NCBI GenBank assembly: GCA_963665765.1 | Contig: OY762464.1 | Location: 1,513,741-1,577,740 of the forward strand | Length of the DNA: 64,000 nucleotides | Reading direction: 5' to 3' | From: Acidimicrobiia bacterium | Lineage (GTDB): Bacteria; Actinomycetota; Acidimicrobiia; Spongiisociales; ZC4RG35 | In this document: positions 1-64,000 of the stretch, piece after piece | Layout: every line of letters begins with the position of its first letter | Numbering within the stretch: the first letter of the stretch is position 1 | Program-made: the position numbers and the translations under genes | Notes under the pieces: model-generated | The model's database searches: none | Seen by the model: the letters and a program-made list of their open reading frames with translations, nothing else | What the model was told of the DNA's origin: nothing

Positions 1-535
1 CATCCAGAATCCGATCAGCCAGAGAGTCGGAGGAGAACCCCCCGAACACCACCGAGTGCACCGCGCCGATGCGGGCGCAGGCCAGCATCGCCACCGGCAA
101 TTCGGGGATCATTCCCATATAAATGGCCACGCGGTCGCCCTTTTGAACTCCCAGGCTCAACAGGGCGTTGGCGAACCGGCACACCCGCCGGTGAAGTTGG
201 CGGTAGGTGATGGTCCGGGTATCGCCGGGTTCTCCGATCCAGTGATAGGCCACTTGGTCGCCGTGCTCGGCCAGATGGCGGTCCAAGCAGTTGTGGGAGA
301 GATTGAGTTCCCCATCCTCGAACCACTTGTAGAAGGGCGGGTTCTCGTCGTTGAGCACCTGGGTGGGCTCGGTGAACCAGTCGATCCGTTCCAGGGCCTG
401 GGTTCGCCAGAAATCGAGCCAGTCGGCATCAGCCTCGGCATGGACGCCCTCCCGAGCGTTGGCCTGTGAGGCGAAGGCGGCGGAGGGAGCAAAGGTCCTC
501 TCCTCGATCAGCAGGTTCTCCAGGGTTTCCGCCAT
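1..535 (-). CDS. acs: Acetyl-CoA synthetase, N-terminal part (gene continues beyond window start)
   Basis: Manual translation of the minus strand from ATG at 535-533 gives [88 protein letters not shown]...[20 protein letters not shown]...[36 protein letters not shown], the conserved Acs N-terminus. No stop codon before the window edge. Confidence 0.8.
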
Positions 536-703
536 GGTGCGCTCCTTCTTAGTTCTGCGTGACGCTCCCCGAATTTAGGGAGGCGCGTGACACAATCGGT
601 CGGGGTGGCCTTCCGATATGACCATGGTAGATGACCGCGCGGGTGGCGGGGAAAGGCCCACCGGGCGGGGAGGGGCGATCGGGTGGGTCTCGGGTGGTCC
701 GGT

Positions 704-2218
704 TCAGCGGCGTCGGACGGGATATCGGCGCCGGAAGAGAGCGTGAAGGAACTCGGCGGCCAGGGCGGCTATCGCCAGTACTTGTACCCAATCTCCCAGA
801 CGGACGTAAAGAGTGGGTCCTTGGTCTGCCGAGCGGGTCTGCACCTGGTCGATCAGAAGGGCCTCTTCGGCGAGGGCAGTGCGGGGGCCGGTCTCGCCGG
901 TGGAGGCTATGAAGGTGGACCGGCCGGTGACGGCCGTGTGGAGCAGAGGCATACCCAGTTCTGCTGCTCTCATGCGGGTGATGCCGATGAACTGATCGGA
1001 GGCGACTGAGTAGGGATAGCTTTCTTGGCTGGTCGCCAGGATCAGCAAGCCCGCTCCTGCTTGAGCGTTCTCCCTGCCATAGCGAGCGAACGATCCCTCG
1101 AACGAGATCACCGAGCCGAACCTCCCGAATCCCAGATCCCAGAGAACCGGCCCCTCTCCCCGCAGCATGTCCCGACCGGGTAGGTCATCGTGCAGTTCTT
1201 CCACCCATTTGAACCAGGATCGGGCGGGGATGTATTCGCCGTAGGGAACCGGGTGCTGCTTGTGGTATTCGCCAACGTATTCACCCTGTTGGTCGAACAC
1301 CACGTTGGCGTTCACCCAGTGGGTGTCATCGAGAGGCCGGTCGCCCCCGGCCAGCAGCACGGCGCCGATGCGAGCGGCCTCGGCGCCCATCGTCTGTCCC
1401 ACCTCGGGAGCGTTGACGGGATCGGCAGTCCACGAACCGGTCGATCCTTCCGGCCATATCACCAGGTCTACGCTGCCGGGCGCCAAGGTACGGGTGATCC
1501 TCAGGTGGTTCTGATAGGTTTGATAGCGCTCGTTGGCGCAATGCTCGCCCGGGCAGGGATTGTTGCCTTGGACCACCGCCACCCGCACGATCTCTCCCTC
1601 GACCTGCGGCGCCCACCAGGCGCCGCTCACCAACAGCGCCGCCATCGCCGCGGCCACGCCGGCGGCCCAGGGAAGGCCCCCCGCTCGGCGAAGGTGGCGG
1701 GTGGCCAGCAGGACCAACACGGCGGCGGCGGCTACCGACACCACTGTCCATCCCGAGGCGCCGATCCAGCGCGCCGCGCTCCGGGGCGGACTCCAGGCGC
1801 TCCAGGCGTAGCCGGACGATCCCCACTCCAATCCTCCCAAGGGCCATCGTACTCTGAGCCATTCCATCAGAGCCCATCCGCCTACCGCCCTGACCAACCA
1901 GCGCGAGGCTGACACAGCGGAGGCTCGGGAAAGGAAAAGGGCATAGAGAGCCGGCCAGAGCGAGAGCACCACCACCGGTGGCAGGAGCGCGATCAGTCCC
2001 AGTTCCCCGAGCCACGTCATCAAAAGCCCGAAAAAGGAAACGCCGAACAGAAAACCCGCCAGGCAGGCCGATGGGGCGGTTACGAGCCGTCTGGTTTGGA
2101 ATAGGAACAGCCCAATGGCGGGAACCGTTATCCACCACCATCCCCAGGGAGGGAAAGCCATCGACAGGGCGGCTCCGGCCACCGCCGAGAGCAGGATGGG
2201 AGCAAATCGCTTGGTCAA
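704..2218 (-). CDS. lnt: Apolipoprotein N-acyltransferase
   Basis: 504-aa ORF with multiple N-terminal TM helices and a C-terminal CN-hydrolase domain (VAVVQGN...IWPEGS...). Confidence 0.8.
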   Translation of the reverse strand: MTKRFAPILLSAVAGAALSMAFPPWGWWWITVPAIGLFLFQTRRLVTAPSACLAGFLFGVSFFGLLMTWLGELGLIALLPPVVVLSLWPALYALFLSRASAVSASRWLVRAVGGWALMEWLRVRWPLGGLEWGSSGYAWSAWSPPRSAARWIGASGWTVVSVAAAAVLVLLATRHLRRAGGLPWAAGVAAAMAALLVSGAWWAPQVEGEIVRVAVVQGNNPCPGEHCANERYQTYQNHLRITRTLAPGSVDLVIWPEGSTGSWTADPVNAPEVGQTMGAEAARIGAVLLAGGDRPLDDTHWVNANVVFDQQGEYVGEYHKQHPVPYGEYIPARSWFKWVEELHDDLPGRDMLRGEGPVLWDLGFGRFGSVISFEGSFARYGRENAQAGAGLLILATSQESYPYSVASDQFIGITRMRAAELGMPLLHTAVTGRSTFIASTGETGPRTALAEEALLIDQVQTRSADQGPTLYVRLGDWVQVLAIAALAAEFLHALFRRRYPVRRR

Positions 2219-2276
2219 CAGTCCACCTTGGTGTTGTCAGGCTACCCAGGTGGCGAGAGCGGGTATTCTGTGCCGA

Positions 2277-3080
2277 GTGATAAAGGTCGGCATCGCCAGC
2301 GATCTGGATTTGGCATTGGGGATCGCTCGCCGAGCAGCGGCCTGGCTGAGGGAGGCGCTCGGCAAGGGCGCCGAGGTGGAATTCAAGGGGCGGGTTGATC
2401 CGGTGACCGAGGTGGATCGCCGGGTGGAGAAGGACATGCGGGAGATGTTGAGATCGCATCGGCCCTTCGATGCCATAGTAGGGGAAGAGGAGGGCGGGAT
2501 TCTTCCCGAACAGGGACGGGCGTGGATCATCGATCCGCTGGACGGGACGGTCAATTTTATCCACGGGTTGGCGCCGGTGAGCGTGTCGGTGGCGCTATGG
2601 GAGAGCAAATCGCCCCTGGTGGGAGTGGTGATCGAGGCCATTCGTGGCGAAGAGTTCACCGCGGAGCGCGACAAGGGCGCCCGGCGCGACGGTCAACCCA
2701 TTTCGGTGAGCGCCAACCAGGCTCTTTCTCAGGCTCTGGTCGGCACCGGCTTCCCGTATGATCGTCAAGAAAGAGCGCGGGAATACACAGCCTTGTTGGG
2801 GGCGGTGCTGGCCCGATGTCAAGGAGTGAGACGGCGAGGCTCGGCGGCTTTGGATCTCTGCTACGTGGCGGACGGCAGATTCGACGCCTATTGGGAGCAG
2901 GGCCTGGCGGTGTGGGATTTGGCGGCCGGGATCCTGATAGTCGAAGAAGCGGGAGGCAGGGCGACCGGCCTCAAGAGCGAGGAGGCGCCCCGGGACGGGT
3001 CCATGGTGGTGGCCACCAACGGCGTCGTCCACGCCCGGTTCCGAGAGGTGCTGGCCCGCGCGGTCAGCCAGACGACTTAA
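2277..3080 (+). CDS. Inositol monophosphatase family protein (SuhB/ImpA-like)
   Basis: IMPase motifs (DPLDGT..., WDxAAG). Start placed at an in-frame GTG downstream of the divergent lnt start; the ORF track extends further upstream to 2115. Confidence 0.75.
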   Translation: MIKVGIASDLDLALGIARRAAAWLREALGKGAEVEFKGRVDPVTEVDRRVEKDMREMLRSHRPFDAIVGEEEGGILPEQGRAWIIDPLDGTVNFIHGLAPVSVSVALWESKSPLVGVVIEAIRGEEFTAERDKGARRDGQPISVSANQALSQALVGTGFPYDRQERAREYTALLGAVLARCQGVRRRGSAALDLCYVADGRFDAYWEQGLAVWDLAAGILIVEEAGGRATGLKSEEAPRDGSMVVATNGVVHARFREVLARAVSQTT

Positions 3081-3090
3081 GGAGGAGAAG

Positions 3091-5064
3091 ATGGAAGAGT
3101 CCACCGAGGATATGTTCGACTACCCGGCGATCACCGTTGCGTTGGTGGAAGAAATCACCTCCGGCGCCATCTCGGAAGGGGAGCGGCTGAGGGCGGCGGT
3201 GCTGGATGCCGGCCCGAAGCGTTCCTATGACGATACCCTAGCCTCCCTCGAGGAGGTGGGGGAAGTGTTCGGTCGGGCCCACGGCCAGGCGGGGTTCATG
3301 GGTTACGTACACCCCGACGAGGAACTCAGAGCGGCCGGCCGCGCCGCGGGCGAACAACTCTCCAAATGGCTAACGGAACTGGCTTTCCACCCCGGGCTCT
3401 ACCAGGCGGTGGAAGAATTCTCCGCCACCGATGAGGCTGCCCGGTTGTCGGGAGAACGCGCCCGGCTGCTGGAGTTTGTCCGTCGGGACCTGCGGCGCGC
3501 CGGTCATCACCTTCCGGCCCGATCCCAAGAGAGGGTGAAGGAACTCACCGGGCGGCTGATAGAACTGGGGGTCGCCTTCGCTCAGAACATCGCGGAGCAC
3601 GAGGATGCCCTGGAGGTGACCAGGGAGGAACTGGAAGGCCTGCCCGAGGCCTATATCGATTCCCTGCCGCTCTCCCCGGACTGCGAGCGCCTGCTGCGGG
3701 TGACCATGGACTACCCTCACGTCACGCCATTCATGGAGAACGCCCGACGCCGTGACCTGCGGCGCCGCCTGATGAGCAAGTTCAACAGCCGGGCCGTTGG
3801 GACCAACCGACCGCTGCTTGAAGAGGCGGTGGCGATTCGCTCCGAGATAGCGGCGCTGTTTGGCGAGCCATCTTGGGCGCACCATCGCCTTTCTGACCGG
3901 ATGGCCAAGACGCCGGAGCGGGTGGAGGAGTTTTACGAACTGCTGCTGGCCCCGCTTCAGGAGGCCGGCCGCCGGGAAATAGAGCGCATCGCCGAAATGC
4001 TGGAGGCCGATGGGGAGGAACGACCCGTGCAGGTTTGGGATTGGCGGTATTACGACAACCGGATCCGCCGGACCGAATACGGGGTGGACCAGATGGAGGT
4101 GGCGGGGTATTTTCCGCTGGAGCAGGTGGTGGAGGGGATGCTGGACCTGACCGGGGAGGTGTTCGGGCTGCGGTACCGTCCGGCGAGCGCGCCGGTCTGG
4201 CATGAGGACGTGGTCACCTATGCCGTCTTCGACCGGGCATCGGGAGAGCGGCTCGCCCATTTCCACATGGATCTGTTTCCCCGGGAGGGAAAGTTCAGCC
4301 ATGCGGCCGCCTTTACGCTTCGGGGAGGCCGTCGCCTCCCCGACGGGTCCTATCAGGCGCCTGTGTCGGCCATCGTTGCCAACTTCACTCCGCCGTCCGG
4401 CGATGCCCCTGCCCTTTTGCAGCATTCGGAGGTGCTTACGCTGTTTCACGAGTTTGGCCACATTCTGCATCAGGTTCTGACCCGCACGGAATTGGGACGG
4501 TTTTCGGGAACCAGCACGGAAGGCGATTTTGTGGAGGCGCCCAGTCAAATCATGGAGAACTGGACCTGGCAGCCCGAGGTGCTGGCGAGGTTTGCTTTCC
4601 ACTACCGGACCGGCGAGCCTCTGCCCACCGAGGTGTTGGAGAAGTTGTCGGGGGCACAACTGCTGAATGTCGCCATCTCCAAACTGCGACAGGCCGGCTT
4701 CGGGTTGCTGGACATGGCCCTGCACGGCCCCGATCCTGACCCGGACCTCGACGAGATTCTGGCCGCCACCACCGAGGTTGCCCTGTTTCCCCAGCAGGAG
4801 GGGACCTTTTTTCCGGCCAGCTTCGGTCATCTCCTGGCCGGATATGACGCCGGTTATTACGGCTATCTGTGGTCGGAGGTCTACGGGGACGACATGTGGA
4901 GGCGGTTTGAGGAGGAAGGGGTCACCAACCCGGGGGTGGGGATGGAATATCGTCGGGAGGTGCTGGAGAAGGGCGGTTCCCGGGATGCGATCGAGACGCT
5001 CCGCGCCTTTCTGGGTCGAGAACCCGACAACCGGGCTTTCCTCCGCAAATTGGGAATCGAGTAG
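3091..5064 (+). CDS. M3 family zinc oligoendopeptidase (Dcp/thimet-like)
   Basis: 657 aa with HEFGH zinc-binding motif and M3 peptidase architecture. Confidence 0.8.
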   Translation: MEESTEDMFDYPAITVALVEEITSGAISEGERLRAAVLDAGPKRSYDDTLASLEEVGEVFGRAHGQAGFMGYVHPDEELRAAGRAAGEQLSKWLTELAFHPGLYQAVEEFSATDEAARLSGERARLLEFVRRDLRRAGHHLPARSQERVKELTGRLIELGVAFAQNIAEHEDALEVTREELEGLPEAYIDSLPLSPDCERLLRVTMDYPHVTPFMENARRRDLRRRLMSKFNSRAVGTNRPLLEEAVAIRSEIAALFGEPSWAHHRLSDRMAKTPERVEEFYELLLAPLQEAGRREIERIAEMLEADGEERPVQVWDWRYYDNRIRRTEYGVDQMEVAGYFPLEQVVEGMLDLTGEVFGLRYRPASAPVWHEDVVTYAVFDRASGERLAHFHMDLFPREGKFSHAAAFTLRGGRRLPDGSYQAPVSAIVANFTPPSGDAPALLQHSEVLTLFHEFGHILHQVLTRTELGRFSGTSTEGDFVEAPSQIMENWTWQPEVLARFAFHYRTGEPLPTEVLEKLSGAQLLNVAISKLRQAGFGLLDMALHGPDPDPDLDEILAATTEVALFPQQEGTFFPASFGHLLAGYDAGYYGYLWSEVYGDDMWRRFEEEGVTNPGVGMEYRREVLEKGGSRDAIETLRAFLGREPDNRAFLRKLGIE

Positions 5065-5071
5065 ACAGAGG

Positions 5072-5101
5072 CCGGGGGCCCCCTCTCTGAAGTGCCCCCG
5101 G
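5072..5101. terminator. GC-rich inverted repeat between convergent genes
   Basis: ccgggggc ...14 nt... gcccccgg, a perfect 8-bp stem between the M3 peptidase stop (5064) and the LiaF-like gene stop (5108). Confidence 0.4.
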
Positions 5102-5107
5102 GCCGGA

Positions 5108-5854
5108 TCAGGACTTCAGTTCGATCCCTCCGAACACCGCCGTTCCGGTAAGAGTGAGCCGACTCTCGGCACCCGGCGAGGGTGAAGGATGGCGTTTGTC
5201 GTCCACGCCCCCGAAGAAATTGGTGATCTGTTGATCGACGGTCCAGTGGTGGGGGATACGAATAGCCGCTCCACCGAACACGGCCGTAACTTCCAAGGTC
5301 GCCTCGCCGTCGGCCAACGCTGCCTCACGCAGGTCTATCTCGGTGGAACCAAACACCGAGACCACCTGGCCCCCGGCCAGAGCCTGGTCGGTGATTCTTC
5401 GATGGTTGCTCCCGAAAACAGAGGTGATGTTCAGTTCCCCGGGAGAGGACTGGTCTTCGAGGTGTGGGAGAGAATTCGATGGCGAGGAGCTTTTTCTCCG
5501 GGCGAAGAGGATCTTGACCCCGATCAGAATCAGGACCACCGGCCAGAGGCGCCAGATGTCACCAATGGTGTAACTCCAAACATCCAGGGTGTCCAGCAGG
5601 AACAAACCTCCCAGCACGATCAGCACCGTCCCCCCGACCCACGAGTCGCCTTTCCGCACCAGGTTGCCGACCCCCATCACGATCAGGATGACGGGCCACC
5701 ATTCACCCCTCGGTGAAGTTTTCCAAAAGGAACAGAACTCCGAGAGCAAGTAATGCCAGGCCGAACGCCCTGCGCCCGCGTGTGGAGGTCGAAGTCGCCA
5801 TGTTGTTCCTTTTCTATCAGAGGATTGCGTGCACCTGAAGGATAGATGGCGCAA
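5108..5854 (-). CDS. LiaF-like cell-wall stress membrane protein (DUF2154 C-terminal domain); start uncertain, possible frameshift
   Basis: Three predicted TM helices followed by a repeated VFGG..I motif typical of LiaF/YvqF-like proteins. A short ORF from ATG 5801 (MATSTSTRGRRAFGLALLALGVLFLLENFTEG*) lies upstream in another frame and may be the real N-terminus. Confidence 0.45.
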   Translation of the reverse strand: MRHLSFRCTQSSDRKGTTWRLRPPHAGAGRSAWHYLLSEFCSFWKTSPRGEWWPVILIVMGVGNLVRKGDSWVGGTVLIVLGGLFLLDTLDVWSYTIGDIWRLWPVVLILIGVKILFARRKSSSPSNSLPHLEDQSSPGELNITSVFGSNHRRITDQALAGGQVVSVFGSTEIDLREAALADGEATLEVTAVFGGAAIRIPHHWTVDQQITNFFGGVDDKRHPSPSPGAESRLTLTGTAVFGGIELKS

Positions 5855-5961
5855 AGTTCTCCGGTCCCGCCGCCGGCCAAGGTGGCCCGGCCGTTAATCC
5901 GGTTGTTCAGCCTCCGGTTGGCAGGGATGGGAGGTTAAGTAAAAGTTCTTTTGTAAATATA

Positions 5962-5990
5962 GTTGACAAATGGCTACGGCGCCCGTACAC
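5962..5990 (+). promoter_or_regulatory. Near-consensus sigma70-type promoter (-35 TTGACA, 17-nt spacer, -10 TACACT)
   Basis: Read directly in an AT-rich patch (about 5925-5995) just upstream of the ROK regulator gene; coordinates are +/-1 nt. Confidence 0.5.
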
Positions 5991-6045
5991 TGCCATTTTG
6001 GGTAAGCGAAAGGTTTGGCCTGTGATCGAAGAGTCGGGAGCCGGC

Positions 6046-7227
6046 ATGCTTCGCCTGAGAAATGGCCAGGCGGTTTTCGACCAGTTCGTTGAGGCCGGCC
6101 GACAGACGATCTCCCGAGCTGAGATTGCCCGAATGACCGGATTGTCCAAGCCCACCGTGAACGCTTTGGTGTCAGACCTGGAAGAAGCGGGGGTGGTGAG
6201 GCAGGTGCCTTTGGTTCAGTCCCAAGGGAGGATCGGTCGGCCGGCGGCGGCTTATCAACTGGTGCCCGACGCGGCGGTGGTGGTGGGCATCGACATGGGC
6301 GCCACCAAGACGCTGGTGGGAGTGGCTGACCTGTTGGGCGAGGTCATAGCCGGCGAGCGGGTTCCAACCCCATCGCACGCGGAAGCGGCCGTGGAGTCCG
6401 TGGTGGCGGCGGTGGGGCGCCTTCTGGAGAGTCTCGGCCACCCCAACCCCCGTTTGGAAAGCGCCTGCCTGGGCGTTCCGGGCGTTTACCGGCCCTCCTT
6501 GGACAGGGTGGAGATGGCGCCCAACCTGCCCGGATTCGGAGATCTGGCCATCCGGGCCGAACTGTCCAACCGACTGGGCGTTTCGGTGACCATCGAGAAC
6601 GACGTCAATTTGGCCGCGGTGGGGGAGGCGAACGCCATGGCCACCGAGGGAGTTGCGGATTTTGCGGCGGTTTCGATCGGAACCGGAATCGGTATGGGGA
6701 TGGTGTTGGATGGAGAGTTGTACCGGGGCGCCCATGGAGCGGCCGGCGAGATCGGATCGGTGAAGCTACCTCGGTTGGGAGGCGAGGTATTCCACGCTCT
6801 CACGCTGGAAGAGGTGGCGTCCGCGCCCGCCATTCGCAAGTTGTTCCATCGGGCGGTGGAGGCCGGGCATCCCACCGGCCTGGAAGGCGACTTCGATGTT
6901 CCCGCCATCTTCGCGGCTTCTGTCCAAGGCGATCAGGCCGCGGTGGCGGCCCTCCGGATCGCGTCCGATGCGGTGGCGTTTGCCGTTTCCTACTTCTGCT
7001 GGGTAAACGACCCCGCTCTGGTGGTGTTCGGAGGAGGGGTGGGCGCCAATCCCATTTTCGTTGATGCGGTGAGGGCGCGAATAGGCCGATACCTGACCGT
7101 GGTTCCGGAAATGGTTCCTTCGACAATCGGTGGACAAGCGGCGTTCTTGGGAGCGGTCTCCACCGCCCTGGCCTCGGTGCGGAGGGGTTTGGTCATCCAA
7201 AGACTGGGACGAAGGAACCAGAGATGA
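6046..7227 (+). CDS. ROK family transcriptional regulator / sugar kinase-like protein
   Basis: N-terminal HTH (ISRAEIARMTGLSKPTV) plus ROK sugar-kinase fold (VGIDMGATKT...GAAGEIG). ATG at 6046 preceded by a GGGAG Shine-Dalgarno motif; the ORF track starts at 5998, which would coincide with the predicted TSS. Confidence 0.75.
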   Translation: MLRLRNGQAVFDQFVEAGRQTISRAEIARMTGLSKPTVNALVSDLEEAGVVRQVPLVQSQGRIGRPAAAYQLVPDAAVVVGIDMGATKTLVGVADLLGEVIAGERVPTPSHAEAAVESVVAAVGRLLESLGHPNPRLESACLGVPGVYRPSLDRVEMAPNLPGFGDLAIRAELSNRLGVSVTIENDVNLAAVGEANAMATEGVADFAAVSIGTGIGMGMVLDGELYRGAHGAAGEIGSVKLPRLGGEVFHALTLEEVASAPAIRKLFHRAVEAGHPTGLEGDFDVPAIFAASVQGDQAAVAALRIASDAVAFAVSYFCWVNDPALVVFGGGVGANPIFVDAVRARIGRYLTVVPEMVPSTIGGQAAFLGAVSTALASVRRGLVIQRLGRRNQR

Positions 7228-8483
7228 CCGAGGCAGCGGCCGTCATTGCCGCCGCGGTCGATGCGGACTCGCTGGTTGATCTGGCCCAGGATGCGGTGCG
7301 GATTCCCAGCATCACTCCCAACGAAGGCGCTTTCGCCGAATGGGTTGCCGGCCGGCTTGCCGAGGGTGGCTGGAACGAGGTCGATCTGGTGGAGGTAGCG
7401 CGCGGCCGCCCGAATGTGTATGCCCGGACCGGCGCCGGAGAGTGTGGCGCCCGATCCTTGGTGCTGGCCGGACATCTGGACACGGTCCATGCCGATGACT
7501 GGACACAGGAGTGGGCGGGGAGCGATCGAGCCGACCCGTTCGCCGGACAGGTTATCGACGGAGAGATCTGGGCCAGGGGGGTGACCGATCAGAAGGGAGG
7601 AATCTGCTCCATCATCGAAGTGGTTCGGGCGATCCGTCGGGCCGGATATCGCCTGCGGGGATCGGCGATCGGATTATTCGTGTGCGATGAGGAGTCCGGT
7701 CAACCGGGAAGCGGGGTTTCTTTGGGAATGCGGGCCGCCGTCAAGCATCTCTGGGAAGGCTCAGGGCGCCCGCCCGATTTTGCGATCTACACAGAGCCGA
7801 GCACCGGCGCCATCTACTCCGCTCAGATGGGGTTCCTGATAGCCGACATCACGTTGTTGGGGAAGTCGGCCTACTTTGGCAGGCCTGAACTGGGAGTGGA
7901 CGCCCTCAAAGCAGGGCATGCCCTGCTGAGCGCTCTGTGGGAGCACAACGGGAAACTGTCCTCGGGAAAGCCCCATCCTCTTCTGGGAGAGCGGTTTCTG
8001 CTGGTGACCACGGTGGGGTCGGGCGGCAACATCGCGGTGCCTGGAAAGTTCGAACTGTCGCTCATCCAAAAGTTTCTGCCGGGGGATGACCTCGATGCGG
8101 CATCGTCGGCCCTGCGGGACATCGCCGCCCAAGTTGCGGAAGAGCACGGGGTTTCTTCCGAGGTGATCTTCTCCGCTCCGAGGGATCACTCGGTGGGGGG
8201 TACCCCCGATGAGATATCGGTCGACCATCCGGGCGTTCGTGAACTGGCCGGCGCCATCGAGGCGACCACCGGCCAACCGGCGAGAATCGAAGGAGCGCCC
8301 TATTGGTCGGAGAAACCGTTGTTGCGGTCGGCGGGTGTGCCCGGCGTCTATTTCGCCGCCGGTGACATCGGCGCCTGCCATACCCCTTTTGAGCGATTGT
8401 CCATTGAAGAGTTCGTTTCTTTGACCCGTACCTTGGCGTACTTTGCGGCGTCGTGGTGCGGAGTCGAAAAGCCCACAACCTAG
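7224..8483 (+). CDS. M20 family metallopeptidase (ArgE/DapE-like)
   Basis: AGHLDTVHADDW ... GVTDQKGG motifs typical of the M20 deacylase/peptidase family; its start overlaps the ROK stop. Confidence 0.7.
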   Translation: MTEAAAVIAAAVDADSLVDLAQDAVRIPSITPNEGAFAEWVAGRLAEGGWNEVDLVEVARGRPNVYARTGAGECGARSLVLAGHLDTVHADDWTQEWAGSDRADPFAGQVIDGEIWARGVTDQKGGICSIIEVVRAIRRAGYRLRGSAIGLFVCDEESGQPGSGVSLGMRAAVKHLWEGSGRPPDFAIYTEPSTGAIYSAQMGFLIADITLLGKSAYFGRPELGVDALKAGHALLSALWEHNGKLSSGKPHPLLGERFLLVTTVGSGGNIAVPGKFELSLIQKFLPGDDLDAASSALRDIAAQVAEEHGVSSEVIFSAPRDHSVGGTPDEISVDHPGVRELAGAIEATTGQPARIEGAPYWSEKPLLRSAGVPGVYFAAGDIGACHTPFERLSIEEFVSLTRTLAYFAASWCGVEKPTT

Positions 8484-8491
8484 GAGGAACC

Positions 8492-10696
8492 ATGAAAGGA
8501 ACCGTGAAAATTCAACGTAACAGATCCGCAAGGTGGCTCATTACCGGTCTGGTGGCAGTGCTCAGCCTGGTCGCGGCGGCTTGCGGCGGCGATGCCGAGG
8601 AGGAAACGACCACTACCCGGGCCACCGCCGAAGCCACCACTACCCAAGCGCCTGCCACGACGGAAGCTCCTCCAGAGCCTGTGGCGCCGGTTACTCAGGG
8701 GCCGGGTGGTGAGGAGGCTACTGCGTCGGGTGAGGTTGTTTTGAGTGGTGATGAGATTGCGCGGGTGCGGTCTGGGGGGTACACGGCGGCTTTGTTGTGG
8801 CATACGGCGGGTGCTTTTACCGATGCGGTGAGTCAGGGTGCTCGGGATGCTTTCGCGGAGTTGGGTGTTGAGGTGATTGCTGAGACGAATGCTCAGTTTG
8901 ATGCTGCTCAGCAGGCCAATGATGTGGAGACTGTGTTGGCGCAGGATCCTGACATCATTGTTAGTTTGGTGATTGATCCGGTGTCGGGTGCGGAGGCGTT
9001 TCGTCCGGCGGTCGAGGCCGGGGTGCAGTTGGTGTTTTTGAGTAATGTGCCCGAGGGCTATGTGCACGGTGTTGACTATGTGGGGGTGGTTACCGATGAT
9101 TTGGCGGCGATGGGGATGGCGGCTGCGGATCTGTTGGCGGATGCTTTGGGTGGTGTGGGGAAGGTGGGTTTCATCTTCCATGATGCTGCCTATTACGTGA
9201 CTAATCAGCGTGATCAGGCGTTCAAGACTTGGATTGAGCAGCGTTATCCGGGGATCGAGATCGTTTCTGAGCAGGGGTTGGCTGATCCGGCTCGGGCTGA
9301 GGAGATCGCGGCGGCGTTGTTGACGCGTAATCCTGATCTGGATGGTATTTATGCGCCGTGGTCGGCTGGTCCGGCTGATGGGGTGTTGGCTGCTTTGCGG
9401 GCGGCGGGTGCTTCGGATGTGGCGGTGGTGACGTTGGATCTGGACACCAATGTGTCGTTGGACTTGGTGGAAGGCGGGAACATTGTTGGTATCGCGGCGG
9501 ACGAGGCCTATGCGTTGGGACGGACCATGGCTTTGGAGGGTGCCTATGGGCTGGTTGGCAAGCAGGCGCCGCCGTTCACGGTGGTGCCGGCTATCGCGGT
9601 GACCGCTGACAATATCGTGGAGGCCTACCGGCAGTCACTAGCCACCGACCCACCCGCAGAAATCATGACAGCACTCGGCGAGTCCGTGCCTGTGGCGCCG
9701 GTTACTCAGGGGCCGGGTGGTGAGGAGGCTACTGCGTCGGGTGAGGTTGTTTTGAGTGGTGATGAGATTGCGCGGGTGCGGTCTGGGGGGTACACGGCGG
9801 CTTTGTTGTGGCATACGGCGGGTGCTTTTACCGATGCGGTGAGTCAGGGTGCTCGGGATGCTTTCGCGGAGTTGGGTGTTGAGGTGATTGCTGAGACGAA
9901 TGCTCAGTTTGATGCTGCTCAGCAGGCCAATGATGTGGAGACTGTGTTGGCGCAGGATCCTGACATCATTGTTAGTTTGGTGATTGATCCGGTGTCGGGT
10001 GCGGAGGCGTTTCGTCCGGCGGTCGAGGCCGGGGTGCAGTTGGTGTTTTTGAGTAATGTGCCCGAGGGCTATGTGCACGGTGTTGACTATGTGGGGGTGG
10101 TTACCGATGATTTGGCGGCGATGGGGATGGCGGCTGCGGATCTGTTGGCGGATGCTTTGGGTGGTGTGGGGAAGGTGGGTTTCATCTTCCATGATGCTGC
10201 CTATTACGTGACTAATCAGCGTGATCAGGCGTTCAAGACTTGGATTGAGCAGCGTTATCCGGGGATCGAGATCGTTTCTGAGCAGGGGTTGGCTGATCCG
10301 GCTCGGGCTGAGGAGATCGCGGCGGCGTTGTTGACGCGTAATCCTGATCTGGATGGTATTTATGCGCCGTGGTCGGCTGGTCCGGCTGATGGGGTGTTGG
10401 CTGCTTTGCGGGCGGCGGGTGCTTCGGATGTGGCGGTGGTGACGTTGGATCTGGACACCAATGTGTCGTTGGACTTGGTGGAAGGCGGGAACATTGTTGG
10501 TATCGCGGCGGACGAGGCCTATGCGTTGGGACGGACCATGGCTTTGGAGGGTGCCTATGGGCTGGTTGGCAAGCAGGCGCCGCCGTTCACGGTGGTGCCG
10601 GCTATCGCGGTGACCGCTGACAATATCGTGGAGGCCTACCGGCAGTCACTAGCCACCGACCCACCCGCAGAAATCATGACAGCACTCGGCGGATAA
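8492..10696 (+). CDS. Lipoprotein made of two tandem type-I periplasmic substrate-binding domains (ribose/sugar-binding-like ABC SBP)
   Basis: GGAGGA Shine-Dalgarno motif then ATG 8492; signal peptide with lipobox (LVAAACGG). Two consecutive 337-aa PBP-type-I domains that are 100% identical at DNA level. Confidence 0.75.
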   Translation: MKGTVKIQRNRSARWLITGLVAVLSLVAAACGGDAEEETTTTRATAEATTTQAPATTEAPPEPVAPVTQGPGGEEATASGEVVLSGDEIARVRSGGYTAALLWHTAGAFTDAVSQGARDAFAELGVEVIAETNAQFDAAQQANDVETVLAQDPDIIVSLVIDPVSGAEAFRPAVEAGVQLVFLSNVPEGYVHGVDYVGVVTDDLAAMGMAAADLLADALGGVGKVGFIFHDAAYYVTNQRDQAFKTWIEQRYPGIEIVSEQGLADPARAEEIAAALLTRNPDLDGIYAPWSAGPADGVLAALRAAGASDVAVVTLDLDTNVSLDLVEGGNIVGIAADEAYALGRTMALEGAYGLVGKQAPPFTVVPAIAVTADNIVEAYRQSLATDPPAEIMTALGESVPVAPVTQGPGGEEATASGEVVLSGDEIARVRSGGYTAALLWHTAGAFTDAVSQGARDAFAELGVEVIAETNAQFDAAQQANDVETVLAQDPDIIVSLVIDPVSGAEAFRPAVEAGVQLVFLSNVPEGYVHGVDYVGVVTDDLAAMGMAAADLLADALGGVGKVGFIFHDAAYYVTNQRDQAFKTWIEQRYPGIEIVSEQGLADPARAEEIAAALLTRNPDLDGIYAPWSAGPADGVLAALRAAGASDVAVVTLDLDTNVSLDLVEGGNIVGIAADEAYALGRTMALEGAYGLVGKQAPPFTVVPAIAVTADNIVEAYRQSLATDPPAEIMTALGG
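8677..10691 (+). repeat. Perfect tandem duplication: 1,004 bp x2, period 1,011 bp (8677-9680 and 9688-10691)
   Basis: Direct comparison of the two copies at their starts, middles and ends shows identical sequence. The junction carries a 7-nt linker, agtccgt. Confidence 0.85.
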
Positions 10697-10739
10697 CTTC
10701 CATGAACAGCTGATCGCCCTTGGGAAACGGTCGCCAACG

Positions 10740-11753
10740 ATGAGAGTCCCTGTCCTGGCCGGCGCGGTAGTCCGGTTGAAGCGGGCATGGACCGAGCAGA
10801 GCGAAGACGGCGGGTTTCGACGATACGTGGTCTATTTGGCCTTCGTTTCGATTCTCGCCGTTTTCGCTCTGATGCTGTGGGACGATGGTTTTCTGAGTTG
10901 GTCGAATCTGCTCAACATCGGTCGGCAGGCTGCTCCGATCGCAGTCATGGCGGCGGGCATGGCCTTCGCCCTGGCCTCGGCGGAGATAGATCTTTCTGTC
11001 GGATCAACCGTGGCGCTCTCGTCGCTGGTGGCCGCTACGGTGGTTGGCCAATACGGGTTCTTGCTCGGAGCACTGGCCGCGGTGGTGGTGGGAGCGTTGG
11101 TGGGGTGGGTGAACGGCCTGATCACCGTCAAGGTGCGAATCCCGTCTTTTCTGGTGACCTTGGGGACGCTGGGCATCATCAGTGGCATCGCCCGCAACAT
11201 GAACAATCTGCAGTCCATGCCGATCAGAAACGATACTTTTTCCGCCTTGTTCGGCGCCGGGTCACTGGGTCCCATCTCCTCGTTGGTGATATGGACGGCC
11301 ATAGTCTTGGCTATGGGCCATTTTGCGCTGCACCATCTTCGTTGGGGAAGGCATGTGCTGGCGACGGGCGCCAACCGGGCCTCAGCCAAAGCGGCCGGTC
11401 TCAATACCGACCGAATCCGGATCAGCGCCTTGATGGTGAGTTCGGTGGCGGCTTCCTTCGCCGGAGTGTTGCTGGCCGGGCGGCTGGCCATCGGTCGGCA
11501 TGATCTGGGGGAGAACGACCTGCTGACTGTGATCGCCGCGGTGGTGATCGGCGGCACCAGTCTGTTCGGCGGACGCGCTTCGGTCGCCGGCGCGGTGATG
11601 GGCGCCTTGATCATGGCGATGCTCAACAACGGGTTGATTCTCATGGGCCTGGAGGTGGCGGACCAGTTGATCGCCCGGGGCCTCATCATCATTGTGGCGG
11701 TGGCGCTCAGCATGAGGGCGCCATCGGAAAGCGCGGGTGACGATGTTCCTTGA
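10740..11753 (+). CDS. ABC transporter permease (RbsC/AraH-type, about 10 TM)
   Basis: Hydrophobic 337-aa ORF with the conserved permease loop motif; directly downstream of the substrate-binding-protein gene. Confidence 0.75.
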   Translation: MRVPVLAGAVVRLKRAWTEQSEDGGFRRYVVYLAFVSILAVFALMLWDDGFLSWSNLLNIGRQAAPIAVMAAGMAFALASAEIDLSVGSTVALSSLVAATVVGQYGFLLGALAAVVVGALVGWVNGLITVKVRIPSFLVTLGTLGIISGIARNMNNLQSMPIRNDTFSALFGAGSLGPISSLVIWTAIVLAMGHFALHHLRWGRHVLATGANRASAKAAGLNTDRIRISALMVSSVAASFAGVLLAGRLAIGRHDLGENDLLTVIAAVVIGGTSLFGGRASVAGAVMGALIMAMLNNGLILMGLEVADQLIARGLIIIVAVALSMRAPSESAGDDVP

Positions 11754-12945
11754 ATCTCTGGTCAGAAGGAACCGAGCCTTTCTGGAGGCCGCAGTGCAGC
11801 TTCACCAGGAAAACCGGATTCCAGCCAACAGCTATGTCCTGGATTTGGACACCTTGGAGTCAAACGCTCGCCACATGACCACCGAGGCTCACCGTTTGGG
11901 CTTGACCGTGTATGCCATGAGCAAGCAGGTCGGGCGGGCGCCGGGCGCCCTGAGAGCAATCACGCAGGGTGGGGCAGATGGATATGTGGCGGTTGACATG
12001 GGATGCGCTCGGCCCATCGCCGCCAACGGACACGCCATCGGCAACCTCGGGCATCTGGTGCAGATACCGCGAGCCGAAGCGGCGGAAGCCGCGGCCTTGG
12101 GTCCGGAGTATTGGACGCTCTTTTCTCGGAACAAAGCCGTGGAGGCGTCACGAGCCGTGGCCGCCTCAGGAGGCAGGCAAAAGGTTTTGCTGAGAATCTG
12201 GGAACACGGCGATATCTTCTATCCGGGACATGAGGGGGGATTTCACACAGATGAGCTTTGCCAAGCGATCGACTTTGTCAACGGGCTGGAGGGATTGCGA
12301 TTCGCCGGACTCACCACTTTTCCGGCCCTTTTGTACGACGCCGCGGCGAAAAAGGTGAATCCCACGACCAATGTCGGAACTCTGGCCCGGGGAGTGGAAC
12401 TTGCTCTCGGCCACCTGGGAACGGCCTTTCCCATTGAGGTGAATGCCCCCGGGACAACCTCGACGGGGGTGTTGGATATGTTGGCCGAGATGGGCGCCAC
12501 GCAAGTGGAGCCGGGGCACGGACTCACCGGCACCACCCCGCTGCATGCCACAAGAGAGCTTCCCGAACGTCCGGCGGTGCTCTACCTGACTGAGGTGGCC
12601 CATGTGCATCAAGGCGTTCCGTTGTGTTTTGGCGGGGGATTCTATGTGGATCCGGTGTTCGAACCGTATCCAACCAAGGTGGTGGTGGCGGCCGGCCCCG
12701 AGCAGGTGGACGGAGGGCTCGTGCCGATCGACATGCCCGATCCGGCCGGAATCGATTACTACGCCCGCCTCCATCCGGAAGGGCGAGCTTTGCAGGAAGG
12801 CGACACCGTCATTGCCGGTTTCCGCATCCAAGCTTTCGTCACCCGGTCTCTGGTGGTGGGCGTGGCCGGCGTAGCCGCTTCGCAACCGGTTGTGACCGGG
12901 ATCTGGAATGTGGAAGGTGTCCCGGTGGGCTGGGGCGGCCGATGA
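11737..12945 (+). CDS. PLP-dependent alanine-racemase-fold protein (YhfX-like putative amino-acid racemase)
   Basis: 402 aa with an N-terminal alanine racemase-like TIM-barrel signature (VYAMSKQ...) embedded between permease and ATPase genes, overlapping both. Confidence 0.5.
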   Translation: MTMFLESLVRRNRAFLEAAVQLHQENRIPANSYVLDLDTLESNARHMTTEAHRLGLTVYAMSKQVGRAPGALRAITQGGADGYVAVDMGCARPIAANGHAIGNLGHLVQIPRAEAAEAAALGPEYWTLFSRNKAVEASRAVAASGGRQKVLLRIWEHGDIFYPGHEGGFHTDELCQAIDFVNGLEGLRFAGLTTFPALLYDAAAKKVNPTTNVGTLARGVELALGHLGTAFPIEVNAPGTTSTGVLDMLAEMGATQVEPGHGLTGTTPLHATRELPERPAVLYLTEVAHVHQGVPLCFGGGFYVDPVFEPYPTKVVVAAGPEQVDGGLVPIDMPDPAGIDYYARLHPEGRALQEGDTVIAGFRIQAFVTRSLVVGVAGVAASQPVVTGIWNVEGVPVGWGGR

Positions 12946-13700
12946 CCGCCCCAGCCCTGTCGGTTAGCGATATGTCCAAGTCCTTTCGCGCCGTGCAGGC
13001 GTTGGATGGTGTGTCTTTGAACATCCACCGAGGTCGAGTTACGGGTCTTTTGGGGGACAACGGCGCCGGAAAATCCACTTTGGTCAAATGTATCGCGGGG
13101 ATCTATCAGCCTGACGGAGGAACCATCAGCATCGATGGCGCGGTTCGCCGGATCTCCTCCCCGGATGTGGCTCGCCGACTCGGAGTGGAGACGGTACATC
13201 AGGACCTTTCGCTGATCGACAGCCTGAACGTAGTGGAGAATTTGTTTTTGAATCGGGAGTACACCCGGGGAGGCCGTCTCGGCGCCCGGATGGGATTTCT
13301 GAACAAGCGGAGAATGCATCGAGAGGGCCAAGCGACCCTGGCGAGACTGGATATTGCCATCCCCTCTCTGCGCAGGCCCGTTGGTCTGCTTTCGGGGGGT
13401 CAACGCCAAGCCATCGCCATTGGCCGGGCGGTGGCATGGGGACAACGGATAGTGTTGTTGGACGAACCGGCGGCAGCCTTAGGGGTGGAACAGGCGCAGA
13501 GGGTGGTTGACTTAATTCTCGCTCTTCGTGAGGCCGGGGTGGCGGTCTTGTTGATTACCCACAACATGGACCGCGTGGCGGCAGTGTGTGACAACGCCGT
13601 CATCCTGCGACAGGGCCGCAAAGCTGCCGAAGTGGAGATGGATCAGGTGACCAAGGATGACTTGGTGGGGTTCATCACCGGCGCCAAGACCGGTGGCTGA
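12942..13700 (+). CDS. ABC transporter ATP-binding protein (single, half-size NBD)
   Basis: Walker A GDNGAGKST, signature LSGGQRQ, Walker B LLDEP. ATG overlaps the upstream stop (ATGA). Confidence 0.85.
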   Translation: MTAPALSVSDMSKSFRAVQALDGVSLNIHRGRVTGLLGDNGAGKSTLVKCIAGIYQPDGGTISIDGAVRRISSPDVARRLGVETVHQDLSLIDSLNVVENLFLNREYTRGGRLGARMGFLNKRRMHREGQATLARLDIAIPSLRRPVGLLSGGQRQAIAIGRAVAWGQRIVLLDEPAAALGVEQAQRVVDLILALREAGVAVLLITHNMDRVAAVCDNAVILRQGRKAAEVEMDQVTKDDLVGFITGAKTGG

Positions 13701-13800
13701 TCCAACTCCATCCGCGGGTCACCGTGTTCTTCGGATTCTTGTTCTGCCCCGTTGACCCGGTTGGGATAAGGCGAACTCTCAACGGGAACTGCTAACCGGT

Positions 13801-14676
13801 TTAGCTGCTCGGTCTGGTGGTAACGGGCGCCCCGGTGGTGGTCGTGGTGGCTTGACTGGTGGTGGTTGTGGTGGCGGGTGCCTCGGTGGTGGTTGTGGTG
13901 GCGGGCGCCCGGGTGGTGGCGGTGGTGGCGGGCGCCCGGGTGGTCGTGGTAGTAGCAGGCGCGGCAGGAGCAGTGACGGTCAGGTCCCGGCTGACGATCA
14001 GGGAGGCTATCTCGTCGTCTCCGATGTACTCCGCGATAATCTCGGCGATGCCCTGGGTGAATACCCCGAACGCGGCCACCATGCCCGCTTGCGCGGCGCG
14101 GCGCTGTTCCCCGGCATCAGTCGATCGCAGGCCTTCCAGCATCTCCGCCGCCGTTACGGCGATCTGGCCGACCGCAGAGGCGACGGTCAGATGTTTCTCC
14201 GGGTACCGGCCGGTCGGAGGGGGTTGAACCAGGTCGAAATCGGCCTGGGCGGTTTGCAGGTTCTCTACGGCCGCCTCCAAATCCTCCTCGGTTTCCGAAT
14301 AAGTGGCCTCGGTTTCCGACCGATTGTCCCAGTCGTTGCTGATCGCGCTTATCTGATCCACCAATCGGCTGAAAGCCACTTCGTGGGCGAGGAGGCTTTT
14401 GAGAAAGTCCTGAACCACCTCGGTCGGAAAGGCGGCGCCGGTGGTTGTCTGGGTGGTGGCGGCGGCGGTGGTGACGGTGGTCTCCGGCGGTGAAGTGACG
14501 GTGGTTGTCTGGGTGGTGGGTGACCGAGGAGCGATGCTGGTTGTCGATGCGGTAGTGTCGACTGCCTCCTCCGCGTCGGAGGTGGCCGGGGGGGCCTCAA
14601 CCGGGTCGAGCAGGCACGAGGAGCCGCCCAAAAAAATCATGGAAAGAACCAGGAGCGCAATCGCGACTCTACGCAT
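13801..14676 (-). CDS. Secreted lipoprotein with Thr/Pro-rich low-complexity regions (hypothetical)
   Basis: Signal peptide plus lipobox (LGGSSC), TTTT/PATT repeats at both ends, and a central domain shared with the paralog at 15084-16007. Confidence 0.5.
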   Translation of the reverse strand: MRRVAIALLVLSMIFLGGSSCLLDPVEAPPATSDAEEAVDTTASTTSIAPRSPTTQTTTVTSPPETTVTTAAATTQTTTGAAFPTEVVQDFLKSLLAHEVAFSRLVDQISAISNDWDNRSETEATYSETEEDLEAAVENLQTAQADFDLVQPPPTGRYPEKHLTVASAVGQIAVTAAEMLEGLRSTDAGEQRRAAQAGMVAAFGVFTQGIAEIIAEYIGDDEIASLIVSRDLTVTAPAAPATTTTTRAPATTATTRAPATTTTTEAPATTTTTSQATTTTTGAPVTTRPSS

Positions 14677-15083
14677 GCTCGGCGCCCAGGGGATACCGAC
14701 CCCGAGGACGGGAGGCTGGGCCGCCATCGCCGAGGGGGTCTTTGGTGAATTCAAGAGAGGTCTTCATCAGGTGGAAATATACCCGCTGTCCGCCGCTAGA
14801 TGAGGTATTGATGGGGATGCCCACGCGCTTTATGTATTCATCCCTTCGAATCTCCGCTTGGCCGATGCGCCGGGAAATGTGCTTTTGCCTACCGAGGTCT
14901 CGGGCTTGGATCGGGATTCTGTAATAAACGTATCCCAGATCATCACTCTCGACAAGGCTGATCTGATCCAACCAAAGACGCGGGCGGATCCGGCACTGCG
15001 GTTGGTGGACAACGGGCTCTCGTTGGTTTTGGGCTTTTCGGGGAAGCTGTGAGGGTTTTCGCCGGCCCGATGACGTCCGTGTC

Positions 15084-16007
15084 TCAGGGCAAGGTTTCGC
15101 AAGCCACCCGGTTGCCGTTGGTATCCATCAGCGCCACGTCGCCGTAGAAGGGAAAGTAGGCGTCGAACCACTCTTGGGCTTCGGCCTGGGTGGAGAAGTC
15201 ACTGCAGTTTTTGGTGTTGCCCGGATTGGGGGGCGCCTCGGCGGCGACCGTGGTCGGAACAGTTTCCGGAACGTCCGTCACCGGAGGGGGAGCGAAGGTT
15301 GGGCCGGCGGCCAGCAACGCCTCTCCCTCCTCTCCGATGACCGCCGCCACCTGCGCAATCACTTCTCCCAAGAGATCGAAGGCGGTCAAGAATCCCACCA
15401 CCGCGGCTTGGCGAGCCTGGCCGGTGTCGGTGGAACGTAACCCGTCGAGCATCTCCTGGGAGGTATCTGCCATGATGGCCACCGCCGCGGCGGCGGTACG
15501 GTGCTCCTGCCCGAGCACGATCTCGGCCGGGGGTTCTATCAGGCCGAAAAAGTCTTGGAGACTCAGGGCGCGCCCGGCGGCGGCCTCCAAGGCGGATGCG
15601 GTGTCGGAGAAGGAGACACCTGTCCGGGAACGATCGTCCCAGTCGTCGTTGATGGCTCCGACGCTCTCCGCCAACTCGGAGAAACCGGCCTCGGTCGACA
15701 GCAGTTGCTCGAGGTAGCGGAGCGCGCTTCCCACCGAAGGGTCGGTGGTGGTGGTCGCAGCCGTGGTGGTGGTCGTTTCGGGAAGGGCGGCGGCGGTGGT
15801 GGGCGAGGGGCGGTCGGCGCCGGCGGTCGGCGACGGGGCAATGGCGGCGGGCACGGTGATAGTTGGGCTGGGGGATAGGGATTCTTCGGACTCGAAGAGC
15901 GCGCAGGACGAGCCGCTCGCCGCAATGGCCAGCAAAATGGCCACGGGCACCCAAGAAACCCGGCGCGCCCCGGGTCTTGGGCGGAAGGGTTTACGCCGCA
16001 CCGGCAC
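15084..16007 (-). CDS. Secreted lipoprotein paralog with a C-terminal Excalibur-like calcium-binding domain
   Basis: Lipobox ASGSSC. C-terminal NCSDFSTQAEAQEWFDAYFPFYGDVALMDTNGNRVACE matches the Excalibur DxDxDGxxCE-type motif. Central domain is homologous to 13801-14676. Confidence 0.5.
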   Translation of the reverse strand: MPVRRKPFRPRPGARRVSWVPVAILLAIAASGSSCALFESEESLSPSPTITVPAAIAPSPTAGADRPSPTTAAALPETTTTTAATTTTDPSVGSALRYLEQLLSTEAGFSELAESVGAINDDWDDRSRTGVSFSDTASALEAAAGRALSLQDFFGLIEPPAEIVLGQEHRTAAAAVAIMADTSQEMLDGLRSTDTGQARQAAVVGFLTAFDLLGEVIAQVAAVIGEEGEALLAAGPTFAPPPVTDVPETVPTTVAAEAPPNPGNTKNCSDFSTQAEAQEWFDAYFPFYGDVALMDTNGNRVACETLP

Positions 16008-16231
16008 GGTGGAAAATCTCGGTGGTGATGCCCGCTATGCGGGCCGGCCCTGGGGGATCAGACAGGTGTAATGCTTCGGTGGCCGCCCGCGGCAGGATGG
16101 CCGCGCAGACAGAGTCTGGTCTCAGCACCGAGGAGGTACGCACCTTATCGCCTTTCCCAACCTTCTCGTTTCTGACGGAAACTACTCACAGGACCATTCA
16201 GCAGATAGGATTGATTCCTCCGACCAGCCGT

Positions 16232-16945
16232 TCATGAGCGGGACCGGGATGCTTTTCGTTTCCAGACGTTGGCCAGATAGGGGATCGCCTCGGGGGTCTT
16301 GCACGAGGTCCGCCCGTGGTCAACCGACACTTTGCCGATCCGGGCCGCGGCTTGTTCGGCGGCCTGTCGCATCTTCGGGCTCCGACATCCGATGGCGATC
16401 AGGGCGCCGTTCATGGAGTGGCGGACCCGGTTGGCCGCTTGGCCGATGTTTTGTTCTATATAAGCCAGACGCTTGACGAAGTAACTGTCCGGCAATTGAC
16501 TTTGGCGGTCCGAGGCTTGGGCGGAAACCAGGGACCACCCGGTGGCCCCCGCCCATTCATCTCCGGGATCATCGGTCCACTCCCGGGCCAACTCATCTCG
16601 CAGGGAGGTTCGACCAACCAAGGAAGCCAAGGCGTCGGCCAGCACGTAATTGTCCACCTCCCCGAGCCTTTGACCAAGAGTCTGGGCCGAGACCCGGTGG
16701 GGATCGTCCACCATGGTGGCCAGCACCCGCGCGTCGTGGTTGCCCGAAGCCCACAGTTCGGCGGCCAGTTGGCGATCCGTGCGCAGTCGCTTGGCAAGTT
16801 TTCCAAGATTGGCGTAGCTGACTCCGAACAGGGCCCCCTTGACGCCGTGCCGGGGGTAGATCTTGCGATTCTGAGCCGTTCCGAGTTTTTCCAGCTCAGC
16901 CAGAGTTTCCTTGCTTACCACAGAGGAAACAACACCGGTTGACAT
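16232..16945 (-). CDS. DNA alkylation repair enzyme (AlkD/AlkC-like HEAT-repeat glycosylase)
   Basis: Sequence typical of pfam08713 DNA_alkylation. Start taken at the second ATG, which is preceded by AAGGGGG. Confidence 0.6.
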   Translation of the reverse strand: MSTGVVSSVVSKETLAELEKLGTAQNRKIYPRHGVKGALFGVSYANLGKLAKRLRTDRQLAAELWASGNHDARVLATMVDDPHRVSAQTLGQRLGEVDNYVLADALASLVGRTSLRDELAREWTDDPGDEWAGATGWSLVSAQASDRQSQLPDSYFVKRLAYIEQNIGQAANRVRHSMNGALIAIGCRSPKMRQAAEQAAARIGKVSVDHGRTSCKTPEAIPYLANVWKRKASRSRS

Positions 16946-17079
16946 GGGAACCCCCTTCATCGATTGGCCTGACCCTGATCCAGTCTACGGACGGGAACTA
17001 AAGTAATCCGTAGGCGGTAAGCCTTGAGTGCTCACCGTCCTTTACCATATCCCTCAGCAGTGGCTGAAAGGAGCCTTAA

Positions 17080-18252
17080 ATGAGCAATTTGACTGGCGCG
17101 GCGGACGCGGTTCTGGATGGGGTGACATCGGGTAGCCCACGGGTGCCCGGCGTGGTGGCTTTGGCAACCAACCGGGAAGGCAACATCTATGAAGGAGCGG
17201 CAGGAGTCCGTTCCCTTGCCAACGGCGCGGCCATGACCACCGACACCATCTGCGCGATCTTCTCGACGACCAAGGCCATTGCCGGCACGGCCTGCCTGCA
17301 GTTGGTGGAGGAAGGCCGACTCGATCTGGACGCACCGGCGAAAAACTACACCCCCGAAATCGGGGAGCTGCAGGTGCTCGACGGGTTCGACGACCACGGG
17401 GACCCTATGCTGCGTCCGCCCAAGCGGGATGTGACCACCAGGATGCTCCTGCTCCATACCGCCGGTTTTGCCTACGATTTTTTCAACGAGCAGTACACCC
17501 GCTTGGCGCAGGATCATGGCCAGCCCAGTGTGGTTACCTCTTCGAAAGCAGCCCTGATGTCGCCCCTGCTGTTCGATCCGGGAGACGAATGGGAATACGG
17601 ATCGAACATCGACTGGGCTGGTCAGGTGGTCGAAGGCATCACCGGGAAACGCTTGGGCGAGGTGATGGAGGAACGGATTCTCGAACCCCTGGGAATGGAT
17701 TCCACCTCCTTTGACTTGAGTGACGAGACGCGCAGCCGTATGGCCAAAATCCACCAACGCGGCGACGATGGAGACTTGACGCCGCTTGACTTCGAGTTGC
17801 CCCCGGATCCCGAGGTGCATATGGCCGGCCATGGCTTGTATTCCACTGCCGAGGACTACGTCAAGTTCATCCGGATGTGGTTGAACGATGGCATGGGTCC
17901 CGGCGGGCAGGTGCTTTCCAAGGACACCGTGGAGATGGCGGTCCGGAACGGACTGGGCGAGATGAAGATCAAGGGTCTTCCCGGCGTCAATCCCATACTT
18001 TCCAACTATGCGGAGTTCTTCCCCGGAATGCCCAAATCTTGGGCCTTGACCTTCATGATCAACGACGAGGACGCCCCCACCGGACGCCCGGCGGGCGCCT
18101 TGGCCTGGGCCGGTCTGGCCAACCTCTACTACTGGATCGACCGGCAGAACGGGGTCGGCGGTTTCTGGGCTACCCAGATTTTCCCATTTGCCGACGCCAC
18201 CTCGGTGGGAGGTTTTCTGGACTTCGAGACGGCGATTTACAGCAACCTCTAA
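17080..18252 (+). CDS. Serine hydrolase, beta-lactamase/esterase family (class C-like)
   Basis: S-x-x-K active-site motif (FSTTK) and the fold of the EstB/PBP-like family. Confidence 0.75.
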
Positions 18253-18288
18253 ACAGATGGGGCGGTGGGCCAACCCTGAGCAGAAAAG

Positions 18289-18310
18289 GGGGTCCCAGGC
18301 GCGGGACCCC
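18289..18310. terminator. Perfect 8-bp GC hairpin (ggggtccc-aggcgc-gggacccc) downstream of the hydrolase gene
   Basis: Read directly from the sequence; no T-tract, as is common in high-GC genomes. Confidence 0.4.
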
Positions 18311-18689
18311 TATTCCGCATGAAAAGTCTTGGCCCGAATCCGCCGTTTGGGGTGTTGGGGGTGGCGGGTTCGCGAAATAAAGACGGCGGCAGTGGTTGAT
18401 CATGTCTCAGGCCAGGGCGCATATTGAGGGGGTCGAACACCTCTCCCGGTCCTCCCCGACGTCGTGGGGACCGCGCCGGAGGTCATAAGAGTTCTTCGGG
18501 AAACTGCTTCCCGCCGCCAACCCGTGGCGAAGCGTGTCCCGATCCTGGTGGTGAGCGGCGGGGGTGGGGCCCGACGGGCGGAAAATTGGATGTCGATTTT
18601 CGCGGGTTAGGGGTAGGTTTGGCGGAGCCACGCCAATGACCGCCCTAGCAACTGGGCGGCTTGGGGCCTGATGGGCAACGGGAAGGTGA

Positions 18690-19640
18690 TCAGCGGTAGC
18701 CGCCGCCCCGCCGAAGGCTGTCCAGGGTAACGGCGATGATCAGGATGGCGCCCCGCACCACCGATTGCCAGTAGATCTGCACCTGGAGCAGGATCAGGCC
18801 GTTCTGCACGACTCCGATGATCAGCAGTCCCAGGAGAGTCCCCAGCAAGCCTCCCCTACCTCCGCTCAAAGCGATCCCACCCAGAAGTACGGCGGCGATG
18901 ATGTCCAACTCTGCTCCGTTCAAAGCGCTCGGCAGCGCCGTGCCGCTCTGGGATGTGAGCATCAGGCCGGCCAGCCCTGCCAGACAGGCTTGGACCACAT
19001 ATGTCCAGCCTCGCAGGCGGTCAACCCTGATGCCGACATTGCGGCAGGCCTCGCTGTTGCCGCCGACGGCGTAGAGGTGACTGCCCGCCACGGTAAATCG
19101 CATGAAGAACATGCCCAATACCACCACCGCCAGGAACAACCAAACGGTGATGGGGGCGCCCAGCCAGGAACCCCTTCCCAGGTTGCTCCAAGCGTTGACC
19201 CCGACCACGATGTTGTCGCCACCGGTGGACACGAAGGCCAAGCCTCGATAGAAGAGCAGGGTTCCCAGGGTGGCGATAATCGGGTTGATCCGGAACTTGA
19301 CTATCAGCAGGGCGTTGAACGATCCCAGCACTCCCGCGGCCAGTATGCCCGCCACTCCGACCACCACGCTGTTGACATCCAGAGATATCAAGCTGGCGGT
19401 GACCATGCCGGCCACCGCCGCCACCGCCGCCATGGACAGGTCCAAACCCCCGGTGATCATGACAACGGTCAGGCCGATGGCGATCAGGCCCCTGATGGAG
19501 ATCGCCTGGCCGATGTTGATGAAATTGCGGGTGGTGAAGAAGAACTCCGATTGCCAGCTGAATAACGCGATCATCAGGAGCAGCGTGATGAACAGACCGA
19601 TCAGGGTCCAGTTGTCCTGTTTTTTGAAAGCCGAGATCAT
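18690..19640 (-). CDS. ABC transporter permease (RbsC/AraH-type), paralog of 10740-11753
   Basis: Hydrophobic multi-TM ORF; its ATG overlaps the upstream ATPase stop (ATGA). Confidence 0.75.
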   Translation of the reverse strand: MISAFKKQDNWTLIGLFITLLLMIALFSWQSEFFFTTRNFINIGQAISIRGLIAIGLTVVMITGGLDLSMAAVAAVAGMVTASLISLDVNSVVVGVAGILAAGVLGSFNALLIVKFRINPIIATLGTLLFYRGLAFVSTGGDNIVVGVNAWSNLGRGSWLGAPITVWLFLAVVVLGMFFMRFTVAGSHLYAVGGNSEACRNVGIRVDRLRGWTYVVQACLAGLAGLMLTSQSGTALPSALNGAELDIIAAVLLGGIALSGGRGGLLGTLLGLLIIGVVQNGLILLQVQIYWQSVVRGAILIIAVTLDSLRRGGGYR

Positions 19641-20410
19641 TGGTCTGCGCCGTTGTGGATTGACGGTGGCATAACGCCGGTTATCCATCCGATGATGTGG
19701 TTGGTGGTGATCGTCTTGGACGGCGCGTACGCCCAGAGTTTCCCTTGTCTCAACACGGCGATCCGGTCGGTGATGTCCAGGATGTCGCTCAGGTCGTGGG
19801 TGATCACCACCACCGCCTTGCCCTGTTTGCGCATGCCGGTGATGAGCTGATGCACCTGCTGAGTCTGTTCCACTCCCAGAGCCGCGGTGGGCTCGTCCAG
19901 CAACAGGATGTTTCCGCCCATCGCGATCGCTCGGGATAAGGCTACGGCTTGGCGCTGTCCTCCGGACAGCAACTCGACATCCACTTTCTGGGAAGGCAAC
20001 CGGATATTGAGATCATCCAGCATGACCGTGGCGTCGCGTTCCATCTTGCGGCGATCCAAAAAGAGCCCGAAGCGGCGGGGTTCCCGGCCCAGGTAGATGT
20101 TGTGAGAGACCGGCCGGGTCTCCACCAGGGCCAGATCCTGATAGACGGTGGCTATTCCCAAGGCCTGGGCCTCGGCCGGATGGCTGATGGTGACCGGCTT
20201 GCCTTGGTACTCGAAAGAACCCTGGTCGGGGCGGTGGTTGCCGGACAGGATCTTGATCAGGGTGGACTTGCCGGCCCCGTTGTCGCCCAGCAGGCCGAGC
20301 ACCTCTCCTGCATACAGGTTCAAGCTGACATCGACCAGAGCGTGAACCTGCCCGAATGCCTTGGAGACATTCGACATCGCCATCAACGGTTGTTGGTTAT
20401 GCGTGTTCAT
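19637..20410 (-). CDS. ABC transporter ATP-binding protein (half-size), paralog of 12942-13700
   Basis: GDNGAGKSTL, LSGGQRQ and LLDEPT motifs. Confidence 0.85.
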   Translation of the reverse strand: MNTHNQQPLMAMSNVSKAFGQVHALVDVSLNLYAGEVLGLLGDNGAGKSTLIKILSGNHRPDQGSFEYQGKPVTISHPAEAQALGIATVYQDLALVETRPVSHNIYLGREPRRFGLFLDRRKMERDATVMLDDLNIRLPSQKVDVELLSGGQRQAVALSRAIAMGGNILLLDEPTAALGVEQTQQVHQLITGMRKQGKAVVVITHDLSDILDITDRIAVLRQGKLWAYAPSKTITTNHIIGWITGVMPPSIHNGADQ

Positions 20411-20494
20411 ACCTCAAATCGCTAAAGGCTTTCTGAGTGCCAGGCATCCAAACCGCAGTCGGAACGCCTGGCACTCTACGTGTCGTTTTCTCCT

Positions 20495-22518
20495 CTATCC
20501 AGGATAGAGATCGTGGACGTTTTCTCGGGTTACCGGGGAGACCGACGGGATCAGCCGTTCGGGGACGGTATTCCCTTCGATCAGGTCCACAATGGCCGGC
20601 ACCAGGTACTGGCCGTAGCGCTCGGGGAAGTAGGAGATGGTGGCTTTGAACACCGACTCGTCGTCGGAGCGTCCCCGCAGATCTACCAGCGCCTCGTCAG
20701 AGGCGCCCAGGCTGGCTGCGGCAGCGTGGCCCAAGAAGCCACTTTGCTCCAACGCCAATGCGCAGTCCACGCCGGGTTGGTCGCTGTGTCCGAAGCAGAG
20801 CACGTGCTTGGCGTCGGGGTTGCCGGTGGCCCAGGTGGTTACGTTGGGAAGGGTGTCGGTGAGACCCTCGGTGGGAATGTCGTGGACGTTCTCGTCGGGA
20901 ATGGCAAAGGTCTCCCGAACGCCGTCTCGGGCGCCGTCGGCGCGGGCCTTGTGGACGGGCACGTCCGGGGTCCAGATCAACAGCAGTTCGGTCTCTTCCG
21001 GCGCCCAACCCTGTTCCTGGGCGAAGGCGGCCAGGAAGCGTCCGGCCTCCAACGCGGCGTTGTAGTTGTCGGGGCCGAAGGCCACGCATCCGGGGTGGGG
21101 TCCGTCGTAGGAGACGCAGGGGATCCCGGCGTCGTGGAAGATCCCGGAGATGAGTTCTTCGGTGCCGGCGATCCAGTTGGCGAAGATCACTCCGTCAACT
21201 TCCTGGGTGACCAGCAGGTTGGAGCACTCCACGGTCCTTTCCTGGTCGTAGGCGTTGTCGCAGTAGACGATCTCCACGCCCATCTCGGCTGCGATGGCGT
21301 TGATGTTGTCGGTCACGCTGTCGGTGAACGGAATACCCGAAAGCCCGTCACCGTAACCTAGCCTCCAGGGTTGCTCGGCTGCCCTGATCACGGCCTCGTA
21401 TTCGTCGCCGGAACCCATGGCTTCTTCGTCCAGTTCGCCTCCGGGGTACAAGTCCTCGACGTTGTCGCGGGTGACTGGTTCAACCGAGGGGATCAGCCTT
21501 TCGGGTATGTCGGTGCGTCCCTCGATGAGGTCGACTATGACCGGCACCAGGTACTGGCCGTAGCGCTCGGGGAAGTAGGAGATGGTGGCTTTGAACACCG
21601 ACTCGTCGTCGGAGCGTTCGCGCAGTTCGACCAGCGCTTCGGTGGAGGCGCCGGTCCCTACCGCGGCGGCATTGCCCAGGAACCCGTTCTGTTCCAGCGC
21701 CAGACCGCAGTCCACGCCGGGTTGGTCGCTGTGTCCGAAGCAGAGCACGTGCTTGGCGTCGGGGTTGCCGATCGACCAGGTGGTTACGTTGGGAAGGGTG
21801 TCGGTGAGACCCTCGGTGGGGATGTCGTGGATGTTGTCATCAGGAATGTCGAACAACTCCCGAACGCCGTCGGTGGCGCCATCGGCCCGGGCCTTGTGGA
21901 CGGGCACGTCCGGGGTCCAGATCAACAGCAGTTCGGTGTCGGCGGGATCCCATCCTTGGTCCATTGCGTATTGGGCCAGGTAGCGACCGGCGGCCACGCC
22001 GGCTTCGTAGTTGTCGGGGCCGAAGGCCACGCATCCGGGGTGGGGTCCGTCGTAGGAGACGCAGGGGATCCCGGCGTCGTGGAAGATCCCGGAGATGAGT
22101 TCTTCGGTGCCGGCGATCCAGTTGGCGAAGATCACTCCGTCAACTTCCTGGGTGACCAGCAGGTTGGAGCACTCCACGGTCCTTTCCTGGTCGTAGGCGT
22201 TGTCGCAGTAGACGATCTCCACGCCCATCTCGGCTGCGATGGCGTTGATGTTGTCGGTCACGCTGTCGGTGAACGGAATACCCGAAAGCCCGTCACCATA
22301 ACCAATCTTCCAAACTTCTGTGGCCGGACGGATCACGGCCTCGTAGGGACCGCTGGGCATCGCCGGCTCTTCTTCCACCACGGTTTCCTCGGGGGTTTCT
22401 TCAACCGCGGCGGCGGTGGTTACGGGGGCGTCGGTGGGGGCGGGCGCCTCGTCGTCCTCTCCGCAGGCTGCCACCAACAGGGCGACAACCGCAATTCCAA
22501 CTATCAATTTGCGTGGCA
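20495..22518 (-). CDS. Lipoprotein with two tandem type-I periplasmic substrate-binding domains (ABC SBP)
   Basis: Start MPRKLIVGIAVVALLVAACGE (lipobox). Two roughly 315-aa repeats with high amino-acid identity, including a 290-bp core that is identical at DNA level (21062-21352 vs 22007-22297). Confidence 0.7.
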
Positions 22519-22669
22519 TTCTCAACCTTTCTCTTATGCATCTAAGTGGCGAGGAATCCTTCGCCAACCGGGACGTACCCCACGACCGGCAGGTCGGTAT
22601 AAAGCGGAGGTGCCCGGTAAAAAATATCCTAACCCCACCCGCCGGAAGAGGGGGGAGCCTCAACCGACA

Positions 22670-23968
22670 TTATTTTGGCCGAGATCGCCCTTGCGCGTAT
22701 CGGATAAGGCTCTGATTCACCGGATCGTCGGGACAGAAATCTCCGGGTTCCAGATTCGACACCCCCACTCTCTGGCCGCCCCGGAACACCTCTCGCACCC
22801 TTCTTATATCTGCTATTTCGGAGAGGGGATTTCCTTCCACAACCAGAAGGTCGGCGGCTTTTCCCTGCTCCAGGGTTCCGGTCAGATGATCCACCCGAAG
22901 CCTCCGGCCGGCCTCCCGGGTGGCGGCGGCCAGAACGTCGGCAGGGGCAAGACCCGATTGATGCAACATCGCCAGTTCATCGTGAAGACCGAAGCCCGGG
23001 ATCAGGTAGGGCCAGGGCGCATCGGTGCCGACGATGATGGGCACCCCGGCTTGATGGAACGAAGGAATGGCCTTCCGCATCTCTTCGATGGCCGCCCTCC
23101 GATCTCGGGAGCCTTCCGGATCATGGCGGTGCGGGAAGGCGTCCCATGCTTGCCTGATCTCGGAGGGAACCCAACGAAGCCGTCGGTCGGGTTGGCGGAC
23201 GAAATGGCTCAGGCGGGCCAGCCGATCCCACACCACCAGAGTGGGGCATAGGGCGGTATTGGCTTTCGCCATCGTCTCGGCCACTTGTTCGAGGTCCACC
23301 AGATGGGCGCCGTTGAAGGGATCGATGATCCCGCTCAGGTGCTGCAGTTCGGCTACTCCTGCCCGAGCCGCTTCCCGGGCGTTCACCTTCCCCAGGTGAG
23401 CCACCACCGGCACATCGTGGCGCCGTCCCGCCGCCACCGCCGCTTCGACCTGTTGCAGATCCAGGTGAACGTAGAGCTTGATCTCGTCAACCCCGGCGGC
23501 GGCCAGCCGCTTGATCTTGGCGGCCACGGCTTCGGGAGTGGAGTGACCTTCTCCCAGCAGGGGCCAGTTGACGTGCCGGCCGTCCAACACCGGTCCGCAG
23601 CAGCGAATCCGGGGAGTGGGCCGGGGATCGGCGGCCAATCGTCGCCGCAATCCCAATATCCATTCGAGATCGTTTCCGATATCCCGAACGGTGGTCACTC
23701 CGGCTGCCAACAGGGCAGGGATCATCCAGGAGGTCAGATGGGTGTGAGCATCAATCAAGCCAGGCAAGAGCGTGCATCCCCGAAAGGCCATCCGTTCCAG
23801 GTTTCCGGGAAGGCCCTTGGCATCTGTCACCCCTTCTATCCGGCCGCCGGAGATCACCAGGGCCTTGCCGGATCGAACCTCGCGATCTGGCGGGTTCCAC
23901 ACCAGGTCGGGGACGAGCGCCAGTCGCCCGGTGGGAGAGTTTCGAGAAGATGGGGATTGGTGTATCAC
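22670..23968 (-). CDS. Amidohydrolase family metal-dependent hydrolase
   Basis: GLIDAHTHL metal-binding motif; first gene of the minus-strand ABC operon. Confidence 0.7.
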   Translation of the reverse strand: MIHQSPSSRNSPTGRLALVPDLVWNPPDREVRSGKALVISGGRIEGVTDAKGLPGNLERMAFRGCTLLPGLIDAHTHLTSWMIPALLAAGVTTVRDIGNDLEWILGLRRRLAADPRPTPRIRCCGPVLDGRHVNWPLLGEGHSTPEAVAAKIKRLAAAGVDEIKLYVHLDLQQVEAAVAAGRRHDVPVVAHLGKVNAREAARAGVAELQHLSGIIDPFNGAHLVDLEQVAETMAKANTALCPTLVVWDRLARLSHFVRQPDRRLRWVPSEIRQAWDAFPHRHDPEGSRDRRAAIEEMRKAIPSFHQAGVPIIVGTDAPWPYLIPGFGLHDELAMLHQSGLAPADVLAAATREAGRRLRVDHLTGTLEQGKAADLLVVEGNPLSEIADIRRVREVFRGGQRVGVSNLEPGDFCPDDPVNQSLIRYAQGRSRPK

Positions 23969-24052
23969 GGAGAGTCAGCCGGTCGGGGCGTTGAATTACC
24001 CTACCGGTGGCGAGTTCTGCTGTCCCGCCTTCGCCCTAGCCTCTTTTAGACC

Positions 24053-24832
24053 ATGACAGATGACCGACTTTCTCTGGGAGCGGGACTGGCCGGCCGGGGG
24101 GTGATTGTTACGGGCGCGGCCAGCGGTATTGGAAGAGCCACGGCTCGTCTGGCGGCGGACTGCGGGGCGCGTGTGTGCGGAGTGGACTTGAACGGTGCCG
24201 CGTTGCGCCAGGAAATGGAGGAGTGGGACCACCCCGATCGCCACCTGGCCATCGAGATCGACTTGACCGGCCCCGACGCGCCTTGTGGGGTGGTTGACGC
24301 CGCGTTGGAAGAGTTGGGTGATCTGTGGGGATTGGTGCACTGTGCGGGAGTTCTGATCCGCCGATCGAGCACGGCGGAGATCACTCGGGAAGATTGGGAC
24401 ATCCAGCACGACATCAACCTGAAGGCGTCCTTTTTCTTGAATCAAGCTGTGGGAGAGGCGCTTCGAACCGGGGGCCAAGGCGGACGTATGGTCACTCTCA
24501 GTTCCCAGGGATGGTGGACGGGCGGAAGCCACGGATCGGTGGTCTACTCGGCTTCCAAGGGGGGAATCGTCTCCATGTGCCGTGGTCTTTCCACCGCCTA
24601 TGCTCCCTATGGGATCACGGTGAACTCCATAGCGCCCGGGGTGGTGGACACACCCATGCTGGGGGCCGGTTTGACGTCGGACGACCTGGAGGCTATTGCC
24701 GCCTCCTGTCCGATGGGTCGGCTGGCCCGCCCCGAGGAAATCGCCCGGGTGGCGGTTTTCCTGCTGTCCGACCATGCCGGTTACATTTCGGCGGCCACGA
24801 TAAATGTCAGTGGGGGGCTGCTCTTTTACTGA
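24053..24832 (+). CDS. SDR family short-chain dehydrogenase/reductase
   Basis: TGAASGIG Rossmann motif and catalytic YxxxK (YSASK). Confidence 0.85.
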   Translation: MTDDRLSLGAGLAGRGVIVTGAASGIGRATARLAADCGARVCGVDLNGAALRQEMEEWDHPDRHLAIEIDLTGPDAPCGVVDAALEELGDLWGLVHCAGVLIRRSSTAEITREDWDIQHDINLKASFFLNQAVGEALRTGGQGGRMVTLSSQGWWTGGSHGSVVYSASKGGIVSMCRGLSTAYAPYGITVNSIAPGVVDTPMLGAGLTSDDLEAIAASCPMGRLARPEEIARVAVFLLSDHAGYISAATINVSGGLLFY

Positions 24833-24909
24833 ACCTAATGCAAGTGGTGCTGTCAAAACAACCAGCGGGGAAGGTGGGGGCGGGGGTTGCTGGTCTATAG
24901 TCGGGTCAA

Positions 24910-26397
24910 GTGCAAACCAGCCGACCAAGGAGGGTTCTCATCACAGCTAACACCAGCTTGCGGGGAGGGGTAGGCCGAACCGACATAACTCCACCCGTTC
25001 CAGCCGACCTGGTTGGATACGTGCGCCGGTGGCGTCCCGCCACCGAGGTGCGGGCGCCGCTCACCGCCACCGCTCTGGTCCTCGATTCCGGCGCCGAAAG
25101 GGTGGCGATCTTGGGGATCGACCTGGCGATTCTCAGCCCCGACTACGCCACCATGATCCGAGAACAAATAGCCGAAGCCATCTCCACCAGACCCGAATCG
25201 GTGCTGCTCAATGTGAGCCACACCCACGGCGGTCCGCATACGCCCGCCCGGGTCAAGCTGGGGGGTCGGCTGGACGAGATCAACCCTTCCGAGCAGGCCT
25301 ACTTCGAGATTCTTCCGCACCAACTGGTTTCGGCGGCTCGGCTGGCTGCCGAGAACCTGACGCCGGTGCGGGTGGGCTCGGCCAGCACGGAGGTGAAGGG
25401 TCTGTCTGTGAACCGCCGAGAGCGGGTGCAGGGAGTGGAGGGGACGGTCGGCTCGCTCAACACCATCCTGGGATGGAATCCGGACGGCCCGGTTGATCGG
25501 GATGCGGGAGTGATTCGGGTCGATCGTGAGGATGGTTCGCCACTGGCGGTGGTGGTCAGCTTCGGATGCCACCCGGTGGTGGTGGGCCCCGAGGACCCCG
25601 CCATCAACCCCGATTTTCCCTGGCCGTTGCGGGAGGCGGTGGAGAAGGCGACCGGAGCGACGTGTGTCTTTCTGCAAGGCGCGGGGGGAAACATCCTTCC
25701 CCTGCAGGCGTTCCTGCCCGAGTCCGGCGCCGAAATAGCGTTCGGAGAAAAGCTGGCGTCCGAGGCTCTCCACGCCATGGGCAACATAGAGACCTTCGAG
25801 ACCCGGATCGACCGGCTCGCCTACGGATCGGTGACGCCCATTTCCCTCTATCGAGTGGTGCGTTCCGAGACGCAGCCGCCTCAGGAACTGGCAGTGACGA
25901 CCACCGTGGTGGACCTACCCCTCAAGCGGGTACCCACCATCGACGAGGTAAAGGCCGAACGGGATCACTATCGGGGCAAGTTGGCCGAGGCCAAGGAGTC
26001 CGGCGTCGGCCGGGAGGAAATCAACCCGATCCAATACCACATCAGTTGGGCGGAGTCGGCGATCGCCCAACTGGAGGAGGCTCCCTACGACCGGGTTCCG
26101 GCCTTTGTGCAAGCGATCCGAATAGGAGACACCGCCATCGTGACCATTCCCGGTGAGGCCTTTGCCGAGATTGCCCTGGCTATCAGGGGGCGATCTCCTG
26201 CCGGTCGGGCCAACACCATCTTCTCCGGCTATTCCAACGGGGTCATTTCCTATCTGCCCAGTGCTGCTGAGTACCCTCATGGTGGTTACGAGGTGGATTA
26301 CGCCCACCACAGTTACGGTTTGATCGAGCAGGTGGCCCCCGAGTCGGAGGCGATCCTGGTTGAGGCAGGAGTGGCGATGCTCAAGGAGTTGTGGTAA
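24910..26397 (+). CDS. Neutral/alkaline ceramidase-like hydrolase domain protein (hypothetical)
   Basis: N-terminal region (TDITPP...GY...LTATALVL) resembles the neutral ceramidase N-domain; assignment is from memory of the family. Confidence 0.4.
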   Translation: MQTSRPRRVLITANTSLRGGVGRTDITPPVPADLVGYVRRWRPATEVRAPLTATALVLDSGAERVAILGIDLAILSPDYATMIREQIAEAISTRPESVLLNVSHTHGGPHTPARVKLGGRLDEINPSEQAYFEILPHQLVSAARLAAENLTPVRVGSASTEVKGLSVNRRERVQGVEGTVGSLNTILGWNPDGPVDRDAGVIRVDREDGSPLAVVVSFGCHPVVVGPEDPAINPDFPWPLREAVEKATGATCVFLQGAGGNILPLQAFLPESGAEIAFGEKLASEALHAMGNIETFETRIDRLAYGSVTPISLYRVVRSETQPPQELAVTTTVVDLPLKRVPTIDEVKAERDHYRGKLAEAKESGVGREEINPIQYHISWAESAIAQLEEAPYDRVPAFVQAIRIGDTAIVTIPGEAFAEIALAIRGRSPAGRANTIFSGYSNGVISYLPSAAEYPHGGYEVDYAHHSYGLIEQVAPESEAILVEAGVAMLKELW

Positions 26398-27419
26398 TGG
26401 TCCGGATGCGGATGAACCAGGCGGTGGCAGCCGCTCTGGGCGACGAGATGCGGGAAGATCCCGATGTGGTGATGTTCGGCGAGGATGTGGCTGCCGCCGG
26501 GGGCCCTTTCAAAACGTCGGACGGACTGCTGGAGGAATTCGGGCCGCTTCGGGTCAGGGACACTCCGATCTCGGAGATGGGATTTTTGGGGATGGCGGTG
26601 GGCGCGGCGGCTTCGGGCCTGCGCCCGGTGGCCGAGATCATGTTCATCGAGTTTTTGGGGGTGGCGCTCGACCAGGTGGTGACCGAAGCAGCCAAATTCC
26701 ATTACCTGTCCAACGGGAGGTTCACCTGCCCGATGGTGGTCCGGGCCTCCATCGGCGCCGGGTTGGGTTTTGGGTGCCAGCACTCCCAGACGTTTGAAAA
26801 CTGGATGAGCCACGCTCCCGGATTGAAAATGGCGATGGTTTCGGGCCCTCAATCCGCCTACGGGCTGATGCGGTCGGCCATACGCGACCCCAATCCGGTG
26901 GTGGTGCTGGAGCCGCGGGCCCTATACGGCGGCCGCGGCCAGGTGACCACCGGTGAGGAGGGGATCATTCCGCTGGGAGAGATTGCCCGGGTTCGGGAGG
27001 GCAGCGATGTGACCATTCTCACCGCCGGGGCGATGCGGCGGGTGGCAATGGCCGCCGCCCAGGCTTCGGAGGACTGGTCGGCGGAGGTGATCGACCTGCA
27101 AACCCTTATTCCGTGGGATCGGGAGGGGGTTGTTTCAGCAGTGCGGCGGACTGGCCGCCTGGTAATTGTGGAGGAAAGCCCCTATACCTCCGGATGGGGG
27201 ACGGAGATCTCCTCCTATGTCGGCGCCCGTCTGTTCGGCGAACTGAAGGCGCCGGTGCTGCGAGTCACCTGCCCCGATGTCCCCGTGCCGTTCGGGCGAG
27301 AACTGGAGTTGCGCTACATGCCTAACCAGGAGTACGTAACCGAGCAGATCGATCAACTGATGGCCACCGGCCGGGTGCCCGACCCGTGGTGGGTGGGAGA
27401 AGGGAGGAGCGCCCGATGA
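26397..27419 (+). CDS. 2-oxoacid dehydrogenase E1 component beta subunit (pyruvate/acetoin/branched-chain type)
   Basis: Transketolase-like pyrimidine-binding and C-terminal domains (MNQAVAAAL..EM..DP.V...GEDV). ATG overlaps the upstream TAA. Confidence 0.85.
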   Translation: MVRMRMNQAVAAALGDEMREDPDVVMFGEDVAAAGGPFKTSDGLLEEFGPLRVRDTPISEMGFLGMAVGAAASGLRPVAEIMFIEFLGVALDQVVTEAAKFHYLSNGRFTCPMVVRASIGAGLGFGCQHSQTFENWMSHAPGLKMAMVSGPQSAYGLMRSAIRDPNPVVVLEPRALYGGRGQVTTGEEGIIPLGEIARVREGSDVTILTAGAMRRVAMAAAQASEDWSAEVIDLQTLIPWDREGVVSAVRRTGRLVIVEESPYTSGWGTEISSYVGARLFGELKAPVLRVTCPDVPVPFGRELELRYMPNQEYVTEQIDQLMATGRVPDPWWVGEGRSAR

Positions 27420-28408
27420 GCGATGGAACGAAGATGGAACGCCGCAAGGCGGTGGCCGAGAATCGGGTGGCGCGGTACGAGCGGATGGTGGAGATCCGCG
27501 CCTTTGAGGATCGGGTGCAGGGCCTGTTCGCCGAGGGCGTGGTGCACGGCACCACCCATACCGCCCAAGGGCAGGAAGCGGTGGCGGTGGGGATTGCGGC
27601 GGCGGCCCGCATCACCGATACGGTCACCTGCACCTATCGGGGACATGGAATGGGTTTGGCCTTGGGAATGACCCCCGAGTCGATCCTGGGAGAGATCATG
27701 GGCCGGGAGATGGGGTGCATTGGCGGCATCGCCGGTTCCATGCATCTGGTCGACCGGGAACTGGGCCTTTTCCCCACTTTCGCCATCATCGGCGCCGGTA
27801 TTCCGGTGGCTGCCGGAGCGGCCCTGACCGCCCAGGTGAAGGGAACCGACGATGCGGCGATCGGGGTTTTCGGCGACGGCGCATCCAACATCGGCGCCTT
27901 CCATGAGGGACTCAACCTGGCGGCCATCTGGAAGCTGCCGGTGGTGTTCATCTGCGAGAACAACCAGTACGGCGAATACAGCCGAATCAACCTGACCACG
28001 CCCATCGAAGACCTGGCTGACCGGGCGGTGTCCTATGGGATTCCGGGAATCATGGTTGATGGGCAGGATCCTGATGCGACAGCCCAAGCGGTGGGTGAGG
28101 CCCTGGACAGGGCGCGGTCCGGGCAGGGCCCGACGCTGTTGGAGATGAAGACCTATCGCTACGCCGGGCACTCCCGCGCCGACAAGGCCGAGTATCGACC
28201 AGAAGGCGAGTTCGACAGTTGGTATCAGCGGGACCCGATCAACACCTTTCGGGCAAGACTGGAGTCAGAGGGTCTCTTGGCCGTGGGGCAGGCGGCTCGA
28301 ATCGATCAGCAGGTTGCCGCTCGGATAGAAGCAGCGGTGGAGGCGGCGAAGCAGAGTCCCCCGGCCGGCGTGGACGCCATGTTTCGCAACATCTACGCGC
28401 CCGTATAG
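27416..28408 (+). CDS. 2-oxoacid dehydrogenase E1 component alpha subunit (TPP-dependent)
   Basis: GQEAVAVG..., TPP-binding GDG..N motif; ATGA overlap with the beta subunit gene. Confidence 0.85.
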   Translation: MSDGTKMERRKAVAENRVARYERMVEIRAFEDRVQGLFAEGVVHGTTHTAQGQEAVAVGIAAAARITDTVTCTYRGHGMGLALGMTPESILGEIMGREMGCIGGIAGSMHLVDRELGLFPTFAIIGAGIPVAAGAALTAQVKGTDDAAIGVFGDGASNIGAFHEGLNLAAIWKLPVVFICENNQYGEYSRINLTTPIEDLADRAVSYGIPGIMVDGQDPDATAQAVGEALDRARSGQGPTLLEMKTYRYAGHSRADKAEYRPEGEFDSWYQRDPINTFRARLESEGLLAVGQAARIDQQVAARIEAAVEAAKQSPPAGVDAMFRNIYAPV

Positions 28409-28425
28409 AGAGGAAGGGCTGACCA

Positions 28426-28662
28426 ATGCGTTTCGAGGTGAAGATGCCCAGGCTGGGCGAGACGGTGGACGAAGTTGTGCTTTTGGAATGGATGGTAAAG
28501 GTCGGAGAAGAGGTGGAAAAGGACTCCGAGTTGGCCTTGGTGGAGACCGACAAGGTGGAGACCGAGGTGCCTTCCCCGGTGGCGGGAACGGTGGTCGAGA
28601 TCCTGATAGAAGAAGACGCCGAGGTGATCACCGGCGAGGTGATCTGCGTCATCGAAACATAG
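28426..28662 (+). CDS. Stand-alone lipoyl-domain protein (78 aa)
   Basis: Biotin/lipoyl attachment fold with the E-T-D-K-V lipoyl-lysine motif; no E2 catalytic domain follows. Confidence 0.7.
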   Translation: MRFEVKMPRLGETVDEVVLLEWMVKVGEEVEKDSELALVETDKVETEVPSPVAGTVVEILIEEDAEVITGEVICVIET

Positions 28663-28769
28663 CTGCCCATCCCCGGTGCGGGTAAACAGAATAGGTCACG
28701 GCAAACGTAACTCCCGTTTGGTAGGTTTTGGAGCCTAGCCAGCCACAATTGTCTGGGAGAGCTTGAGTT

Positions 28770-29879
28770 TTGAGGGTACTGGCCTTTGCCGATCTCCACT
28801 TGGACGCGCCCTTTGCCGGAAGAGGTCCCAGGTTGGCTCGATTGCGCCGTGACGAGTTAAAGAACACCCTGGGCAGGATTATTCAATTGGCAGGGAGGCT
28901 AGAGGTGGATGCTCTGATGTGCGCAGGGGACTTGTACGAGCATGAGCTATTCACTCCCGACACCGTTCAGATGTTGCGTCGCCTTTTCGATGAGATAGCT
29001 CCCATCCCGGTATTGGTTTCTCCCGGGAACCACGACTGGTTTGGGCCGGGAAGCATCTATGTGACGGCCGACTGGTCACCCAACGTCCACATCTTTGGCT
29101 CAAGCAAAATGACACCATACGATGGCATTGACGGCGTTCGGGTGTGGGGTTTCGCTCATAGGAATCCTTCACAGACCGAGAACCCATTGGGTCGATTTAG
29201 GGTTGAAGGCCAGGGTTTGCACTTGGGGCTGTTACACGGATCGGAGGTTGGGGGCTGGGCCGGCGTAGCGCAATCCCATCCTGAAAAAATACGACACGCG
29301 CCATTTCGCTCCGAGAACCTCACCAGAGCGGGCTTGACTCATGGCATAGTTGGCCACTACCACAGTCCTTTCATGGGAGAGTTCCACACATACCCTGGGG
29401 CGCCCGCCCCGCTTTCATTTAAGGATCAAGGCAGAGGAGGAGCAGTTGAGATGCGGTTTAGTGCTCAGGGTGCCTTGATCGAACGTACTTCACATAGGGT
29501 TACCAGCTTGCCGGTCTACGATTTGCGCGTCGATGTGAGCGGATGCCTTGATTTCGGAGAAATACAGGACCGTATGGAAGCTGCGTTGGAGTCACTGGAA
29601 GGGGTAGCCAGAGTCACGATCTGTGGGGAATTGGGCAGTGCTGTGGAGCTCGACCTGGCCGTGCTCAGTCAGCGGCGAGGACAGTTACAAGATCTCGTGG
29701 TTCGCTCGGGCAGCATCTATCCCGGCTATGACATTGCAGCCATAAGAGATGAGTCCACGGTACGTGGGGCATTTGTTAGGGACCTGATGGCGGCCGATCT
29801 TGATGATGACGAACGACACCGGGTCATCATCACTGGATTGCGCGCTCTTGAGGGTCGTAACGATCTAGCGGTGGGCTGA
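28770..29879 (+). CDS. Calcineurin-like metallophosphoesterase, SbcD/Mre11-like nuclease (YhaO/SbcF-like)
   Basis: DLHLD, GDLYEH and GNHD phosphoesterase motifs. TTG start with GGAGAG 9-15 nt upstream (28755-28760). Confidence 0.7.
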   Translation: MRVLAFADLHLDAPFAGRGPRLARLRRDELKNTLGRIIQLAGRLEVDALMCAGDLYEHELFTPDTVQMLRRLFDEIAPIPVLVSPGNHDWFGPGSIYVTADWSPNVHIFGSSKMTPYDGIDGVRVWGFAHRNPSQTENPLGRFRVEGQGLHLGLLHGSEVGGWAGVAQSHPEKIRHAPFRSENLTRAGLTHGIVGHYHSPFMGEFHTYPGAPAPLSFKDQGRGGAVEMRFSAQGALIERTSHRVTSLPVYDLRVDVSGCLDFGEIQDRMEAALESLEGVARVTICGELGSAVELDLAVLSQRRGQLQDLVVRSGSIYPGYDIAAIRDESTVRGAFVRDLMAADLDDDERHRVIITGLRALEGRNDLAVG

Positions 29880-29882
29880 TCT

Positions 29883-30359
29883 ATGTGGTTCCGCAAGGTT
29901 ACGGCCGGGGCATTTGGTCACTTGCGCGACGAGAGCTTGAAGTTCGGGAAGGCTCTCAATATTGTCTACGGACCCAATGAGTCAGGAAAATCGACGTGGC
30001 ATGCCGCCTTGGTAGCAGCTCTGTGCGGACAGAAACACGGTAGTGGACGCACCAAGGCGGAGCGGAATTTCAAGAGACGCCGTAAGCCTTGGGACGACCC
30101 GGATCGATGGCATATCGCCTTGGAGTTGGTGTTGAATGATGGGCGAATATTTGAGATTGATCGCGACCTGAATGTTCCGAGGACCAGGGTTCTCGATATA
30201 GGTATGGGTGGGAGAGAACCAACCGATGACCTGATGAACCAGGGCAGTCCCGACGGCGCCAGATGGCTCGGGCTTGACCGAAACAACCTTTCCGCTGACA
30301 GCCTCGGTCAGCCAGGCAGACATACTTTCGATACTCAATCTGGGGACGCGACAGCGTAA
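29883..30359 (+). CDS. SbcC/Rad50-like AAA ATPase, N-terminal Walker A fragment (out of frame with the remainder)
   Basis: GPNESGKST P-loop. The ORF terminates at 30359 while the homologous protein continues in the +1 frame. Confidence 0.6.
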   Translation: MWFRKVTAGAFGHLRDESLKFGKALNIVYGPNESGKSTWHAALVAALCGQKHGSGRTKAERNFKRRRKPWDDPDRWHIALELVLNDGRIFEIDRDLNVPRTRVLDIGMGGREPTDDLMNQGSPDGARWLGLDRNNLSADSLGQPGRHTFDTQSGDATA

Positions 30360-33012
30360 AAGCGAGCGTGATGCTTTGCAAGAGCGTCTCGCTCGGGCGG
30401 CGGCGGGTGGAGCGGGTGATACGGCGGCGGGAGCTATTGAGCGCATTAGGAAGTTCTCAACTGAGAACGTAGGACTCGATCGCAGGAATGCGAAAAGACC
30501 CCTCCGACTTGCGATCGAAGGCGTGAAGAGAGCTGAAATCCAACTGTCGAAGACCCGTGACCGCCGTCAAGAATATGTGGATCTAGCAAGAAGAGCGGAT
30601 AGGACTCGGCGAAATGTCCGGTTGCTGGAGGGTCAGCAGGCAGCGCTAAGGGCATTAGGAGCCAGAGACGAAGCCGAAGCACGGGCAAATCAATTGCTGG
30701 AACAAACAACAAGGCTGGAGGAGTGGGAGCGGCGCTTTGTTGATGGGGATCCGCGTGCTCGGAGGGAAGTGAATATGGCGGAGTTGGTGGTTGCTCTGAG
30801 TGGTGCTCGGGGTGCGCCTGGGTCTGTTGGGACGGATCTTGATCCGTTGGAGGTTCTTGAGGGTCGGTTGGAGGAGTTGGATCGGCAGAGGGCGTTGGTT
30901 GAGGCGTTTGAGGGCTTGGAGGAAGCTGAGATGCGGGCGGAGGAGTTGGAGCGGGAGGTCAAGCGTCTTGAGAGGTGGGAACAACGGTTTCCTGATGCGG
31001 ATCCACGCAATCGGGAACTGATGAGTTTTACCGACATTGCTTCCGCGGTTACCCGATGCAACAACCTGCCAAAGCCCGGGTTCACGGACATTGATCCTCT
31101 GAAGATTCTTGAGGAACGCATCTCCATGCTCGATGACTCATCCCCGAAGCCATGCCCTAGCCCCGGTGATGTCCAGCGGTGGATAATCCCCTTGCGAGAA
31201 ACGCCTCCCCCTCCGAGGCAGGAACTGCAGTCACAGATATCGGAAGCCAGGCGCAAGAACGCACCCCCGAAGGCCAATTCGTTGGCCCGGGGGAGACTGA
31301 TCCTGTCCGCCATGGTCGGCGTTGCCGCGGCCGTCGCGGTCTGGATGGCTACAGCAAGAATTCTTTACGGAGTCTTGGCCGGAGTTCCGGTGGCTCTGGG
31401 ATTGATGTTTCTTCGAGTCGGTTCTTCCAGGCATGGACCCGTGGCATCTGTCGATATCAATTTGCTGGAACGGCAACTGCGGGAACGGGACACACTCGAT
31501 GCCAGGGTCGCGCAAGCCCATCGGTTCCTTCGGGAGTGGGAGCTTCCTCTTGACCCGGATGCCGCCATAGCCGAGTTCTATAACAGGGAACGCGCTTGGA
31601 GCGAGCAAACCACTGAACGGCGAAGGCTCGAAGAGATGGTCGCTCGGCGGAGGCGGCTTGATGATGATGAGGCGCAGCGGATTGCTGAACGGGAGAGCGC
31701 TTTTGGCGAGTTGCGGAACGTCGTTGTTCTGTACGGAGGAGATGCATCCGGTGACGAGGGCCAGATTCTCGGTGAGGCTACGTATTTGCTGAATGATCTT
31801 CAGCGGGTGGCGCGAGATCGACAACAGGATGCTGCGGAGTGGGGACGGTTTCAGGAAGCGCTGGCGGGCCGTTCCGTAGAAGAATGGCGAGCTGAAGCTG
31901 GAAGCTGTAGACAACACGCGGAGCTAGCGAGAAGTAGAGCGGAGAATTTGGCTGCCGGGTTTAGTGGTGAGATTTTGGAAATGAAGAGTATCGAAGCCGA
32001 ACGGGAAAAGATTAAGGGAGCGATCTTCCGCCGACGGCGGTTTGATGAGGATGAGGCGAGGCGGTGTGTGGCGAGGGAGGAGGCTTTTGGGGAGTTGCGG
32101 AGGGTGGTGGTCTTGTATGGGGGGGATGGTTCTGGTGGGGAGGGCGAGGTTTTGAGGGTGGCTGATGGTTTGTTGGATCGTTTTGAGCGTTTGGCGCAGC
32201 AGCGGAGTGGGGATGTTGCGGAGTGGGGACGGTTTCAGGAGGCGCTTGGGGGTCGTTCGGTAGAAGAATGGCGGGCTGACGCCGACCTTGCCAGTCGTGA
32301 AGCGAGGAAAGCCGGACAAAAGGCTGATGAGTTGGCGCCCGCTTTAGAGCAGGAATTGCTGCGTTCTGATAGCAGGGAGACGGATCGCTTCCTGCGAGAT
32401 GCGAAGGAGGAAGCGATCAGAACTGCCGGTCAACTGGAGCAGATAGACACAGACTTGGTGGATGTGGCCACGGCACAGTCCGTTCTTGATGAAGCCAAGC
32501 TTGAGTTAGAGCGGGTACAGCGCCTTCAGAGGACCTTAAACATCGCCAGTGAACACCTGCAACGAGCTGCTGAGCACGCCCATCGGCTGCTCGCGCCAAG
32601 GTTGGAAGCTCTCATGAAGGAGTGGATCCCGATCATTACCGGAGATCGTTATGTGGACGTGCTCGTCGATCCAGAGACACTTGAGGTGAAATTGCGTCAT
32701 ATGGATGGCATGATTAGGGAGGCGGCGCTCCTGTCATATGGAACAGCCGAGCAGGTGTACTTACTGTTGCGGATGATTCTCGCTCAGGTATTGACCGACG
32801 GACACGAACCATGTCCGGTGTTGCTCGACGATCCCACCGTGCATGCCGACCTCGATCGCAAGGAGCAGGTGCTGGAGTATCTTCTCCAGGCATCTGACAA
32901 CTTTCAGGTGATCCTATTCACCCAGGACCAACTCGTGGAGCAATGGGCCAGTTCCCGCCGTTCTGATCATAGAATCAAGCTCCTCGAACTCACGGTTCCC
33001 GTGGTTGGCTGA
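30274..33012 (+). CDS. SbcC/YhaN (SbcE)-like ATPase body: coiled-coil arms, central double TM hairpin, C-terminal signature/Walker B/D-loop
   Basis: C-terminus LLSYGTAEQVYLLLR...VLLDDPTVHADLDR is an SMC/SbcC-type signature and Walker B. Central LILSAMVGVAAAVAVWMATARILYGVLAGVPVALGLMFL reads as two TM helices. Two pairs of internal diverged repeats. Confidence 0.6.
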   Translation: MTETTFPLTASVSQADILSILNLGTRQRKSERDALQERLARAAAGGAGDTAAGAIERIRKFSTENVGLDRRNAKRPLRLAIEGVKRAEIQLSKTRDRRQEYVDLARRADRTRRNVRLLEGQQAALRALGARDEAEARANQLLEQTTRLEEWERRFVDGDPRARREVNMAELVVALSGARGAPGSVGTDLDPLEVLEGRLEELDRQRALVEAFEGLEEAEMRAEELEREVKRLERWEQRFPDADPRNRELMSFTDIASAVTRCNNLPKPGFTDIDPLKILEERISMLDDSSPKPCPSPGDVQRWIIPLRETPPPPRQELQSQISEARRKNAPPKANSLARGRLILSAMVGVAAAVAVWMATARILYGVLAGVPVALGLMFLRVGSSRHGPVASVDINLLERQLRERDTLDARVAQAHRFLREWELPLDPDAAIAEFYNRERAWSEQTTERRRLEEMVARRRRLDDDEAQRIAERESAFGELRNVVVLYGGDASGDEGQILGEATYLLNDLQRVARDRQQDAAEWGRFQEALAGRSVEEWRAEAGSCRQHAELARSRAENLAAGFSGEILEMKSIEAEREKIKGAIFRRRRFDEDEARRCVAREEAFGELRRVVVLYGGDGSGGEGEVLRVADGLLDRFERLAQQRSGDVAEWGRFQEALGGRSVEEWRADADLASREARKAGQKADELAPALEQELLRSDSRETDRFLRDAKEEAIRTAGQLEQIDTDLVDVATAQSVLDEAKLELERVQRLQRTLNIASEHLQRAAEHAHRLLAPRLEALMKEWIPIITGDRYVDVLVDPETLEVKLRHMDGMIREAALLSYGTAEQVYLLLRMILAQVLTDGHEPCPVLLDDPTVHADLDRKEQVLEYLLQASDNFQVILFTQDQLVEQWASSRRSDHRIKLLELTVPVVG

Positions 33013-33160
33013 GTCCTGACAGGCTGTGGGCAAGCAGGAGATCACAGAAGCGTCGCCTCCGTTCTCCGGGTTGGGAGACTCGAGACTCGTAGGCCGCTTA
33101 CCTCAGGCAAAGCGGAATTGTGATCGCTAGCATTGGCGAAACGACGGTTGACACAGGGAG

Positions 33161-33403
33161 GTGGCATCAGTGCAGATAACTCGACGGACGGCACTCCGGG
33201 AGTCAGGGTTCACCGAGGCTCAGACCAACGCCTTGGCTATGGCTCTGGAGCCGCTGGCAACCAGGGAAGACCTCCGGGCCATGGTGGAAATGGTTCGTTG
33301 TGATGTGGAAATGGTTCGTAATGATTTGCGGTGGATGAAGTGGGTTGGAGGGGCGATCGGCGTGGCGGTGCTTGCCGAACTGGTTAGGGGCCTCTTTCTT
33401 TGA
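33161..33403 (+). CDS. Small coiled-coil protein with C-terminal TM helix (XhlA/DUF1640-like, hypothetical)
   Basis: 80 aa with an N-terminal helical region, the tandem motif VEMVRCD/VEMVRND, and C-terminal WVGGAIGVAVLAELV TM segment. Confidence 0.35.
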   Translation: MASVQITRRTALRESGFTEAQTNALAMALEPLATREDLRAMVEMVRCDVEMVRNDLRWMKWVGGAIGVAVLAELVRGLFL

Positions 33404-33517
33404 ATCAACTCGGTTTCTGAATCTGCCTGCGATGATTTTGCGGGCGCTGGGCGGCGCAAAGCCCAGACTTGTAATGCACCTCTGTGATGGACCGCAACGT
33501 AAGGGAGCCCGCTGAGC

Positions 33518-34111
33518 ATGGCGATAGAACCGGACGACCATTCCACACTGCGGGAGCATTTCGCGTGGACTTACGGAACACTCGCTATGGTGCACGCGGC
33601 CATCGTTGACGGCGGGATCCGCTACAAGCCTCTCCACTTCATCATCCGAGGTCGATTCCGGAAGGGCTACCTATCCGGGAAAATGAATATGCGACCGCTA
33701 TATGACGACGAAAAAACAAAGATCGCGTATGCCACAACATGCTGCTACTGCGGACGTAAAGCAAAACTGACACTTGATCACCTAATTCCCCGACTGAAAG
33801 GTGGCGCCGACGCTGCCGACAACATCACCTACGCGTGCAAGAGTTGCAACTCGTCCAAGGGAGCAAAGGACATGGTGCTCTGGCTGAAATCCAAAGACCG
33901 CTTCCCGGCCGTACTCGTTTTCCGCCGGTATCTAAAGCTCGCCGCGCGCTGGTGCGAGGACGAAAAACTGATGGACACGCCTTGGGAAGAGATACCCGAT
34001 GCGTCTCTCCCGTTTGACAAGCGGTCTCTCCGAGTCGAGTGGCCAAGGCTGGCCAGCCAGCGGTTGTGGCCAGACCCATGGAACGGGGAGGGGGATGTCC
34101 GCCCCCTGTGA
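33518..34111 (+). CDS. HNH endonuclease
   Basis: CCYCG...LTLDHLIPRLKGG...NITYACKSCNSSKG matches the HNH/His-Me finger motif. Local GC is lower (about 55%). Confidence 0.75.
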   Translation: MAIEPDDHSTLREHFAWTYGTLAMVHAAIVDGGIRYKPLHFIIRGRFRKGYLSGKMNMRPLYDDEKTKIAYATTCCYCGRKAKLTLDHLIPRLKGGADAADNITYACKSCNSSKGAKDMVLWLKSKDRFPAVLVFRRYLKLAARWCEDEKLMDTPWEEIPDASLPFDKRSLRVEWPRLASQRLWPDPWNGEGDVRPL

Positions 34112-34246
34112 TTACAAGTACGGGCATGTGGAAAGAGTCGGCAGCATCTGAAGACACGCTGTGGTACGTCCCGACGCGGAGCGGGGAGGCTGGCTGACAG
34201 TGATGGCACTGAGGCGGTGGAAATGTCCACAGTAGCATCTTTTTGA

Positions 34247-35338
34247 ATGGGTGCTGATCAGACCTCCCTGCAAGTAGCCGTGATTGGTGCGGGGTGGTGG
34301 GCGGTGGAGAACCATCTTCCGGTGCTGGCGTCTCGTCCCGATGTGGAAGTCCGGGCTGTATGTCGGAAGGGCGCTGCTGAAGTGGAGACGGTGGCCGAAC
34401 GGTTCGGCGTACCTTTAGCGACCGAAGATTATGAACTTCTTCCGTGGGACGAGTTGGATGCGGTGGTGGTTTCTTCGCCGCATGGTCTTCACCATGAGCA
34501 CACGATGGCTGCCCTGGACCGTGGTCTGCATGTGATGTGCGAAAAGCCGCTGGCCATCACGGCTGCCGATGCCTTCGGCATGGTGAGACGGGCTCAGGAA
34601 CAGGGAGTTGTACTCCTGGTTCCGCACGGATGGCAGTTCCTCCCCCAGGCCGCGGCCGCCCGTGAGTGGATAAGAGAAGGCCGGATCGGACGCCTGGAGC
34701 ATGTGGTGGCCCAGATGGCTTCCCCTGCCCGGGGACTTTTCTCCGGCGAGGAGGACTCCATTCCCGGGGCGGAGAGCCCTCCGGAGCCTTCAACCTGGGT
34801 CGGCGAAGACGGCGGCTACGCCTATGGGCAGTTGAGCCACCTCTATTCCCTGGTGTTCTGGCTGACCGGTCTGATTCCTGCGGATGTGATGGGTGCGGTG
34901 ACTGCGGGCCCGGCGAAAAGCGACCTGTTTGACGCCTTCCTGTCCACCACCCGCCAAGGTCCCTTGGTGTCGGTCTCCGGAGGAGCGGGGGTCCCGACAT
35001 CGCAGCGTCACCACATGGAGGTGAGGGTGTTCGGAACCGAGGGAGTCGTGATTGTGGACTTGGAGAGAGACCGGATAGAGGTGGTTCGGGAAGACGGTGA
35101 CGACTACGCCTTCCCCTTGATGCGGGGCGCCACCCTGTATCCGGGAACTTTCCCGGTGCACGGTTTCTGCGATCTGGCTCTCGGCTATCCGGATGCGGTC
35201 AACCATGGTGACCCGGTCGCCTCTGCTCTGGGGATCGCGGTGATCGAAGCGGGTCTCCGCTCGGCCCACACTCGACGTGCCGAATCGATATCCGCGGCGG
35301 TCGCCGAAGCCGAAGCCAGGGGCGTCAGACTGGACTAA
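34247..35338 (+). CDS. Gfo/Idh/MocA family NAD(P)-dependent oxidoreductase
   Basis: N-terminal Rossmann VAVIGAGWWA and the EKP motif. Confidence 0.8.
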   Translation: MGADQTSLQVAVIGAGWWAVENHLPVLASRPDVEVRAVCRKGAAEVETVAERFGVPLATEDYELLPWDELDAVVVSSPHGLHHEHTMAALDRGLHVMCEKPLAITAADAFGMVRRAQEQGVVLLVPHGWQFLPQAAAAREWIREGRIGRLEHVVAQMASPARGLFSGEEDSIPGAESPPEPSTWVGEDGGYAYGQLSHLYSLVFWLTGLIPADVMGAVTAGPAKSDLFDAFLSTTRQGPLVSVSGGAGVPTSQRHHMEVRVFGTEGVVIVDLERDRIEVVREDGDDYAFPLMRGATLYPGTFPVHGFCDLALGYPDAVNHGDPVASALGIAVIEAGLRSAHTRRAESISAAVAEAEARGVRLD

Positions 35339-35629
35339 TCGGCCCCCGCAGGCGGGATAGTCTCCTCGCTTTCATCTGAACGCACCACCACAATGTCTTC
35401 GTGGGGTTCCGCCTTCCCTGATCTATCGTTCGGCGCGTGGGGTGGGCGAATGAGAACCCCTGGTTTGGTCATCCGGATGTTTTGACCTGCCGGTGGGCCA
35501 GAGCCCGATACGCTTCGTCACCGAAAAAAAACCGAGCTTACGGCAGTCGGTGAACAGCACTCAACCTAGCATGATCAATAATCGATCGGTTATCTAATAA
35601 TCGAGGCTTTCGTAAAAAGCAGGTGAGTC

Positions 35630-36406
35630 ATGGCAAGCATTCCGCCCGACGAACGCCCGCTTCTGGTGTGTCGTGTCGACTGTCCTCCCCCTTTGCAAGA
35701 GGAACTTGACGGTTGGACTCCTTGGCATTTTGACGACTTCGGTCGCCACTACGCGGTTCTCGGGGCGTCCAGTTACAAGATAATTCGAGACTTTGATCCT
35801 GAGGCCGGGCTTCCCGCGGCCTTCAATGCCTCTCAGGCCACCCGCTTCATTCCCTATGTGGCAACCAACATCCCGGACATGCATGCTTGGATTGGCAGCG
35901 AAGTAGTTACGGGAGGGCTGGACGAGCCCACTCTGGAACGCGAGTCGAAATATCCAACTCTGGAGCAGGAGCCGTTCAACGGAACGATGATGACAGTTAC
36001 CAAGGTGATTGGCGCCTTGGGCAGGGACCAGGCCGGAAGCGGCGGCTGCGTTGTCGAGCGATTCGAAGTTGGTGCCGAGCACGCCGAAGAGTTCGATAAG
36101 TGGCTTGATGGTCCTCATCTTGAGAGCTATGCCGACTTGGAAGGATGGGTAAGAATTCGCACCTTCCGAGCGGACCGGACCGCCGACTATGCCTTTCCCT
36201 GGAATCGCTATCTGGGCAAGGGAAACCGCATGATTTGGTGTGAGTTGAGAGGGGATGTGGATCCCAAAGAGTTCGTTCGACGTCCCCAATACAACGAGAT
36301 GCTCAAAAGGTCGCTGCGGTGGGATTCGGTGTTGCCGTATGTCACCCGTGAAGCTTGCGAAGAATTCATCGTCCGAGATCTGTCGCATATTCCTTCGGCC
36401 GTCTAA
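35630..36406 (+). CDS. Hypothetical protein with two internal ~120-aa repeats (paralog of 39763-40488)
   Basis: Shares motifs such as ERFEV...EFDKW and LRWDSVLPYVTRE with the paralog's QRFEV...EFDDW and LRWDRRLNYVRRE. Confidence 0.45.
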   Translation: MASIPPDERPLLVCRVDCPPPLQEELDGWTPWHFDDFGRHYAVLGASSYKIIRDFDPEAGLPAAFNASQATRFIPYVATNIPDMHAWIGSEVVTGGLDEPTLERESKYPTLEQEPFNGTMMTVTKVIGALGRDQAGSGGCVVERFEVGAEHAEEFDKWLDGPHLESYADLEGWVRIRTFRADRTADYAFPWNRYLGKGNRMIWCELRGDVDPKEFVRRPQYNEMLKRSLRWDSVLPYVTREACEEFIVRDLSHIPSAV

Positions 36407-36508
36407 CAGGTGGTCATCAAAAGCCGGCGCCGACCGGGTCAAAGAAGGCCTCTTTTTAGACCCATCCGGGCACGGTAAGAAACGACTAGAAGAAAGGTAC
36501 ATTCCAAA

Positions 36509-37894
36509 ATGAGATTGAAAAGGGAAAGGGAGATCATCCGGCGGGCAAGACAAGCCGGGATGTCCCGACGAGAGTTCATCAGGCTAGGCGGCACCGCGGC
36601 AGCCGCGGCGGCCTTTTTGGCGGCTTGCGGCGATGATGCAGCGCCCACCACCACGGCGGCGCCGGCCACCACCGCCGCGCCGGCTACCACGGCGGCGCCC
36701 ACCACCACTGCCGCTCCCGACTCCGACGACATCGGTGGCGAGATCACCCTTTGGGCCTGGGGCGCCGGGCTCGAGGGAGAGGTCATCCAGCAGCGCATTG
36801 ACTATTTCAACAGCAAGTATCCGAATGTGACGGTCAACTGGGAGCCTCTTGCCGCCAACGGTTACGAGGAGTACCCGCAGCTGCTGGCCCGGTTCGCGGC
36901 AGGAAACGCTCCGGATGTCATGCGGATGCTCAACTTCCAATTGACTCAGCTGACCGCCGAGGGCGAAGCGCTTCTGCAAATCGATGACTACATCGCACGG
37001 GACGCTGATGAACTCGACATGGGCGACTTCATTCCCACCACGGTCGAGGGCACCTTGGTCAACGGCAAGGCGTACGGAATGCCCGACAACACCGAGCCCT
37101 ACGTGATCTATTACAACCGGGATGCCTTCACGGCGGCGGGATTGGAAGATCCGCAGGTGCTCTTCCAAGCAGGCGAGTGGAACGAAGAGGCCTTCACCAA
37201 TTCGATCGACGCCCTGATCGCCAACGGCATGCGTTTCGGCGTCTCCTTCGAGTCGTGGAACTACGACACGTTCTGCTTCATGGGTGGCGGGACCATCATC
37301 AACGATGCCCTCGAGCCAACCATTCATCAGGGCGCCAGCCCCCAGATGCTCGGCTACTTCGCCAAGCTCATCGAGGACGGCAAGTCTCCCAACCCGGTGG
37401 TGGCCGGAGGAACTCACCTGGAGGCTTTCCGCAACCAGCAGACCGGTATGTACCTGATGGGCCCGTGGTGGTACGGGGCGCTGGCGGGCACCGTCGATTT
37501 TGACTACGACGTGACCGCTCTTCCCAGCTTCAACGGCGTTCGGGCCGGAAAACTCGAGTTGGGAACCATCTCGATTTCTTCCCAGTCAAAGAATCCCGAG
37601 GCTGCCTGGGCATTCACCAAGACCATCACGGACACCAGGGGTCTTGAAATATGGAGCCAGGTTGCCACGCCGACTCGTCGCAGTTCCCTGGAGATTGCCG
37701 GATTCAACGATGTCCAGTGGAAGAAGGATGCGGTCGCCATGGTCGAGGCCGGGACATGGACTCCGTTCACGACCAAGGGCTTCGCGGTGGACACCGCCGC
37801 CGGGGCAGCGTTGGATCTGCTGTGGGCCGGCGAGGCTACTGCGGAGGAAGCGACCCAGGACGCGGCGAACAGGATCGCGGAAGCGCTGGCCTGA
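36509..37894 (+). CDS. Carbohydrate ABC transporter substrate-binding protein (family 1), Tat/lipoprotein signal
   Basis: RREFIRLGGTAAAAAAFLAACGDD signal; MalE/UgpB-like family-1 SBP length and motifs. Confidence 0.8.
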   Translation: MRLKREREIIRRARQAGMSRREFIRLGGTAAAAAAFLAACGDDAAPTTTAAPATTAAPATTAAPTTTAAPDSDDIGGEITLWAWGAGLEGEVIQQRIDYFNSKYPNVTVNWEPLAANGYEEYPQLLARFAAGNAPDVMRMLNFQLTQLTAEGEALLQIDDYIARDADELDMGDFIPTTVEGTLVNGKAYGMPDNTEPYVIYYNRDAFTAAGLEDPQVLFQAGEWNEEAFTNSIDALIANGMRFGVSFESWNYDTFCFMGGGTIINDALEPTIHQGASPQMLGYFAKLIEDGKSPNPVVAGGTHLEAFRNQQTGMYLMGPWWYGALAGTVDFDYDVTALPSFNGVRAGKLELGTISISSQSKNPEAAWAFTKTITDTRGLEIWSQVATPTRRSSLEIAGFNDVQWKKDAVAMVEAGTWTPFTTKGFAVDTAAGAALDLLWAGEATAEEATQDAANRIAEALA

Positions 37895-37904
37895 TCCGCC
37901 CAGG

Positions 37905-38873
37905 GTGGCGACAATCACCAACATAGAAGCTGTCAGAGCGGATGCGGGGGGCTCGCAAGTCGAGTCCCCCGCATTCAAGAGTCCAAGGTTGCGCTGGAGG
38001 CGGAAGAGCACTCTGGTGGCCTATGCGTTCCTGGCGCCATGGATCATCGGCCTGGTGGTGTTCTACCTGGGGCCGGTGGTCACCTCGGCGGTGCTGTCGT
38101 TCACTGATTACAACATCATCTCTCCGGCGGAGTTCACCGGTTTCGACAATTACGAGAAGATGATCACCGATGGAGAGTTTGTACAAGCCCTGAAGGTGAC
38201 CCTCTACTACACGGTCTTCTTCTTGCTGATGTACGTCGTCCTGTCGCTGTTCGTTGCGATGCTGGCCAACCGGCCGGGACGAGGATCGGGCCTGTTCAGG
38301 TTGATCGTCTTCCTGCCATCCCTGATCCCACTGTTCGCAGCCGCCGTTCTGTGGGGATGGATCTTCAACACCGACTTCGGCCTGATCAACTACCTGCTGG
38401 AGGAGATTGGTCTCCCCCGGCAAGGGTTCTTTCAAAGTCCGCAGCAGGCGTTGCCCTTGGTGGGAATGTTGACCTTCTGGTCAATCGGATCGGCTTTTCT
38501 GGTTTATCTGTCGGGACTGCAGTCCATCCCCATTCACCTGTATGAGGCGATCACCGTCGATGGGGCGTCGGCCGTTCGCAGGTTCTGGCACGTCACTCTC
38601 CCGATGCTGAGCCCGGTGATCTTGTTCAATCTCATCATCGGTATCGTGCTTTCCTTCCAGGTATTCGACATTGCCTGGGTGCTCACTGACGGAGGTCCCG
38701 CCAATCGCACACTCTTCTGGGTGCTGTTGATTTTCCGCCGCGCCTTCCAAGACTTTGAGATGGGATACGCTTCGGCGCTGTCCTGGGTGTTGTTCATCGT
38801 GGTTGCCGGAGTGACCGGGCTGATCTTCCGCACATCACGCTGGTGGGTTCACTACGAAGGCAGATCCCGGTGA
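37905..38873 (+). CDS. Carbohydrate ABC transporter permease (MalF/UgpA-like)
   Basis: 6-TM permease with EAA-type loop; GTG start chosen downstream of the SBP stop. Confidence 0.75.
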   Translation: MATITNIEAVRADAGGSQVESPAFKSPRLRWRRKSTLVAYAFLAPWIIGLVVFYLGPVVTSAVLSFTDYNIISPAEFTGFDNYEKMITDGEFVQALKVTLYYTVFFLLMYVVLSLFVAMLANRPGRGSGLFRLIVFLPSLIPLFAAAVLWGWIFNTDFGLINYLLEEIGLPRQGFFQSPQQALPLVGMLTFWSIGSAFLVYLSGLQSIPIHLYEAITVDGASAVRRFWHVTLPMLSPVILFNLIIGIVLSFQVFDIAWVLTDGGPANRTLFWVLLIFRRAFQDFEMGYASALSWVLFIVVAGVTGLIFRTSRWWVHYEGRSR

Positions 38874-39763
38874 CGGCTTCCAGAACCACGCCGCGCCCGG
38901 TTCCCACCGGGAACCTTGCTCAACGGTTGCAACAGCGGCGCAAAGCCGTGTGGTACCTGAGCATGCTTTTCATAGCCCTGGTGATGATTCTCCCCGTCTA
39001 TTACATGGTCTATCTGGCGTTTTCCGAGCTCGGGAAGGAATTCGTGTTTCCGCCCGGGTTCATACCGGACCCGATCAAATTCGAGAACGTGATCCGGGCG
39101 CCGGAGGGCACCGCCACTCCGCTGTGGGGATTTGCCAAAAACAGCATCCTGTACGCGGGGTTGGGCACTCTGGGAGCGTTGGTAGCCGAATCAATGGCAG
39201 GGTTCGCGCTGGCGCGAATGCGCTTTCCCGGGCGAAACGTGATATTCGCGCTCACGGTGGGCATGCTGATAATGCCGTTCGTGGCGACCATCATCCCCAA
39301 GTTCCTGCTGTTCAGCAAGATCGGCCTGGTCGACACCTACTGGGCGCTGATCCTTCCCTGGTGGTTCGGAGGGTCGCCCTACGGAATCTTTCTGATGCGC
39401 CAGTTCTTTCTGACTATTCCCCGAGAGTTCGACGAGGCCGCCCGCATCGACGGCGCCGGTCCGTGGAGAACCATGTGGTTGGTGCTCATGCCCCAGGCGG
39501 TCCCGGTGCTGGTGGCTTTGGGGATGCTGCACTTCGCCTATTTTTGGAATGATCTGTTGGGCCCACTGGTGTTCTGCCAGACACGGGTTTGCAAGACTCT
39601 GCCCCAGGGCATTCTGTCCAACTACCAGTCGACCTGGGATCCCCAATGGGCACTGTTCATGATGTCCACCGTGCTGATGGTGCTGCCGGTGGCGGTGGTG
39701 TTCATTCTGGCCCAAAGGCGATTCAAGCAGGGGTTTTTGTTCTCGGGACTGGGTGGACGCTGA
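38870..39763 (+). CDS. Carbohydrate ABC transporter permease (MalG/UgpE-like)
   Basis: GTGA start/stop overlap; EAA loop (DEAARIDGAGPWRT). Confidence 0.75.
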   Translation: MTASRTTPRPVPTGNLAQRLQQRRKAVWYLSMLFIALVMILPVYYMVYLAFSELGKEFVFPPGFIPDPIKFENVIRAPEGTATPLWGFAKNSILYAGLGTLGALVAESMAGFALARMRFPGRNVIFALTVGMLIMPFVATIIPKFLLFSKIGLVDTYWALILPWWFGGSPYGIFLMRQFFLTIPREFDEAARIDGAGPWRTMWLVLMPQAVPVLVALGMLHFAYFWNDLLGPLVFCQTRVCKTLPQGILSNYQSTWDPQWALFMMSTVLMVLPVAVVFILAQRRFKQGFLFSGLGGR

Positions 39764-40488
39764 TGCCGCTGCATCTTGGCGCCGTCCTGATCGCCCGGGC
39801 ATGGCCACAACAACACGCTCTCTCGGAGTTCGATCGGTGGCAGCGGACCAAGCATCTTGTGGAACTCGTCGCGTTGCCGGGCGTACATCGGGTTAGCTAC
39901 TACGCCACCCGGACTTCCGACGTTCCCCAAGCCTGGCAGGGAAGCGGAAATCGGATGGCTGCCTACTGGGCGGAGGATCTCGACGGGCTCAAGCGCTGGA
40001 TGTCCGACCCCGGTTTGGCGCTGGCTATCGAGGATGGGAGCCAATTCTTTCACTCGTTCAATGAGTTGGACGAAAGCACCTACACGGGAAATGTTTACCA
40101 GCTCGGGCCCAGGTGGCCGGGGGATCCGCAACCGTCGTTGCAGGGGTGTTTGCTCATGCAGCGATTCGAGGTGGCCGATCATCAAAAGCAAGAGTTCGAC
40201 GATTGGATCATCCGGGAACACCTGCCGGCCCTGCGCAGTATTGCGGGATGGCGGTGGGCCCAATGGGGGAAGGCTGTGAGAGGACTGCCCGTGCAGTACT
40301 ACAACTCTCCGGGGAACCGGGTGGTGCTGGCGGAATTGGACCAACCGAAGGCGCCTGTCCTAACCACCCGGTCGGTCGACCGCGTCCTGGCCGATTCTCT
40401 TCGATGGGATCGGCGCCTCAACTATGTCCGGCGGGAAGTTGACGAGCCCGTCGCCTTTTTCGATAAGCCTCGGGGGGTACCCGCATGA
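39763..40488 (+). CDS. Hypothetical duplicated-domain protein (paralog of 35630-36406)
   Basis: ATG overlaps the permease stop (tgATG) and its stop overlaps the ATPase start; homology to the 35630 gene as described there. Confidence 0.45.
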   Translation: MPLHLGAVLIARAWPQQHALSEFDRWQRTKHLVELVALPGVHRVSYYATRTSDVPQAWQGSGNRMAAYWAEDLDGLKRWMSDPGLALAIEDGSQFFHSFNELDESTYTGNVYQLGPRWPGDPQPSLQGCLLMQRFEVADHQKQEFDDWIIREHLPALRSIAGWRWAQWGKAVRGLPVQYYNSPGNRVVLAELDQPKAPVLTTRSVDRVLADSLRWDRRLNYVRREVDEPVAFFDKPRGVPA

Positions 40489-41705
40489 CCTTTGTAACGC
40501 TGGACAACGTTTGGAAGGTGTATCTAGACGGTACGGTGGCGGTCAACAGCCTCAACCTCACTGTTGAAGAGGGCGAGCTGATGGTATTGGTGGGGCCGTC
40601 AGGCTGTGGAAAGTCGTCCATCCTGAGGATGGTTGCCGGTCTCGAAGAGATATCGGAGGGGTCTTTGTATATCGGAGGGGAGTGGGTGAACGAGGTCTCG
40701 CCGGACAAGCGCAACATCGCCATGGTCTTTCAGAACTACGCCCTTTACCCGCACATGACCGTAGCCGGGAACATGGGATTCAGCCTGAGGCTGCAGCATG
40801 TGGCCAGGGCCATCCGGGACCGGATCGTCGGCGAAACCGCCAACGTGTTGAGCCTGAGCGAACTCTTGAAGAGACAACCGGCTCAACTGAGTGGCGGTCA
40901 GCGACAACGGGTGGCGATGGGACGCGCCATGGTGCGAAACCCGCGGGTCTTTCTGCTGGACGAACCCCTGTCGAACCTGGACGCCAAGTTGCGCACGCAG
41001 ATGCGTTCGGAAGTACGGCAACTGCAGCGCCGTCTCGGTTCGACCATGATTTATGTCACGCACGACCAGGTGGAAGCCATGACTATGGCTGATCGGATTG
41101 CGGTCCTCAGGCGGGGCGTCCTACAGCAGGTCGGCACGCCACGAGAACTCTATTGGGCGCCGGCCAACCTGTTCGTGGCCGATTTCATCGGATCCCCTGC
41201 CATGAACCTGCTCCAAGGACGGTTGGAAGTGAAGGGTGACCGGGTGCAGATGACGTACGGCGAAGGCCGCAGATACCAATTGCCGTCCGGGTTGCTGACC
41301 GGTCCCCCTCGGTCTGATGCTCACGGGAAGGAGTTGATCCTCGGCGTTCGGCCCGAACACCTCACATTCGCCGACAACGGATCGACACTCGGCATACCCG
41401 TGAAGGTGCGGTTCTCCGAGGTGCTGGGGTCCGAAACTCTGGTGCATGTCGATGTTCCCACGCCCACAGTCGTCACCGAGGGCCTTCGGGAAATCGCTCA
41501 GGATATCGACGAGACCGTGCTGAGCCGGTTGGAGACGGCCCGAGAGAGCAGGTTCGTCATCAAGCTGAACGGTGATAGACCGGTTGAGGCCGGCGAGCAC
41601 CTTCATATCGTTGTGAACGAGGACAGCCGACTCTATTTCTTCGATCCGGAGTCGGCAGGAACGCCCGCCTGGTCGTTGAACCTCAAGGAGGAAGATCGTG
41701 AGTGA
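40485..41705 (+). CDS. Sugar ABC transporter ATP-binding protein (MalK/UgpC-like with C-terminal TOBE domain)
   Basis: GPSGCGKS, LSGGQRQR and LLDEPLSNLD motifs with a C-terminal regulatory domain. Confidence 0.85.
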   Translation: MTFVTLDNVWKVYLDGTVAVNSLNLTVEEGELMVLVGPSGCGKSSILRMVAGLEEISEGSLYIGGEWVNEVSPDKRNIAMVFQNYALYPHMTVAGNMGFSLRLQHVARAIRDRIVGETANVLSLSELLKRQPAQLSGGQRQRVAMGRAMVRNPRVFLLDEPLSNLDAKLRTQMRSEVRQLQRRLGSTMIYVTHDQVEAMTMADRIAVLRRGVLQQVGTPRELYWAPANLFVADFIGSPAMNLLQGRLEVKGDRVQMTYGEGRRYQLPSGLLTGPPRSDAHGKELILGVRPEHLTFADNGSTLGIPVKVRFSEVLGSETLVHVDVPTPTVVTEGLREIAQDIDETVLSRLETARESRFVIKLNGDRPVEAGEHLHIVVNEDSRLYFFDPESAGTPAWSLNLKEEDRE

Positions 41706-42717
41706 CCCGAGACCATCGAAGCTCGCTCTGGGCTGCTATCCGCTCGGCGGTGGATACGGGGATCTGGACCCCGAGACGGCACGCGCCACCGTGGACGCGG
41801 CTCTGGACGCCGGCTGGATATTCTTCGATACGGCCGAGGGGTATCTCGATTCGGAAGTGAGGTTGGGGAGATTCTTGGCGGGACGCCGCGACCAGGTGTT
41901 CCTGGCCACCAAGGTGTTTCCCAACGAGCCGTACACCTACGAGAACATGCGGGTCTCCCTGAACAACAGCCTCAGAAAGCTGCGCACCGACCGAATCGAT
42001 CTCCTGCAGTTGCATGGTCCCCCGGACTGGGTGATCACGTTTGATGACGCACCTTCCATGGCCGAGGTGGGGGAGTCCTTGGCGCGGTTGGTGGAAAGCG
42101 GCGACGTGCTCAACGTGGGGGTCTGCAACCTGCCGGTTGCGCTGATGGAGGAGTTGTCCACCACCGTCTCGTTGTTCTCCACCCAGAACCTGTGGTCTCT
42201 CTACGATCAGGTCGGCACGGACGACGGGATCCATCTGCCGGTGGGCGAGTCAATCATCCCTTGGTCCCGGGAGAACGGAGTGCATGTGTTTGCGTTCAGT
42301 CCGCTAGCCCGAGGCCTGCTGGCCGACGGGTTGTCGCCCGACCGTGCCTTTCCCACTCATGATGAGCGGTTCTACCTGCCCCGCTTCCAGCCCGATGTCT
42401 ACCCTGAGTGGGCGCGGCTTTCCAACCGGCTCGAGGGATGGGCTCGCGACCACGGGCGCACCCTGGTGCAGTTGGCGGTGGCCTGGACCCTGGCCACACC
42501 CGGCGTCACCTCCACCCTGATCGGCGCCAAGACACCGCGCCACATCGAGGCCATGGCCGGGGCCGATGAGTGGGACTTGTCAGAGAACCAGCTTCAGGAG
42601 ATAGACGACATCATTGCTACGCTCCCACGCAAGGCAGCTGCCGCCCTGTCCATCGTCTGGGATCATTTCCCCGAGGACGCCGTCCGGGCCATGGCCGACC
42701 GTCGCCACGGCCGGTAA
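41698..42717 (+). CDS. Aldo/keto reductase
   Basis: AKR TIM-barrel motifs (FFDTAEGY, LLQLHGPPDW). Confidence 0.8.
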   Translation: MSDPRPSKLALGCYPLGGGYGDLDPETARATVDAALDAGWIFFDTAEGYLDSEVRLGRFLAGRRDQVFLATKVFPNEPYTYENMRVSLNNSLRKLRTDRIDLLQLHGPPDWVITFDDAPSMAEVGESLARLVESGDVLNVGVCNLPVALMEELSTTVSLFSTQNLWSLYDQVGTDDGIHLPVGESIIPWSRENGVHVFAFSPLARGLLADGLSPDRAFPTHDERFYLPRFQPDVYPEWARLSNRLEGWARDHGRTLVQLAVAWTLATPGVTSTLIGAKTPRHIEAMAGADEWDLSENQLQEIDDIIATLPRKAAAALSIVWDHFPEDAVRAMADRRHGR

Positions 42718-42852
42718 ACCAGACACTCTCACGGTGGCATGCAGGGCGTGTCGGCCTATGCATAACTCAACCGTTGATGCCACTACCACTCAAGATCTGG
42801 ACAAAGCACAGTTACAGTAAGTTGCGAAACCCCCGGCTATGCCCGCAGTATC

Positions 42853-42877
42853 TCTACTCTAAGAATATTAGAGTAGA
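42853..42877. terminator. AT-rich perfect palindrome tctactcta-agaatat-tagagtaga between convergent genes
   Basis: Read directly; lies between the AKR stop (42717) and the minus-strand gene end (42878). Confidence 0.35.
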
Positions 42878-44329
42878 TTATAGAGGCAAATGGGGTTGCT
42901 TCTCTGATAAGACCCAATGCGCCTGCGGATCCCTCGGGGAGTTCCCTACCCACTCAACTAGCCCTAAGGCCTTCAGAGTCTTGACATGACGCAGAATGGT
43001 GGGTCGGGAACGACCGGTGGCGGCCATCAGATCACCCGTGGAGAGCTGTTTTTCAATCCGCATGAGTTGCAACAGATCACGGGCTGTTTTCGGTAGCTGC
43101 CTCTCCCGATCCAGATCGGCTGGATGGGCAAACAAGGTCAAGTGAACTGAGGATGCTCTCTGCTGATATACAGGGTCAACCAGACTCTCCCTCCGCATCC
43201 GGTCGAACATACGACGGATCCCTTCCCCCAACTCCTGACCAAAGCGCATATCTGCACAGACCCGGGCAATGTTGGGATTGCGGGCGTAACGTGTCACTTC
43301 AAAAGGATCTGCTCCCCCAGCTAAGCCGGGAAACCGTCCTGGGCTGTGAACCTCAATGCGGTCATGGAAAACCTCAACGCGAATGTGGTCTCCGGCCATG
43401 CTATATGAGCGATGCACGACTGCGTTCACCAGAGCCTCCGTCCACACTTCTCTCGGAATGATTGGTACAGATTCGAATCTGCCCTGCCCTCTGAAAGCTT
43501 CCCGTGTAGGTATCAAGCTCTCAAGAAGACGACGTGCCTCCTTGATCTGATTGAGCAGGGGTCCATCCACTTGCAGATCTGTTTCCAGTTGCTGGCCGCG
43601 GCCGACGCCCCGGGTAATTCCTCGATATCTCAAGAGGCGCACGCGAGCCTGTGGAAACCATGCTTGCGGTGTCCTCCCGAACAGCAAACCAGCGGCGACT
43701 GTGATCTGCCCAGCCCGATCTACCAGTCCCCTGGCCATCAGCAGGCGCTCTGCGTTAGTGGTGCCCATCGCTGAAACCCAGGACTCCACGGAGCGAACAT
43801 CCAAATCCGTGGAGTTGGCATCAGGTATTGGCGTTGCCTCATAAATGCTCTGGCCCTTTTCGTAGAGCAGCTCTCTTCGCTGATTGAACCGGAGCTTTCG
43901 GGTTTCGTCGCCCACACGTAGATACACGTCGTCGGCGACTGTGGCGTGGACCACATTTGATTTTCTGATGTGGATAACAAACAGATGATCTCTTCCACCT
44001 TCATCGTTGCGACATGCCAACATCTCGGTGGAGATGGGCACAACCGGTAAGGTAAAGTCGATTGCGGCCTGTTGCCAGGATGCCAGCAACTTTGGTCCAG
44101 AACGGTCGATTCCCACCCTGCATTTCTCGGTTGCTTTCTTGCGGTCCTTTTGTAGACCAACCACAATCACCCCCCCGTCAGCATTGGCAAACGCCACCAA
44201 GGCGTTTGCCAGATCTCTCGACGCAACACGCGGGCCCTTGCGCTCGAACCACTGGCCCTCGGGAACCTGGCAGAGCAACAGGCCGCGTTGAGATTCGTTT
44301 GATGACAGTGCTTGCTCGATGTCGATCAC
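42878..44329 (-). CDS. Schlafen/AlbA_2 DNA-binding domain plus HATPase_c_4 ATP-binding domain plus C-terminal HTH protein
   Basis: N-terminal AlbA_2-like region (EGQWFERKG...LVAFANADGG), a central ATPase-like domain, and a C-terminal winged-helix (ILRHVKTLKALGLVEWVG). Lower-GC context. Confidence 0.55.
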   Translation of the reverse strand: MIDIEQALSSNESQRGLLLCQVPEGQWFERKGPRVASRDLANALVAFANADGGVIVVGLQKDRKKATEKCRVGIDRSGPKLLASWQQAAIDFTLPVVPISTEMLACRNDEGGRDHLFVIHIRKSNVVHATVADDVYLRVGDETRKLRFNQRRELLYEKGQSIYEATPIPDANSTDLDVRSVESWVSAMGTTNAERLLMARGLVDRAGQITVAAGLLFGRTPQAWFPQARVRLLRYRGITRGVGRGQQLETDLQVDGPLLNQIKEARRLLESLIPTREAFRGQGRFESVPIIPREVWTEALVNAVVHRSYSMAGDHIRVEVFHDRIEVHSPGRFPGLAGGADPFEVTRYARNPNIARVCADMRFGQELGEGIRRMFDRMRRESLVDPVYQQRASSVHLTLFAHPADLDRERQLPKTARDLLQLMRIEKQLSTGDLMAATGRSRPTILRHVKTLKALGLVEWVGNSPRDPQAHWVLSEKQPHLPL

Positions 44330-44442
44330 TCGGTACCCATACTTCTAGTTCGTGGGCAGGAACCAGACTACCGTACTATACTATAAGCTTTTAATAGTAT
44401 GTTATTCTGACCGGGAGTGGTCATCGTTTTGCTGACCCAATA

Positions 44443-45309
44443 TCAGTCGGCGCGCAACCCAGCCAGAGCCTCGAGGATCTGGTCTCGGACGTAGAGGGTT
44501 TCTGACAGGTTGTCCACCCGGTCGCAGTCCCACTTCTGCATCCGTACGTATTCGGCGGCGATGAATCCGTCGTAGCCCAGGGCAACCAATTTCCGCACTA
44601 GCCGTTGGATGTCGATGGTTCCCTCGTAGGAGATGGCCTGCATCACGCCCTTAGCGGCTTGGCGGACCTGGTGATGCCTCGAGATGGGCAGAAGCGTCTC
44701 GATGCGGTCTTGGGAGATGCCCTGGTAGACGAAATGGGCGAAGTCGAGGCACACCTTGAGGCCCGGCACCTCCGCCACGAACTGGGCGGTGACCTCAGGA
44801 GTCTCGGTGATGGAGCCGATGTGCGGTTCAAACCCCAGTTCCAATCCGGCTTCCTGGGCCACCTCCACCCGCCAGGCCACCTCCTCGGCGGCCAGTCCCC
44901 AGTCCCGAGAGGGGTCGTTTCCTTCAAAGGGGCAACCGGGCAGGATGGTGAGTCCCGGAGATTCGCATACCAGGGTGAACTCCACAAACCGGCGGAAATC
45001 ATCCCGAGCCTTATGGCGCACTTCGGCCGCCGGGTTGTTGGGGGCCGCTGACTGCACGTCGAACACCGGACGGAAGTCGGTGATGACTATAGGAAACACA
45101 TCAGCCACCACCAAGCCCGCCTCACCGACCATGCCTTTTACTCGTCGGCCAACTCCGGTCGGATCGGCGATCACCTCCTCGGCGGAATTGTTGGGATTGC
45201 CCGAGAAGACCGCCACGTCCACCGCGTCGAATTCCAATCCCTTGATGAGAGCAAGATTCACCTCGTAAGGCAGGAGCGGGAAGGAATAGTCGGCGCACGA
45301 AAGCCTCAT
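44443..45309 (-). CDS. Sugar phosphate isomerase/epimerase (xylose-isomerase-like TIM barrel)
   Basis: AP-endonuclease/xylose isomerase TIM fold sequence features. Confidence 0.7.
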   Translation of the reverse strand: MRLSCADYSFPLLPYEVNLALIKGLEFDAVDVAVFSGNPNNSAEEVIADPTGVGRRVKGMVGEAGLVVADVFPIVITDFRPVFDVQSAAPNNPAAEVRHKARDDFRRFVEFTLVCESPGLTILPGCPFEGNDPSRDWGLAAEEVAWRVEVAQEAGLELGFEPHIGSITETPEVTAQFVAEVPGLKVCLDFAHFVYQGISQDRIETLLPISRHHQVRQAAKGVMQAISYEGTIDIQRLVRKLVALGYDGFIAAEYVRMQKWDCDRVDNLSETLYVRDQILEALAGLRAD

Positions 45310-45339
45310 AGTCGTTCCTTTCGGTGGTGGGACGGGCAG

Positions 45340-46782
45340 TTGTCATTAAAGTTAGGCGAACTGATGAGCGGCACCTTTCTACATGGCTCACCTCGTATCG
45401 GCCAACTGTCGGTCTACTTCGGATTGTTCGACGAGGCCATGCCTCCCGAGTTCCGCCGTGACCGGGAAGCCTTGGCGCATCGTTTCACAGAGTTTCTGTC
45501 TGCTGGCGGGGAGGTGGTCTATCCGGGTTTGGTGGACTCCGAGGAGGCTGGGCGTAGAGCTAACGAAGTCTTCGCGGCCGAACAGGTCGAAGTGGTGGTC
45601 TTTGTTCCTGCCATGGCCGCTCCCCCCAGTTACGGCCGGGCGGCGATTTCCGGTCTGGACGTTCCGGTCATCTCGGTGGCCGCTCAGGAACTCACCTCGA
45701 TTCCCGATGCGTACACCACCGAGGAGGGAACCCAGCGCAGCACTCTGGTGGGTCTGGTGATGTTCACCAACGTCATGGCCCGAGAGGGCAAACCGATGGT
45801 CACCATGGTGGGTCGGCTGGAGTCGAAGGAGTTCGCGGCGGAAGTGGCGGAGACTGTCCGGGCAGCGGCGCTGGCCAACCGTCTCCGGGGTTCACGGGTG
45901 GGGACCTTCGGAGCCCCGATCGGCGGGTATCTGGATGTGGAGGCCACCCCCGAAGAGGTAAGTCGGCTGGGTTTGGAGATGGTCCCGGTGTCCCGGGACG
46001 ACCTCAATTCGGCATTTGCCGGAGCATCCGAGGAGAGCGCCCGAGAACTGGTCGACAATCTGCGCCGGCGGTTCGAGGCAGATAAGACCCCTGATGATGT
46101 GCTGCAACGGTCGGCCCGGCTGGCTGTGGCGCTCCGGGACCTTTGCGAGCGCAAGGATCTGGCGGGGGGAACGGTGAACTGTCACGGCGACATGTTTCGC
46201 TGGAATCCCGAGGTGGGGATCACTGCCTGTTTGGGCGTGACCTGTCAGACCGAATCTGGAACGCCTCTATCGTGCACCGGCGATCTTCCCGCTGGGATCG
46301 CCTTGGTGATCGGAAAGGCTGTAGCGGGAGGGTCTTTGTACTGCGAGGTCTATGGCGTGGATTTCCAAGGAGACTGGGTGTTGTTGGCCAACGGTGGCGA
46401 GAGCGATGTGTCGATGGCCGATCCGGCCCGACCCATCACCCTTTTGCCCGAAGACCATTACATGGGTGTGGCAGGTCCGGGCACCGCCATCGTCTTCTCT
46501 CTCCCCACCGGTCCGGCCACTTTGCTCAGCATGTCACCCATCGCGGGGGCAGACGGAGGATGGGCGCTGGTGGTGGGCGAAGGGGAAATCATCGGCTCCC
46601 GGCACGAGGCCATTGAGGGTCCCAACGGGATGTTCCGTTTTTCCTCCGGCCCGGCCCCTGAGGCCTTCCAACGATTCTGCAATGCCGGCGCCACCCATCA
46701 CAGTGTGCTGACTCCCGGTCATCACCTCCGAACCCTGGAGTTGATGTCGCAGTGGATGGGTTTCGAGGTCCGGGCGGTCTGA
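45340..46782 (+). CDS. L-arabinose/L-fucose isomerase family protein (putative)
   Basis: 480-aa size and overall resemblance to the FucI/AraA C-terminal domain family; weak, from memory. Confidence 0.4.
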   Translation: MSLKLGELMSGTFLHGSPRIGQLSVYFGLFDEAMPPEFRRDREALAHRFTEFLSAGGEVVYPGLVDSEEAGRRANEVFAAEQVEVVVFVPAMAAPPSYGRAAISGLDVPVISVAAQELTSIPDAYTTEEGTQRSTLVGLVMFTNVMAREGKPMVTMVGRLESKEFAAEVAETVRAAALANRLRGSRVGTFGAPIGGYLDVEATPEEVSRLGLEMVPVSRDDLNSAFAGASEESARELVDNLRRRFEADKTPDDVLQRSARLAVALRDLCERKDLAGGTVNCHGDMFRWNPEVGITACLGVTCQTESGTPLSCTGDLPAGIALVIGKAVAGGSLYCEVYGVDFQGDWVLLANGGESDVSMADPARPITLLPEDHYMGVAGPGTAIVFSLPTGPATLLSMSPIAGADGGWALVVGEGEIIGSRHEAIEGPNGMFRFSSGPAPEAFQRFCNAGATHHSVLTPGHHLRTLELMSQWMGFEVRAV

Positions 46783-46923
46783 TACCGGCTTCGGCCCGGG
46801 GATTCTCCCCGTCAATTTAACTCTCTCTCCCACCGGAGCGCCGGAGGGTCTGTGCTCTACCATTACCTCATAGGGCTTCCTTGCAGAAGTAGGGGCTGAG
46901 TGGTCCCGGAACAGGAGATAGTG

Positions 46924-48048
46924 ATGCGCATAGCCAAAGTAACTCCAATCTCGGTCGCCTATCCCGAGCCCAACGACTCGGGCGCCACCCGGCACCTCAC
47001 CTTTTGCCGGATCGAGACCACCGATGGGACCGTGGGATGGGGAGAGTCGGTGACCATGTGGCCGGAGGCGTGCCGAGCCACCGAGCAGATCATCTCAGGG
47101 ATGGGGGAACTCATTCTGGGACGGGACGTGGCTGACAACATCGCCATCTGGCGGGAGTTGCGCAAGCACGCCTGGTGGTATGGATATCGGGGCGGGATTT
47201 CTCACTTCGCCCTCTCGGCGATCGACCTGGCCCTGTGGGACCTGAAGGGAAAGGACTTGGGCCAGTCGGTTCTCAGGATGCTGGGCGGGGCCGTCCGGGA
47301 TTCGCTTCCGGCCATTGCCAGCACCCACGCCTTCCTGACCATGGACGAGGAGATCGAAAAACACGGCCGGTGGGTGCAGGAAGACGGTTACCGGGGGGTG
47401 AAGATCGGATTGGGCAAGGCGGGGATAACCCGCCTGGGTTACGATGCCAAACGGGACATCGAATTCATGCGCCGGCTCCGGGAGGCGGTGGGTCCCGATG
47501 CCTGGATCATGCTGGACCGAGGTGTCAACTGCACTTGGGACCTGGAACACGCCATCCGACTGATCCGCGAATGGGAACAGTACGGACTGCGGTGGATGGA
47601 GGAGCCCTTCGAGCCCCGCGAGTACATCAACTACCAGAGACTTCGAGGCGCCGTGAACACCATGCTGGCTTGGGGAGAGCGGGAGTGGGACGAGGACGGC
47701 TACCGCGAGGTGATTGGCACCGGCAACGCCGACGTGTTGGGAGTCGACCCCGGTCGCGTCGGGGGCATCACCGGCTCCCTGCGGATCATTCGCCTGGTGG
47801 AAGAAGCAGGAGTGTGGTTCAACGCCCATGCGTGGAGCAGCGCAGTGGTGACCTCGGCCAGCCTGGCGCTGTCGTTTAGCACGGACCGATGTCTGCTGTT
47901 CGAGTTCAAGCCGATCGAGAATCCGATGCAGCATGAAATGGTCACCAACCCCTTCGTCCATGATCGGGGCACCGTCGGCATCCCGCCGGAGCGGCCCGGT
48001 CTGGGCATCGACGTGCAGGAGAAAGTGATCCACAAATACAAGATGTGA
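46924..48048 (+). CDS. Enolase-superfamily enzyme (mandelate racemase/muconate lactonizing, sugar-acid dehydratase-like)
   Basis: KIGLG Lys motif and metal-binding acidic residues in the barrel domain. Confidence 0.75.
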   Translation: MRIAKVTPISVAYPEPNDSGATRHLTFCRIETTDGTVGWGESVTMWPEACRATEQIISGMGELILGRDVADNIAIWRELRKHAWWYGYRGGISHFALSAIDLALWDLKGKDLGQSVLRMLGGAVRDSLPAIASTHAFLTMDEEIEKHGRWVQEDGYRGVKIGLGKAGITRLGYDAKRDIEFMRRLREAVGPDAWIMLDRGVNCTWDLEHAIRLIREWEQYGLRWMEEPFEPREYINYQRLRGAVNTMLAWGEREWDEDGYREVIGTGNADVLGVDPGRVGGITGSLRIIRLVEEAGVWFNAHAWSSAVVTSASLALSFSTDRCLLFEFKPIENPMQHEMVTNPFVHDRGTVGIPPERPGLGIDVQEKVIHKYKM

Positions 48049-48345
48049 CCTTCGGAGAAGAGCCGGGCGCTTTCTGAAAAGGTCCCTCCGAGACGAAATA
48101 CCGATAGTTCGCGAAACAATTGTTGGCGTGGGGGTGGCCTAATGTCCCAGGGGTGTTGCAGATTGGTAGGTAACCAAACACCTCACGGTCCGTTCCGACG
48201 TCGCTCAGGTCGTTTCCAGGGATCAATCAAAGGGGAACCGCGCTCCGTTCGGGCTGGACGGAGGTCGGGGTTGGTACTTTCCGACCCTTGTACCTAAGGA
48301 CGAGTTCTCGTTCCCTTTGGTTCGGCCTAATTAACATGAAGGACT

Positions 48346-49857
48346 ATGGAGTTGAATAGCTATACAAGTCTCAGAAGAGATCAGACAGCACAACGTCTCC
48401 GCTGGATTGCGGACTCCTTGAACAAGAAGCTGGAGACCGGGTCTGACCGAGGTGATCGGGCGACGAAGGGGCAGTTCGCGACTCCTTCAGAAGCTGCCAC
48501 CTCGGTCGTTGAACTCCTTGATCTGACCCATATGGAACGGTATCGGATCGTGGATGCAGGTGCCGGGTCGGGAGCACTCATGCTAAGCCTTGTTGCCTTG
48601 GCGATAGAGACTGGAGTCATCGCACGGCTGACTATAGACCTGGTCGAAAGAGACGAATCTGCGCTACTTCTTCTCCAGGATGCGGTAGCCGACGTATGTC
48701 TTGCAGCTGCTTCTCATAATCTTGATCTGGAACTCAATATCATTGAGGCCGACTTCCTAGACCCAAATCATTGGGGGTCTCAGCCCTACGACATTGCCGT
48801 AATGAATCCACCGTATAGCAAACTCGGCCCGGATTCGACTTCGAGGGAATTAACTCGCCTTGAGACCGGGGTCGATTGTCCAAATGCGTACGCTGCCTTC
48901 GTCGCGACTGCGTTGACACTTCTTACAGACGGTGGGCAGTTGGTTGCTATTACGCCCCGCTCGTTTGCCAATGGTCGCTACTTTTGTCCTTTCAGGAGGT
49001 TCCTTTCCGAGGTTGCCGCCTTCAGGCATGTGGTCCTCTTCGACCGTAGAGACCGAATCTTCCGTTCGTCGTCGGTGCTTCAGGAGACCGTAATCTTTAG
49101 GTTGGATAAGTCGACAAGACCGGAGGCCACACGGGTCGTTGTGGAGACTCGGTTGGATCACGAAACGATGGCCCATGACGTGCATGAGGTGCCGCAGTCG
49201 ACCATCATCTCGCCTGCGGATCCTGATCGGTTCATCAACCTTCCCGGCAATCCCGAGGTGATGGAGGTCGCGACACGGCTTCGCTCCTACGGAGAAACAC
49301 TCGGCTCGCTCGGTCTCTCGGTCTCCACCGGCCCAGTTGTTGACTTCCGATCGAAGGAGCTTCTGACAACCGCGGAGGATCCCGCAGCCGTTCCTCTCAT
49401 TTATCCACGTAATGTGCGCTCTGAGAGTGTTTCTTGGCCGGTCAGCGGTGCCAAGGCTCAAGGTTTTATTCGGACAGCTAAGTCTGCGAAACAGCTGTAT
49501 CCCAATGGACATTACGTCCTAGTCAAGAGGTTCACTGCAAAAGAAGAGAAAAGGCGAGTTGTCGCCGCTGTCTATGAGCCGATTGATGGGTTCAAGGAAG
49601 TGGCCTTCGAGAACCACATCAATGTCATCCATTGCAAAAGGTTACCAATCCCATGTGGCTTAGCGGAGAAGATCGCCGATTACCTGAACAGCGATGATGT
49701 AGACATCTACTTCCGTATGTTCAGCGGCAATACGCAGGTAAACGCCACCGATCTACGAAGGCTCCACTTCCCATTGGAGGCACCGCTCGGGCTCAACACC
49801 ACTCTTGATCCCAAAGGGCAACAGGTTTCGCTGTTTGGAGGCGCAGTGGCTGTCTGA
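48346..49857 (+). CDS. N6-adenine DNA methyltransferase (Eco57I/BsuBI-PstI M-type)
   Basis: AdoMet motif I (VDAGAGSGAL) and motif IV NPPY (AVMNPPYSKLG). Low-GC gene (about 52%). Confidence 0.7.
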   Translation: MELNSYTSLRRDQTAQRLRWIADSLNKKLETGSDRGDRATKGQFATPSEAATSVVELLDLTHMERYRIVDAGAGSGALMLSLVALAIETGVIARLTIDLVERDESALLLLQDAVADVCLAAASHNLDLELNIIEADFLDPNHWGSQPYDIAVMNPPYSKLGPDSTSRELTRLETGVDCPNAYAAFVATALTLLTDGGQLVAITPRSFANGRYFCPFRRFLSEVAAFRHVVLFDRRDRIFRSSSVLQETVIFRLDKSTRPEATRVVVETRLDHETMAHDVHEVPQSTIISPADPDRFINLPGNPEVMEVATRLRSYGETLGSLGLSVSTGPVVDFRSKELLTTAEDPAAVPLIYPRNVRSESVSWPVSGAKAQGFIRTAKSAKQLYPNGHYVLVKRFTAKEEKRRVVAAVYEPIDGFKEVAFENHINVIHCKRLPIPCGLAEKIADYLNSDDVDIYFRMFSGNTQVNATDLRRLHFPLEAPLGLNTTLDPKGQQVSLFGGAVAV

Positions 49858-50789
49858 TGGAGAAAGAGAGCGCAAGTGAACTTCTCCGGGCTCTGGGCTT
49901 CGACCAGGAGCGCCAGAATAATCGCTCGGCCTTGGTGCTGCTCGCGCTTCTCCACCTCGCGCCAAGAGATGACTGGTCGGATGCATCGAATCCGTTGATG
50001 AGAACCGTCGAGATCATGGCATGGATCAGAGATAAATTCGGTCTCGACTACAAGCCGAATACACGAGAGACGGTAAGGCGGCAGACACTTCATCAGTTCG
50101 TTCAGGGCCACTTAGTGGTCGAGAACTCCGACCAACCTGACCGGCCGATTAACTCGCCGAAGTGGTGCTACCAAGTCACAGATGAGGCTCTCAGGCTTGC
50201 GAAATTAACCGGTACCCAGGACTTTGACGAAGCGCTGGCGGACTACCTCCAGTTGCGACCTGGACTGGCGGCGACCTATCGGCGTGAGCGAGAGATGCAC
50301 CAAGTACCAGTACGTCTCCCAGACGGTGACGAGATCGCATTGTCAGCTGGTGGTCAGAACGATCTTCTGAAGGCGATGATTGAAGAATTCTGTCCACGCT
50401 TTACGCCAGGTGGGGAGGTGCTTTATGTTGGCGACGCGGGTTCGAAGTGGTTGATCTTTGATGAACGCCGCCTCGCCGCCCTAGGGGTGTGGGTTGACAG
50501 TCATGGGAAGATGCCGGATATGGTGGTCTACGTGGCGGATCGCAATCGGCTTGTTTTGATGGAGGCTGCGTCGTCACATGGGCCGGTAGATCACAAGCGC
50601 TATTTAGAACTGCGAGACTTGTTTGGTGTCAGCAGCGCGGGTCTGGTCTTCGTGTCTTGCTTCCCCGACCAAGCGACAGCAAGAAAACACCTAACGAGCA
50701 TTGCCTGGGAGACTGAAGTCTGGACGGCAGATCATCCGACCCACATGATTCATTTCGATGGCGAGATATTCCTCGGGCCCTACAATTAG
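49857..50789 (+). CDS. BsuBI/PstI-family type II restriction endonuclease
   Basis: Immediately follows and overlaps the methyltransferase gene (tgATG). Domain organisation and motifs resemble pfam06616; from memory. Confidence 0.6.
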   Translation: MEKESASELLRALGFDQERQNNRSALVLLALLHLAPRDDWSDASNPLMRTVEIMAWIRDKFGLDYKPNTRETVRRQTLHQFVQGHLVVENSDQPDRPINSPKWCYQVTDEALRLAKLTGTQDFDEALADYLQLRPGLAATYRREREMHQVPVRLPDGDEIALSAGGQNDLLKAMIEEFCPRFTPGGEVLYVGDAGSKWLIFDERRLAALGVWVDSHGKMPDMVVYVADRNRLVLMEAASSHGPVDHKRYLELRDLFGVSSAGLVFVSCFPDQATARKHLTSIAWETEVWTADHPTHMIHFDGEIFLGPYN

Positions 50790-50863
50790 GTCCAGGCATT
50801 TGCTCCACGATCCAGCGGGATAGTCAGGCATTGTTTCAGCACCCACTAGAAGGTGGGGCCGGA

Positions 50864-51721
50864 TCAGCGGTCGGTGCGGTAGGGGTTGAGGAGGTCGGTG
50901 AGGGTGTCGCCCAGGAGGGTGAAGATCAGCACCGTTATGAATATGGCGCTTCCCGCTCCCAACGCCAGGTAGGGATTGGTGGAGACCAGGGTCTTGCCGG
51001 CGAGGAGCATGGCGCCCCAAGACGGGGCGGGAGGCTGAGCGCCCAGACCCAGGAAACTGAGGGCGGCCTCGGTTAGCACCGCGGTGGCGAAGGTGAGGGT
51101 GAACTGCACCAGGATGATTGAGGTGAGGTTGGGCAGGAGCGACCGTTGCATCAGATATACATGACTGGCTCCCAAGGCTCTGCCGGCGGTGATGAATTCG
51201 CTCTCTTTGAGGGAGAGGGCCATTCCTCGCACCAGACGGGCGAAACGGGGGATCTGCACTATCCCGATGGCGATGATGGTATTGCGCAGGTTGGGTCCCA
51301 GCACCGCCACCATGGCCATGGCCAGGATGATGGGGGGGAACGCCAGCAGGCCGTCGGTGGTGCGCATCATTATGGTGTCGGTGAGCTTGCCGAAATACCC
51401 GCTGACAACGCCCATCGGCACCCCGAATACCACCGCGATGGCGGTGGAGGCAGAGCCCACGTACAGGGAGACCCGTGATCCGTGGATGATGCGGCTGAAG
51501 ATGTCCCTTCCTATCTGGTCGGTGCCCAGCCAGAACTGTGCGGTAGGCAACTCGAAGGGATAGGCGACCACTTCGGTGGCGCCGTAAGGCGCCAGGAGAT
51601 CGGCGAACACCGCCAACAGCACCAGTAGCGCCGCCATGCTGAGCGTGAAGAGGTGAAGGGGATTGCGGATGATCCTCCTCCAGATCTTGCGTCTCTCCGA
51701 GAACTGTGCGGCAGATGTCAT
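50864..51721 (-). CDS. Peptide/nickel ABC transporter permease (DppC/OppC-like)
   Basis: BPD-transport EAA motif region and N-terminal OppC-type TM segment. Confidence 0.8.
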   Translation of the reverse strand: MTSAAQFSERRKIWRRIIRNPLHLFTLSMAALLVLLAVFADLLAPYGATEVVAYPFELPTAQFWLGTDQIGRDIFSRIIHGSRVSLYVGSASTAIAVVFGVPMGVVSGYFGKLTDTIMMRTTDGLLAFPPIILAMAMVAVLGPNLRNTIIAIGIVQIPRFARLVRGMALSLKESEFITAGRALGASHVYLMQRSLLPNLTSIILVQFTLTFATAVLTEAALSFLGLGAQPPAPSWGAMLLAGKTLVSTNPYLALGAGSAIFITVLIFTLLGDTLTDLLNPYRTDR

Positions 51722-51743
51722 ATCCGGGTTGGTCCTTGTGCGT

Positions 51744-52687
<944 letters not shown>

Positions 52688-52691
<4 letters not shown>

Positions 52692-53697
52692 GACCAAGCG
52701 CCGGAGTGGTCTTCGGCGCCCGGGTAATGGCAGGCCACCAGGCTGTCGGAGACAGGCGCCAATTGAGGGTCCTGGTCGACGCAGAGTTGGTCGCCTCGCC
52801 AGCACCGAGTTCTGAACCGGCAACCCGATGGCGGATCGAGGGGATTGGGCAGGTCGCCGGTGAGAATTATCCGCTCCCGGGTCTGTCGACCCTGGGCGGC
52901 GGAGATATCGGGGATCGCCGACAGGAGGGCGATCGTGTAGGGATGCTGGGGGGAGTTGAAGACCGCGTCCCGGGGGCCTTCTTCCACAATGCGGCCGAGG
53001 TACATGACCGCCACGCGATCAGAGACTTGGCCCACCACCGATAGATCGTGGGCGATGAACAGATAAGCCAGGCCGAGTTCGGTTTGCAGGTCTTCCAGCA
53101 AGTTGAGAATCTGGGCCTGGATGGAGACGTCCAGCGCTGACACCGGTTCGTCCAGCACCAGAAGAGAGGGCTCCAGGGCCAGGGCTCGGGCGATGGCGAT
53201 CCGCTGTCGCTGCCCGCCGGAGAACTCGTGGGGGAACCGGCGCAGGGAGTCGGGCGGCAACTGAACCAGGGAGAGCAGTTCCGGAATCTTTTGGCTGGCC
53301 ACCGCCCGGGGGATGCCATGGATACGGAAGGGCTCGTACAGGATCTGTTGGACTTTGAACCGGGGATTGAGGGAGGCGTAGGGATCCTGGAAGACGATCT
53401 GCATCTCCTGGCGCAGGGGACGCATCTGTTGGTGGTCGAAGTGGGTGATGTCCTGTCCCGCAAAGCTGACCGTTCCCGCCGAGGGCTCCAGCAGTCGGAT
53501 GATGGTCCTCCCCAGGGTGGACTTGCCGCACCCCGACTCTCCCACCAGGCCCAGAGTTTCACCAGGCTTGATGGACAGGGTGACATCCTCCACCGCCACC
53601 AGGGTGGTGGCCTTCTGGGCGCCGCTGCGGCGGATGTGGTAACTGGTGGTGATGTCCCGGATATCGAGGATCGGCTTCTGGGCAGCTTCGGTGTTCA
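52688..53697 (-). CDS. Peptide ABC transporter ATP-binding protein (DppF/OppF-like)
   Basis: Walker A GESGCGKST, signature and Walker B motifs, plus the C-terminal oligopeptide-type extension. Confidence 0.85.
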
Positions 53698-54705
53698 TGT
53701 TGCTCTCTCGGTGAGCCAGGATGCCGCCTCCTCGGTGAAGTGACAGGCCGCCTGCTGTGCGGCTCCCACCTCCAGCAGCCGAGGAGAGTCGGATCGGCAG
53801 ACCGAACGCTCCCCTCCGATGGCGCATCGCGGATGGAAAGGACATCCCGGGGGTACGTTGGCCATGTCGGGAGGCTGGCCGGGAATGGAGTAGAGTTTCG
53901 TCCTCTTTTGCTTGATCGAAGGAATGGAAGCCAGCAGTCCGATTGTGTAGGGGTGCCGTGGCCGGGAGAAGATGTCGCCGATGCGGCCCTCCTCCACGAT
54001 CCGGCCGGCGTACATCACTATCACCCGGTCGGCAATCTGGGAGACCAGCCCCAGGTCGTGGGTGATCAGGATGGAAGCCGCCCCCATCTCCTCGCGGGCT
54101 GCCTTGAGGGTTTCGATCACCTGCGCCTGGATGGTCACGTCCAAGGCCGTGGTGGGTTCGTCGGCGATCAGCAGCTTGGGCCGGTTGGCCATGGCCATGG
54201 CGATCATGGCGCGCTGGCGCATTCCCCCCGAGTACTCGTGGGGAAACTGGTTGTAGCGCCGTTCCGGTTGTGGGATCCCCACCATGTCCAGCAACTCGAT
54301 GCCACGCCGACGGTGGCTGGACTTCGATTCGGAGGGCTCATGAGTCCACAGGGCTTCCCTCAGTTGTTCCCCCACCTTCATCACCGGATTAAGCGAGGTC
54401 ATGGGATCCTGGAACACCATGGAGATCTCCTGTCCCCGGATCGAGCGGAGCGCTTCCGTGGACAGGGGCAGCAAGTCCTGCCCTTCGAAGAGAGCCCTTC
54501 CACCGGTAATCTCCCCGGGGGGTTTGGGGATGAGCCCCAGGATGCTCAGCACCGTCACCGTCTTGCCGGATCCGGACTCGCCGACTATTCCGAGGGTCTC
54601 CCCGGTGTTGAGGGAGAAACTCACGCCATTGACGGCATTGATCACCTGATCAGGGGTCTTGAACCGGACCGAAAGGTTTTCGACGGTTAGCAACGGAATT
54701 GGCAT
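53695..54705 (-). CDS. Peptide ABC transporter ATP-binding protein (DppD/OppD-like)
   Basis: GESGSGKT, YSGGMRQR and IADEPTTALD motifs. Confidence 0.85.
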   Translation of the reverse strand: MPIPLLTVENLSVRFKTPDQVINAVNGVSFSLNTGETLGIVGESGSGKTVTVLSILGLIPKPPGEITGGRALFEGQDLLPLSTEALRSIRGQEISMVFQDPMTSLNPVMKVGEQLREALWTHEPSESKSSHRRRGIELLDMVGIPQPERRYNQFPHEYSGGMRQRAMIAMAMANRPKLLIADEPTTALDVTIQAQVIETLKAAREEMGAASILITHDLGLVSQIADRVIVMYAGRIVEEGRIGDIFSRPRHPYTIGLLASIPSIKQKRTKLYSIPGQPPDMANVPPGCPFHPRCAIGGERSVCRSDSPRLLEVGAAQQAACHFTEEAASWLTERAT

Positions 54706-54804
54706 CGAGATAGAAGATACTTTGCTGGGCGACGTTTGGGCGGGAGGAGAGGAGGGGACGCTGGGAGAACGTCCCCTCCTTCCTGAGTTTGCCTTTAGCG
54801 GGAC

Positions 54805-56679
54805 TTAGCCCCCTGTCAGGTAGACATCGGTGAGGTAAAGGGTCCCTTGAGTATGCGAGATGAAGCCTTGGACGTTGGGACTGTGGGGTATGGGGTTCAT
54901 TCGCCCTCCGAGGACGATCTGGGGTTGTTCCTCCATGGCCCACAACTGCAACTGGTGTATGGCTTCCTTGTACTCAATGTTGGAAGCGATGGATCGGGCA
55001 CTGGACAGCAGTTCGAAGAACTCGGGCTTGTGGTCGATCCATCCCATGGTCTCAACGAAGAGTTTGTTGTAGGGATGATTCAGCAAGTCGTACTCGTCCG
55101 GCTTGGGCACCATTGCGCACGCGGCCAAGTCGTACAGGCCAAGCTGTGAAGCGTCGCTCGTGTGCGTGGGGAGCGTTCTGTTCACATAGGTTGCCACATC
55201 CATGATGTTCAGCTCGATGTTGATGTTCAAGCTGGATCTCAGTTGCTCCTGAACGGCCTGAGCCAGCCAGGTGTGTTCGTCGTCCGTATGGCAGACTATC
55301 ATTTCCCCGCCGTCGAAGCCGTCGGGATACCCCGCACTCTCGAGAACGGCCTTCGCTCCGTCGACATCAGGAGCGTTGTATGAGGCCGCGTCCGGGTTGA
55401 AGAACTGCGCGTTGCTCTCCATGGGGTTGGAAAGAATCTGCATGTGGCCCAGCAGGGTTCGTTGCAGCGCAGGGCGATCAATCGCCATGCTGACCGCCTG
55501 GCGCACCAACGGATTCGACCAGATGTCCCGGCGGGTGTTGACGTGGAAGTGATACAGGCCGGTGTTCCCTGTTGGACTGGCGAGTACCATGCCCGCCTCG
55601 CTGAGGGTTGCCAACTCGGCCAACGGACCCTGGGCCAGCATGTGGACCTCGCCGGAGCGAAGCTGCAGCGACTGGACGCTGAAATCAGGAACGGTGACGT
55701 ACTCGATCCTGTCCAGGTAAGCGTCGCCCCAGAAATCGGGGTTGTGCTCTATGACAACCCGCTGATTTCTCTCCCAGGAGACGAACCTGTACGGGCCGGT
55801 GCCGGTAGGCGTCTGGTTCAAGTCGATGTCCTCAGAAGGCGATATATACACGTCGATCAGAGTGCTGTGCAATATGCGATCCGGCTCTGAGAGTCGAACC
55901 TCCACGGTGAGGTCGTCAATCGCGACAACTTCTGCGACCCGAGTCAGCAAGGAAGCTGTCCTTCCAGACCCAGGCTCCTGCGCGCGTTCGATTGAGCGAA
56001 CAACGTCAACGGCGTCCAGATCCGAGCCGTCGTGAAAGATCACGTCTGGACGAATATTGAAGACATGCGACAGACCGTCTTCTGAGACGGTCCACGAAGT
56101 GGCCAGCGAAGGCACAATCTCATAGGTGTTCAGGTTGAACTCAACCAGGGTGTCATAGATGTTGGTGACGACGTTACGGGAGGCCGTCGATCCGTAGCGA
56201 TTCGGATGAAGACCAGTGGGATCGGCGCTTTGGGCGATGACGAGAGTCCCACCACGGGGAATCATCTCCGCCATGGCGGCCTCTTCCAACTCCTGCTCGG
56301 CCATGGCCGCTGCCTCTTCGGCTTCGGCTGCCTTCGTTTCGGCTTCGGCTGCCATTGCTTCGGCTTCGGCTGCCTTCGCTTCGGCCTCAGCCAATGCTTC
56401 CATGGCTGCTTCGTCCCCTTCTTCGGCGGCCATCTTGGTGTCTTCCAGTTCCGCCATGGCCTCATCCAGGGCAGCCTGCGCTTCGGCAGCTTCAGCGGCC
56501 GCGGCCGCGGCATCAGCTGAGGCGGCTTCGGCTGCCGCTTCGGCTTCTGCTGCCTGTGCTTCGGCTTCGGCGCGGGCTTCGGCCGCGGCTTCGGCTGCGG
56601 CCTCAGCTTCCGAAGTGTCCTCTCCACAAGCCGTTGCAACCAAGGCCAGAATGGCCAGCAACGCGATCAATTTTTTCAT
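54805..56679 (-). CDS. Family-5 ABC substrate-binding lipoprotein (peptide/nickel) with a ~120-aa Ala/Glu-rich linker
   Basis: Lipobox LVATACGE, then an AEAEAA-rich low-complexity stretch (residues about 20-140), then a DppA/OppA-like family-5 domain. Confidence 0.8.
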   Translation of the reverse strand: MKKLIALLAILALVATACGEDTSEAEAAAEAAAEARAEAEAQAAEAEAAAEAASADAAAAAAEAAEAQAALDEAMAELEDTKMAAEEGDEAAMEALAEAEAKAAEAEAMAAEAETKAAEAEEAAAMAEQELEEAAMAEMIPRGGTLVIAQSADPTGLHPNRYGSTASRNVVTNIYDTLVEFNLNTYEIVPSLATSWTVSEDGLSHVFNIRPDVIFHDGSDLDAVDVVRSIERAQEPGSGRTASLLTRVAEVVAIDDLTVEVRLSEPDRILHSTLIDVYISPSEDIDLNQTPTGTGPYRFVSWERNQRVVIEHNPDFWGDAYLDRIEYVTVPDFSVQSLQLRSGEVHMLAQGPLAELATLSEAGMVLASPTGNTGLYHFHVNTRRDIWSNPLVRQAVSMAIDRPALQRTLLGHMQILSNPMESNAQFFNPDAASYNAPDVDGAKAVLESAGYPDGFDGGEMIVCHTDDEHTWLAQAVQEQLRSSLNINIELNIMDVATYVNRTLPTHTSDASQLGLYDLAACAMVPKPDEYDLLNHPYNKLFVETMGWIDHKPEFFELLSSARSIASNIEYKEAIHQLQLWAMEEQPQIVLGGRMNPIPHSPNVQGFISHTQGTLYLTDVYLTGG

Positions 56680-56701
56680 GTGAGCGCTCCTTTGTCGTAG
56701 G

Positions 56702-56733
56702 GCATGTCCATACAGCTACATGTCCATACAGCT
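56702..56733. promoter_or_regulatory. Tandem 16-bp direct repeat catgtccatacagcta x2 immediately upstream of the peptide SBP start
   Basis: Read directly; lies in the AT-rich divergent intergenic region 56680-56940. Confidence 0.4.
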
Positions 56734-56940
56734 ATAGGACCTCTAAGAGCCAGAATAGGCGGTGGGTTGGTAATGCTTGCAGAAAAGGGAAAGAATTTAT
56801 TACGAAAGCTCTGAAAAGTGAGATAGGGTTGAAGGGTTACAAATATCTGAAGCCAATGAAATTCTTGATTACACGTGGATTAGTTATCCCTGGAGGGGAC
56901 AGGCCGATCATCGCTCGTTTAAGATGGGTAACCGGAAGCC

Positions 56941-57279
56941 ATGTCTGATTTTCTGAAACGCCCCAGACTTCCTGCCGGCATCGACGGTTCCCGCCGCGAT
57001 CTGTGGGAGGAATTCCGGCGACAGCCGTTCGGCAAGCACTCTCCAGACCTTCAGGCGCTGCTGGAATACATGCGCGGCGGTCCCATTACGGGGAAGTATT
57101 TCCTGAAGCTGACCGGCCCTCATTCAGAGTGGACGCTGGCGCGGTACAGCGACACTTTTCCCCTGACCACCGCAAACCTTGACGAGCATGTCTTCACCAC
57201 CATCGAAGACGCCGAGTATTTTGTCTTCCGCCGCCGCTGGGAGGAGATGTTCGGTGTCGACCCGGGAGCGGGCTCGTGA
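56941..57279 (+). CDS. Small hypothetical protein, possible small subunit of the downstream DMFase-like enzyme
   Basis: 112 aa; its stop overlaps the GTG start of the large ORF (GTGA), suggesting translational coupling. Confidence 0.35.
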   Translation: MSDFLKRPRLPAGIDGSRRDLWEEFRRQPFGKHSPDLQALLEYMRGGPITGKYFLKLTGPHSEWTLARYSDTFPLTTANLDEHVFTTIEDAEYFVFRRRWEEMFGVDPGAGS

Positions 57280-59507
57280 CCGTTAAGGCCGCGGTCATGG
57301 GTTATGCCGACCGCCAGAGCCTGCGGCCGGGAGAACGCATCGAATTCAAGGTGAGCGCTCTGGGTCCGGAGACCTACCGGGCCGACATCGTCCGGTTGAT
57401 CGCCCCGGAAGTGGGTCTGGGAGATGACTGTCCCGACTTTTGCGAGATCGAACTCGATACCGAGGTCTGTGGTGACTATCCCACGGAATGGCAGCCCATT
57501 CATCCCGGTTCGGCGGTGCGGGTGCCGCTGCCGGACGGTCTCCCCCTGGAGGGCGGGATCACGCTCAAAGCCCACGTGTTCCCCACTTTGGCCTCGGCCG
57601 GTCGGCAGGCCATCGCGGGAACCTACAGCACCTCCGACCAGTCGGGGGTCAGCCTGGTGCTTGAAGACGGTGGGCTGGCGTTGCTGATCGGTGACGGCGA
57701 GTCAACGTCTGTCATCCCCAGTTCCATCTCTCCTTTCGAACACCGGTGGACGGCAGTCACCGTGACCTACCATGCCGGCTCCGGCTCGGTGGTCTTCTAC
57801 GCCCGGGGGATGGAGAGCACCCGGCTGGAAGAAGAGTTTTGGGCCGAGGAGGAATTGGGGGCGGCGGTGTGGGGTCCGTCGGGTGGTAGGCACTTCTACG
57901 TGGGAGCGGCTCGCGGGGAGGATGATCGGGGTACCGAGCATCCTGACCTGTGTTTCAACGGGAGGATCGAGAGACCCCGGGTGTACGCGGGGATCTGGAG
58001 GCCCAAGTCGTCCGGCAGGATTGATAGGACCCCCGGCATGTCCCGTCCGAAACTCTTCGGCGATTGGGACTTCTCCATCGGGATCGACACCGAGTGGGTG
58101 ACCGATGTTTCGGGCAACGGCCGCCACGGGGAGACGGTCAACCTCCCCACTCGGGGGGTGGGGGGCTCCAATTGGGCGGGGCAGACGGACAATTGGCAGC
58201 AAGCGACCGAGCAGTACGGCGCCATACATTTCCACAACGACGATGTTGATGACGCCCGGTGGCGGACCTCATTCACGCTCGTCGTCCCCGACGACTGGAA
58301 GAGTGGGTGCTATGCCGCCCGCCTCCGGGCAGATGACGCCGAGTTCTATGTTCCATTCGTGGTGCGAGCCGTACCCGGCAAGGAATCCGACGTGGTTCTG
58401 CTGCTGGCCACCGCCACCTACGGCGCCTACGCCAACCTCCGTCTGCGGGTGGTCTTTCCTTGGAACGAGTTAATCCACGGCCGGCTCACGGTGCTGGACG
58501 ACACGGATCTGCTGATGCTGCGGTTCCCCGAGATCGGCGGTTCCACCTACGACAGCCACACCGACGGCAGTACGGTGGTCTACTCCTCGATGCGCCGTCC
58601 GGTCACCAACTTCCGCCCCAAGGGCCGTATCTACAAGTTCTGCCAGGACATGTTGCTGGTTTCATGGTTGGAGGAGGACGGATACAACTTCGACGTGATT
58701 ACCGACGAGGATGTCCATCGGGAGGGTCTGGAGGCTCTGGAGCCTTACCGGGTGGTGATTACCAGTTCCCATCCCGAATACACGAGCACGGCGATGTTCG
58801 ATGCTACCGAAGAACATGTGAGAAGGGGAGGACGCATGATGTATCTGGGGGGCAACGGGTGGTACTGGCGGATCGGCTACCACCCCACCCGTTCCGGGAT
58901 TGTGGAGGTCCGACGGCCCGACGCTCCCCGGCTGTGGGCTGCCGATGTCAGTCAAGGTCATCTGTCGTTCTCCGGTGAGCGAGCCGGCACTTGGTCGTGG
59001 GCGGGCCGTCCCCCCCAGACCTTCTTGGGAGTGGGTTTCATCACGCAGGGATTTGACGAATGCTCCTACTACCGGCGCACTGAGGCTTCCAACGACGATC
59101 GGGCGGCGTTCATTTTCCAGGATGTCGATGACGAACTCATCGGGGACTTCGGGTTGCTGATGGGAGGGGCGGCCGGCTACGAAATCGACCGGGCGGACGC
59201 TCTCATGGGTACCCCTCGCCATGCCCTGGTGATGGCTTCTTCGGAGGGCCATTCCAATCTCTATGACCTGATGGTCACCTCCCTGGTAGATACGCTGCCT
59301 CCAACCAATCCCGATGACCCCGACCGTATCCGCGCCGACATGGTGTTCTACGAAACATCTGGTGGCGGGGCGGTGTTCTCGGTGGGTTCCATCGCCTGGT
59401 CCGGGAGCCTCAGCCACGCCCGCTATGACAACAACGTGGCGGCGGTGACCCGCAACGTTCTCAACCGTTTCTCAGATCCCCGGCCGTTCCGGATGCCCGC
59501 CGAATGA
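57276..59507 (+). CDS. N,N-dimethylformamidase large-subunit-like protein (putative amidase)
   Basis: 743 aa; size, N-terminal beta-sandwich-like region and overall features recalled for the DmfA2-like family. No HMM was run. Confidence 0.45.
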   Translation: MTVKAAVMGYADRQSLRPGERIEFKVSALGPETYRADIVRLIAPEVGLGDDCPDFCEIELDTEVCGDYPTEWQPIHPGSAVRVPLPDGLPLEGGITLKAHVFPTLASAGRQAIAGTYSTSDQSGVSLVLEDGGLALLIGDGESTSVIPSSISPFEHRWTAVTVTYHAGSGSVVFYARGMESTRLEEEFWAEEELGAAVWGPSGGRHFYVGAARGEDDRGTEHPDLCFNGRIERPRVYAGIWRPKSSGRIDRTPGMSRPKLFGDWDFSIGIDTEWVTDVSGNGRHGETVNLPTRGVGGSNWAGQTDNWQQATEQYGAIHFHNDDVDDARWRTSFTLVVPDDWKSGCYAARLRADDAEFYVPFVVRAVPGKESDVVLLLATATYGAYANLRLRVVFPWNELIHGRLTVLDDTDLLMLRFPEIGGSTYDSHTDGSTVVYSSMRRPVTNFRPKGRIYKFCQDMLLVSWLEEDGYNFDVITDEDVHREGLEALEPYRVVITSSHPEYTSTAMFDATEEHVRRGGRMMYLGGNGWYWRIGYHPTRSGIVEVRRPDAPRLWAADVSQGHLSFSGERAGTWSWAGRPPQTFLGVGFITQGFDECSYYRRTEASNDDRAAFIFQDVDDELIGDFGLLMGGAAGYEIDRADALMGTPRHALVMASSEGHSNLYDLMVTSLVDTLPPTNPDDPDRIRADMVFYETSGGGAVFSVGSIAWSGSLSHARYDNNVAAVTRNVLNRFSDPRPFRMPAE

Positions 59508-59550
59508 ATCACGGCCCTATTCCCCAAAGCCTCAACGAAAAGGCGAACAG

Positions 59551-60324
59551 ATGAGCCTCAAAGACTGGAGCTTGGGCGCCGGTCTCCAAGATCAAGCGGT
59601 GCTGGTGACCGGCGCGGCGAGCGGGATCGGAAAGGCGACGGCGCAAACCATGGCGTCTTTGGGTGCTCGGGTGGCTGCCTTGGATCGGCAGGAGACAGTG
59701 AGAGACGTTGTTTCGGAACTGGATGGACCCGGTCCGCACCTGTCGGTGGTTTTCGATCTGGCCGACTTCGGTTCGATGCCGGCCATGGTGGCCCAGGCCG
59801 AGGCGCGGTTGGGTCCTTTGTGGGCCCTTGCTCATGTGGCGGCGTATCTGCGCAGGAAGCAGTTGGAGGACGTGACGGAGGAGGACTGGGACGCCCAGCA
59901 TGATGTGAACCTGAAAGGCTCCTTCTTTTTGAACAAGGCGGTCGGGGAGGCAATGATCGCCACCGGAAGGGGGGGACGGATCATCAATTTCACTTCTGGA
60001 TCCTGGCTTACCGGGCCCGTGCATGAAAGTCATGTCTACGTGGCCAGCAAGGGTGGGGTGGTTTCCATGACCCGGGGGTTCGCTCGCGCCTACGGGCCTC
60101 ACAACATTTTGGTGAACTGTGTATCGCCCGGTCAGATAGACACCCCGATGCAACACCTGGACATGCCCCCCGAGATGGTGGCAGCCGGCATTGCTCAGTG
60201 TCCGTTGGGGCGGTTGGGCGACCCCGAGGAATTGGCGGCGGTGGTGGCCTTTCTGACTTCCACGCACGCCGGCTTCGTGAGCGGCGCCACCATCAATGTA
60301 AGCGGCGCTCTGCTCATGTATTAG
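59551..60324 (+). CDS. SDR family oxidoreductase (paralog of 24053-24832)
   Basis: TGAASGIGKATA and YVASK motifs; high similarity to the other SDR in the window. Confidence 0.85.
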   Translation: MSLKDWSLGAGLQDQAVLVTGAASGIGKATAQTMASLGARVAALDRQETVRDVVSELDGPGPHLSVVFDLADFGSMPAMVAQAEARLGPLWALAHVAAYLRRKQLEDVTEEDWDAQHDVNLKGSFFLNKAVGEAMIATGRGGRIINFTSGSWLTGPVHESHVYVASKGGVVSMTRGFARAYGPHNILVNCVSPGQIDTPMQHLDMPPEMVAAGIAQCPLGRLGDPEELAAVVAFLTSTHAGFVSGATINVSGALLMY

Positions 60325-60341
60325 CCGAGTTTGGATCGTTT

Positions 60342-61256
60342 GTGAAGACCATCCAGACCGTTCTGGGGCCGATAACCCCAAACGAGTTGGGACTGACTCT
60401 GCCCCATGAGCATGTGTTCTTGGATCTGTACGAGATAACCATGAACTCCCATCTGATCCTCAGCGACCCCGAAGTGGCCCGCTCCGAATTGGGCTTCTTT
60501 AAAGAGAGCGGCGGCCGCACCATTGTGGACCAGACCGTGCATGGGCTCGGGGCGGATCCGGAGGCGCTGCGCGAGGTCGCCCGGGAGGTGGGCATCAACA
60601 TCATTGCCGGCACCGGCTTTTATTGGGAGAAATTCCACCCGCCCTGGCTGAAGGACATGACCGACCGCGACATCGTGGCGATGTTGATCAAAGACCTGAC
60701 CGAAGGATTCTATGGGACCGATATCAGGGCGGGGATCCTGGGAGAGATCGGTACTCACCATCGGAGAGTCTCTGCCGCAGAAGAACGGGTGATCAGGGCC
60801 TGCGCCACCGCCCAGCGGGAGACCGCGGTGCCCATCTCCACCCACGCCCTCTTCACCCGCATAGGCATGGAGCAGGTCCGGCTGTTTGAGGACGCCGGGG
60901 CCAACCTCGACCAGTTGGTGATCGGGCATGTGGACACCACCCCTGACGTCGACTACCACCTCGAGTTGCTCCGGCGAGGAGTGTGGGTCGCTTACGACGC
61001 CATCGGCCAGTTGGACAAGCAAACCGACGAGCGGAGAGCGGATGCCATCGTCCGTCTCATCGACGCCGGGTATCGTAACCGCATTCTGCTCTCCACCGAC
61101 GTGGGGAAGCGAGGCGCCATGAGATCATACGGAGGAACGGGATTTGACCATGTGGTCACCAGGTTCCTCCCCCTCCTGTGGGAGCGGGGAATCACCGAGG
61201 ACGACACCACGGCGCTGACGGTGGACAACCCCCGTCGGTTGTTCTCGGGATCATGA
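60342..61256 (+). CDS. Phosphotriesterase-family protein (PTE homology protein / aryldialkylphosphatase-like)
   Basis: N-terminal GPITPNELGLTLPHEHVF, the binuclear-metal HxH motif of the PTE/amidohydrolase family. GTG start. Confidence 0.75.
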   Translation: MKTIQTVLGPITPNELGLTLPHEHVFLDLYEITMNSHLILSDPEVARSELGFFKESGGRTIVDQTVHGLGADPEALREVAREVGINIIAGTGFYWEKFHPPWLKDMTDRDIVAMLIKDLTEGFYGTDIRAGILGEIGTHHRRVSAAEERVIRACATAQRETAVPISTHALFTRIGMEQVRLFEDAGANLDQLVIGHVDTTPDVDYHLELLRRGVWVAYDAIGQLDKQTDERRADAIVRLIDAGYRNRILLSTDVGKRGAMRSYGGTGFDHVVTRFLPLLWERGITEDDTTALTVDNPRRLFSGS

Positions 61257-62311
61257 GCCGTCCTGTGAGTACCGGTCCGGTTGAGGTGATCCTGTTCGGT
61301 ATGGGGTCTGTGGGAAAGGCCGCTCTCCGACTGGCTCTGAGCAGGGAGTGGCTGCATCCGGTGGGGGCGGTGATCGGCAGGAGCGCCTCGACTCGAGAGC
61401 GTATTGAATCCGGGGAGCACCCGGCCGATCTGCGGTTGTCAACCGACGCCGACCTCTTACTGGACCAACTCCGACCGGAAGTCGCCCTGATAGCCACCCG
61501 CTCTCCGATTGCCGATGTCAAAGATGACATCATCAGATGCGTGGAGCGGGGGGTGAGCGTGGTCACCTCGAGCGAAGAACTGGCCTACCCGGACGTCACC
61601 GACCCGTCGGCGGCCGGAGAGATGGAAGCAGCCTGCCGCGCCGGGGGAGCGGCGGTGGTGGCCACCGGCATCAATCCCGGGTTCGTGTTCGATGTTCTCC
61701 CGGTGGTGATCGCCGGTGCTTCCTGGGACGTCCAGCGGTTGGCGGTGACCCGTGCGCTCGACTGCTCGGTGTTCGGGCGGACCATCCATCGCTCGTTGGG
61801 GGTGGGGTACAGTCCGGCCGGATTCGAGAGAGCCCGCCGGGCAGGAGTCATCCGCGGTCACATCGGGTTCGAGGAAAGCGCCCGGGTCATCGCCAGGGTG
61901 ATGGGCAGGGATCTCGACCGTTTCGAGGAGAATGTTCAACCATTGATCGCCGAGCGACCCTATCAACTCGCCGAGTATGCGATCTCCCCCGGGGAGACGG
62001 CTGGGGTAGTTCAGGATGCGACCGGTTGGGTTGGCGAGCGTCCCTGGCTCCGTTTTGATCTGTCCCTTCACGTGGATCCGGAGTCGGTGGGTATTCAAAC
62101 CCGTGATCACATCCGGATAGAGGGCGAGAACACCCTGGACGTAACCATCCAGCCCGGAACCCAGTCGATTCTTACCACATCGGCCCTGTTGGTCAACAGC
62201 ATCCCGGCGGTGTTGTCCGCGCCTCCGGGCCTCTACACCGCGGCCGAACTGCTACCGGCGGCGCCCTGGCTGGGAGATCGTCCCCCGCCCGGCATCCGCC
62301 GGCGGGACTAA
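61253..62311 (+). CDS. DapB-like NAD(P)-binding oxidoreductase (dihydrodipicolinate reductase N-terminal fold)
   Basis: N-terminal Rossmann ILFGMGSVGKA and overall family length; ATGA overlap with the PTE gene. Weak. Confidence 0.4.
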   Translation: MSRPVSTGPVEVILFGMGSVGKAALRLALSREWLHPVGAVIGRSASTRERIESGEHPADLRLSTDADLLLDQLRPEVALIATRSPIADVKDDIIRCVERGVSVVTSSEELAYPDVTDPSAAGEMEAACRAGGAAVVATGINPGFVFDVLPVVIAGASWDVQRLAVTRALDCSVFGRTIHRSLGVGYSPAGFERARRAGVIRGHIGFEESARVIARVMGRDLDRFEENVQPLIAERPYQLAEYAISPGETAGVVQDATGWVGERPWLRFDLSLHVDPESVGIQTRDHIRIEGENTLDVTIQPGTQSILTTSALLVNSIPAVLSAPPGLYTAAELLPAAPWLGDRPPPGIRRRD

Positions 62312-62703
62312 TCGCAGACGGCGGTAGCCTCGATCTCGATCAGATACTCCGGATCCAGAAACCGGGATACTTCCAGCATGGTGGATGCCGGCTTGATGTC
62401 GCCGAAGACCTCGGCGTGGGCTCGTCCGGCTTCTTCCCAACGGGAGATGTCGGTGAGGAACATTCTGGTGCGCACCACGTCCTCGGCCGAGGCGCCCAGC
62501 TTGGCCAGAGCCCGCAGGATTATCTGCAAACAGGCCTTGGTCTGTCCGTACATGTCGCCCGGAGCGATCACCGACCCGTCGGGGGCGCCGGCGGTGGTGC
62601 CGGCCACCTCGATCAGGTTTCCCACCCGAACCGCTCGCGAGTAGCCGACCGGATCCCACGGGCGGTTGGACGGCGCCTGCTGTCGGGGTCCTCCAAACAT
62701 CAA
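62308..62703 (-). CDS. RidA/YjgF family reactive-intermediate deaminase
   Basis: 131 aa with an RidA-like chorismate-mutase-like fold sequence. Confidence 0.75.
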   Translation of the reverse strand: MMFGGPRQQAPSNRPWDPVGYSRAVRVGNLIEVAGTTAGAPDGSVIAPGDMYGQTKACLQIILRALAKLGASAEDVVRTRMFLTDISRWEEAGRAHAEVFGDIKPASTMLEVSRFLDPEYLIEIEATAVCD

Positions 62704-62712
62704 GGCTTCTCC

Positions 62713-63173
62713 CTAGTTGTCCTCGGCCGGGTAGACATCCACCGTAATCGGGAATTGAACATCCTCATGAGGGCGTATGATGACCGGGAACTGCCCGATC
62801 TTGCGGATGGGCGAGTCCAGCACCACGTGGTCGGTCTCCAGACCAAACCCGGTGTCTCGACGAACTGCTTCCACCACGTCCGTGGGGCCCACCGAGCCAT
62901 ACAGATTCCCGGCTGGAGAGGTGCGGGCGGCAATGACCACCATCTTGCCCACCAACCGGGTGGCGACCTGCTCGGCCTGCGTCTTGCGTCGCATGTATTC
63001 GGCCAGTTTCGCCTGCTTGAGGGCCTGTATGTGGGCGACGGCCCTGGGGGTGGCCTTGATTGCCTTGCGGCGGGGGATGAGGTAGTTGCGGGCGTACCCG
63101 GGCGCCACCTCCACGACCTCTCCCTTGTAGCCGAGGCCCGTGATGTCCTCGGTGAGGATCAGCCGGGCGCTCA
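62713..63173 (-). CDS. rplI: 50S ribosomal protein L9
   Basis: [34 protein letters not shown] is the canonical L9 N-terminus. Confidence 0.9.
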
Positions 63174-63437
63174 TAGGTTGGTGTAGGGCAGAAGCGCCAT
63201 TTCGCGAGCATTCTTGACGGCCCGCCCCACCGCGTTCTGATGTCGTTGACAATTGCCGGTTGACCGTCGTCCGCGAATCTTGGCGCGGGCATCCGAGATG
63301 TATCTGCGCAATAGCGTGATGTCCTTGTAGTCCACGTAGCGGATCTTGTTGTCGCAGAAGTAGCAGGATCTCTTCTTGATCCGACGATAACTTGAGCCTG
63401 AGCGGGGACGTCTGCGGGGTGAAGATTTTCGGGCCAT
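63171..63437 (-). CDS. rpsR: 30S ribosomal protein S18
   Basis: CYFC...IDYKD...LRRYIS motif region typical of S18. Confidence 0.9.
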
Positions 63438-63448
63438 GCTGATTCCTT

Positions 63449-63910
63449 TTAGAAGGGGGCTTCGTCGTCGGGGTAGGTGGTGGGCTGGGCGGGGCCGGCG
63501 GGGGTACGGGAGCGACGCTGGGGACCGCTGTCATGGTATCCGCCTCCCGATTCGCGGGTGGTGCGTCTTACGTCGGCGGTCGCCCACCGAAGCGACGGAC
63601 CGATCTCATCGATCCGCACCTCTACGACTGACCGACGCTCTCCCTCCTGGGTTTCCCAGGAGCGCTGCTGAAGGCGGCCGGTGACGATCACCCGGGAGCC
63701 CTTCTCCAGAGACTCTGCGACGTTCTCGGCGTACTGACGCCAAACGGCTCCGCCAAAAAAACTGGTTTCTTCCTGCCACTCGTCGTTGGCGCCTCGCCAC
63801 CGACGGCTAACGGCCATGCGGATGTTGGCCCGAGGTATCCCCGAGGCGGTGAAGCGAAGCTCGGGGTCCTCTACCAGGTTTCCTACCAAGGTTACGGAGT
63901 TGTACGCCAT
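63449..63910 (-). CDS. ssb: Single-stranded DNA-binding protein
   Basis: OB-fold N-terminus ([18 protein letters not shown]), Gly/Pro-rich tail and a C-terminal acidic DDEAPF tip. Confidence 0.85.
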
Positions 63911-64000
63911 ATCTTTTCCCTCTCTTGTTGTCTGGGGGCCAAATTGCTGCTCAGGAACTCAAATCTCAGGACGGATGACTTTATGACGTAACACATCGTC

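Follow-up and report, generated by a model that had tools for sequence, protein, structure and literature searches.

A nucleotide-identical tandem binding domain in a predicted ABC importer of sponge-associated Acidimicrobiia and its probable concerted evolution

The doubled gene and its operon

The window, by which we mean the whole 64,000-nt stretch of DNA analysed here, carries on its + strand an operon that probably forms a single transcription unit. A promoter-like site (TTGACA-17-TACACT, 5963..5991, + strand), recognised by consensus match only (10/12 positions), lies just 5' of the first gene. This gene (5998..7227, +) encodes a ROK-family regulator with an N-terminal winged-helix HTH, similar to NagC/Mlc, as indicated by a ROK match of 141 bits and by HTH domains. 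The regulator is found at the same place in the related loci L001-L007. It is followed by a gene for an M20 family ArgE/DapE-like deacylase (7224..8483, +), whose position is syntenic throughout the related loci. Further downstream, domain matches identify an ABC permease (BPD_transp_2, AraH/RbsC-like; 10740..11753, +), a YhfX-like protein with an Ala_racemase_N fold, putatively a PLP enzyme (11737..12945, +), and an ABC ATPase of ~253 aa with a single nucleotide-binding domain (12939..13700, +, approximate start).

The binding-protein gene (8492..10696, +), which the cognate permease and ATPase adjoin in an order kept in L001-L007, encodes a tandem two-domain substrate-binding lipoprotein of 734 aa, as judged from its ORF, its Pfam matches and its signal. 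An AGGAGG ribosome-binding site stands 5' of the ATG at 8492. The N-terminus, MKGTVKIQRNRSARWLITGLVAVLSLVAAAC, has a lipoprotein-type signal terminating at Cys31 (codon 8582-8584), in which a basic N-region, a hydrophobic stretch and the ending ...LVAAAC(31)GG can be read by eye. This candidate lipobox cysteine is almost invariant in the alignment of homologues. After the signal peptide come a tether rich in Thr, Ala, Pro and Glu (to ~8676) and two identical PBP type-I units. Pfam Peripla_BP_4 (PF13407) matches two stretches of the protein, with 236 bits against a cut-off of 35.1, and the closest solved structures are sugar ABC binding proteins (5e-20 and weaker). A weak AlphaFold2 model of the full protein (16-sequence alignment, mean pLDDT 64, pTM 0.42) predicts two repeated alpha/beta domains, an inter-domain linker and a low-confidence N-terminal tether.

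An earlier note on this DNA had reported a 100% identical 1-kb tandem duplication, giving a lipoprotein whose reading frame runs through two identical type-I PBP domains, and our analysis bears this out. Sequence comparison within the window found 8677-9680 and 9688-10691 to be identical over 1004 nt with 0 mismatches, at a start-to-start period of 1011 nt, or 337 codons. Both copies lie within one ORF (8453/8492-10696, + strand), each comprising a linker of ~30 residues and a complete Peripla_BP_4 domain. Copy 2 ends 2 nt 5' of the stop codon, the gene terminating in ...ALG-G-stop. An exact repeat of 1004 nt is beyond the reach of chance, and a search for N bases across the window found none. 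The antisense ORFs 8480-9181 and 9638-10192 have common sequence, as the note had also stated, which is a trivial consequence of the DNA identity. Between the copies stand the 7 nt AGTCCGT (9681-9687, +), part of the codons GAG TCC GTG (Glu-Ser-Val). They differ from both CTCCAGA, the 7 nt 5' of copy 1, and GATAACT, the 7 nt 3' of copy 2.

From its gene content, the operon is predicted to encode a ribose/arabinose-like ABC importer with a doubled lipoprotein binding protein. With the ribose/arabinose-type (CUT2-like) importers, which use an RbsB-like binding protein, it shares the Peripla_BP_4 protein, a BPD_transp_2 permease like AraH/RbsC and an ATPase like RbsA/AraG/YtfR. Unlike in those importers, the binding protein is doubled, and the ATPase has half the usual size, its one nucleotide-binding domain matching the RbsA/AraG/YtfR profiles in their first half only. 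The ligand of the binding protein is probably a sugar. The NCBIfam equivalog models for rhizopine, rhamnose, LsrB, allose and ribose all scored far below their cut-offs. Genes nearby, for the M20 deacylase, the YhfX-like protein and a glucosamine-6-phosphate-isomerase-like protein, suggest amino sugars and conjugates of sugars with amino acids as candidate ligands.

Doubled and single genes in related genomes

The doubled gene and its operon recur at 19 other distinct loci, all from MAGs of sponge- or coral-associated Acidimicrobiia, many with Mb-scale contigs and some at chromosome level. The operon order at these loci is ROK regulator, M20 deacylase, binding protein, permease, YhfX-like protein and ATPase. 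Protein homologues 725-745 aa long, at 76-91% identity, each contain two internally identical or near-identical copies. Across the 20 loci, the window included, the mismatches between the copies (nt) number 0 in 14 loci, 1 in three, and 3, 13 and 85 in one each; the loci retaining 1-3 differences are L002, L018, L030 and L033. Within a genome, the units are 99.7-100% identical in 18 of the 20 loci, but between genomes only 64-98% (nt). The repeat periods are 1008, 1011, 1017 or 1023 nt, every one a multiple of 3. There are also relatives in which the second domain is merely 51-57% identical to the first.

Pairs of genomes at ~95-97% flank identity show a clean difference between one and two copies, and single- and double-copy genes are interspersed on a tree of the flanking genes. 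The single-copy state in close relatives indicates frequent collapse. Many of the related loci stem from short-read assemblers, which may collapse such a repeat into a false single copy, or emit its node twice and so force identity, and the related short-read scaffolds L005-L007 could have crossed one repeat node twice. Our argument rests mainly on the Mb-scale contigs, of long-read origin as judged by contig names and sizes. Elsewhere, contigs from short reads end a little way into copy 2, or an N-gap replaces copy 1, as a real exact repeat predicts.

A HMMER search with one repeat unit against 1.84 billion cluster representatives gave no tandem double among the best 150 matches listed. Therefore, as far as these matches reach, the doubled architecture in this family appears confined to a narrow Acidimicrobiia clade. 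Proteins of ~650-690 aa, matched only in their C-terminal half, proved to combine a binding protein with a LacI-family regulator, and further matches were ATPase or histidine-kinase fusions; none of these is a tandem binding protein. Two candidate two-domain ORFs were likewise set aside: L028 is a single-domain gene 3' of a frameshifted M20 gene, and L077 is a relative in which binding protein and permease are fused in frame. In JGI metagenome contigs, the junction pattern GCACTCGGNGAGTCSGTGCC had 15 matches, none of them encoding the binding protein by tblastn; these were attributed to chance and lend no support.

A second, unrelated tandem two-domain binding lipoprotein is encoded on the - strand of the window (20495..22519; 674 aa, 2 x Peripla_BP_4, period 945 nt). 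Its copies, at ~20560-21399 and 21505-22344, are ~86% identical, and include a 291-nt tract at 100% identity (21062-21352 = 22007-22297). Orthologues of this gene include nucleotide-identical copies. Together with them, the second gene behaves like the gene at 8492-10696.

Age of the duplication and exchange between its copies

The junction at 9681-9687 is the sole part of the 1011-nt period without homogenisation, and six other species have a homologous one. The sequence GAG TC(C/G) GTG CC is common to the window, L008, L001, L019, L010, L015 and L017. The units of these seven species differ by ~8-11% (nt); among the window, L008, L001 and L010 the differences amount to 83-92 nt in 975 (dS 0.30-0.34). 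Because the junction is shared although the units lie at dS ~0.3, the duplication is older than the split of these species, and every substitution since that split has been copied into both repeats. The suggestion of an extremely recent duplication, also made in the earlier note, thus fails on the shared junction, and on the copies of one relative, which stand at dS 0.39.

L004, L018, L020 and L031 have a Glu codon ahead of the unit at both places, 5' of copy 1 and at the junction, and the ancestral event therefore needs no filler. A non-templated, NHEJ-type filler of 7 nt was rejected on this ground, the unit in relatives originally starting at the Glu codon at both of its starts. AGTCCGT, called a linker in the earlier note, is no filler from the breakpoint but the edge, diverged and with indels, of an older repeat unit starting at that codon. 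Other clades have other junctions, namely Gly-Met-Ala (L003, L033), Gly-Ala-Pro-Ala-Ala (L006) and Gly-Val (L005), so that the doubled genes as a whole may have had more than one origin.

The 5' edge of the unit is polymorphic. L010, L015 and L017 have CC(A/T) GTG (Pro-Val) in copy 1 and CCG ATG (Pro-Met) in copy 2, whereas Pro-Val stands in both copies of the window and of L008, and Pro-Met in both copies of L001 and of L019. These combinations indicate conversion in both directions, with variable tract ends. Mosaic copies paint a similar picture. In L007, 12 of the 13 mismatches fall within the last 220 nt; L027 has 85 mismatches, yet one 220-nt stretch of it has just one. Both mosaics point to gene conversion or unequal exchange. 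The two copies of L027 differ by 84 nt but only 5 aa (dN/dS 0.025, dS 0.39), and therefore both domains are under purifying selection and functional.

We consider it very probable that an old in-frame doubling is kept identical in each genome by recombination, while the copies drift apart between species. Paralogues are closer within a genome than orthologues are between genomes. The duplication is older than the divergence of the compared lineages, as seen in the shared junction, the dS values and the Glu codon at both starts. Mosaic tracts with variable boundaries occur at the Pro-Val/Pro-Met edge, in L007 and L027, and in the 291-nt tract of the second gene. Ongoing gene conversion, one of the options named in the earlier note, is the one favoured by the shared junction, the variable tract ends and the mosaics.

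The history probably began with a single ancient doubling in an ancestor of a clade of sponge- and coral-associated Acidimicrobiia. A unit of ~336 codons (Glu-x-Pro...Ala-Leu-Gly), comprising the linker and the whole domain and reaching to one codon 5' of the stop, would have been duplicated in tandem and in frame. Homologous recombination between the two 1-kb direct repeats, presumably dependent on RecA, would then repeatedly overwrite one copy with the other, through gene conversion and/or unequal exchange between sister chromosomes. Only a few nucleotides at the unit edge, today's 7-nt junction, would escape. The same recombination would sometimes delete a copy and leave the single-domain alleles of close relatives. 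As two intact copies have lasted through so much divergence, the doubled protein was presumably kept by selection. Doubling probably confers an advantage, and the most likely benefit would be two binding sites per lipid anchor, with more substrate captured per transporter.

Instead of conversion within a stably doubled gene, the identity could also be renewed if the gene repeatedly collapsed to one copy and doubled again, or if a lineage regained a doubled allele from its relatives through homologous recombination. One- and two-copy states do alternate among relatives at 95-97% identity, and the differing junctions of the Aldehydirespirator-like clade and of L005 are compatible with repeated origins. 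A collapse, however, removes the junction, and a de novo event cannot remake the 7-12 nt edge common to the seven species. Partial tracts and polymorphic edges, as seen here, are expected from conversion or unequal exchange, and if the allele had been transferred, the donor lineage must still have homogenised its two copies. We regard this explanation as improbable.

Highly improbable, too, is a very recent, lineage-specific duplication that had no time to diverge, the doubled genes of relatives being independent recent events. It would account for the zero divergence between the window's copies and for the interspersed one- and two-copy genes on the flank-gene tree, and the differing junctions of distant clades make more than one origin across the family possible. 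For the window's clade, however, this reading is already refuted, since the same non-templated sequence recurs at the junction in species with units ~8-11% apart. Moreover, the ancestral Pro-Val/Pro-Met edge is kept in three species and resolved oppositely elsewhere, the copies of L027 have reached dS 0.39, and L007 and L027 are mosaic. A newborn duplication should also be identical along the full period or beyond, yet in the window the exact match extends over 1004 nt of a 1011-nt period.

An assembly artefact, another option of the earlier note, in which a single-copy gene was written twice or two slightly different strains or copies were merged into identical ones, is hardly credible: assemblers notoriously fail at exact tandem repeats of 1 kb, and the window's own two-copy state rests on the analogy of its relatives and on its unique in-frame junction, but that junction must be present in the reads, the architecture recurs with homologous in-frame junctions in 19 other independent assemblies, Mb-scale and chromosome-level contigs among them, the 1-3 nt differences in L002, L018, L030 and L033 mean that identity was not forced, and the periods are invariably multiples of 3.

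Known systems and meaning of the finding

Concerted evolution by gene conversion or unequal crossing-over is known from tufA/tufB and the rRNA operons, and the Gram-positive surface proteins alpha C and Rib have nucleotide-identical in-frame repeats. In-frame recombination among repeats has also been described for cagY of Helicobacter pylori (PMC2194252). As in such cases, the copies studied here are closer within a genome than orthologues between genomes, the products stay in frame, the copy number changes by recombination, and mosaic tracts occur. In contrast to the known repeats, which are short structural or antigenic modules or separate genes, the repeat of the window spans 336 codons and comprises an entire ligand-binding domain, as large as an enzyme, in a protein for nutrient uptake. 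Furthermore, the window's family has one or two copies only, and its hosts are uncultured sponge symbionts. The process is thus a known one in a new setting, that of whole-domain tandem binding proteins.

Importers with fused binding domains are represented by OpuA. Tandem substrate-binding domains are found in the GlnPQ ABC importer of Lactococcus lactis and other Gram-positives (PMC8025302, PMC11331510). Like GlnPQ, the window protein has two binding domains on one polypeptide; it is predicted to be tethered at the membrane as well, and to provide more binding sites per transporter. The GlnPQ domains, however, are type II PBPs of the amino-acid class that form one chain with the permease and have different specificities and affinities. 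Those of the window are type I (Peripla_BP_4), sit on a separate predicted lipoprotein and are nucleotide-identical, and therefore no difference in ligand is possible. A permease fusion of the GlnPQ type is absent here, as the stop codon (10694-10696) is followed by a separate permease gene from 10740. Full-text literature searches for identical tandem binding-protein lipoproteins, or their concerted evolution, found no description of them.

A further idea, which we put forward only as a tentative and rather doubtful one, is that identical tandem domains are a selected, recombination-driven copy-number device. Doubling would boost capture, independently in at least two unrelated sugar-type importers, and RecA-mediated collapse might tune the uptake of the population like a contingency locus. 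Homogenisation might hold the specificity until one site escapes and neofunctionalises, as perhaps in the relatives with domains 51-57% identical.

For annotation and the quality control of MAGs, our results mean that exact intragenic repeats are real and systematically break or collapse short-read assemblies; symbiont MAGs therefore probably contain more binding-protein genes than are reported. As a natural case of concerted evolution inside one bacterial gene, the locus is unusually clean: a domain-sized repeat of 1 kb remains identical through divergence of dS 0.3 to above 1. Public genomes display all stages, from homogenised copies and partly converted mosaics to an escaped, diverged second domain and reduction to a single copy. 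The permease-fused type II class of GlnPQ is not alone in having tandem binding domains, which occur also on free type I lipoproteins of the sugar class. With its two identical sites, the window protein makes it possible to ask directly whether uptake rises when an anchor simply carries twice as many binding sites.

The doubled lipoprotein and its operon

The two 1-kb copies within the substrate-binding lipoprotein gene (8492-10696, +) match at all 1004 positions (8677-9680 and 9688-10691), with a period of 1011 nt, or 337 codons, precisely as the earlier note had stated. Between them lies a junction of seven bases, AGTCCGT (9681-9687), unlike the 7 bases 5' of copy 1 and the 7 bases 3' of copy 2. 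A single ORF spans the whole repeat, its probable start codon being the ATG at 8492, preceded by an AGGAGG site. The 734-aa product has a predicted lipoprotein-type N-terminus, which ends at Cys31 and is followed by a Thr/Ala/Pro/Glu-rich tether, and it matches Peripla_BP_4 twice (236 bits, two stretches). Its structural model is weak; the closest solved structures are sugar ABC binding proteins, namely 3g1w (5e-20) and ribose, arabinose and CbpA proteins.

A promoter-like site (5963-5991) heads an operon-like row of genes for a ROK/NagC-like regulator (5998-7227), an M20 ArgE/DapE-like deacylase (7224-8483), the doubled binding protein, an AraH/RbsC-like permease (10740-11753), a YhfX-like PLP-fold protein (11737-12945) and a half-size ATPase with a single nucleotide-binding domain (NBD; ~12939-13700, +). 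On this operon every NCBIfam equivalog model scored far under its cut-off, and none assigns a substrate. In relatives such as L001, a locus with the same operon, a glucosamine-6-phosphate-isomerase-like gene comes next after the ATPase. The ATPases of both sugar-type importers in the window (~12939-13700, +; 19637-20410, -) are half-size, with ~255 aa and one NBD, and match RbsA/AraG/YtfR profiles in the first half only (positions ~2-240 of ~500), whereas ribose-type systems typically have fused double-NBD ATPases. A few kb upstream, an apolipoprotein N-acyltransferase gene (Lnt; LNT_N and CN_hydrolase; 704-2218, -) is consistent with lipoprotein maturation in this actinobacterium.

Other features of the window were also observed. 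Gly/Pro-rich low-complexity tandem repeats with periods of 24-51 nt (13815-13962, 14431-14505 and 15788-15850) lie in ORFs without Pfam match (13801-14754 and 15084-16007, -). A calcineurin-like phosphoesterase gene (28770-29879, +) precedes a 912-aa coiled-coil-like ORF (30274-33012, +), likewise without Pfam match, and in this order the two may form an SbcCD-like pair. The ORF carries an internal direct repeat (31827-31898 and 32211-32282, 89% identical) spaced by 384 nt, or 128 codons. The cluster at 42878-50789, which lies in a region of reduced GC (0.54-0.56 at 48-51 kb) and includes a Schlafen/AlbA_2-HATPase_c_4 protein and an Eco57I-like N6 DNA methylase, is a possible defence or restriction-modification islet.

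Copy identity in relatives

Protein searches retrieved homologues of 725-745 aa (76-91% identity) with two copies each, the copies identical or nearly so inside each protein yet the proteins differing among themselves, together with single-domain relatives of ~425 aa (~85% identity). In a third group, of 738-765 aa, domain 2 has diverged to 51-57% identity with domain 1. Many library representatives of ~650-690 aa (P0238, P0257, P0274, P0286, P0306) were called LacI-family repressor-Peripla_BP_4 fusions, and may be genuine fusions or merged gene calls. Of the cluster representatives related to the unit, the 150 best include no tandem double of it.

The DNA of seven doubled genes was fetched (L001-L007), and a scan of one genome per GTDB species added 78 loci (L008-L085). 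All derive from Acidimicrobiia MAGs; many bear the names Candidatus Spongiisociaceae, Poriferisodalis or Aldehydirespirator, and for many the sample source was a sponge or coral. Poriferisodalaceae and one clade in Aldehydirespiratoraceae are sponge-associated clades (PMC11706023). Counting the window, the doubled gene is complete and sits in this operon at 20 distinct loci, with periods of 1008, 1011, 1017 or 1023 nt, every one a multiple of 3. The copies show zero mismatches in 14 of the 20, one in L018, L030 and L033, three in L002, 13 in L007 and 85 in L027, while the unit is 64-98% identical at the nucleotide level between genomes.

Homogenisation, age and copy number

Among the readings offered in the earlier note, ongoing gene conversion accounts best for these patterns. 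Between the window unit and its counterparts in L008, L001 and L010 there are 83-92 substitutions in 975 nt (dS 0.30-0.34, dN/dS ~0.11), and because the copies are identical within each genome, all of these substitutions occur in both. At the 5' edge, L010, L015 and L017 have CC(A/T) GTG (Pro-Val) in copy 1 and CCG ATG (Pro-Met) in copy 2; both copies read Pro-Val in the window and L008, and Pro-Met in L001 and L019, a pattern that variable-length conversion tracts, in either direction, would produce. Mosaics were found in L007, with 1 mismatch in the first 780 nt and 12 in the last 220 nt, and in L027, where a 220-nt stretch has a single mismatch amid the 85. The L027 copies differ at 84 nt but just 5 amino acids (dS 0.39, dN/dS 0.025), which indicates purifying selection on both domains; separate evolution of the copies in that lineage has lasted roughly as long as the split between the species that share the junction.

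An extremely recent duplication is contradicted by the junction GAG TC(C/G) GTG CC, common to the window, L008, L001, L019, L010, L015 and L017 despite the dS above: matching neither flank, it is untemplated and must be inherited. To judge from these sequences, the duplication is old and its homogenisation ongoing. In L004, L018, L020 and L031 a Glu codon stands 5' of the unit, at the junction as well as ahead of copy 1, which points to a probable origin in a clean tandem duplication of 336 codons (Glu-x-Pro...Ala-Leu-Gly), ending one codon short of the stop, and the window's 7-nt "linker" would be a diverged edge of that unit, with GAG kept and 6 nt (TCC GTG) gained. Other junctions, Gly-Met-Ala (L003, L033), Gly-Ala-Pro-Ala-Ala (L006) and Gly-Val (L005), as opposed to the Glu type, may reflect extra independent duplications in those clades.

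An assembly artefact is the least tenable reading, since L002, L018, L030 and L033 keep 1-3 differences, which shows that the assembler does not force identity, and several doubled loci sit on Mb-scale or chromosome-level contigs, apparently long-read, as their names match long-read assembler conventions. In short-read assemblies, the L013 and L022 contigs stop a few dozen bases inside copy 2, right past the junction, and L016 has an N run where copy 1 would be, as expected of a true exact repeat.

Single- and double-domain genes are intermixed on a neighbour-joining tree of the three flanking genes; some single-copy calls in short-read MAGs may be collapsed repeats. One and two copies differ cleanly at ~95-97% flank nucleotide identity in pairs such as L001/L021, L006/L045 and L002/L028. 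The single-copy L021, on a 2.8-Mb chromosome-level contig, is nested between L001 and L019; as these two share the junction, it is best read as a collapse from two copies. In L028 (4711-7005), a close relative of L002 (~97% identity) with the single-domain gene, the upstream M20 deacylase frame appears disrupted, its translation garbled mid-gene, which may reflect operon decay alongside repeat collapse. In L077 (5698-8040; also protein P0090, 706 aa), from one Acidimicrobiales MAG, the single-domain binding protein reads in frame into the permease as a 780-aa ORF, either a genuine fusion of binding domain and permease or the product of a missing stop codon or an error in sequencing.

A second doubled gene and a possible mechanism

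Homogenised doubling is not limited to one gene. A second, unrelated two-domain Peripla_BP_4 lipoprotein (20495-22519, -), beside its own single-NBD ATPase and permease, gave just short weak BLASTP matches to the first (E 0.003). With a period of 945 nt, its copies are ~86% identical and include a perfect 291-nt tract (21062-21352 and 22007-22297) outside which dS is 0.2-0.7. Many of its orthologues have amino-acid-identical copies, and exact repeats were found in L086 (845 nt, 3220-4064; contig labelled 185x) and L087 (800 nt, 3265-4064; 53% protein identity to the gene in the window).

Direct repeats of 1 kb lying 7 nt apart would be ideally suited to homologous recombination. Recombination between such repeats outpaces the arrival of mutations in 1 kb of sequence by orders of magnitude, so copy identity would be the expected equilibrium if selection holds two copies. 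Deletion down to one copy would be an expected by-product, and copies that diverge beyond the tolerance of recombination would escape, a stage at which L027 and the group with 51-57% domain identity may stand.

Most plausibly, the doubled protein would give each lipid anchor two identical binding sites, lifting capture capacity with operon stoichiometry unchanged. The tandem domains of GlnPQ (PMC8025302) show functional kinship, but the protein in the window has a type I fold, is a free lipoprotein and shows no specificity difference between its domains. Tandem binding domains and concerted evolution were each already known; the searched literature appears to contain no account of the two together, as whole-domain repeats, identical to the nucleotide, in lipoprotein binding proteins, kept across many species and recurring in two families.

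Follow-up and report, generated by a model that had tools for sequence, protein, structure and literature searches.

The window analysed here, a stretch of 64,000 nucleotides from a member of the sponge-symbiont Acidimicrobiia, harbors an operon in which one gene encodes a 734-residue protein with a duplicated mature domain (Table 1). Pfam family PF13407 (Peripla_BP_4) matches this protein in two stretches with an E-value of 5.4e-70 and 236 bits (cut-off 35.1), the alignment covering profile positions 7–247 of 258, and a lipobox cysteine (in ‘AAACGG’) closes its N-terminal hydrophobic segment. An export signal with lipobox and an adjacent permease are expected of Peripla_BP_4 transporter proteins and both are present: a BPD_transp_2 permease is encoded directly 3′ of the gene, and an ATPase is found in the syntenic loci. 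These features show that the gene encodes the solute-binding lipoprotein of a ROK/M20 peptidase/ABC/YhfX-like operon, of which it is the most conserved protein. Most of its orthologues have the single-domain form of 390–430 residues, and an exact-protein look-up of the 734-residue product gave no record.

Table 1. Features of the operon, of the repeat unit and of the second two-domain gene in the window (A3, C3 and T3, base fractions at third codon positions; K3, G+T fraction at third codon positions).
Feature	Position	Strand	Description
ROK-family regulator	5998-7227	+	operon, upstream; Pfam; ordinary codon usage, K3.53-.54 together with the M20 gene
M20 peptidase	7224-8483	+	operon, upstream; Pfam; ordinary codon usage
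AGGAGG ribosome-binding site	8483-8488		upstream of the solute-binding protein gene
Solute-binding protein gene	8492..10696	+	734 aa, lipoprotein-type, Peripla_BP_4, two identical mature domains; ORF and Pfam
Signal peptide and Thr/Ala/Pro/Glu linker	8492..8676	+	outside the repeat; third positions A.19, C.34, G.29, T.18
Repeat copy 1	8677..9680	+	1004 nt; 100% identity to 9688-10691, period 1011
G/T-ending zone, copy 1	8678..9622	+	315 codons; third positions A.006, C.121, G.511, T.362
A/C-ending tail, copy 1	9623..9680	+	holds conserved ‘GCCACCGACCCACC’; A3.32, C3.45, T3 0
Junction ‘agtccgt’	9681..9687	+	7 nt between the copies, frame kept (…LG-ES-VPVAP…)
Repeat copy 2	9688..10691	+	1004 nt
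G/T-ending zone, copy 2	9689..10633	+	identical to 8678-9622
A/C-ending tail, copy 2	10634..10693	+	A3.40, C3.45, T3 0
ABC permease	10740-11753	+	operon, downstream; Pfam; ordinary codon usage, K3.52-.57 together with the YhfX-like gene
YhfX-like PLP enzyme	11737-12945	+	operon, downstream; Pfam; synteny with L001 and L002, as for the permease
Second Peripla_BP_4 gene	20495..22519	-	two tandem domains, unit 945 nt, 82% identical

The mature domain is an in-frame tandem duplication, and an old one, because the junction (LGE-x-P-x-AP) is the same or homologous at loci L006, L016, L008, L013, L014, L019, L023, L029 and L017. This homology spans clades A, B and C of the orthologues, which places the duplication before the split of the species. 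A single-sequence fold over the junction between the copies gave no hairpin or RNA structure better than shuffled sequences (z -0.2); a fold of the junction alignment has nine invariant pairs, joining the tail with the start of the next unit, and covariation is absent. A search for internal promoters or terminators in the binding-protein gene returned nothing above chance.

A strong strand asymmetry is superimposed on this architecture. The preliminary description had reported a C-depleted, G+T-rich plus strand over 8690-10520; the asymmetry is real, but the numbers given for it were misattributed and the interval is not uniform. The core of copy 1 (8678-9622) is the most extreme G+T-rich stretch of the window, with G+T at 0.674 and C at 0.187, whereas all other 945-nt windows have mean values of 0.527 (sd 0.026) and 0.284 (sd 0.024); on a sliding-window check the region therefore stays an outlier (z = +5.6 for G+T and -4.0 for C). 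The reported 11% C and over 70% G+T do not describe whole nucleotides, which over 8690-10520 are 19.0% C and 66.8% G+T. The former figure fits third codon positions alone (A 0.006, C 0.121, G 0.511, T 0.362), where G+T amounts to 87%. In the same way, the near-exclusive use of GGT, GTT, GAT and GCT was overstated: C- and A-ending codons are indeed scarce (GGC 3, GTC 1, GCC 5; GAC 6 vs GAT 19; CTG 4 vs TTG 21; two A-ending codons among the 315 of the G/T zone), but G-ending codons are equal or commoner (GTG 27 vs GTT 10; GCG 29 vs GCT 23; GGT 17 vs GGG 12). Four-fold sites in the G/T zone of copy 1 comprise 1 A, 15 C, 99 G and 64 T; codons of the NNY type end in T 42 times and in C 14 times, and those of the NNR type in G 54 times and in A once.

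The preliminary description overlooked that the skew belongs to the repeat unit, at whose 3′ end it reverses. It spans the G/T-ending zone of each copy, spares the signal peptide and linker, and turns into its opposite over the last ~20 codons of each copy, where T is absent from third positions. Both the N-terminus (8492 to ~8676) and the operon neighbours are ordinary, as had been noted (C3 0.33-0.35, T3 0.13-0.18), and the third-position G+T fraction is.74-.85 in the unit vs.47-.57 in the neighbouring genes. An excess of T over C at silent sites on one strand is thus right as a description, but the causes that had been proposed for it (an imported domain, hypermutation, an artefact) fare badly, as discussed below.

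Two by-products of this composition concern gene calling. A rule based on GC content by codon position called the antisense strand of the binding-protein gene as coding, and the antisense ORFs at 8480-9181 and 9638-10192 arise from the near absence of A at third positions.

The second two-domain Peripla_BP_4 gene, on the minus strand, had been offered as a paralogue for comparison. It is not a close one, and dN/dS against it is meaningless because the two are only ~29% identical, over short stretches. It is mildly C/A-ending on its own strand, i.e., G/T-rich on the plus strand, as are all composition outliers of the window. Its most skewed part (C3.66, K3.26) is a 291-nt exact conversion tract (22007-22297 = 21062-21352). 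As an independent test this second family is uninformative, with just seven metagenome relatives that are all single-copy; its two closest relatives have the same mild C-ending bias. A scan for G/T-rich sequence on the plus strand also matched 56253-56702, which is a by-product, being the antisense of an Ala/Glu-rich linker in the minus-strand gene 54805-56679. Elsewhere, in the ~1 Mb examined, other long near-identical tandem repeats are also skewed, for example in an SLH-domain protein (L016) and in a protein with four fn3 domains (L063).

The same skew with the same boundaries recurs in about 20 species-level genomes of sponge-symbiont Acidimicrobiia, and since these come from independent JGI, ENA and NCBI assemblies, some of them long-read, a sequencing or assembly artefact is excluded. 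No clade has the skew in the signal peptide and linker, and these segments and the adjoining genes are normal in clades of the G/T type and of the complementary A/C type alike. Two copies persist in twelve other species. In eleven of them, as in the window, the copies lie 0-1 nt per kb apart (L025, the twelfth, has copies that differ by 83 nt), whereas orthologues in different genomes are 8-30% apart; copies so much closer within than between genomes have therefore undergone concerted evolution, and we conclude that they are kept identical by very frequent homogenisation. Whatever the clade, the unit opens with ~20-40 G/T-ending codons and closes with ~20 A/C-ending ones. Synonymous sites are conserved at both ends of the unit, those of the tail across clades A–D. 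Clade D comprises relatives without the skew, in which A-ending codons are already avoided (A3.01-.02). Second codon positions are unchanged, with a G+T fraction (K; A or C being M) of.42-.44 in all clades. The operon moves as a block of ~8.5 kb, with different surroundings in clades B and C.

A sister clade (clade C) carries the mirror image. Its third positions are complementary, C/A-ending, with a coding-strand G+T fraction of.18-.31, yet the encoded protein shares 97% identity with that of the G/T-type clade next to it. In one of its members (L024), four-fold sites comprise 105 C, 43 A, 10 G and 2 T, NNY codons end in C 55 times and never in T, and NNR codons end in A 20 times and in G 14 times. 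Between L019 (G/T type) and L023 (A/C type), 54% of four-fold sites in the unit differ but only 3% of amino acids, and in the flanking genes 29-42% of four-fold sites differ. The sign of the skew tends to follow the local replication-type skew s, which is taken from a few flanking genes only: s is ≥0 in all 11 strongly skewed G/T-type loci of clade A, 0 to +.04 in clade B and ≤0 in the three A/C-type loci of clade C that could be measured, and clade D has negative s without a strong A/C skew. The coding strand in the window is the one with leading-strand (G-rich) composition, and the local skew suggests that the A/C-type clade carries the operon in the opposite replication orientation. Orientation read from contig coordinates of chromosome-level assemblies gave inconsistent results when position 1 was taken as the origin, and was set aside.

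Substitution rates at four-fold sites reveal how the asymmetry is maintained. In the pooled spectra, which are to be read with the knowledge that parsimony is biased under skewed base composition and that the subclades are not fully independent, changes placing A or C on the G/T-rich strand (K>M) run at 0.29 of the flank rate (91 observed vs 319 expected from the flanks), with transitions and transversions equally suppressed (G>A.26, T>C.37, G>C.25, T>A.14). The reverse changes (M>K) have a ratio of 1.21 (approximate Poisson interval.93-1.55, computed from the pooled counts) and exchanges between G and T a ratio of 1.04 (n = 99), and exchanges between A and C number 0 vs 12.7 expected. In total, four-fold sites of the unit have diverged about half as much as those of the flanks. 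A 3-4-fold deficit of substitutions from G/T to A/C is the main source of the asymmetry, and there is no hypermutation, because the reverse changes and the G/T exchanges proceed at 1.2 and 1.0 of the flank rate. The upkeep of the skew is a fixation or repair bias, with no extra mutation.

Which process imposes this bias is a matter of graded likelihood. We lean, tentatively, towards a gene conversion between the copies that is strand-polar, has its polarity set by replication direction and passes through a filter, a NucS/EndoMS-like activity that rejects G/T-type mismatches alone. The copies would be homogenised via strand-polar heteroduplexes, in which nascent lagging-strand DNA copied from one repeat would anneal to the lagging-strand template of the other repeat; NucS/EndoMS, the mismatch endonuclease of a non-canonical repair pathway of Actinobacteria and Archaea, would act on G·T, G·G and T·T mismatches, stripping the base that comes in, and ignore A·C, A·A and C·C, such that a resident G or T would be shielded from conversion and a resident A or C converted. 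New A/C-to-G/T mutations would then reach both copies and new G/T-to-A/C mutations would be erased, and an operon inverted relative to the fork would have the favoured strand swapped and acquire mirror codon usage. The relevant properties are on record in published work: NucS/EndoMS cleaves G/T, G/G and T/T mismatches only, and wild-type C. glutamicum has a leading-strand excess of A>G and C>T (PMC6159521). Work in M. smegmatis (PMC11551744) found that when single-stranded DNA anneals to the lagging-strand template, its C-C, A-A, C-A and G-A mispairs are retained, whereas short-patch repair eliminates G-T, G-G and T-T mispairs. NucS has been reported in an Acidimicrobiia, Ilumatobacter (PMC5290159). 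With the K-rich strand as resident, changes via G·T, G·G or T·T mismatches are exactly the four suppressed substitution classes, and the substrate range of NucS/EndoMS matches them; the enzyme has been described as a filter of replication errors and recombineering, not as a shaper of the codon usage of repeats, the role we infer for it here.

Several observations count against this conversion model. Present copy number does not predict the skew: L007 and L020, single-copy and long-read, are as skewed as two-copy genomes, and L032 has identical copies without a strong skew. The model leaves unexplained the G/T-first and A/C-last ends of the unit in all clades, and the L063 skew reaches non-repeated parts of that gene. 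The favoured direction is raised just 1.2-fold, where a perfect two-copy bias predicts about 1.7-fold, and exchanges between A and C are absent (0 vs 12.7) though neutral in the model, which may be explained by selection against A-ending codons. The broader proposition, that in bacteria with NucS/EndoMS and no MutS/MutL conversion between repeats is strand-biased and drives them to G/T-ending codons or, after inversion, to the mirror state, a previously undescribed ‘keto-biased’ force, is one that we put forward with considerable doubt.

Strand-specific damage or repair in a very highly expressed gene is a rather unlikely account, yet it fits part of the data. The non-transcribed or lagging-template strand would be exposed as single-stranded DNA and the other strand protected, e.g., through transcription-coupled repair or because forks behave differently where they meet transcription; lesion-derived C>T, A>G and G>T changes would pile up one-sidedly, and head-on vs co-directional orientation would set the sign. 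Present copy number does not matter, the L063 skew begins at the start codon and includes non-repeated sequence, and the twelve substitution classes, with the absent C>A and A>C among them, fit a model in which changes from one strand occur at ~0.25x and those from the other at ~1.15x. The sign correlates with the local replication-type skew, the binding protein is the most conserved of its operon, which is typical of high expression, and the remaining skewed genes have secreted or surface products (the SLH-domain protein and that with four fn3 domains). However, skew is missing from codons 1-62 of this same transcript in all clades and its final 20 codons are reversed, the remaining operon genes are unaffected, and mutation input is not raised, given the halved four-fold divergence and the G/T exchanges at 1.04. 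The mirror clade would need protection of the coding strand, which transcription-coupled repair cannot give, and another binding-protein gene in the window, 54805-56679, is unskewed. Selection on silent sites, towards a clade-specific optimum in translation (lineage-specific preferred codons) or in an mRNA or DNA property such as stability, structure or R-loop propensity, we consider improbable. The suppression of one direction and mild enhancement of the other are as under a fixation bias, the low synonymous divergence is as in strongly codon-biased genes, A-ending codons are avoided already in the unskewed clade D, and synonymous sites are conserved at both ends of the unit; but the base-complementary states are not predicted by codon–anticodon rules, T is preferred over C in two-fold boxes (T42/C14), contrary to the usual preference, and species whose proteins are 97% identical can be in opposite states. 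Unskewed and reversed parts occur within one ORF, the same genome has both G/T-ending and C/A-ending two-domain binding-protein genes, and the suppression observed would predict ~2.5x enhancement where 1.2x is seen. Ordinary codon adaptation is poorly supported as the cause.

The sources of the skew named in the preliminary description fare worse still. Import of the domain segment by recombination with a homologue from a donor of very different codon usage would account for the sharp boundaries inside the gene; a patch in copy 2 of L025 (codons ~70-130) resembles the A/C-type allele, which indicates that allelic recombination occurs, and the ~8.5-kb operon block has changed its surroundings between clades B and C. 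Even so, such an import is very improbable: codon usage of this kind is absent outside the orthologous clade (1367 homologues, 78 genome loci), the tree from first and second codon positions gives clades A, B and C, as do the flanking-gene divergences, the operon is syntenic, the sister clade is skewed in the complementary sense, and the G/T-then-A/C polarity is constant in all species, unlike random mosaics. Neither a conflicting phylogeny nor a donor was found, and we know of no bacterium with a genome-wide skew this large (third-position G+T.87, A.006). A burst of strand-specific deamination, of cytosine and also of adenine, would likewise leave a coding strand short of C and A and enriched in T and G, as would a base-calling or assembly error. 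This pair of causes is effectively refuted. The ORF and protein are intact and under strong purifying selection, second positions stay at K.42-.44, and the skew is inherited across about 20 species in independent assemblies that include long-read ones; C>G differences are as frequent as C>T at four-fold sites, C>T per four-fold site is near the flank rate in one subclade (0.22 vs 0.20; pooled observed/expected 1.58), divergence is halved, and the deficit of G/T-to-A/C changes drives the asymmetry. Repeat-induced (RIP-like) or deaminase hypermutation does not fit copies that are intact and identical, nor does a diversity-generating retroelement target, as no reverse transcriptase was found among the scanned operon genes and syntenic loci.

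Comparison with known systems shows partial likenesses only. Replication strand skew also enriches one strand in G+T, and here the sign agrees with the leading-strand-type skew of the flanks; but that skew is small (third-position G+T.44-.57 in the flanks) and affects all genes of a strand, whereas the present one reaches.83-.97, is confined to a 1-kb unit with a normal N-terminus and neighbours and is reversed inside the unit. Transcription-associated asymmetry (an excess of C>T and A>G on the non-transcribed strand) likewise gives a G+T-rich coding strand, and the gene is probably highly expressed. Such an asymmetry would make the coding strand G+T-rich always and extend through the transcript, whereas the coding strand of the mirror clade is A+C-rich, the 5′ 186 nt are unaffected and the rate is not raised. 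DNA-break mutation clusters, which form on resection-exposed single strands, and the heavy-strand skew of vertebrate mitochondria share with the present case the near loss of silent-site A and C from one strand and a bipolar pattern, with G/T-rich sequence left of a switch point and A/C-rich sequence on its right. Both reflect excess damage, whereas here a normal input leads to a steady state under purifying selection that matches the repeat unit. Concerted evolution of tandem duplicates and GC-biased conversion in bacteria are matched by identity within genomes, divergence between species and rates like those of a fixation bias; yet known biased conversion favours G+C on both strands, irrespective of strand, whereas in the present repeat one strand favours T against C and G against A, and the sister clade favours the complement. 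A 2026 preprint (PMC13061034) raises for M. tuberculosis, purely as speculation, the idea that repair asymmetries accompanying recombination may alter the base composition of paralogous regions. A literature search for such a skew in sponge Acidimicrobiia, or in bacteria generally, found nothing specific.

Whatever the mechanism, sister species that combine nearly identical proteins with mirror-image silent sites offer a natural experiment of unusual clarity on what shapes synonymous sites. Skews of this kind can mislead codon-usage tests of horizontal transfer, expression predictors, dS-based clocks and frame-based gene callers. If the conversion model is true, silent-site composition would be rewritten locally and fast by the combination of repeat homogenisation, replication direction and the substrate range of mismatch repair; this would be a new, strand-specific form of biased gene conversion that sets G/T against A/C instead of GC against AT, and a natural read-out of NucS action in uncultured Actinobacteria. 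For the symbionts themselves, an identical two-domain binding protein kept for so long across many species suggests selection for dosage or avidity in nutrient capture.

The skewed composition lies in a binding-protein gene whose repeat unit of 1004 nt is duplicated in tandem and in frame; the copies are 100% identical, with a period of 1011 and a 7-nt junction between them. The preliminary description reported about 11% C and over 70% G+T on the plus strand at 8690-10520; the skew itself is real, but the interval measures 19.0% C and 66.8% G+T, and 11% C fits the third codon positions of the core (8678-9622) only, not the whole-nucleotide composition. Third positions of the core are A 0.006, C 0.121, G 0.511 and T 0.362 (G+T 87%), and against all other 945-nt windows the core is the strongest G+T outlier of the stretch (z +5.6 for G+T, -4.0 for C). 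As had been described, the signal peptide and linker (8492-8676) are ordinary, and so are the four operon neighbours (third-position fractions C3.33-.35, T3.13-.18); in each copy the bias is reversed over the final ~20 codons (A3.32-.40, C3.45, T3 0). The suggested C-to-T replacement captures the loss of C-ending codons, but A-ending codons are lost too, so C-to-T alone is inaccurate; G-ending codons match T-ending codons in frequency within the core (GTG 27, GCG 29, GGG 12). Because A is nearly absent at sense third positions, two long antisense ORFs are present, and a gene caller that relies on codon-position GC chose the antisense strand as coding there.

Features of the window and of related loci
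Feature	Coordinates	Strand	Description
Binding-protein gene	8492-10696	+	734-aa Peripla_BP_4 solute-binding lipoprotein
Unit copies	8677-9680; 9688-10691	+	identical
Antisense ORFs	8480-9181; 9638-10192	-	233 and 184 aa
Short tandem arrays	13815-13962; 36641-36718		periods 27/51 and 36; TGGTGG/CCACCA-type units; probably encode Pro-, Thr- or Ala-rich linkers
Second two-domain Peripla_BP_4 gene	20495-22519	-	unrelated; unit 945 nt, domains 82% identical
Conversion tract in second gene	22007-22297 = 21062-21352		291 nt, exact
Metallophosphoesterase gene	28770-29879		adjoins coiled-coil ORF
Coiled-coil ORF	30274-33012	+	912 aa, no Pfam match
Patches in coiled-coil ORF	30661-31065; 31921-32385		
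SBP_bac_5 binding-protein gene	54805-56679	-	long Ala/Glu low-complexity N-terminal linker; ordinary codon usage
G/T scan match	56253-56702		false; antisense of SBP_bac_5 gene
SLH protein	L016:138-2210		five near-identical ~90-aa repeats, C-terminal SLH domain; third-position G+T of repeats.83
fn3 protein	L063:653-3151		secreted, four fn3 domains, repeats 90-94% identical
Two-copy gene, L025	L025:4986-7001		patch in copy 2 (codons ~70-130)

The nearest homologues are single- or double-domain proteins of sponge-associated Acidimicrobiia (Ca. Spongiisociaceae, Poriferisodalis, Aldehydirespirator and further unnamed lineages) with a common operon (ROK / M20 / binding protein / permease / YhfX-like / ATPase). 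A G/T-ending core with identical boundaries, adjoined by normal genes, recurs in ~20 different species-level genomes as well as in independent metagenome contigs from JGI and ENA, which disposes of the sequencing or assembly artefact raised earlier. We distinguish four clades: A, to which the window belongs, is strongly G/T-ending; B is moderately so; C is A/C-ending; and D, made up of remoter relatives, is without skew except at the unit start. Clades A, B and C are recovered by a neighbour-joining tree of first and second codon positions in agreement with flanking-gene divergence, and codon usage like that of the core was found nowhere outside the orthologous group among 1367 homologues and 78 genome loci, which argues against import from a donor.

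The tandem duplication is also present in 12 other species, of both codon types and including several long-read assemblies. In 11 of these 12, 0-1 nt per kb separates the two copies, and between species the unit differs by 8-30%; the sole divergent pair, in L025, differs by 83 nt. With a homologous LGE-x-P-x-AP linker at the inter-copy junction in clades A, B and C, these sequence comparisons indicate that the duplication is old and that its copies are homogenised by concerted evolution. Within clade A, species with one copy are interspersed among species with two; collapse, biological or in short-read assembly, is therefore common compared with sequence change. The patch in L025 looks like the sister clade's A/C-type allele, and alleles of the two codon types have thus apparently recombined.

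Clade C (L017, L018, L023, L024, L026, L028, L029 and L002), which groups with clade B and L025, has the complementary codon state: the window against L024 has G99 T64 C15 A1 against C105 A43 G10 T2 at four-fold sites, T42/C14 against C55/T0 in NNY codons and G54/A1 against A20/G14 in NNR codons. In the unit, L019 (G/T type) is 54% different from L023 (A/C type) at four-fold sites but only 3% different in amino acids, and the flanking genes of the two differ at 29-42% of four-fold sites. Third-position maps give the same polarity in all skewed species, the unit start being G/T-ending and the unit end A/C-ending; in clade A the switch comes at about codon 315 of 337, in clade B it is gradual and in clade C it comes at about codon 40-60, and unskewed clade D retains G/T-ending codons at the unit start only. 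Silent sites are conserved in all clades at the start ('act cag ggg ccg ggt ggt gag gag gct') and tail ('gcc acc gac cca cc'). The conserved tail 'GCCACCGACCCACC' (9641-9654) is partly complementary to the conserved start 'GGGCCGGGTGGTGAGGAGGC' (9715-9735), with 9 invariant pairs in 12 species and no covariation; the two lie at either end of the unit and adjoin each other where the copies join, and 8704-8724 is likewise partly complementary to 9641-9654 or 10652-10665.

Substitutions were counted by parsimony at four-fold sites in six subclades, with expectations from flanking genes of the same genomes and clade C complemented. Changes from G or T (K) to A or C (M) on the G/T-rich strand number 91 against 319 expected (O/E 0.29), the reverse 64 against 53 (1.21), G<->T 99 against 95 (1.04) and A<->C 0 against 12.7 (0). 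Within the K>M class the ratios are.26 for G>A,.37 for T>C,.25 for G>C and.14 for T>A; transversions are as strongly affected as transitions, which cytosine deamination alone does not predict. Four-fold divergence of the unit within one codon type is about half the flank value and, with these rates, therefore contradicts the proposed strand-specific deamination hypermutation. The general mutation rate and constraint of the unit look normal, and what maintains the skew is a 3-4-fold shortage of substitutions in one direction. First- and second-position changes are few and of the same direction (5 M>K to 0 K>M on the branches of clades A and B, 0 to 6 on the branch to clade C), and second positions are unchanged. 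Scaled rates give a stationary G+T of.76-.79 against.91 observed in the window, the right kind of composition.

Leading-strand composition, estimated from third-position GC skew (plus minus minus-strand flanking genes), is zero or positive in 11/11 clade A loci (+0.08 over 39 genes in the window), slightly positive in clade B, at or below zero in the three clade C loci that could be measured, and negative in clade D. Around the operon, clades B and C are collinear over an 8.5-kb block only (locus positions ~2340-10860), beyond which the sequence is unrelated (G/T-type against A/C-type species: L019 vs L023, L025 vs L023, L019 vs L017); the block has therefore moved. All composition outliers in the window are G/T-rich on the plus strand. 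The second two-domain gene is C/A-ending on its own coding strand, with C strongly preferred (ACC 40/41, GAC 53/58, GCC 54/73), and its conversion tract is the most skewed part; a comparable mild bias is seen in single-copy relatives from JGI metagenomes. The other long near-identical direct repeats in the ~1 Mb examined are all G/T-ending on the G/T-rich strand (L016, L063). The SLH gene belongs to a clade A genome and stands upstream of the binding-protein operon there. In the fn3 gene, 91% of third positions are G or T (A.02, C.07) over ~700 codons counted from the start codon, against 0-3 of 10 in the last 50; the same genome has an unskewed binding-protein gene. The link of skew to repeats has exceptions: L032 has identical copies yet no strong skew, L007 and L020 are strongly skewed though single-copy, and in L063 the skew also covers non-repeated sequence. 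The coiled-coil ORF, part of an SbcCD/YhaON-like pair within a lower-GC stretch (28.5-34 kb, GC.55-.60), has two pairs of diverged internal repeats, each with one G/T-ending and one normal member.

If the G/T-rich strand is the resident heteroduplex strand, it is the four suppressed classes that proceed via G·T, G·G or T·T mismatches, and actinobacterial NucS/EndoMS, a non-canonical mismatch repair endonuclease found in at least one member of the Acidimicrobiia (PMC5290159), cleaves exactly these and no others (PMC6159521). With single-stranded DNA on the lagging-strand template of M. smegmatis, C-C, A-A, C-A and G-A mispairs are kept and G-T, G-G and T-T mispairs are lost by short-patch repair (PMC11551744). 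From the suppressed classes and these properties we propose lagging-strand homogenisation, in which nascent lagging-strand DNA of one copy would anneal to the other, resident G or T would be protected and resident A or C converted. Two copies should then give K>M fixation near zero, M>K up to two-fold and neutral G<->T, which comes close to the observed rates, and the skew should be confined to the repeat and reversed upon inversion. We infer only tentatively, at somewhat less than even confidence, that such strand-polar conversion with a putative NucS/EndoMS-like filter drives the skew. The main rival, strand-specific damage and repair of a gene under high expression, would accommodate the full set of twelve substitution classes as well as L063; it fits neither the unskewed N-terminus, nor the unaffected operon neighbours, nor the coding-strand protection that clade C would require, and we consider it unlikely. 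Selection on codons is more improbable still, predicting neither the complementary states, nor T over C in two-fold boxes, nor opposite states of two genes in one genome.

Our literature search found no description of replication skew, concerted evolution and NucS range combined; a 2026 M. tuberculosis preprint speculates on recombination-associated repair asymmetry reshaping paralogous regions (PMC13061034). The phenomenon is a combination of replication skew, concerted evolution and the narrow NucS substrate range, each ingredient known, and it is conceivable, if rather doubtful, that the skew is the product of a new and general type of gene-conversion bias that acts strand-specifically.

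Follow-up and report, generated by a model that had tools for sequence, protein, structure and literature searches.

Probable concerted evolution by intragenic gene conversion between the two modules of a substrate-binding lipoprotein gene in an Acidimicrobiia bacterium

Why should a single bacterial gene carry two copies of a solute-binding module that are nucleotide-identical in some stretches and strongly diverged in others? The question is raised by a locus in the window, by which we mean the whole 64,000-nucleotide stretch of contig OY762464.1 (assembly GCA_963665765.1) that was analysed. A sequence-only reading had assigned a minus-strand gene at 20495-22518 to a substrate-binding protein (SBP) with two periplasmic binding protein (PBP) domains, and had ascribed its mosaic of identical and diverged segments to intragenic gene conversion. 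Our analysis makes it very probable that the two-module SBP stems from an old in-frame duplication, and that patch-wise intragenic gene conversion later brought its two halves into concerted evolution. The gene, its parts and its neighbours are as follows.

18690..19688, (-): ABC permease, BPD_transp_2, AraH/RbsC-like; likely start at an internal Met at ~19640
19637..20410, (-): ABC ATPase with a single nucleotide-binding domain (NBD), 257 aa
20495..22519, (-): coding sequence of the two-module SBP lipoprotein, 674 aa, stop codon at 20495-20497
20498..21403, (-): module D2, residues 373-674, complete type I PBP fold, of type 'beta' in its diverged segments
21404..21439, (-): inter-module linker GGELDEEAMGSG, residues 361-372, AF2 pLDDT <50
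21440..22348, (-): module D1, residues 58-360, complete type I PBP fold, of type 'alpha' in its diverged segments
22349..22462, (-): disordered tether, acidic and Pro/Thr-rich, residues 20-57
22463..22519, (-): signal peptide and lipobox, MPRKLIVGIAVVALLVAAC, with Cys19 as the predicted lipidation site
22670..23968, (-): amidohydrolase, directly upstream of the SBP gene and syntenic with it across the clade

The mechanical open reading frame reaches 22663; orthologues begin with MPRKL or MSRKL, and translation likely starts at the ATG at 22519 (MPRKL..., lipobox VAAC), so that the gene extent of the sequence-only reading holds except for an end that was off by one. The predicted lipobox was read off the sequence, and the lipobox N-terminus is conserved in orthologues.

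Module boundaries were drawn from Pfam PF13407 stretches, the AF2 model, Foldseek and painting of the alpha and beta segments. PF13407 (Peripla_BP_4) matches the SBP in two stretches with 122.2 bits against a gathering cutoff of 35.1, and the AF2 model (pLDDT 76.9) contains two full two-lobed PBP folds joined and preceded by disordered linkers, with pLDDT <50 for residues 1-57. In Foldseek, each module matches the arabinose-, ribose- and galactofuranose-binding proteins 4kzk, 7e7m and 2vk2 (target-normalised TM 0.7-0.8, E 1e-13 to 1e-17). No PDB entry covers both modules, the query-normalised TM being at most 0.37 for every Foldseek match. Sequence identity to solved SBPs is 14-23%, a PDB sequence search retrieves only remote ribose- and arabinose-binding proteins (E ~1e-5), and NCBIfam holds no equivalog for the SBP, its one MalI-like match being sub-threshold. 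The minus-strand protein is indeed built from two PBP domains, each a complete two-lobed SBP module of ~300 aa; by its sequence and predicted fold it belongs with the type I, or cluster B, ABC substrate-binding proteins of CUT2-like kind, and solute binding is predicted.

The ATPase and permease genes lie directly downstream of the SBP gene, an arrangement that is syntenic in ~35 loci. The match of the ATPase to RbsA/AraG/YtfR-type ATPases is confined to their N-terminal half. The SBP would be the lipobox-anchored binding protein of a CUT2-like importer that combines a single permease with a half-size ATPase. We considered whether the half-size ATPase is tied to the tandem SBP and rejected this, as single-module relatives carry the same half-size ATPase.

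Aligning the two modules of the SBP at a period of 945 bp recovers the identical core that had been noticed in the raw sequence, at 291 nt rather than 290. The diverged flanks described with it are also present, but the picture of one core between them is too simple, since the modules form a mosaic with four more exact tracts.

22007..22297, (-): D1 copy of the main candidate conversion tract, 291 nt, reaching in the N-lobe from beta1 as far as the GPDNY hinge
21062..21352, (-): D2 copy of the main candidate conversion tract, 291 nt, with the same sequence as 22007-22297
20596..20672, (-): exact tract of 77 nt, equal to 21541-21617, 0/25 synonymous changes
20761..20825 and 20831..20875, (-): exact tracts of 65 and 45 nt, matched at +945, 0/35 synonymous changes
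20943..20992, (-): exact tract of 50 nt, equal to 21888-21937, 0/15 synonymous changes

Overall, D1 and D2 are 88% identical. The diverged segments, alpha in D1 and beta in D2, comprise the first C-lobe helix, the beta-strand and helix around GASxEALV, and the C-terminal tail. Between the modules, synonymous changes number 0/170 in the identical blocks and 44/88 in the diverged ones; the corresponding dS is 0.008 versus 1.36, a 170-fold contrast that contradicts uniform divergence, and dN/dS in the intervening diverged blocks is ~0.19. A run of 291 nt was never reached when site order was permuted, either over all codons (0/20000) or over synonymous-capable codons (0/20000; p<5e-5). A conversion-tract test in the style of GENECONV, of the kind the sequence-only reading had proposed, used 311 clade-polymorphic sites and likewise detected the tract, as a run of 66 matching sites (p<=1e-4).

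Identity of this kind might reflect extreme constraint on the core, imposed for instance by the function of the protein, the structure of the mRNA or an antisense gene that overlaps the core. The core is the most conserved part of the protein, with many invariant columns, and long antisense ORFs overlap it. Such constraint, however, would conserve the core between species too and not just within a genome, and this is not what is found. D1 and D2 of the window gene are 99.7-100% identical in the core, whereas window and orthologues share 88-95.6% and the most distant one, L010, 71%; expressed as nucleotide difference, in a set of ten orthologues, they depart from the window by 4.4-12%, and L010 by 29%. 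Best-orthologue core identity is 0.94-0.956 against 0.997 within the genome, and the tract spans 66 sites that are polymorphic in the clade. An Rfam scan of 18000-24500 at E<=0.1 returned no RNA element. Orthologues thus diverge in the core where D1 and D2 do not, which contradicts extreme conservation, and we give constraint virtually no credence as the source of the identity. The own paralogue is the nearest neighbour for 13/22 domains.

The diverged blocks have a different history. In these blocks, the window's D1 is nearest to orthologous D1s (0.81) and its D2 to orthologous D2s (0.84), compared with 0.69 to the own partner. Positional orthology of the alpha and beta segments extends to at least five other species, and P0001-P0009 across the clade have the junction YPGGELDE.AM between the modules in common. 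Because D1 and D2 group by position in the diverged blocks and share this junction, the duplication predates speciation; and because the duplication is old, the identity of the core is secondary and was established by later homogenisation. As to the number of modules in orthologues, a comparison suggested by the sequence-only reading, 5/5 intact orthologues whose contigs are of Mb scale or labelled as chromosomes (L001, L003, L005, L006 and L008) carry two, which speaks for a real feature rather than an assembly product.

A second SBP in the same window, at what we call locus A, also has two modules.

8492..10696 (start 8453/8492), (+): locus A, two-module Peripla_BP_4 SBP lipoprotein

At locus A, 8677-9680 equals 9688-10691, that is, 1,004 nt are identical at a period of 1011, separated by a junction of 7 nt (AGTCCGT, 9681-9687). 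The two SBPs of the window are only remotely related (BLASTP E ~0.004); locus A is an independent case of a two-module SBP, as had been proposed, but to call the two genes paralogous is too strong at this E value. The locus A family behaves in the same way as the minus-strand gene and its orthologues.

The fresh appearance of locus A, together with the close similarity of D1 and D2 in many relatives, would fit a very recent tandem duplication of the minus-strand gene as well, in which the variable patches diverged fast under diversifying selection and the identical tracts are unmutated remnants. A dS of 1.36 in the diverged blocks is nearly saturated, however, and an omega of 0.19 points to age and purifying rather than positive selection; the positional orthology of alpha and beta in other species and the junction common to the clade argue in the same direction, leaving a recent origin barely credible. 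A recent duplication could also be reconciled with the mosaic if the diverged segments had been imported afterwards from other strains or species by homologous recombination. In P0011, the tails of D2 and D1 resemble different single-module lineages, which suggests that exchange between lineages may occur in this family. No nearly identical external donor was found for the window's variable segments, whose best match reaches 0.81-0.84, and the arrangement of alpha in D1 and beta in D2 recurs in several species, so import has, in our estimate, a very slim chance of being correct.

Homogenisation has reached different stages in different genomes. Every orthologue has its own mosaic, with longest exact runs between D1 and D2 of 86 to 863 nt, and D1-D2 identity ranges from 83% to 99.5% among sister species and up to 99.7% in relatives. 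The sister lineages L005 and L008 are separated by a dS of 0.30, while D1-D2 dS is ~0.02 inside each, which shows, at the level of synonymous change, that the two were homogenised independently. Between species, D1-D1 and D2-D2 comparisons give an omega of 0.03-0.15; such values show purifying selection on the coding sequence of both modules, and we take them as support for both modules being functional.

Repeated collapse to one module and re-duplication, an accordion driven by unequal crossing-over, could produce similar modules instead of patch conversion. One-module proteins are nested among two-module ones in the tree, P0014 resembles a single module that is a D1/D2 hybrid, and repeat periods vary from 302 to 326 aa between distant lineages. 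In the window gene, by contrast, the tracts are internal and have position-specific alpha or beta sequence on both flanks, whereas a crossover would alter copy number; and even in the fully homogenised L005 and L008, the junction is still the ancestral one and the 3' end of D1 is still distinct. We therefore consider an accordion unlikely for this gene, and it may have contributed in distant lineages.

The assembly itself could also mislead, if a single module or two strain variants had been threaded twice, or if nearly identical parts had been collapsed into exact ones. Short-read assemblers have difficulty with exact repeats as long as 291 and 1,004 nt, and a one-module version at the same locus is found in L013, a NODE-type (apparently short-read) MAG. 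If the window assembly were itself based on short reads, bubble-popping could have removed a small number of real differences between D1 and D2 from the 'exact' tracts, and the phasing of variable blocks across 291 nt would rest only on consistency with orthologues. D1 is alpha and D2 is beta throughout, as in the orthologues, which argues that the phasing is correct. Furthermore, the duplication is in frame at both loci, and the junction peptide is unique and conserved in ten independent assemblies, among them contigs of Mb scale or labelled as chromosomes. Where the gene is interrupted by a contig end, as in L011, L014 and L035, the MAG assembly is of NODE type (apparently short-read). The most that an artefact could do is to overstate the exactness, and it could not make a 170-fold dS contrast; we judge it very improbable as an explanation of the mosaic.

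Internal, non-reciprocal patches of this kind support gene conversion as judged from the sequence pattern, and the intragenic conversion originally suggested for this gene gains support from the dS contrast, the non-conserved core and the age of the duplication. In the course of events that we propose, a whole module plus part of the tether would have been duplicated in frame in an ancestor of the Acidimicrobiia clade, creating two direct repeats of 0.93 kb. Homologous recombination between these repeats would then have copied patches from module to module repeatedly, and such non-reciprocal intragenic conversion, for which we infer a RecA-type mechanism, would result in concerted evolution. 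The latest events in the window genome would be the homogenisation of the 291-nt N-lobe core and the four shorter tracts. Divergence of ~30-40% may block heteroduplex extension, which is the likely reason why the alpha and beta segments remain distinct. The core is nearly devoid of diagnostic sites for the direction of conversion.

The differences between the modules say little about specialisation. One predicted cleft loop differs, GTGAST versus SLGASD, and because both variants are widespread in the family, we draw no functional inference from it. That alpha and beta are two ancient functional types was rejected, as GTGAST/SLGASD and EALVEL/EALVDL occur in all combinations among single-module relatives. 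The exact tracts at 20761-20825 and 20831-20875 are split by two adjacent replaced codons (SI/AT); this island is not supported as a selected specificity site, as, judged from the secondary structure of the model and analogy with RbsB, it lies where a surface helix ends.

Concerted evolution by gene conversion is familiar in bacteria from tufA/tufB in enterobacteria, rRNA operons and the identical tandem repeats of Gram-positive surface proteins. The window gene resembles tufA/tufB-type systems in that similarity is higher between copies inside one genome than between orthologues of different species, identical tracts are arranged as a mosaic, and sequence homology is needed for the process; it differs in that its repeats make up the two halves of one ORF, and each half is a complete solute-binding module of 300 aa. 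Serial PBP-fold modules in one extracytoplasmic polypeptide also occur in BvgS-type sensors, whose tandem Venus-flytrap/PBP modules are of type II, mutually diverged and fused to signalling domains; the window SBP, in contrast, lacks an output domain and lies in an ABC transporter operon. With canonical CUT2 importers (RbsABC, AraFGH, YtfQRT), the locus shares the SBP fold and Pfam family, the AraH/RbsC-like permease and the RbsA/AraG/YtfR-type ATPase. In canonical systems, however, a single SBP module goes with an ATPase of ~500 aa in which two NBDs are fused, where the window has two modules and a single-NBD ATPase of 257 aa.

The closest known system to the tandem SBP is the pair of tandem substrate-binding domains (SBDs) of GlnPQ. 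In Lactococcus lactis GlnP, the tandem SBD1-SBD2 provides more binding sites close to the pore (PMC8025302). Both systems place two complete binding units in one extracytoplasmic polypeptide with a short flexible linker and a membrane tether, next to a homodimeric translocator (PMC8025302). They differ in that the GlnPQ SBDs are of type II (cluster F, PAAT family, which binds amino acids) and the window modules of type I (PF13407), and in that the GlnPQ SBDs are covalently fused to the permease whereas the window SBP is a separate lipoprotein with its own stop codon, the ATPase gene lying between the SBP and permease genes. Moreover, SBD1 and SBD2 are diverged and have different specificities, while the window modules are being homogenised. 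By analogy with GlnPQ, we infer that both modules bind solute and serve one and the same translocator, so that each anchor would carry twice as many binding sites, and selection presumably keeps the two-module state despite the ease with which direct repeats are deleted. A full-text search of the literature for free tandem SBPs or concerted evolution in SBPs found only the work on GlnPQ, and one on sponge Acidimicrobiia yielded general background.

Work on tandem SBDs has until now concerned GlnPQ, in a type II, permease-fused setting; the window presents the same tandem principle in a free, lipid-anchored type I SBP, and in two unrelated families within one genome, offering a natural test of why ABC importers multiply binding sites. 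It is also a statistically strong and clean case of concerted evolution between the halves of one bacterial gene, and sister species at different stages should allow tract lengths, divergence barriers and escape from conversion to be studied. On the practical side, short-read assemblies break or collapse such genes, so module numbers and SBP counts in MAGs can be wrong.

Beyond the clade of the window, relatives at 30-70% identity (P0010-P0016, P0175, P0176 and P0178) show the same behaviour, and two-module proteins are interleaved with single-module ones in the tree; in the sequences of these lineages, recurrent fresh duplication and long-term homogenisation are not separable. In P0087-92, P0168 and P0172, the modules have diverged. 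We tentatively raise the possibility, to which we give somewhat less than even weight, of a widespread and hitherto undescribed class of 'double-headed' type I SBP lipoproteins, whose twin modules would be kept alike by conversion, with selection retaining both and occasional escape leading to diverged modules. If real, this class would be the natural equivalent, among type I SBPs, of the tandem-SBD principle of GlnPQ, and a tractable bacterial model of concerted evolution within a single gene. Its candidate members come from two or more unrelated Peripla_BP_4 subfamilies; sponge-associated Acidimicrobiia have them, as do MAGs labelled Chloroflexota, at identities down to ~30%.

The minus-strand open reading frame of locus B spans 20495..22663, and its likeliest start is the ATG at 22519, the start used by all orthologues. 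Translation from this ATG gives a 674-aa product that opens with a lipobox-bearing signal peptide, MPRKLIVGIAVVALLVAAC...; Pfam places two stretches of Peripla_BP_4 in it (122 bits; gathering score 35). The AlphaFold2 model (mean pLDDT 76.9) contains two full two-lobed folds joined by low-confidence linkers. A Foldseek search with this model showed that each module resembles arabinose-, ribose- and galactofuranose-binding proteins (target-normalised TM 0.7-0.8, 14-23% identity) and found no solved structure spanning both. As a whole, locus B specifies a lipid-anchored protein whose two binding modules are both intact, and it belongs to a conserved transporter operon; the parts are as follows.

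Residues 20-57 of the product: tether, disordered, acidic/Pro-rich
Residues 58-360: D1, complete type I periplasmic-binding-protein module
Between D1 and D2: inter-module linker of 12 residues, GGELDEEAMGSG
Residues 373-674: D2, second complete type I module
19637..20410 (-): ABC ATPase, single NBD, 257 aa, directly downstream of locus B
18690..19688 (-): AraH/RbsC-like permease, downstream of locus B with the ATPase

CUT2 ATPases (RbsA/AraG/YtfR) are usually double-NBD fusions, and the match of this ATPase covers their N-terminal half only; the half-size form is also present alongside single-module substrate-binding protein (SBP) relatives. While the fold and the permease and ATPase type suggest a monosaccharide-like solute, the amidohydrolase, encoded upstream of locus B, and the SDR are conserved neighbours of the operon and leave room for a solute of another kind. 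Adjoining the operon, and syntenic in close orthologues, is a gene (17080-18252, +) whose product scores well above the cutoff for the AcmB (methyl acetate hydrolase) equivalog (677 against 550 bits). No Rfam elements were detected in 18000-24500. Long plus-strand ORFs across locus B are ordinary high-GC shadow ORFs, because the core that they overlap varies between species.

Within locus B, 21062-21352 (D2) and 22007-22297 (D1) are identical over 291 nt at an offset of 945 nt, and further exact tracts between the modules measure 77, 65, 50 and 45 nt; the 942-nt spacing seen in one repeat family is due to an indel of a single codon close to the 3' end. Aligned over 311 codons, D1 and D2 share 222 identical codons and differ synonymously at 44 and non-synonymously at 45, and these differences are strongly clustered rather than uniform.

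Codon differences between D1 and D2 by block type
Identical blocks: synonymous changes in same-amino-acid degenerate codons 0/170; dS 0.008; dN 0.005
Diverged blocks: synonymous changes in same-amino-acid degenerate codons 44/88; dS 1.36; dN 0.26; omega ~0.19

The 97-codon identical run was never matched by shuffling site order, either over all codons (0/20000) or over synonymous-capable codons only (0/20000), which confirms the identical core proposed from the sequence-only reading and places it far beyond chance. If the window assembly is short-read, the 'exact' tracts may have lost a few true differences, leaving the conclusion unaffected.

An identical tract could also reflect extreme conservation of that segment, which predicts similarity between species as well as within the gene. 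A protein search returned about 13 full-length orthologues with two modules (637-706 aa), found in independent assemblies whose contigs reach 3.3 Mb, along with many one-module relatives; a one-genome-per-species scan gave 39 loci, mostly in MAGs of Acidimicrobiia, of which many have names derived from sponges and several are labelled as chromosomes. We compared segments in the DNA of ten two-module orthologues; variable-block phasing is less secure in four of these (L002, L004, L007, L009; NODE-type, apparently short-read), and the key results stand in the large-contig subset alone. In the core, D1 and D2 of the window are 99.7-100% identical, while the window differs from every orthologue by 4.4-12%, or by 29% for the most distant; all 66 clade-polymorphic sites inside the tract match between the window's two modules (p<=1e-4). 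Conservation thus fails to explain the identity: the core is not ultra-conserved.

In the variable segments, the window's D1 is nearest to orthologous D1s (0.81) and its D2 to orthologous D2s (0.84), against 0.69 between the two, and all members of the clade have in common the junction peptide YPGGELDE.AM and a distinct N-terminal tether. This positional orthology and common junction show that the duplication and the divergence into alpha (D1) and beta (D2) types are older than these species and that the identical tracts are secondary. The tracts are internal patches with position-specific sequence on both sides and unchanged copy number, a pattern that non-reciprocal gene conversion accounts for most simply. 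The suggested gene conversion is supported and extended, with an old duplication, secondary internal tracts and other mosaics in other genomes.

Indeed, the D1/D2 mosaic is different in every genome: the longest exact runs are 86, 95, 134, 167, 182, 231, 291, 620, 837, 845 and 863 nt, D1 and D2 are between 0.83 and 0.995 identical overall, and painting with 114 alpha/beta diagnostic sites places tract boundaries differently in each, with the final few D1 codons alpha in every genome painted. Orthologues L005 and L008 differ by a dS of 0.30, whereas D1-D2 dS within each is ~0.02, and they were therefore homogenised independently after their split. Together, the data show homogenising recombination between D1 and D2 that is ongoing and clade-wide. 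In 6/10 genomes a conversion boundary lies at codon ~100, the exact start of the 35-40% diverged var1 helix; recombination depends on sequence identity, which this position fits.

Between species, D1 and D2 alike evolve under strong purifying selection (omega 0.03-0.15), and neither module is therefore in decay. Recombination easily removes perfect direct repeats of 0.9 kb; that many lineages keep two modules, with each of them under purifying selection, suggests that the pair is retained by selection. Among orthologues on contigs of Mb scale or labelled as chromosomes, all five intact ones have two modules; on a further chromosome-labelled contig (L037, OZ244034.1, 6001-7600) the SBP gene is decayed, with frameshifts and a deletion fusing D1 straight to mid-permease, D2 and the ATPase being gone. 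Three short NODE-type, apparently short-read MAG contigs (L011, L014, L035) end inside the SBP gene, a break that a genuine repeat within it would be expected to cause. A one-module version at the exactly syntenic locus of another such MAG (L013, 6178-7080) may reflect either true loss of a module or collapse during assembly; module counts for two-module SBP genes in short-read assemblies are unreliable.

The second double-domain SBP noticed in the window, locus A (8492..10696, +), is likewise a two-module Peripla_BP_4 lipoprotein, whose relationship to locus B is no more than remote (E ~0.004). It carries a perfect in-frame 1,004-nt duplication of the whole module (8677-9680 = 9688-10691), and its 7-nt junction (9681-9687, AGTCCGT) matches neither flank. 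The family of locus A follows the same pattern as that of locus B: twelve orthologues (76-91% identity) have near-identical modules, with a 1,008-nt exact run in one, and a common 'LGE...' junction; in a more distant clade (57-60% identity) the modules are clearly diverged, about 50-55% identical to each other. Nearly identical halves also occur in locus B relatives P0010-P0016 (53-71% identity to the window; exact nucleotide runs of 716-863 nt) and in cluster representatives P0175, P0176 and P0178 (29-33%), while the halves of P0168 and P0172 are diverged. Since two-module proteins interleave with one-module ones in the domain tree, recurrent duplication or collapse and long-term homogenisation cannot be separated outside the window's clade. 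In one distant two-module orthologue (P0011; L041 3001-5121), the C-terminal tail of D1 resembles the single-module lineage P0028/63/64 and that of D2 resembles P0062/65/67, which hints that lineages, and not only modules, exchange sequence.

By analogy with GlnPQ, a tandem-binding-domain importer (PMC8025302), both locus B modules would capture solute and compete for docking on one homodimeric translocator, near which two modules would raise binding-site density. Tandem binding domains are known from GlnPQ, and gene conversion between tandem repeats is a textbook mechanism; what is new in locus B is type I modules on a free lipoprotein. We found no description of free tandem type I SBPs, or of their concerted evolution, in open-access full text. 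Also new are the occurrence of this architecture in two unrelated SBP families of one genome and the record of concerted evolution, stage by stage, across the whole clade.

The window's two remaining SBPs, SBP_bac_5 and SBP_bac_1, have one module each. The family-5 SBP (54805-56679, -) has an N-terminal tether encoded by an Ala/Glu-rich low-complexity repeat, 21-nt periodic at 56297-56560. A 912-aa ORF (30274-33012, +) without a Pfam match has abundant coiled-coil-like sequence, a central hydrophobic stretch, an SMC/Rad50-like C-terminal end and an internal repeat of ~128 aa (31827-31898 vs 32211-32282, 72 nt at 89% identity). A Schlafen AlbA_2/HATPase_c_4/HTH protein (42878-44329, -) is encoded a few kb from an Eco57I/N6_Mtase-like methyltransferase (48346-49857, +), and both genes may be defence-related. 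Finally, 57276-59507 (+) encodes an N,N-dimethylformamidase beta-subunit-like protein (DMFA2_C), and in the distant relative L041 (1-2353) a similar gene pair adjoins the two-module SBP operon.

Follow-up and report, generated by a model that had tools for sequence, protein, structure and literature searches.

In the window analysed here, a 64,000-nucleotide stretch of an Acidimicrobiia genome, we identify a chromosomal two-gene operon that is probably a YhaO/YhaN (SbcF/SbcE)-type paralogue of the Mre11-Rad50/SbcCD machine (Table 1). The first gene codes for a Mn-phosphoesterase of Mre11 fold, with a nuclease, a capping and a C-terminal helical domain, and the second for an ABC/SMC-type ATPase in which N- and C-terminal half-heads are linked via two long helical arms, and at the apex of these arms a hairpin of about 41 residues, formed by two hydrophobic helices, replaces the CxxC zinc hook.

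Table 1. Features of the operon and of the adjoining insertion (positions are those of the window).
Feature	Position	Strand	Evidence or remark
Mre11/SbcD-fold nuclease (YhaO/SbcF-type), intact	28770..29879	+	Pfam Metallophos E 1.9e-10
ATPase, N-terminal part, residues 1-133, frame 0	29883..30281	+	Aligns with intact orthologues
AAA homopolymer with one extra A; ATPase frame +1	30280..30282	+	L083 reads AA
ATPase residues 134-1042, frame +1: helical arms, membrane hairpin (predicted), C-terminal head	30283..33012	+	ORF 30274-33012
Two N-arm repeats, 84-aa period, residues ~277-333 and 361-417, motif WExRFxDxDP	30712..31134	+	
Predicted membrane helical hairpin at arm apex, residues 471-511, R-LILSAMVGVAAAVAVWMATA-R-ILYGVLAGVPVALGLMFL-R	31294..31416	+	Hydropathy
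Two C-arm repeats, 128-aa period, residues 579-705 and 707-833, motif EWGRFQEA	31618..32382	+	
ABC signature-like LSYGTAEQ, C-terminal head	32731-32754	+	Invariant residues
Walker B/D-loop PVLLDDP, C-terminal head	32815-32835	+	Invariant residues
Lineage-specific insertion, outside the system	33013..34246	+	Not in L001/L002
80-aa ORF in insertion	33161-33403	+	
HNH endonuclease, 197 aa, in insertion	33518-34111	+	Pfam HNH E 1.3e-11

The nuclease ORF (369 aa, with a TTG start) is the metallophosphoesterase with DLHLD, GDLYEH and GNHD motifs that had been described in the original prediction. Every Mre11/SbcD catalytic motif is kept, and D8, H10, D54, N87, H88, H156, H196 and H198 are invariant among 35 homologues. 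The best 50 PDB matches to its AF2 model (pLDDT 90) are all Mre11/SbcD structures, with TM-scores of up to 0.73.

The ATPase gene, which is SMC/Rad50-like, starts three bases 3' of the nuclease gene and is represented in the window by two ORFs, 29883-30359 (158 aa; Pfam AAA_27 38.6 bits, AAA_23 36.7 bits) and, in the +1 frame, 30274-33012 (912 aa). The single SMC-like protein of roughly 1,050 aa originally predicted is recovered, at 1,042 aa, when one A of the AAA run is skipped. The repaired junction WLGLDRTTFPLTASV agrees with that of intact orthologues (WLGLDRTTFPMTASV), which at 1,042 aa read RTT across the frameshift site, and the ATPase is 73-74% identical to the 1,042-aa proteins P0004 and P0006 at 100% coverage. 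The frame break most probably reflects a homopolymer error in long-read assembly and not biology, because a second assembly, 98.2% identical to the window at this locus (L083), has AA at the site and carries homopolymer indels of its own. We consider it unlikely that the ATPase is instead a genuine pseudogene, its frameshift real and the pair decaying and without function in this genome. The frameshift is present in the window sequence as given, gene calling in the source genome itself gives a truncated product of 745 aa (P0005), both genes are broken as assembled in L083, the closest relative, and dN/dS of the arms and hairpin (0.29-0.42) is above that of neighbouring genes. However, the breaks of the two assemblies do not coincide, and each of the three internal indels that separate them, over both genes, lies in a homopolymer (CCC/CC, AAA/AA and GGGG/GGG), a pattern characteristic of long-read assembly error. 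Bar the single base, moreover, all 1,042 codons are open, with no stops and no further indels relative to the orthologues, and comparison with the L001 orthologue gives dN/dS values well under 1 throughout (nuclease 0.087, ATPase 0.24). Both genes are under purifying selection.

Within the repaired ATPase the Walker A motif, GPNESGKST, lies at nt 29970-29996. Six residues of the C-terminal head, S951, G953, T954, Q957, P978 and D982, are invariant among 84 homologues; this region (32731..32835) is the best-scoring stretch against Bacillus YhaN and has remote sequence matches to Rad50 in the PDB. The AF2 model of the orthologue P0004 has a head of pLDDT above 90 with SMC/Rad50 fold matches, those to Rad50 heads being at 2.8-4.5 A. 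Each arm contains two repeats, 42% identical over 57 aa in the N-arm (E 1e-15) and 53% identical over 127 aa in the C-arm (E 4e-33); relatives possess two or three copies of each, and the N-arm and C-arm numbers vary independently.

In almost all related loci in which both were located (n=74, a few of them fragmented by assembly breaks), the nuclease gene stands directly 5' of the ATPase gene, and no third gene is conserved beside the pair, the best flank cluster occurring in 8/74 loci. Three close relatives, L001, L002 and L083, share the flanking genes found in the window, upstream an E1 dehydrogenase and a lipoyl protein, downstream GFO_IDH_MocA and a sugar ABC transporter, which speaks for vertical inheritance on the chromosome. 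The HNH module predicted beside the pair is indeed there, within an insertion also present in L083; in L001 and L002 the GFO_IDH_MocA gene takes the place of this insertion, 218-222 bp after the ATPase gene. Among 82 related loci compared, one has an HNH homologue nearby, and that is weak; as the gene is missing from the syntenic L001 and L002 and from 81/82 related loci, it was rejected as part of the system. GC content is below that of the flanks, as originally noted (0.56-0.57 for the pair against 0.63-0.65 for neighbouring genes), as is GC3 (0.59 against 0.69-0.79), and the GC3 dip is equal in an orthologue at the same chromosomal position, the ATPase of which is 74% identical. The distribution of the pair across phyla is patchy, and searches of 72,556 plasmids and 50,697 phage records found no copies. 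In other genomes, neighbours matching defence models comprise AbiEi (3/108) and OLD/GajA-like ATPases (2/108).

From low GC and the HNH gene a role in defence or mobile-DNA handling had been proposed. The pair would then defend against phages or plasmids, or belong to a mobile element, with its membrane anchor setting an SMC-like sensor and nuclease at the entry of foreign DNA and the HNH protein as functional partner. Such a function is not supported, and we regard it as improbable. Nuclease-paired SMC-like ATPases are common among defence systems, and the reduced GC3, the patchy spread, the AbiEi-like or OLD/GajA-like genes that adjoin few loci and the HNH gene adjacent in the window and L083 all lean the same way; PADLOC returns partial matches to LmuB (E 1e-13), mad3 and GajA, and Foldseek matches include Lamassu and Wadjet SMC subunits. 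The PADLOC matches, however, are generic to the SMC head domain, with no system-level match and no partner gene from any known system, and the best nuclease match to its defence models is no better than E 7e-4. Lamassu LmuB, Wadjet JetC, Gabija GajA and PARIS AriA share SMC/ABC-type heads and coiled-coil arms with the ATPase, and their matches by both programs are weak and partial, but their partner genes are absent here, the effector is another type of nuclease (Mre11 fold), there is no defence-island context, and the hairpin is not a feature of the matched PADLOC or PDB defence entries. The HNH gene belongs to a lineage-specific insertion, no conserved third gene accompanies it, and plasmid and phage copies are lacking. 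Chromosomal synteny is conserved among close relatives, which the original prediction had itself held to count against such a role, and the GC3 dip is common to the orthologue. Finally, the sole studied homologue works in double-strand break (DSB) repair and transformation.

The hydrophobic peptide first noted corresponds to residues 472-510 of the repaired ATPase (nt ~31297-31413), and the prediction of two hydrophobic stretches mid-coil without CxxC has held: a search throughout the ATPase found no CxxC, and Kyte-Doolittle 19-residue means of the two stretches are 2.14 and 1.88, against -0.58 for the whole protein; both segments of ~19-20 residues exceed the classical hydropathy threshold of 1.6. 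Their helices are rich in Ala, Gly and Val, and Arg residues bracket the stretches and occupy the turn. Among 69 family members, 62 have a mid-length hydrophobic block, in nearly all of them at 0.42-0.55 of the protein's length; they come from Actinomycetota, Chloroflexota, Gammaproteobacteria, Eremiobacterota, Gemmatimonadota and Acidobacteriota. The block shows no sequence conservation across homologues; at a looser cut-off its median length is 48 aa and both flanks are slightly enriched in Arg/Lys. More distant AAA_27 proteins have the same central feature, and Bacillus YhaN has the same two-helix hairpin (LLLLLINTVVLFTSLFI / LLLFISVIIFVGIVLALVLY). Helices 466-481 and 489-504 of the orthologue AF2 model fall at the hairpin position, with low confidence (pLDDT about 45-50), while 6/69 homologues, all from one Chloroflexota subclade, have a single amphipathic helix or nothing at the apex.

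On hydropathy and conservation, the hairpin is predicted to insert into the membrane. It is very improbable that the block is instead a buried dimerisation core, a cytosolic analogue of hinge or hook that does not span the membrane. The composition of the helices, the Arg at the turn, the low AF2 confidence and the amphipathic helix of the Chloroflexota subclade would suit a buried core, and Bacillus SbcE, a protein that lacks CxxC, has a unique central domain that has been described only as hydrophobic and insoluble (Krishnamurthy et al. 2010, PMC2811018). Nevertheless, two segments above the threshold with basic residues on both flanks argue for a membrane hairpin, the Bacillus version is unmistakably TM-like, and length and hydrophobicity are conserved without sequence, both among homologues and in Bacillus YhaN, which is typical of lipid-facing helices and not of a specific protein interface.

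The pair is a distant relative of Bacillus SbcF/SbcE, of a kind that is known but little studied; to our knowledge there are no experiments on family members outside B. subtilis. Our Bacillus comparator was the yhaO-yhaN-yhaM locus of Bacillus sp. N5-665 (L084), which has the same nuclease-to-ATPase order with stop and start codons abutting or overlapping, an Mre11-like metallophosphoesterase, and an SMC-like ATPase of ~1,000 aa without CxxC and with a mid-length hydrophobic hairpin. It gave the best pairwise scores of the comparators tried, 83 bits (E 6e-22) for the nuclease against YhaO and 66 + 34 bits for P0004 against YhaN. Identity is nonetheless 26-29% only and limited to catalytic domains, similarity to YhaN extending over the heads alone (29% over 136 aa, 20% over 366 aa). 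The match to AAA_27 is partial here (profile positions 1-57 of 206 only, with AAA_23 scoring higher), the nuclease has 369 aa against 413 aa in YhaO, and the arms, unlike those of YhaN, consist of lineage-specific 84-aa and 128-aa repeats. The gene yhaM, which stands third in the Bacillus cluster, is absent at this locus, with no HD/OB exoribonuclease of its type downstream, and the host is high-GC and Acidimicrobiia-like, not a Firmicute.

Canonical SbcCD/Mre11-Rad50 resembles the pair in nuclease fold (TM 0.6-0.73), in an ABC head with Walker A, signature and Walker B on long helical arms, in operon order and, presumably, in an ATP-gated DNA-end clamp and nuclease mechanism, but it has a zinc hook where the predicted membrane hairpin lies here. 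Sequence similarity is marginal or non-significant (BLASTP: nuclease against E. coli SbcD, 30 bits; P0004 against E. coli SbcC, 21 bits, not significant), and the NCBIfam models score under their cut-offs (sbcd 35.8 against 77.65; Rad50/SbcC far below). The SbcC profile check proposed at the outset counts against canonical SbcCD, and the Bacillus and E. coli scores, with the L084 hairpin, bear out the YhaN architecture originally suggested. That the pair is the organism's canonical housekeeping SbcCD is barely credible: many homologues are named 'exonuclease SbcC/SbcD' by JGI and NCBI, AAA_23 is the best Pfam match and the nuclease has the Mre11/SbcD fold, but the CxxC hook is absent, a predicted membrane hairpin is present and the SbcCD scores are those just given.

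In B. subtilis, SbcE interacts with YhaO in yeast two-hybrid assays, forms polar foci and has a role in DSB repair and transformation (Krishnamurthy et al. 2010, PMC2811018). In the Acidimicrobiia pair, the hairpin would insert into the cytoplasmic membrane with an outer turn of 1-5 residues, because both head halves must be cytoplasmic, and the arm tips would be tethered in the bilayer and probably dimerised there, in this way standing in for the zinc hook. Homology with Mre11-Rad50 and SbcCD suggests that the heads would come together on ATP to clamp DNA ends or hairpins, with cutting by the nuclease on ATP hydrolysis. By analogy with SbcE/SbcF of B. subtilis, the role of the operon may be the constitutive processing of double-strand breaks or DNA ends near the membrane.

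The nuclease and ATPase genes lie in the same orientation, separated by a 3-nt gap between the nuclease stop and the ATPase start codon. The motifs by which the original prediction had recognised a metallophosphoesterase are present in the first ORF; the roughly 1,050-residue ATPase that it described is not a single reading frame, being divided into two ORFs as assembled and reaching 1,042 residues once one base is skipped. When the AAA run at 30280-30282 is shortened by a single A, the two ORFs fuse into a frame that is otherwise open across all 1,042 codons. The repaired junction reads WLGLDRTTFPLTASV, and two intact orthologues, P0004 and P0006 (73–74% identity, 100% coverage), have WLGLDRTTFPMTASV at the same place. 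L083, a 98.2%-identical locus from another assembly, has AA where the window has AAA and is itself broken elsewhere: its nuclease gene is one C short at a CCC run, and its ATPase gene one G short at a GGGG run. All three of the internal indels separating the window and L083 across both genes are single-base differences in homopolymers (CCC/CC, AAA/AA and GGGG/GGG). To judge from these sequences, the indels look like long-read assembly error, and other apparent frameshifts in the window may therefore be artefacts too. Relative to the orthologues in L001, a syntenic locus of a relative with 74% ATPase identity, the nuclease has a dN/dS of 0.087 and the ATPase one of 0.24, ranging in the latter from 0.11–0.19 in the heads through 0.29–0.33 in the arms to 0.42 in the hairpin described below; both genes are under purifying selection. 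We consider an assembly error to be the probable cause of the frame break in the ATPase gene, and decay to a pseudogene an improbable one. Neither Rfam nor tRNA scanning returned an RNA gene anywhere in the window. Promoter and terminator scans gave hits no more numerous than in shuffled sequence and left the ends of the operon undefined.

Coordinates of the nuclease-ATPase pair and the downstream insertion (window positions unless stated), with the Bacillus genes used for comparison
Feature	Coordinates	Strand	Description
Nuclease ORF	28770-29879	+	369 aa; TTG start; Pfam Metallophos, E 1.9e-10
ATPase N-terminal ORF	29883-30359	+	158 aa; ATG 29883; Walker A GPNESGKST; Pfam AAA_27 and AAA_23
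ATPase second ORF	30274-33012	+	912 aa; +1 frame; no Pfam match of its own
N-arm repeats	30712-31134		two units; 84-aa period; 42% identity; E 1e-15
C-arm repeats	31618-32382		two units; 128-aa period; 53% identity; E 4e-33
Window-L083 indel sites	window 29006, 30280-30282, 30342; L083 6487, 7821		homopolymer length differences
Insertion	33013-34246	+	1.2 kb; ATPase to GFO_IDH_MocA
Small ORF in insertion	33161-33403	+	80 aa; hydrophobic C-terminus
HNH endonuclease gene	33518-34111	+	197 aa; stand-alone
L084 yhaO			413-aa Metallophos protein
L084 yhaN			974 aa; AAA_27 positions 1-200/206, 94.7 bits
L084 yhaM			314-aa HD plus OB-fold protein

Conservation of the nuclease was assessed in an alignment of 35 homologues, 46–77% identical, in which the Mre11/SbcD metal-binding and catalytic residues D8, H10, D54, N87, H88, H156, H196 and H198 are invariant and a C-terminal helical segment (TVRGxFVRD...TGLRAL.GR) is also conserved. 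The 50 best PDB matches of its AF2 model (pLDDT 90.2) are all Mre11 or SbcD, aligned over nearly the full target length with TM-scores of 0.6–0.73. In sequence, the nuclease is remote from the solved Mre11/SbcD structures, the best match being T. maritima Mre11 (33 bits over 92 residues). As modelled, the protein has the Mre11 fold, comprising phosphoesterase, capping and C-terminal helical domains, together with intact catalytic residues; this places it in the same superfamily, with the same mechanism, but does not make it an SbcCD orthologue.

The ATPase consists of ABC/SMC heads, long helical arms and an apical hydrophobic hairpin, without a zinc hook. In the homologue alignment no variation is seen at its Walker A, signature and Walker B residues. 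In the AF2 model of P0004 the ABC heads (residues 1-260 and 830-1030) are predicted with pLDDT > 90 and are left by long helices at 202-280 and 861-912, while the middle of the protein is segmented, helical and of lower confidence. Foldseek matched this model to condensin, Rad50, Smc5/6, MukB, JetC and LmuB, with the best local superpositions on Rad50 heads (2.8–4.5 A over ~135–150 columns). Each arm contains repeats that are visible at the protein level only, Tandem Repeats Finder having returned no DNA-level tandem repeats in the ATPase gene. The window protein, P0004, P0006 and the close relative P0007 have two N-arm and two C-arm copies; among other close relatives P0003 has three and two, P0002 three and three, and P0001 (locus L083), which is 98% identical to the window at the nucleotide level, two and three. 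The N and C arms vary in length independently, L010 being among the loci cited for this modularity. A simple antiparallel two-stranded coiled coil would hardly allow the arms to change length independently, and each repeat unit may instead be a helical bundle that folds on its own.

The hairpin occupies residues 471-511 of the repaired protein as a pair of hydrophobic segments, R-LILSAMVGVAAAVAVWMATA-R-ILYGVLAGVPVALGLMFL-R, with 19-residue Kyte-Doolittle means of 2.14 and 1.88 (whole protein, -0.58); AF2 places helices at 466-481 and 489-504 at the equivalent position in P0004. No C..C motif was found in the window ATPase or in the homologues checked, and the two hydrophobic helices that had been predicted in place of a CxxC hook are borne out by these peaks. 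Among the full-length ATPases, 62 of 69 contain a mid-length hydrophobic block, at 0.42–0.55 of protein length in nearly all, with a median length of 48 aa under a looser cut-off and no conservation of sequence; one further protein falls marginally below the threshold. That length, position and hydrophobicity are kept without sequence conservation is the pattern expected of lipid-facing helices, and the slight enrichment of Arg/Lys in both flanks across the homologue set fits a hairpin with both ends cytoplasmic, as the two halves of the head require. Four ATPases from a Chloroflexota/Caldilineaceae subclade (L014, L016, L018 and L019, apex ~345-450) have, in place of the hairpin, one amphipathic helix, GGLFATLFRAIRAVFAALFRLFGGG, that could serve as an in-plane membrane anchor, and two from Chloroflexota/Dehalococcoidia (L013 and L015) have no hydrophobic apex. 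Bacillus YhaN contains the same hairpin at its centre (VCLLLLLINTVVLFTSLFI-DNR-LLLFISVIIFVGIVLALVLY), and the hairpin occurs also in more distant AAA_27 proteins labelled 'YhaN' by JGI.

The Bacillus proteins used for comparison come from L084 (NZ_CP093325.1, Bacillus sp. N5-665), the yhaO-yhaN-yhaM locus recovered by tblastn of the plasmid collection. The replicon is entered as a plasmid in PLSDB under the name 'plasmid p1'; it is 5.5 Mb in size, has only 25 annotated features, contains chromosomal genes such as yhaO-yhaN-yhaM and is almost certainly a mislabelled chromosome. By BLASTP the window nuclease matches Bacillus YhaO with 83 bits (E 6e-22, 288 aa) and E. coli SbcD with 30 bits (E 1e-4, 57 aa), while P0004 matches Bacillus YhaN with 66 bits (E 7e-15) plus a further 34 bits and E. 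coli SbcC with 21 bits (E 0.47). The pair is therefore closer in sequence to YhaO/YhaN than to SbcD/SbcC, in agreement with the YhaN-type architecture put forward originally. That the pair is canonical SbcCD/Mre11-Rad50 is very unlikely: the zinc hook is absent and curated NCBIfam models score far below their cut-offs (TIGR00619 sbcd with the nuclease, 35.8 against 77.65; PRK10966, 15.2 against 450; Rad50 PRK03918, 20.9 against 700). Alignment of the family profile to Bacillus YhaN by hhalign gives a probability of 98.3 in the C-terminal head only. Pfam AAA_27 (PF13514) matches the ATPase above its gathering cut-off of 22, at 32.6–38.6 bits, across the P-loop part of the profile only (positions 1-57 of 206), and is outscored by AAA_23 at 51 bits; the partial match and the higher AAA_23 score identify this clade as a divergent YhaN-type branch and not a close orthologue.

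The Bacillus and window pairs resemble each other in having the nuclease gene followed by the ATPase gene, no CxxC and a central hydrophobic two-helix block. They differ downstream, where Bacillus has yhaM, encoding an HD/OB 3'-5' exoribonuclease, and the window has the HNH insertion followed by GFO_IDH_MocA; linkage to yhaM is a neighbourhood trait of Bacilli and does not define the pair. In B. subtilis, SbcE was described as lacking CxxC and as having a 'unique central domain' that is hydrophobic and insoluble, was linked to YhaO by yeast two-hybrid, forms polar foci and has roles in double-strand break repair and transformation (Krishnamurthy et al. 2010, PMC2811018). That study did not term the central domain transmembrane, and our literature search found no later paper saying so of YhaN; searches on AAA_27/PF13514, Rv1277/Rv1278 and membrane-anchored SMC-like proteins found nothing else relevant. 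The pair is a member of the known, poorly characterised YhaO/YhaN kind.

A scan of species-representative genomes recovered 80 related loci, from Acidimicrobiales, other Actinomycetota (Mycobacterium, Micromonosporaceae), Chloroflexota, Gammaproteobacteria, Eremiobacterota, Gemmatimonadota, Acidobacteriota and further groups. The closest, 'bacterium OM1 bin76' at 66% identity, points to an Acidimicrobiia-like source for the window. The mycobacterial members (L020, L024 and L051) may correspond to M. tuberculosis Rv1277/Rv1278. With a nuclease profile, 1,126 representatives of 50%-identity clusters were found at E <= 1e-30 among 1.84 billion. Coupling of the two genes is tight: of the 74 loci in which both were located, nearly all have the nuclease gene immediately before the ATPase gene, most often with the two abutting or overlapping, and the same adjacency is seen in Bacillus L084. 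Some genomes contain the pair twice: L027 (Chloroflexota) has two pairs in tandem at 6680-11340, and in L007 the main pair is accompanied by another copy, apparently truncated, ~4 kb upstream at 1154-2599.

The synteny of the pair was examined in L001 and L002, both from the relative with the 74%-identical ATPase, where its chromosomal surroundings are the same: upstream lie ceramidase-like, E1 beta, E1 alpha and lipoyl-protein genes, downstream GFO_IDH_MocA and a sugar ABC transporter. Between the lipoyl-protein and nuclease genes these loci contain an IS element (DDE_Tnp_1 plus DUF772), a xanthine/uracil permease and an adenosine deaminase (4612-8841), and in the window a lipoyl-protein ORF (28426-28662) precedes the nuclease gene by 107 nt. 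In both loci the ATPase gene is followed after 218–222 bp by GFO_IDH_MocA, with no HNH gene between them. The insertion carrying the HNH gene is common to the window and near-identical L083 only; its borders were not located, the intergenic DNA being too diverged for alignment with L001. The HNH segment is a lineage-specific insertion, and the HNH gene was rejected as a partner of the pair, being missing from L001/L002 and having a homologue near the pair in just one of 82 related loci compared.

The evidence speaks against a role in defence or mobile-DNA handling, as originally suggested. The low GC of the pair is real, with GC3 of 0.59 against 0.69–0.79 in neighbouring genes, but it fails as a sign of defence or mobility: the orthologous pair of L001 (8888-13129) occupies the same position and has GC3 of 0.58–0.59, which marks the dip as a stable property of the genes, possibly reflecting low expression, and recent horizontal acquisition is rejected. 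The neighbouring genes in the window are metabolic, and no third conserved gene accompanies the pair, the best flanking family occurring in at most 8 of 74 loci. Among 108 immediate neighbours in ~65 loci, three matched AbiEi, two OLD/GajA-like ATPases and two RT-protease models, and no defence-island or mobile-element setting recurred. PADLOC gave only partial SMC-head hits for the ATPase, the best being LmuB (49 bits), and nothing meaningful for the nuclease; it found no equivalents of the partner genes LmuA, JetABD, GajB or AriB. Membership of Lamassu, Wadjet or Gabija was rejected on these partial matches and missing partners. Plasmid and phage collections, both biased to other phyla, yielded nothing beyond a weak head-domain match. 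For annotation, the pair should be labelled neither SbcCD nor a defence system, and the broken ATPase call is probably an assembly artefact.

In the mechanism that we propose, the hairpin would be inserted in the membrane with both ends cytoplasmic, where it would anchor the tips of the arms and probably pair them, as a stand-in for the zinc hook. The heads would act as in Mre11-Rad50/SbcCD, with ATP binding clamping DNA ends or hairpins and hydrolysis leading to cutting, and in the cell the complex would process DNA ends close to the membrane, as has been suggested for SbcE/SbcF. A broader proposition, which we think unlikely to hold, is that the hairpin defines a multi-phylum group of Mre11-Rad50-like machines whose arm tips are permanently tethered to the cytoplasmic membrane and which could survey DNA that crosses or touches it (for example incoming transforming, conjugative or phage DNA, or membrane-attached chromosome ends), with a reach tuned by 84-aa and 128-aa arm repeats that vary in copy number even between near-identical strains.

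SbcE/SbcF is the least understood bacterial SMC-like repair system; our literature search found the 2010 study as the only functional work on it and no solved structure. The architecture in which a membrane hairpin takes the place of the zinc hook extends beyond Firmicutes, the position of the hairpin being conserved in Actinomycetota, Chloroflexota, Gammaproteobacteria and other phyla, and the family to which the pair belongs could be used to test why an Mre11-Rad50-type machine is tethered to the membrane.
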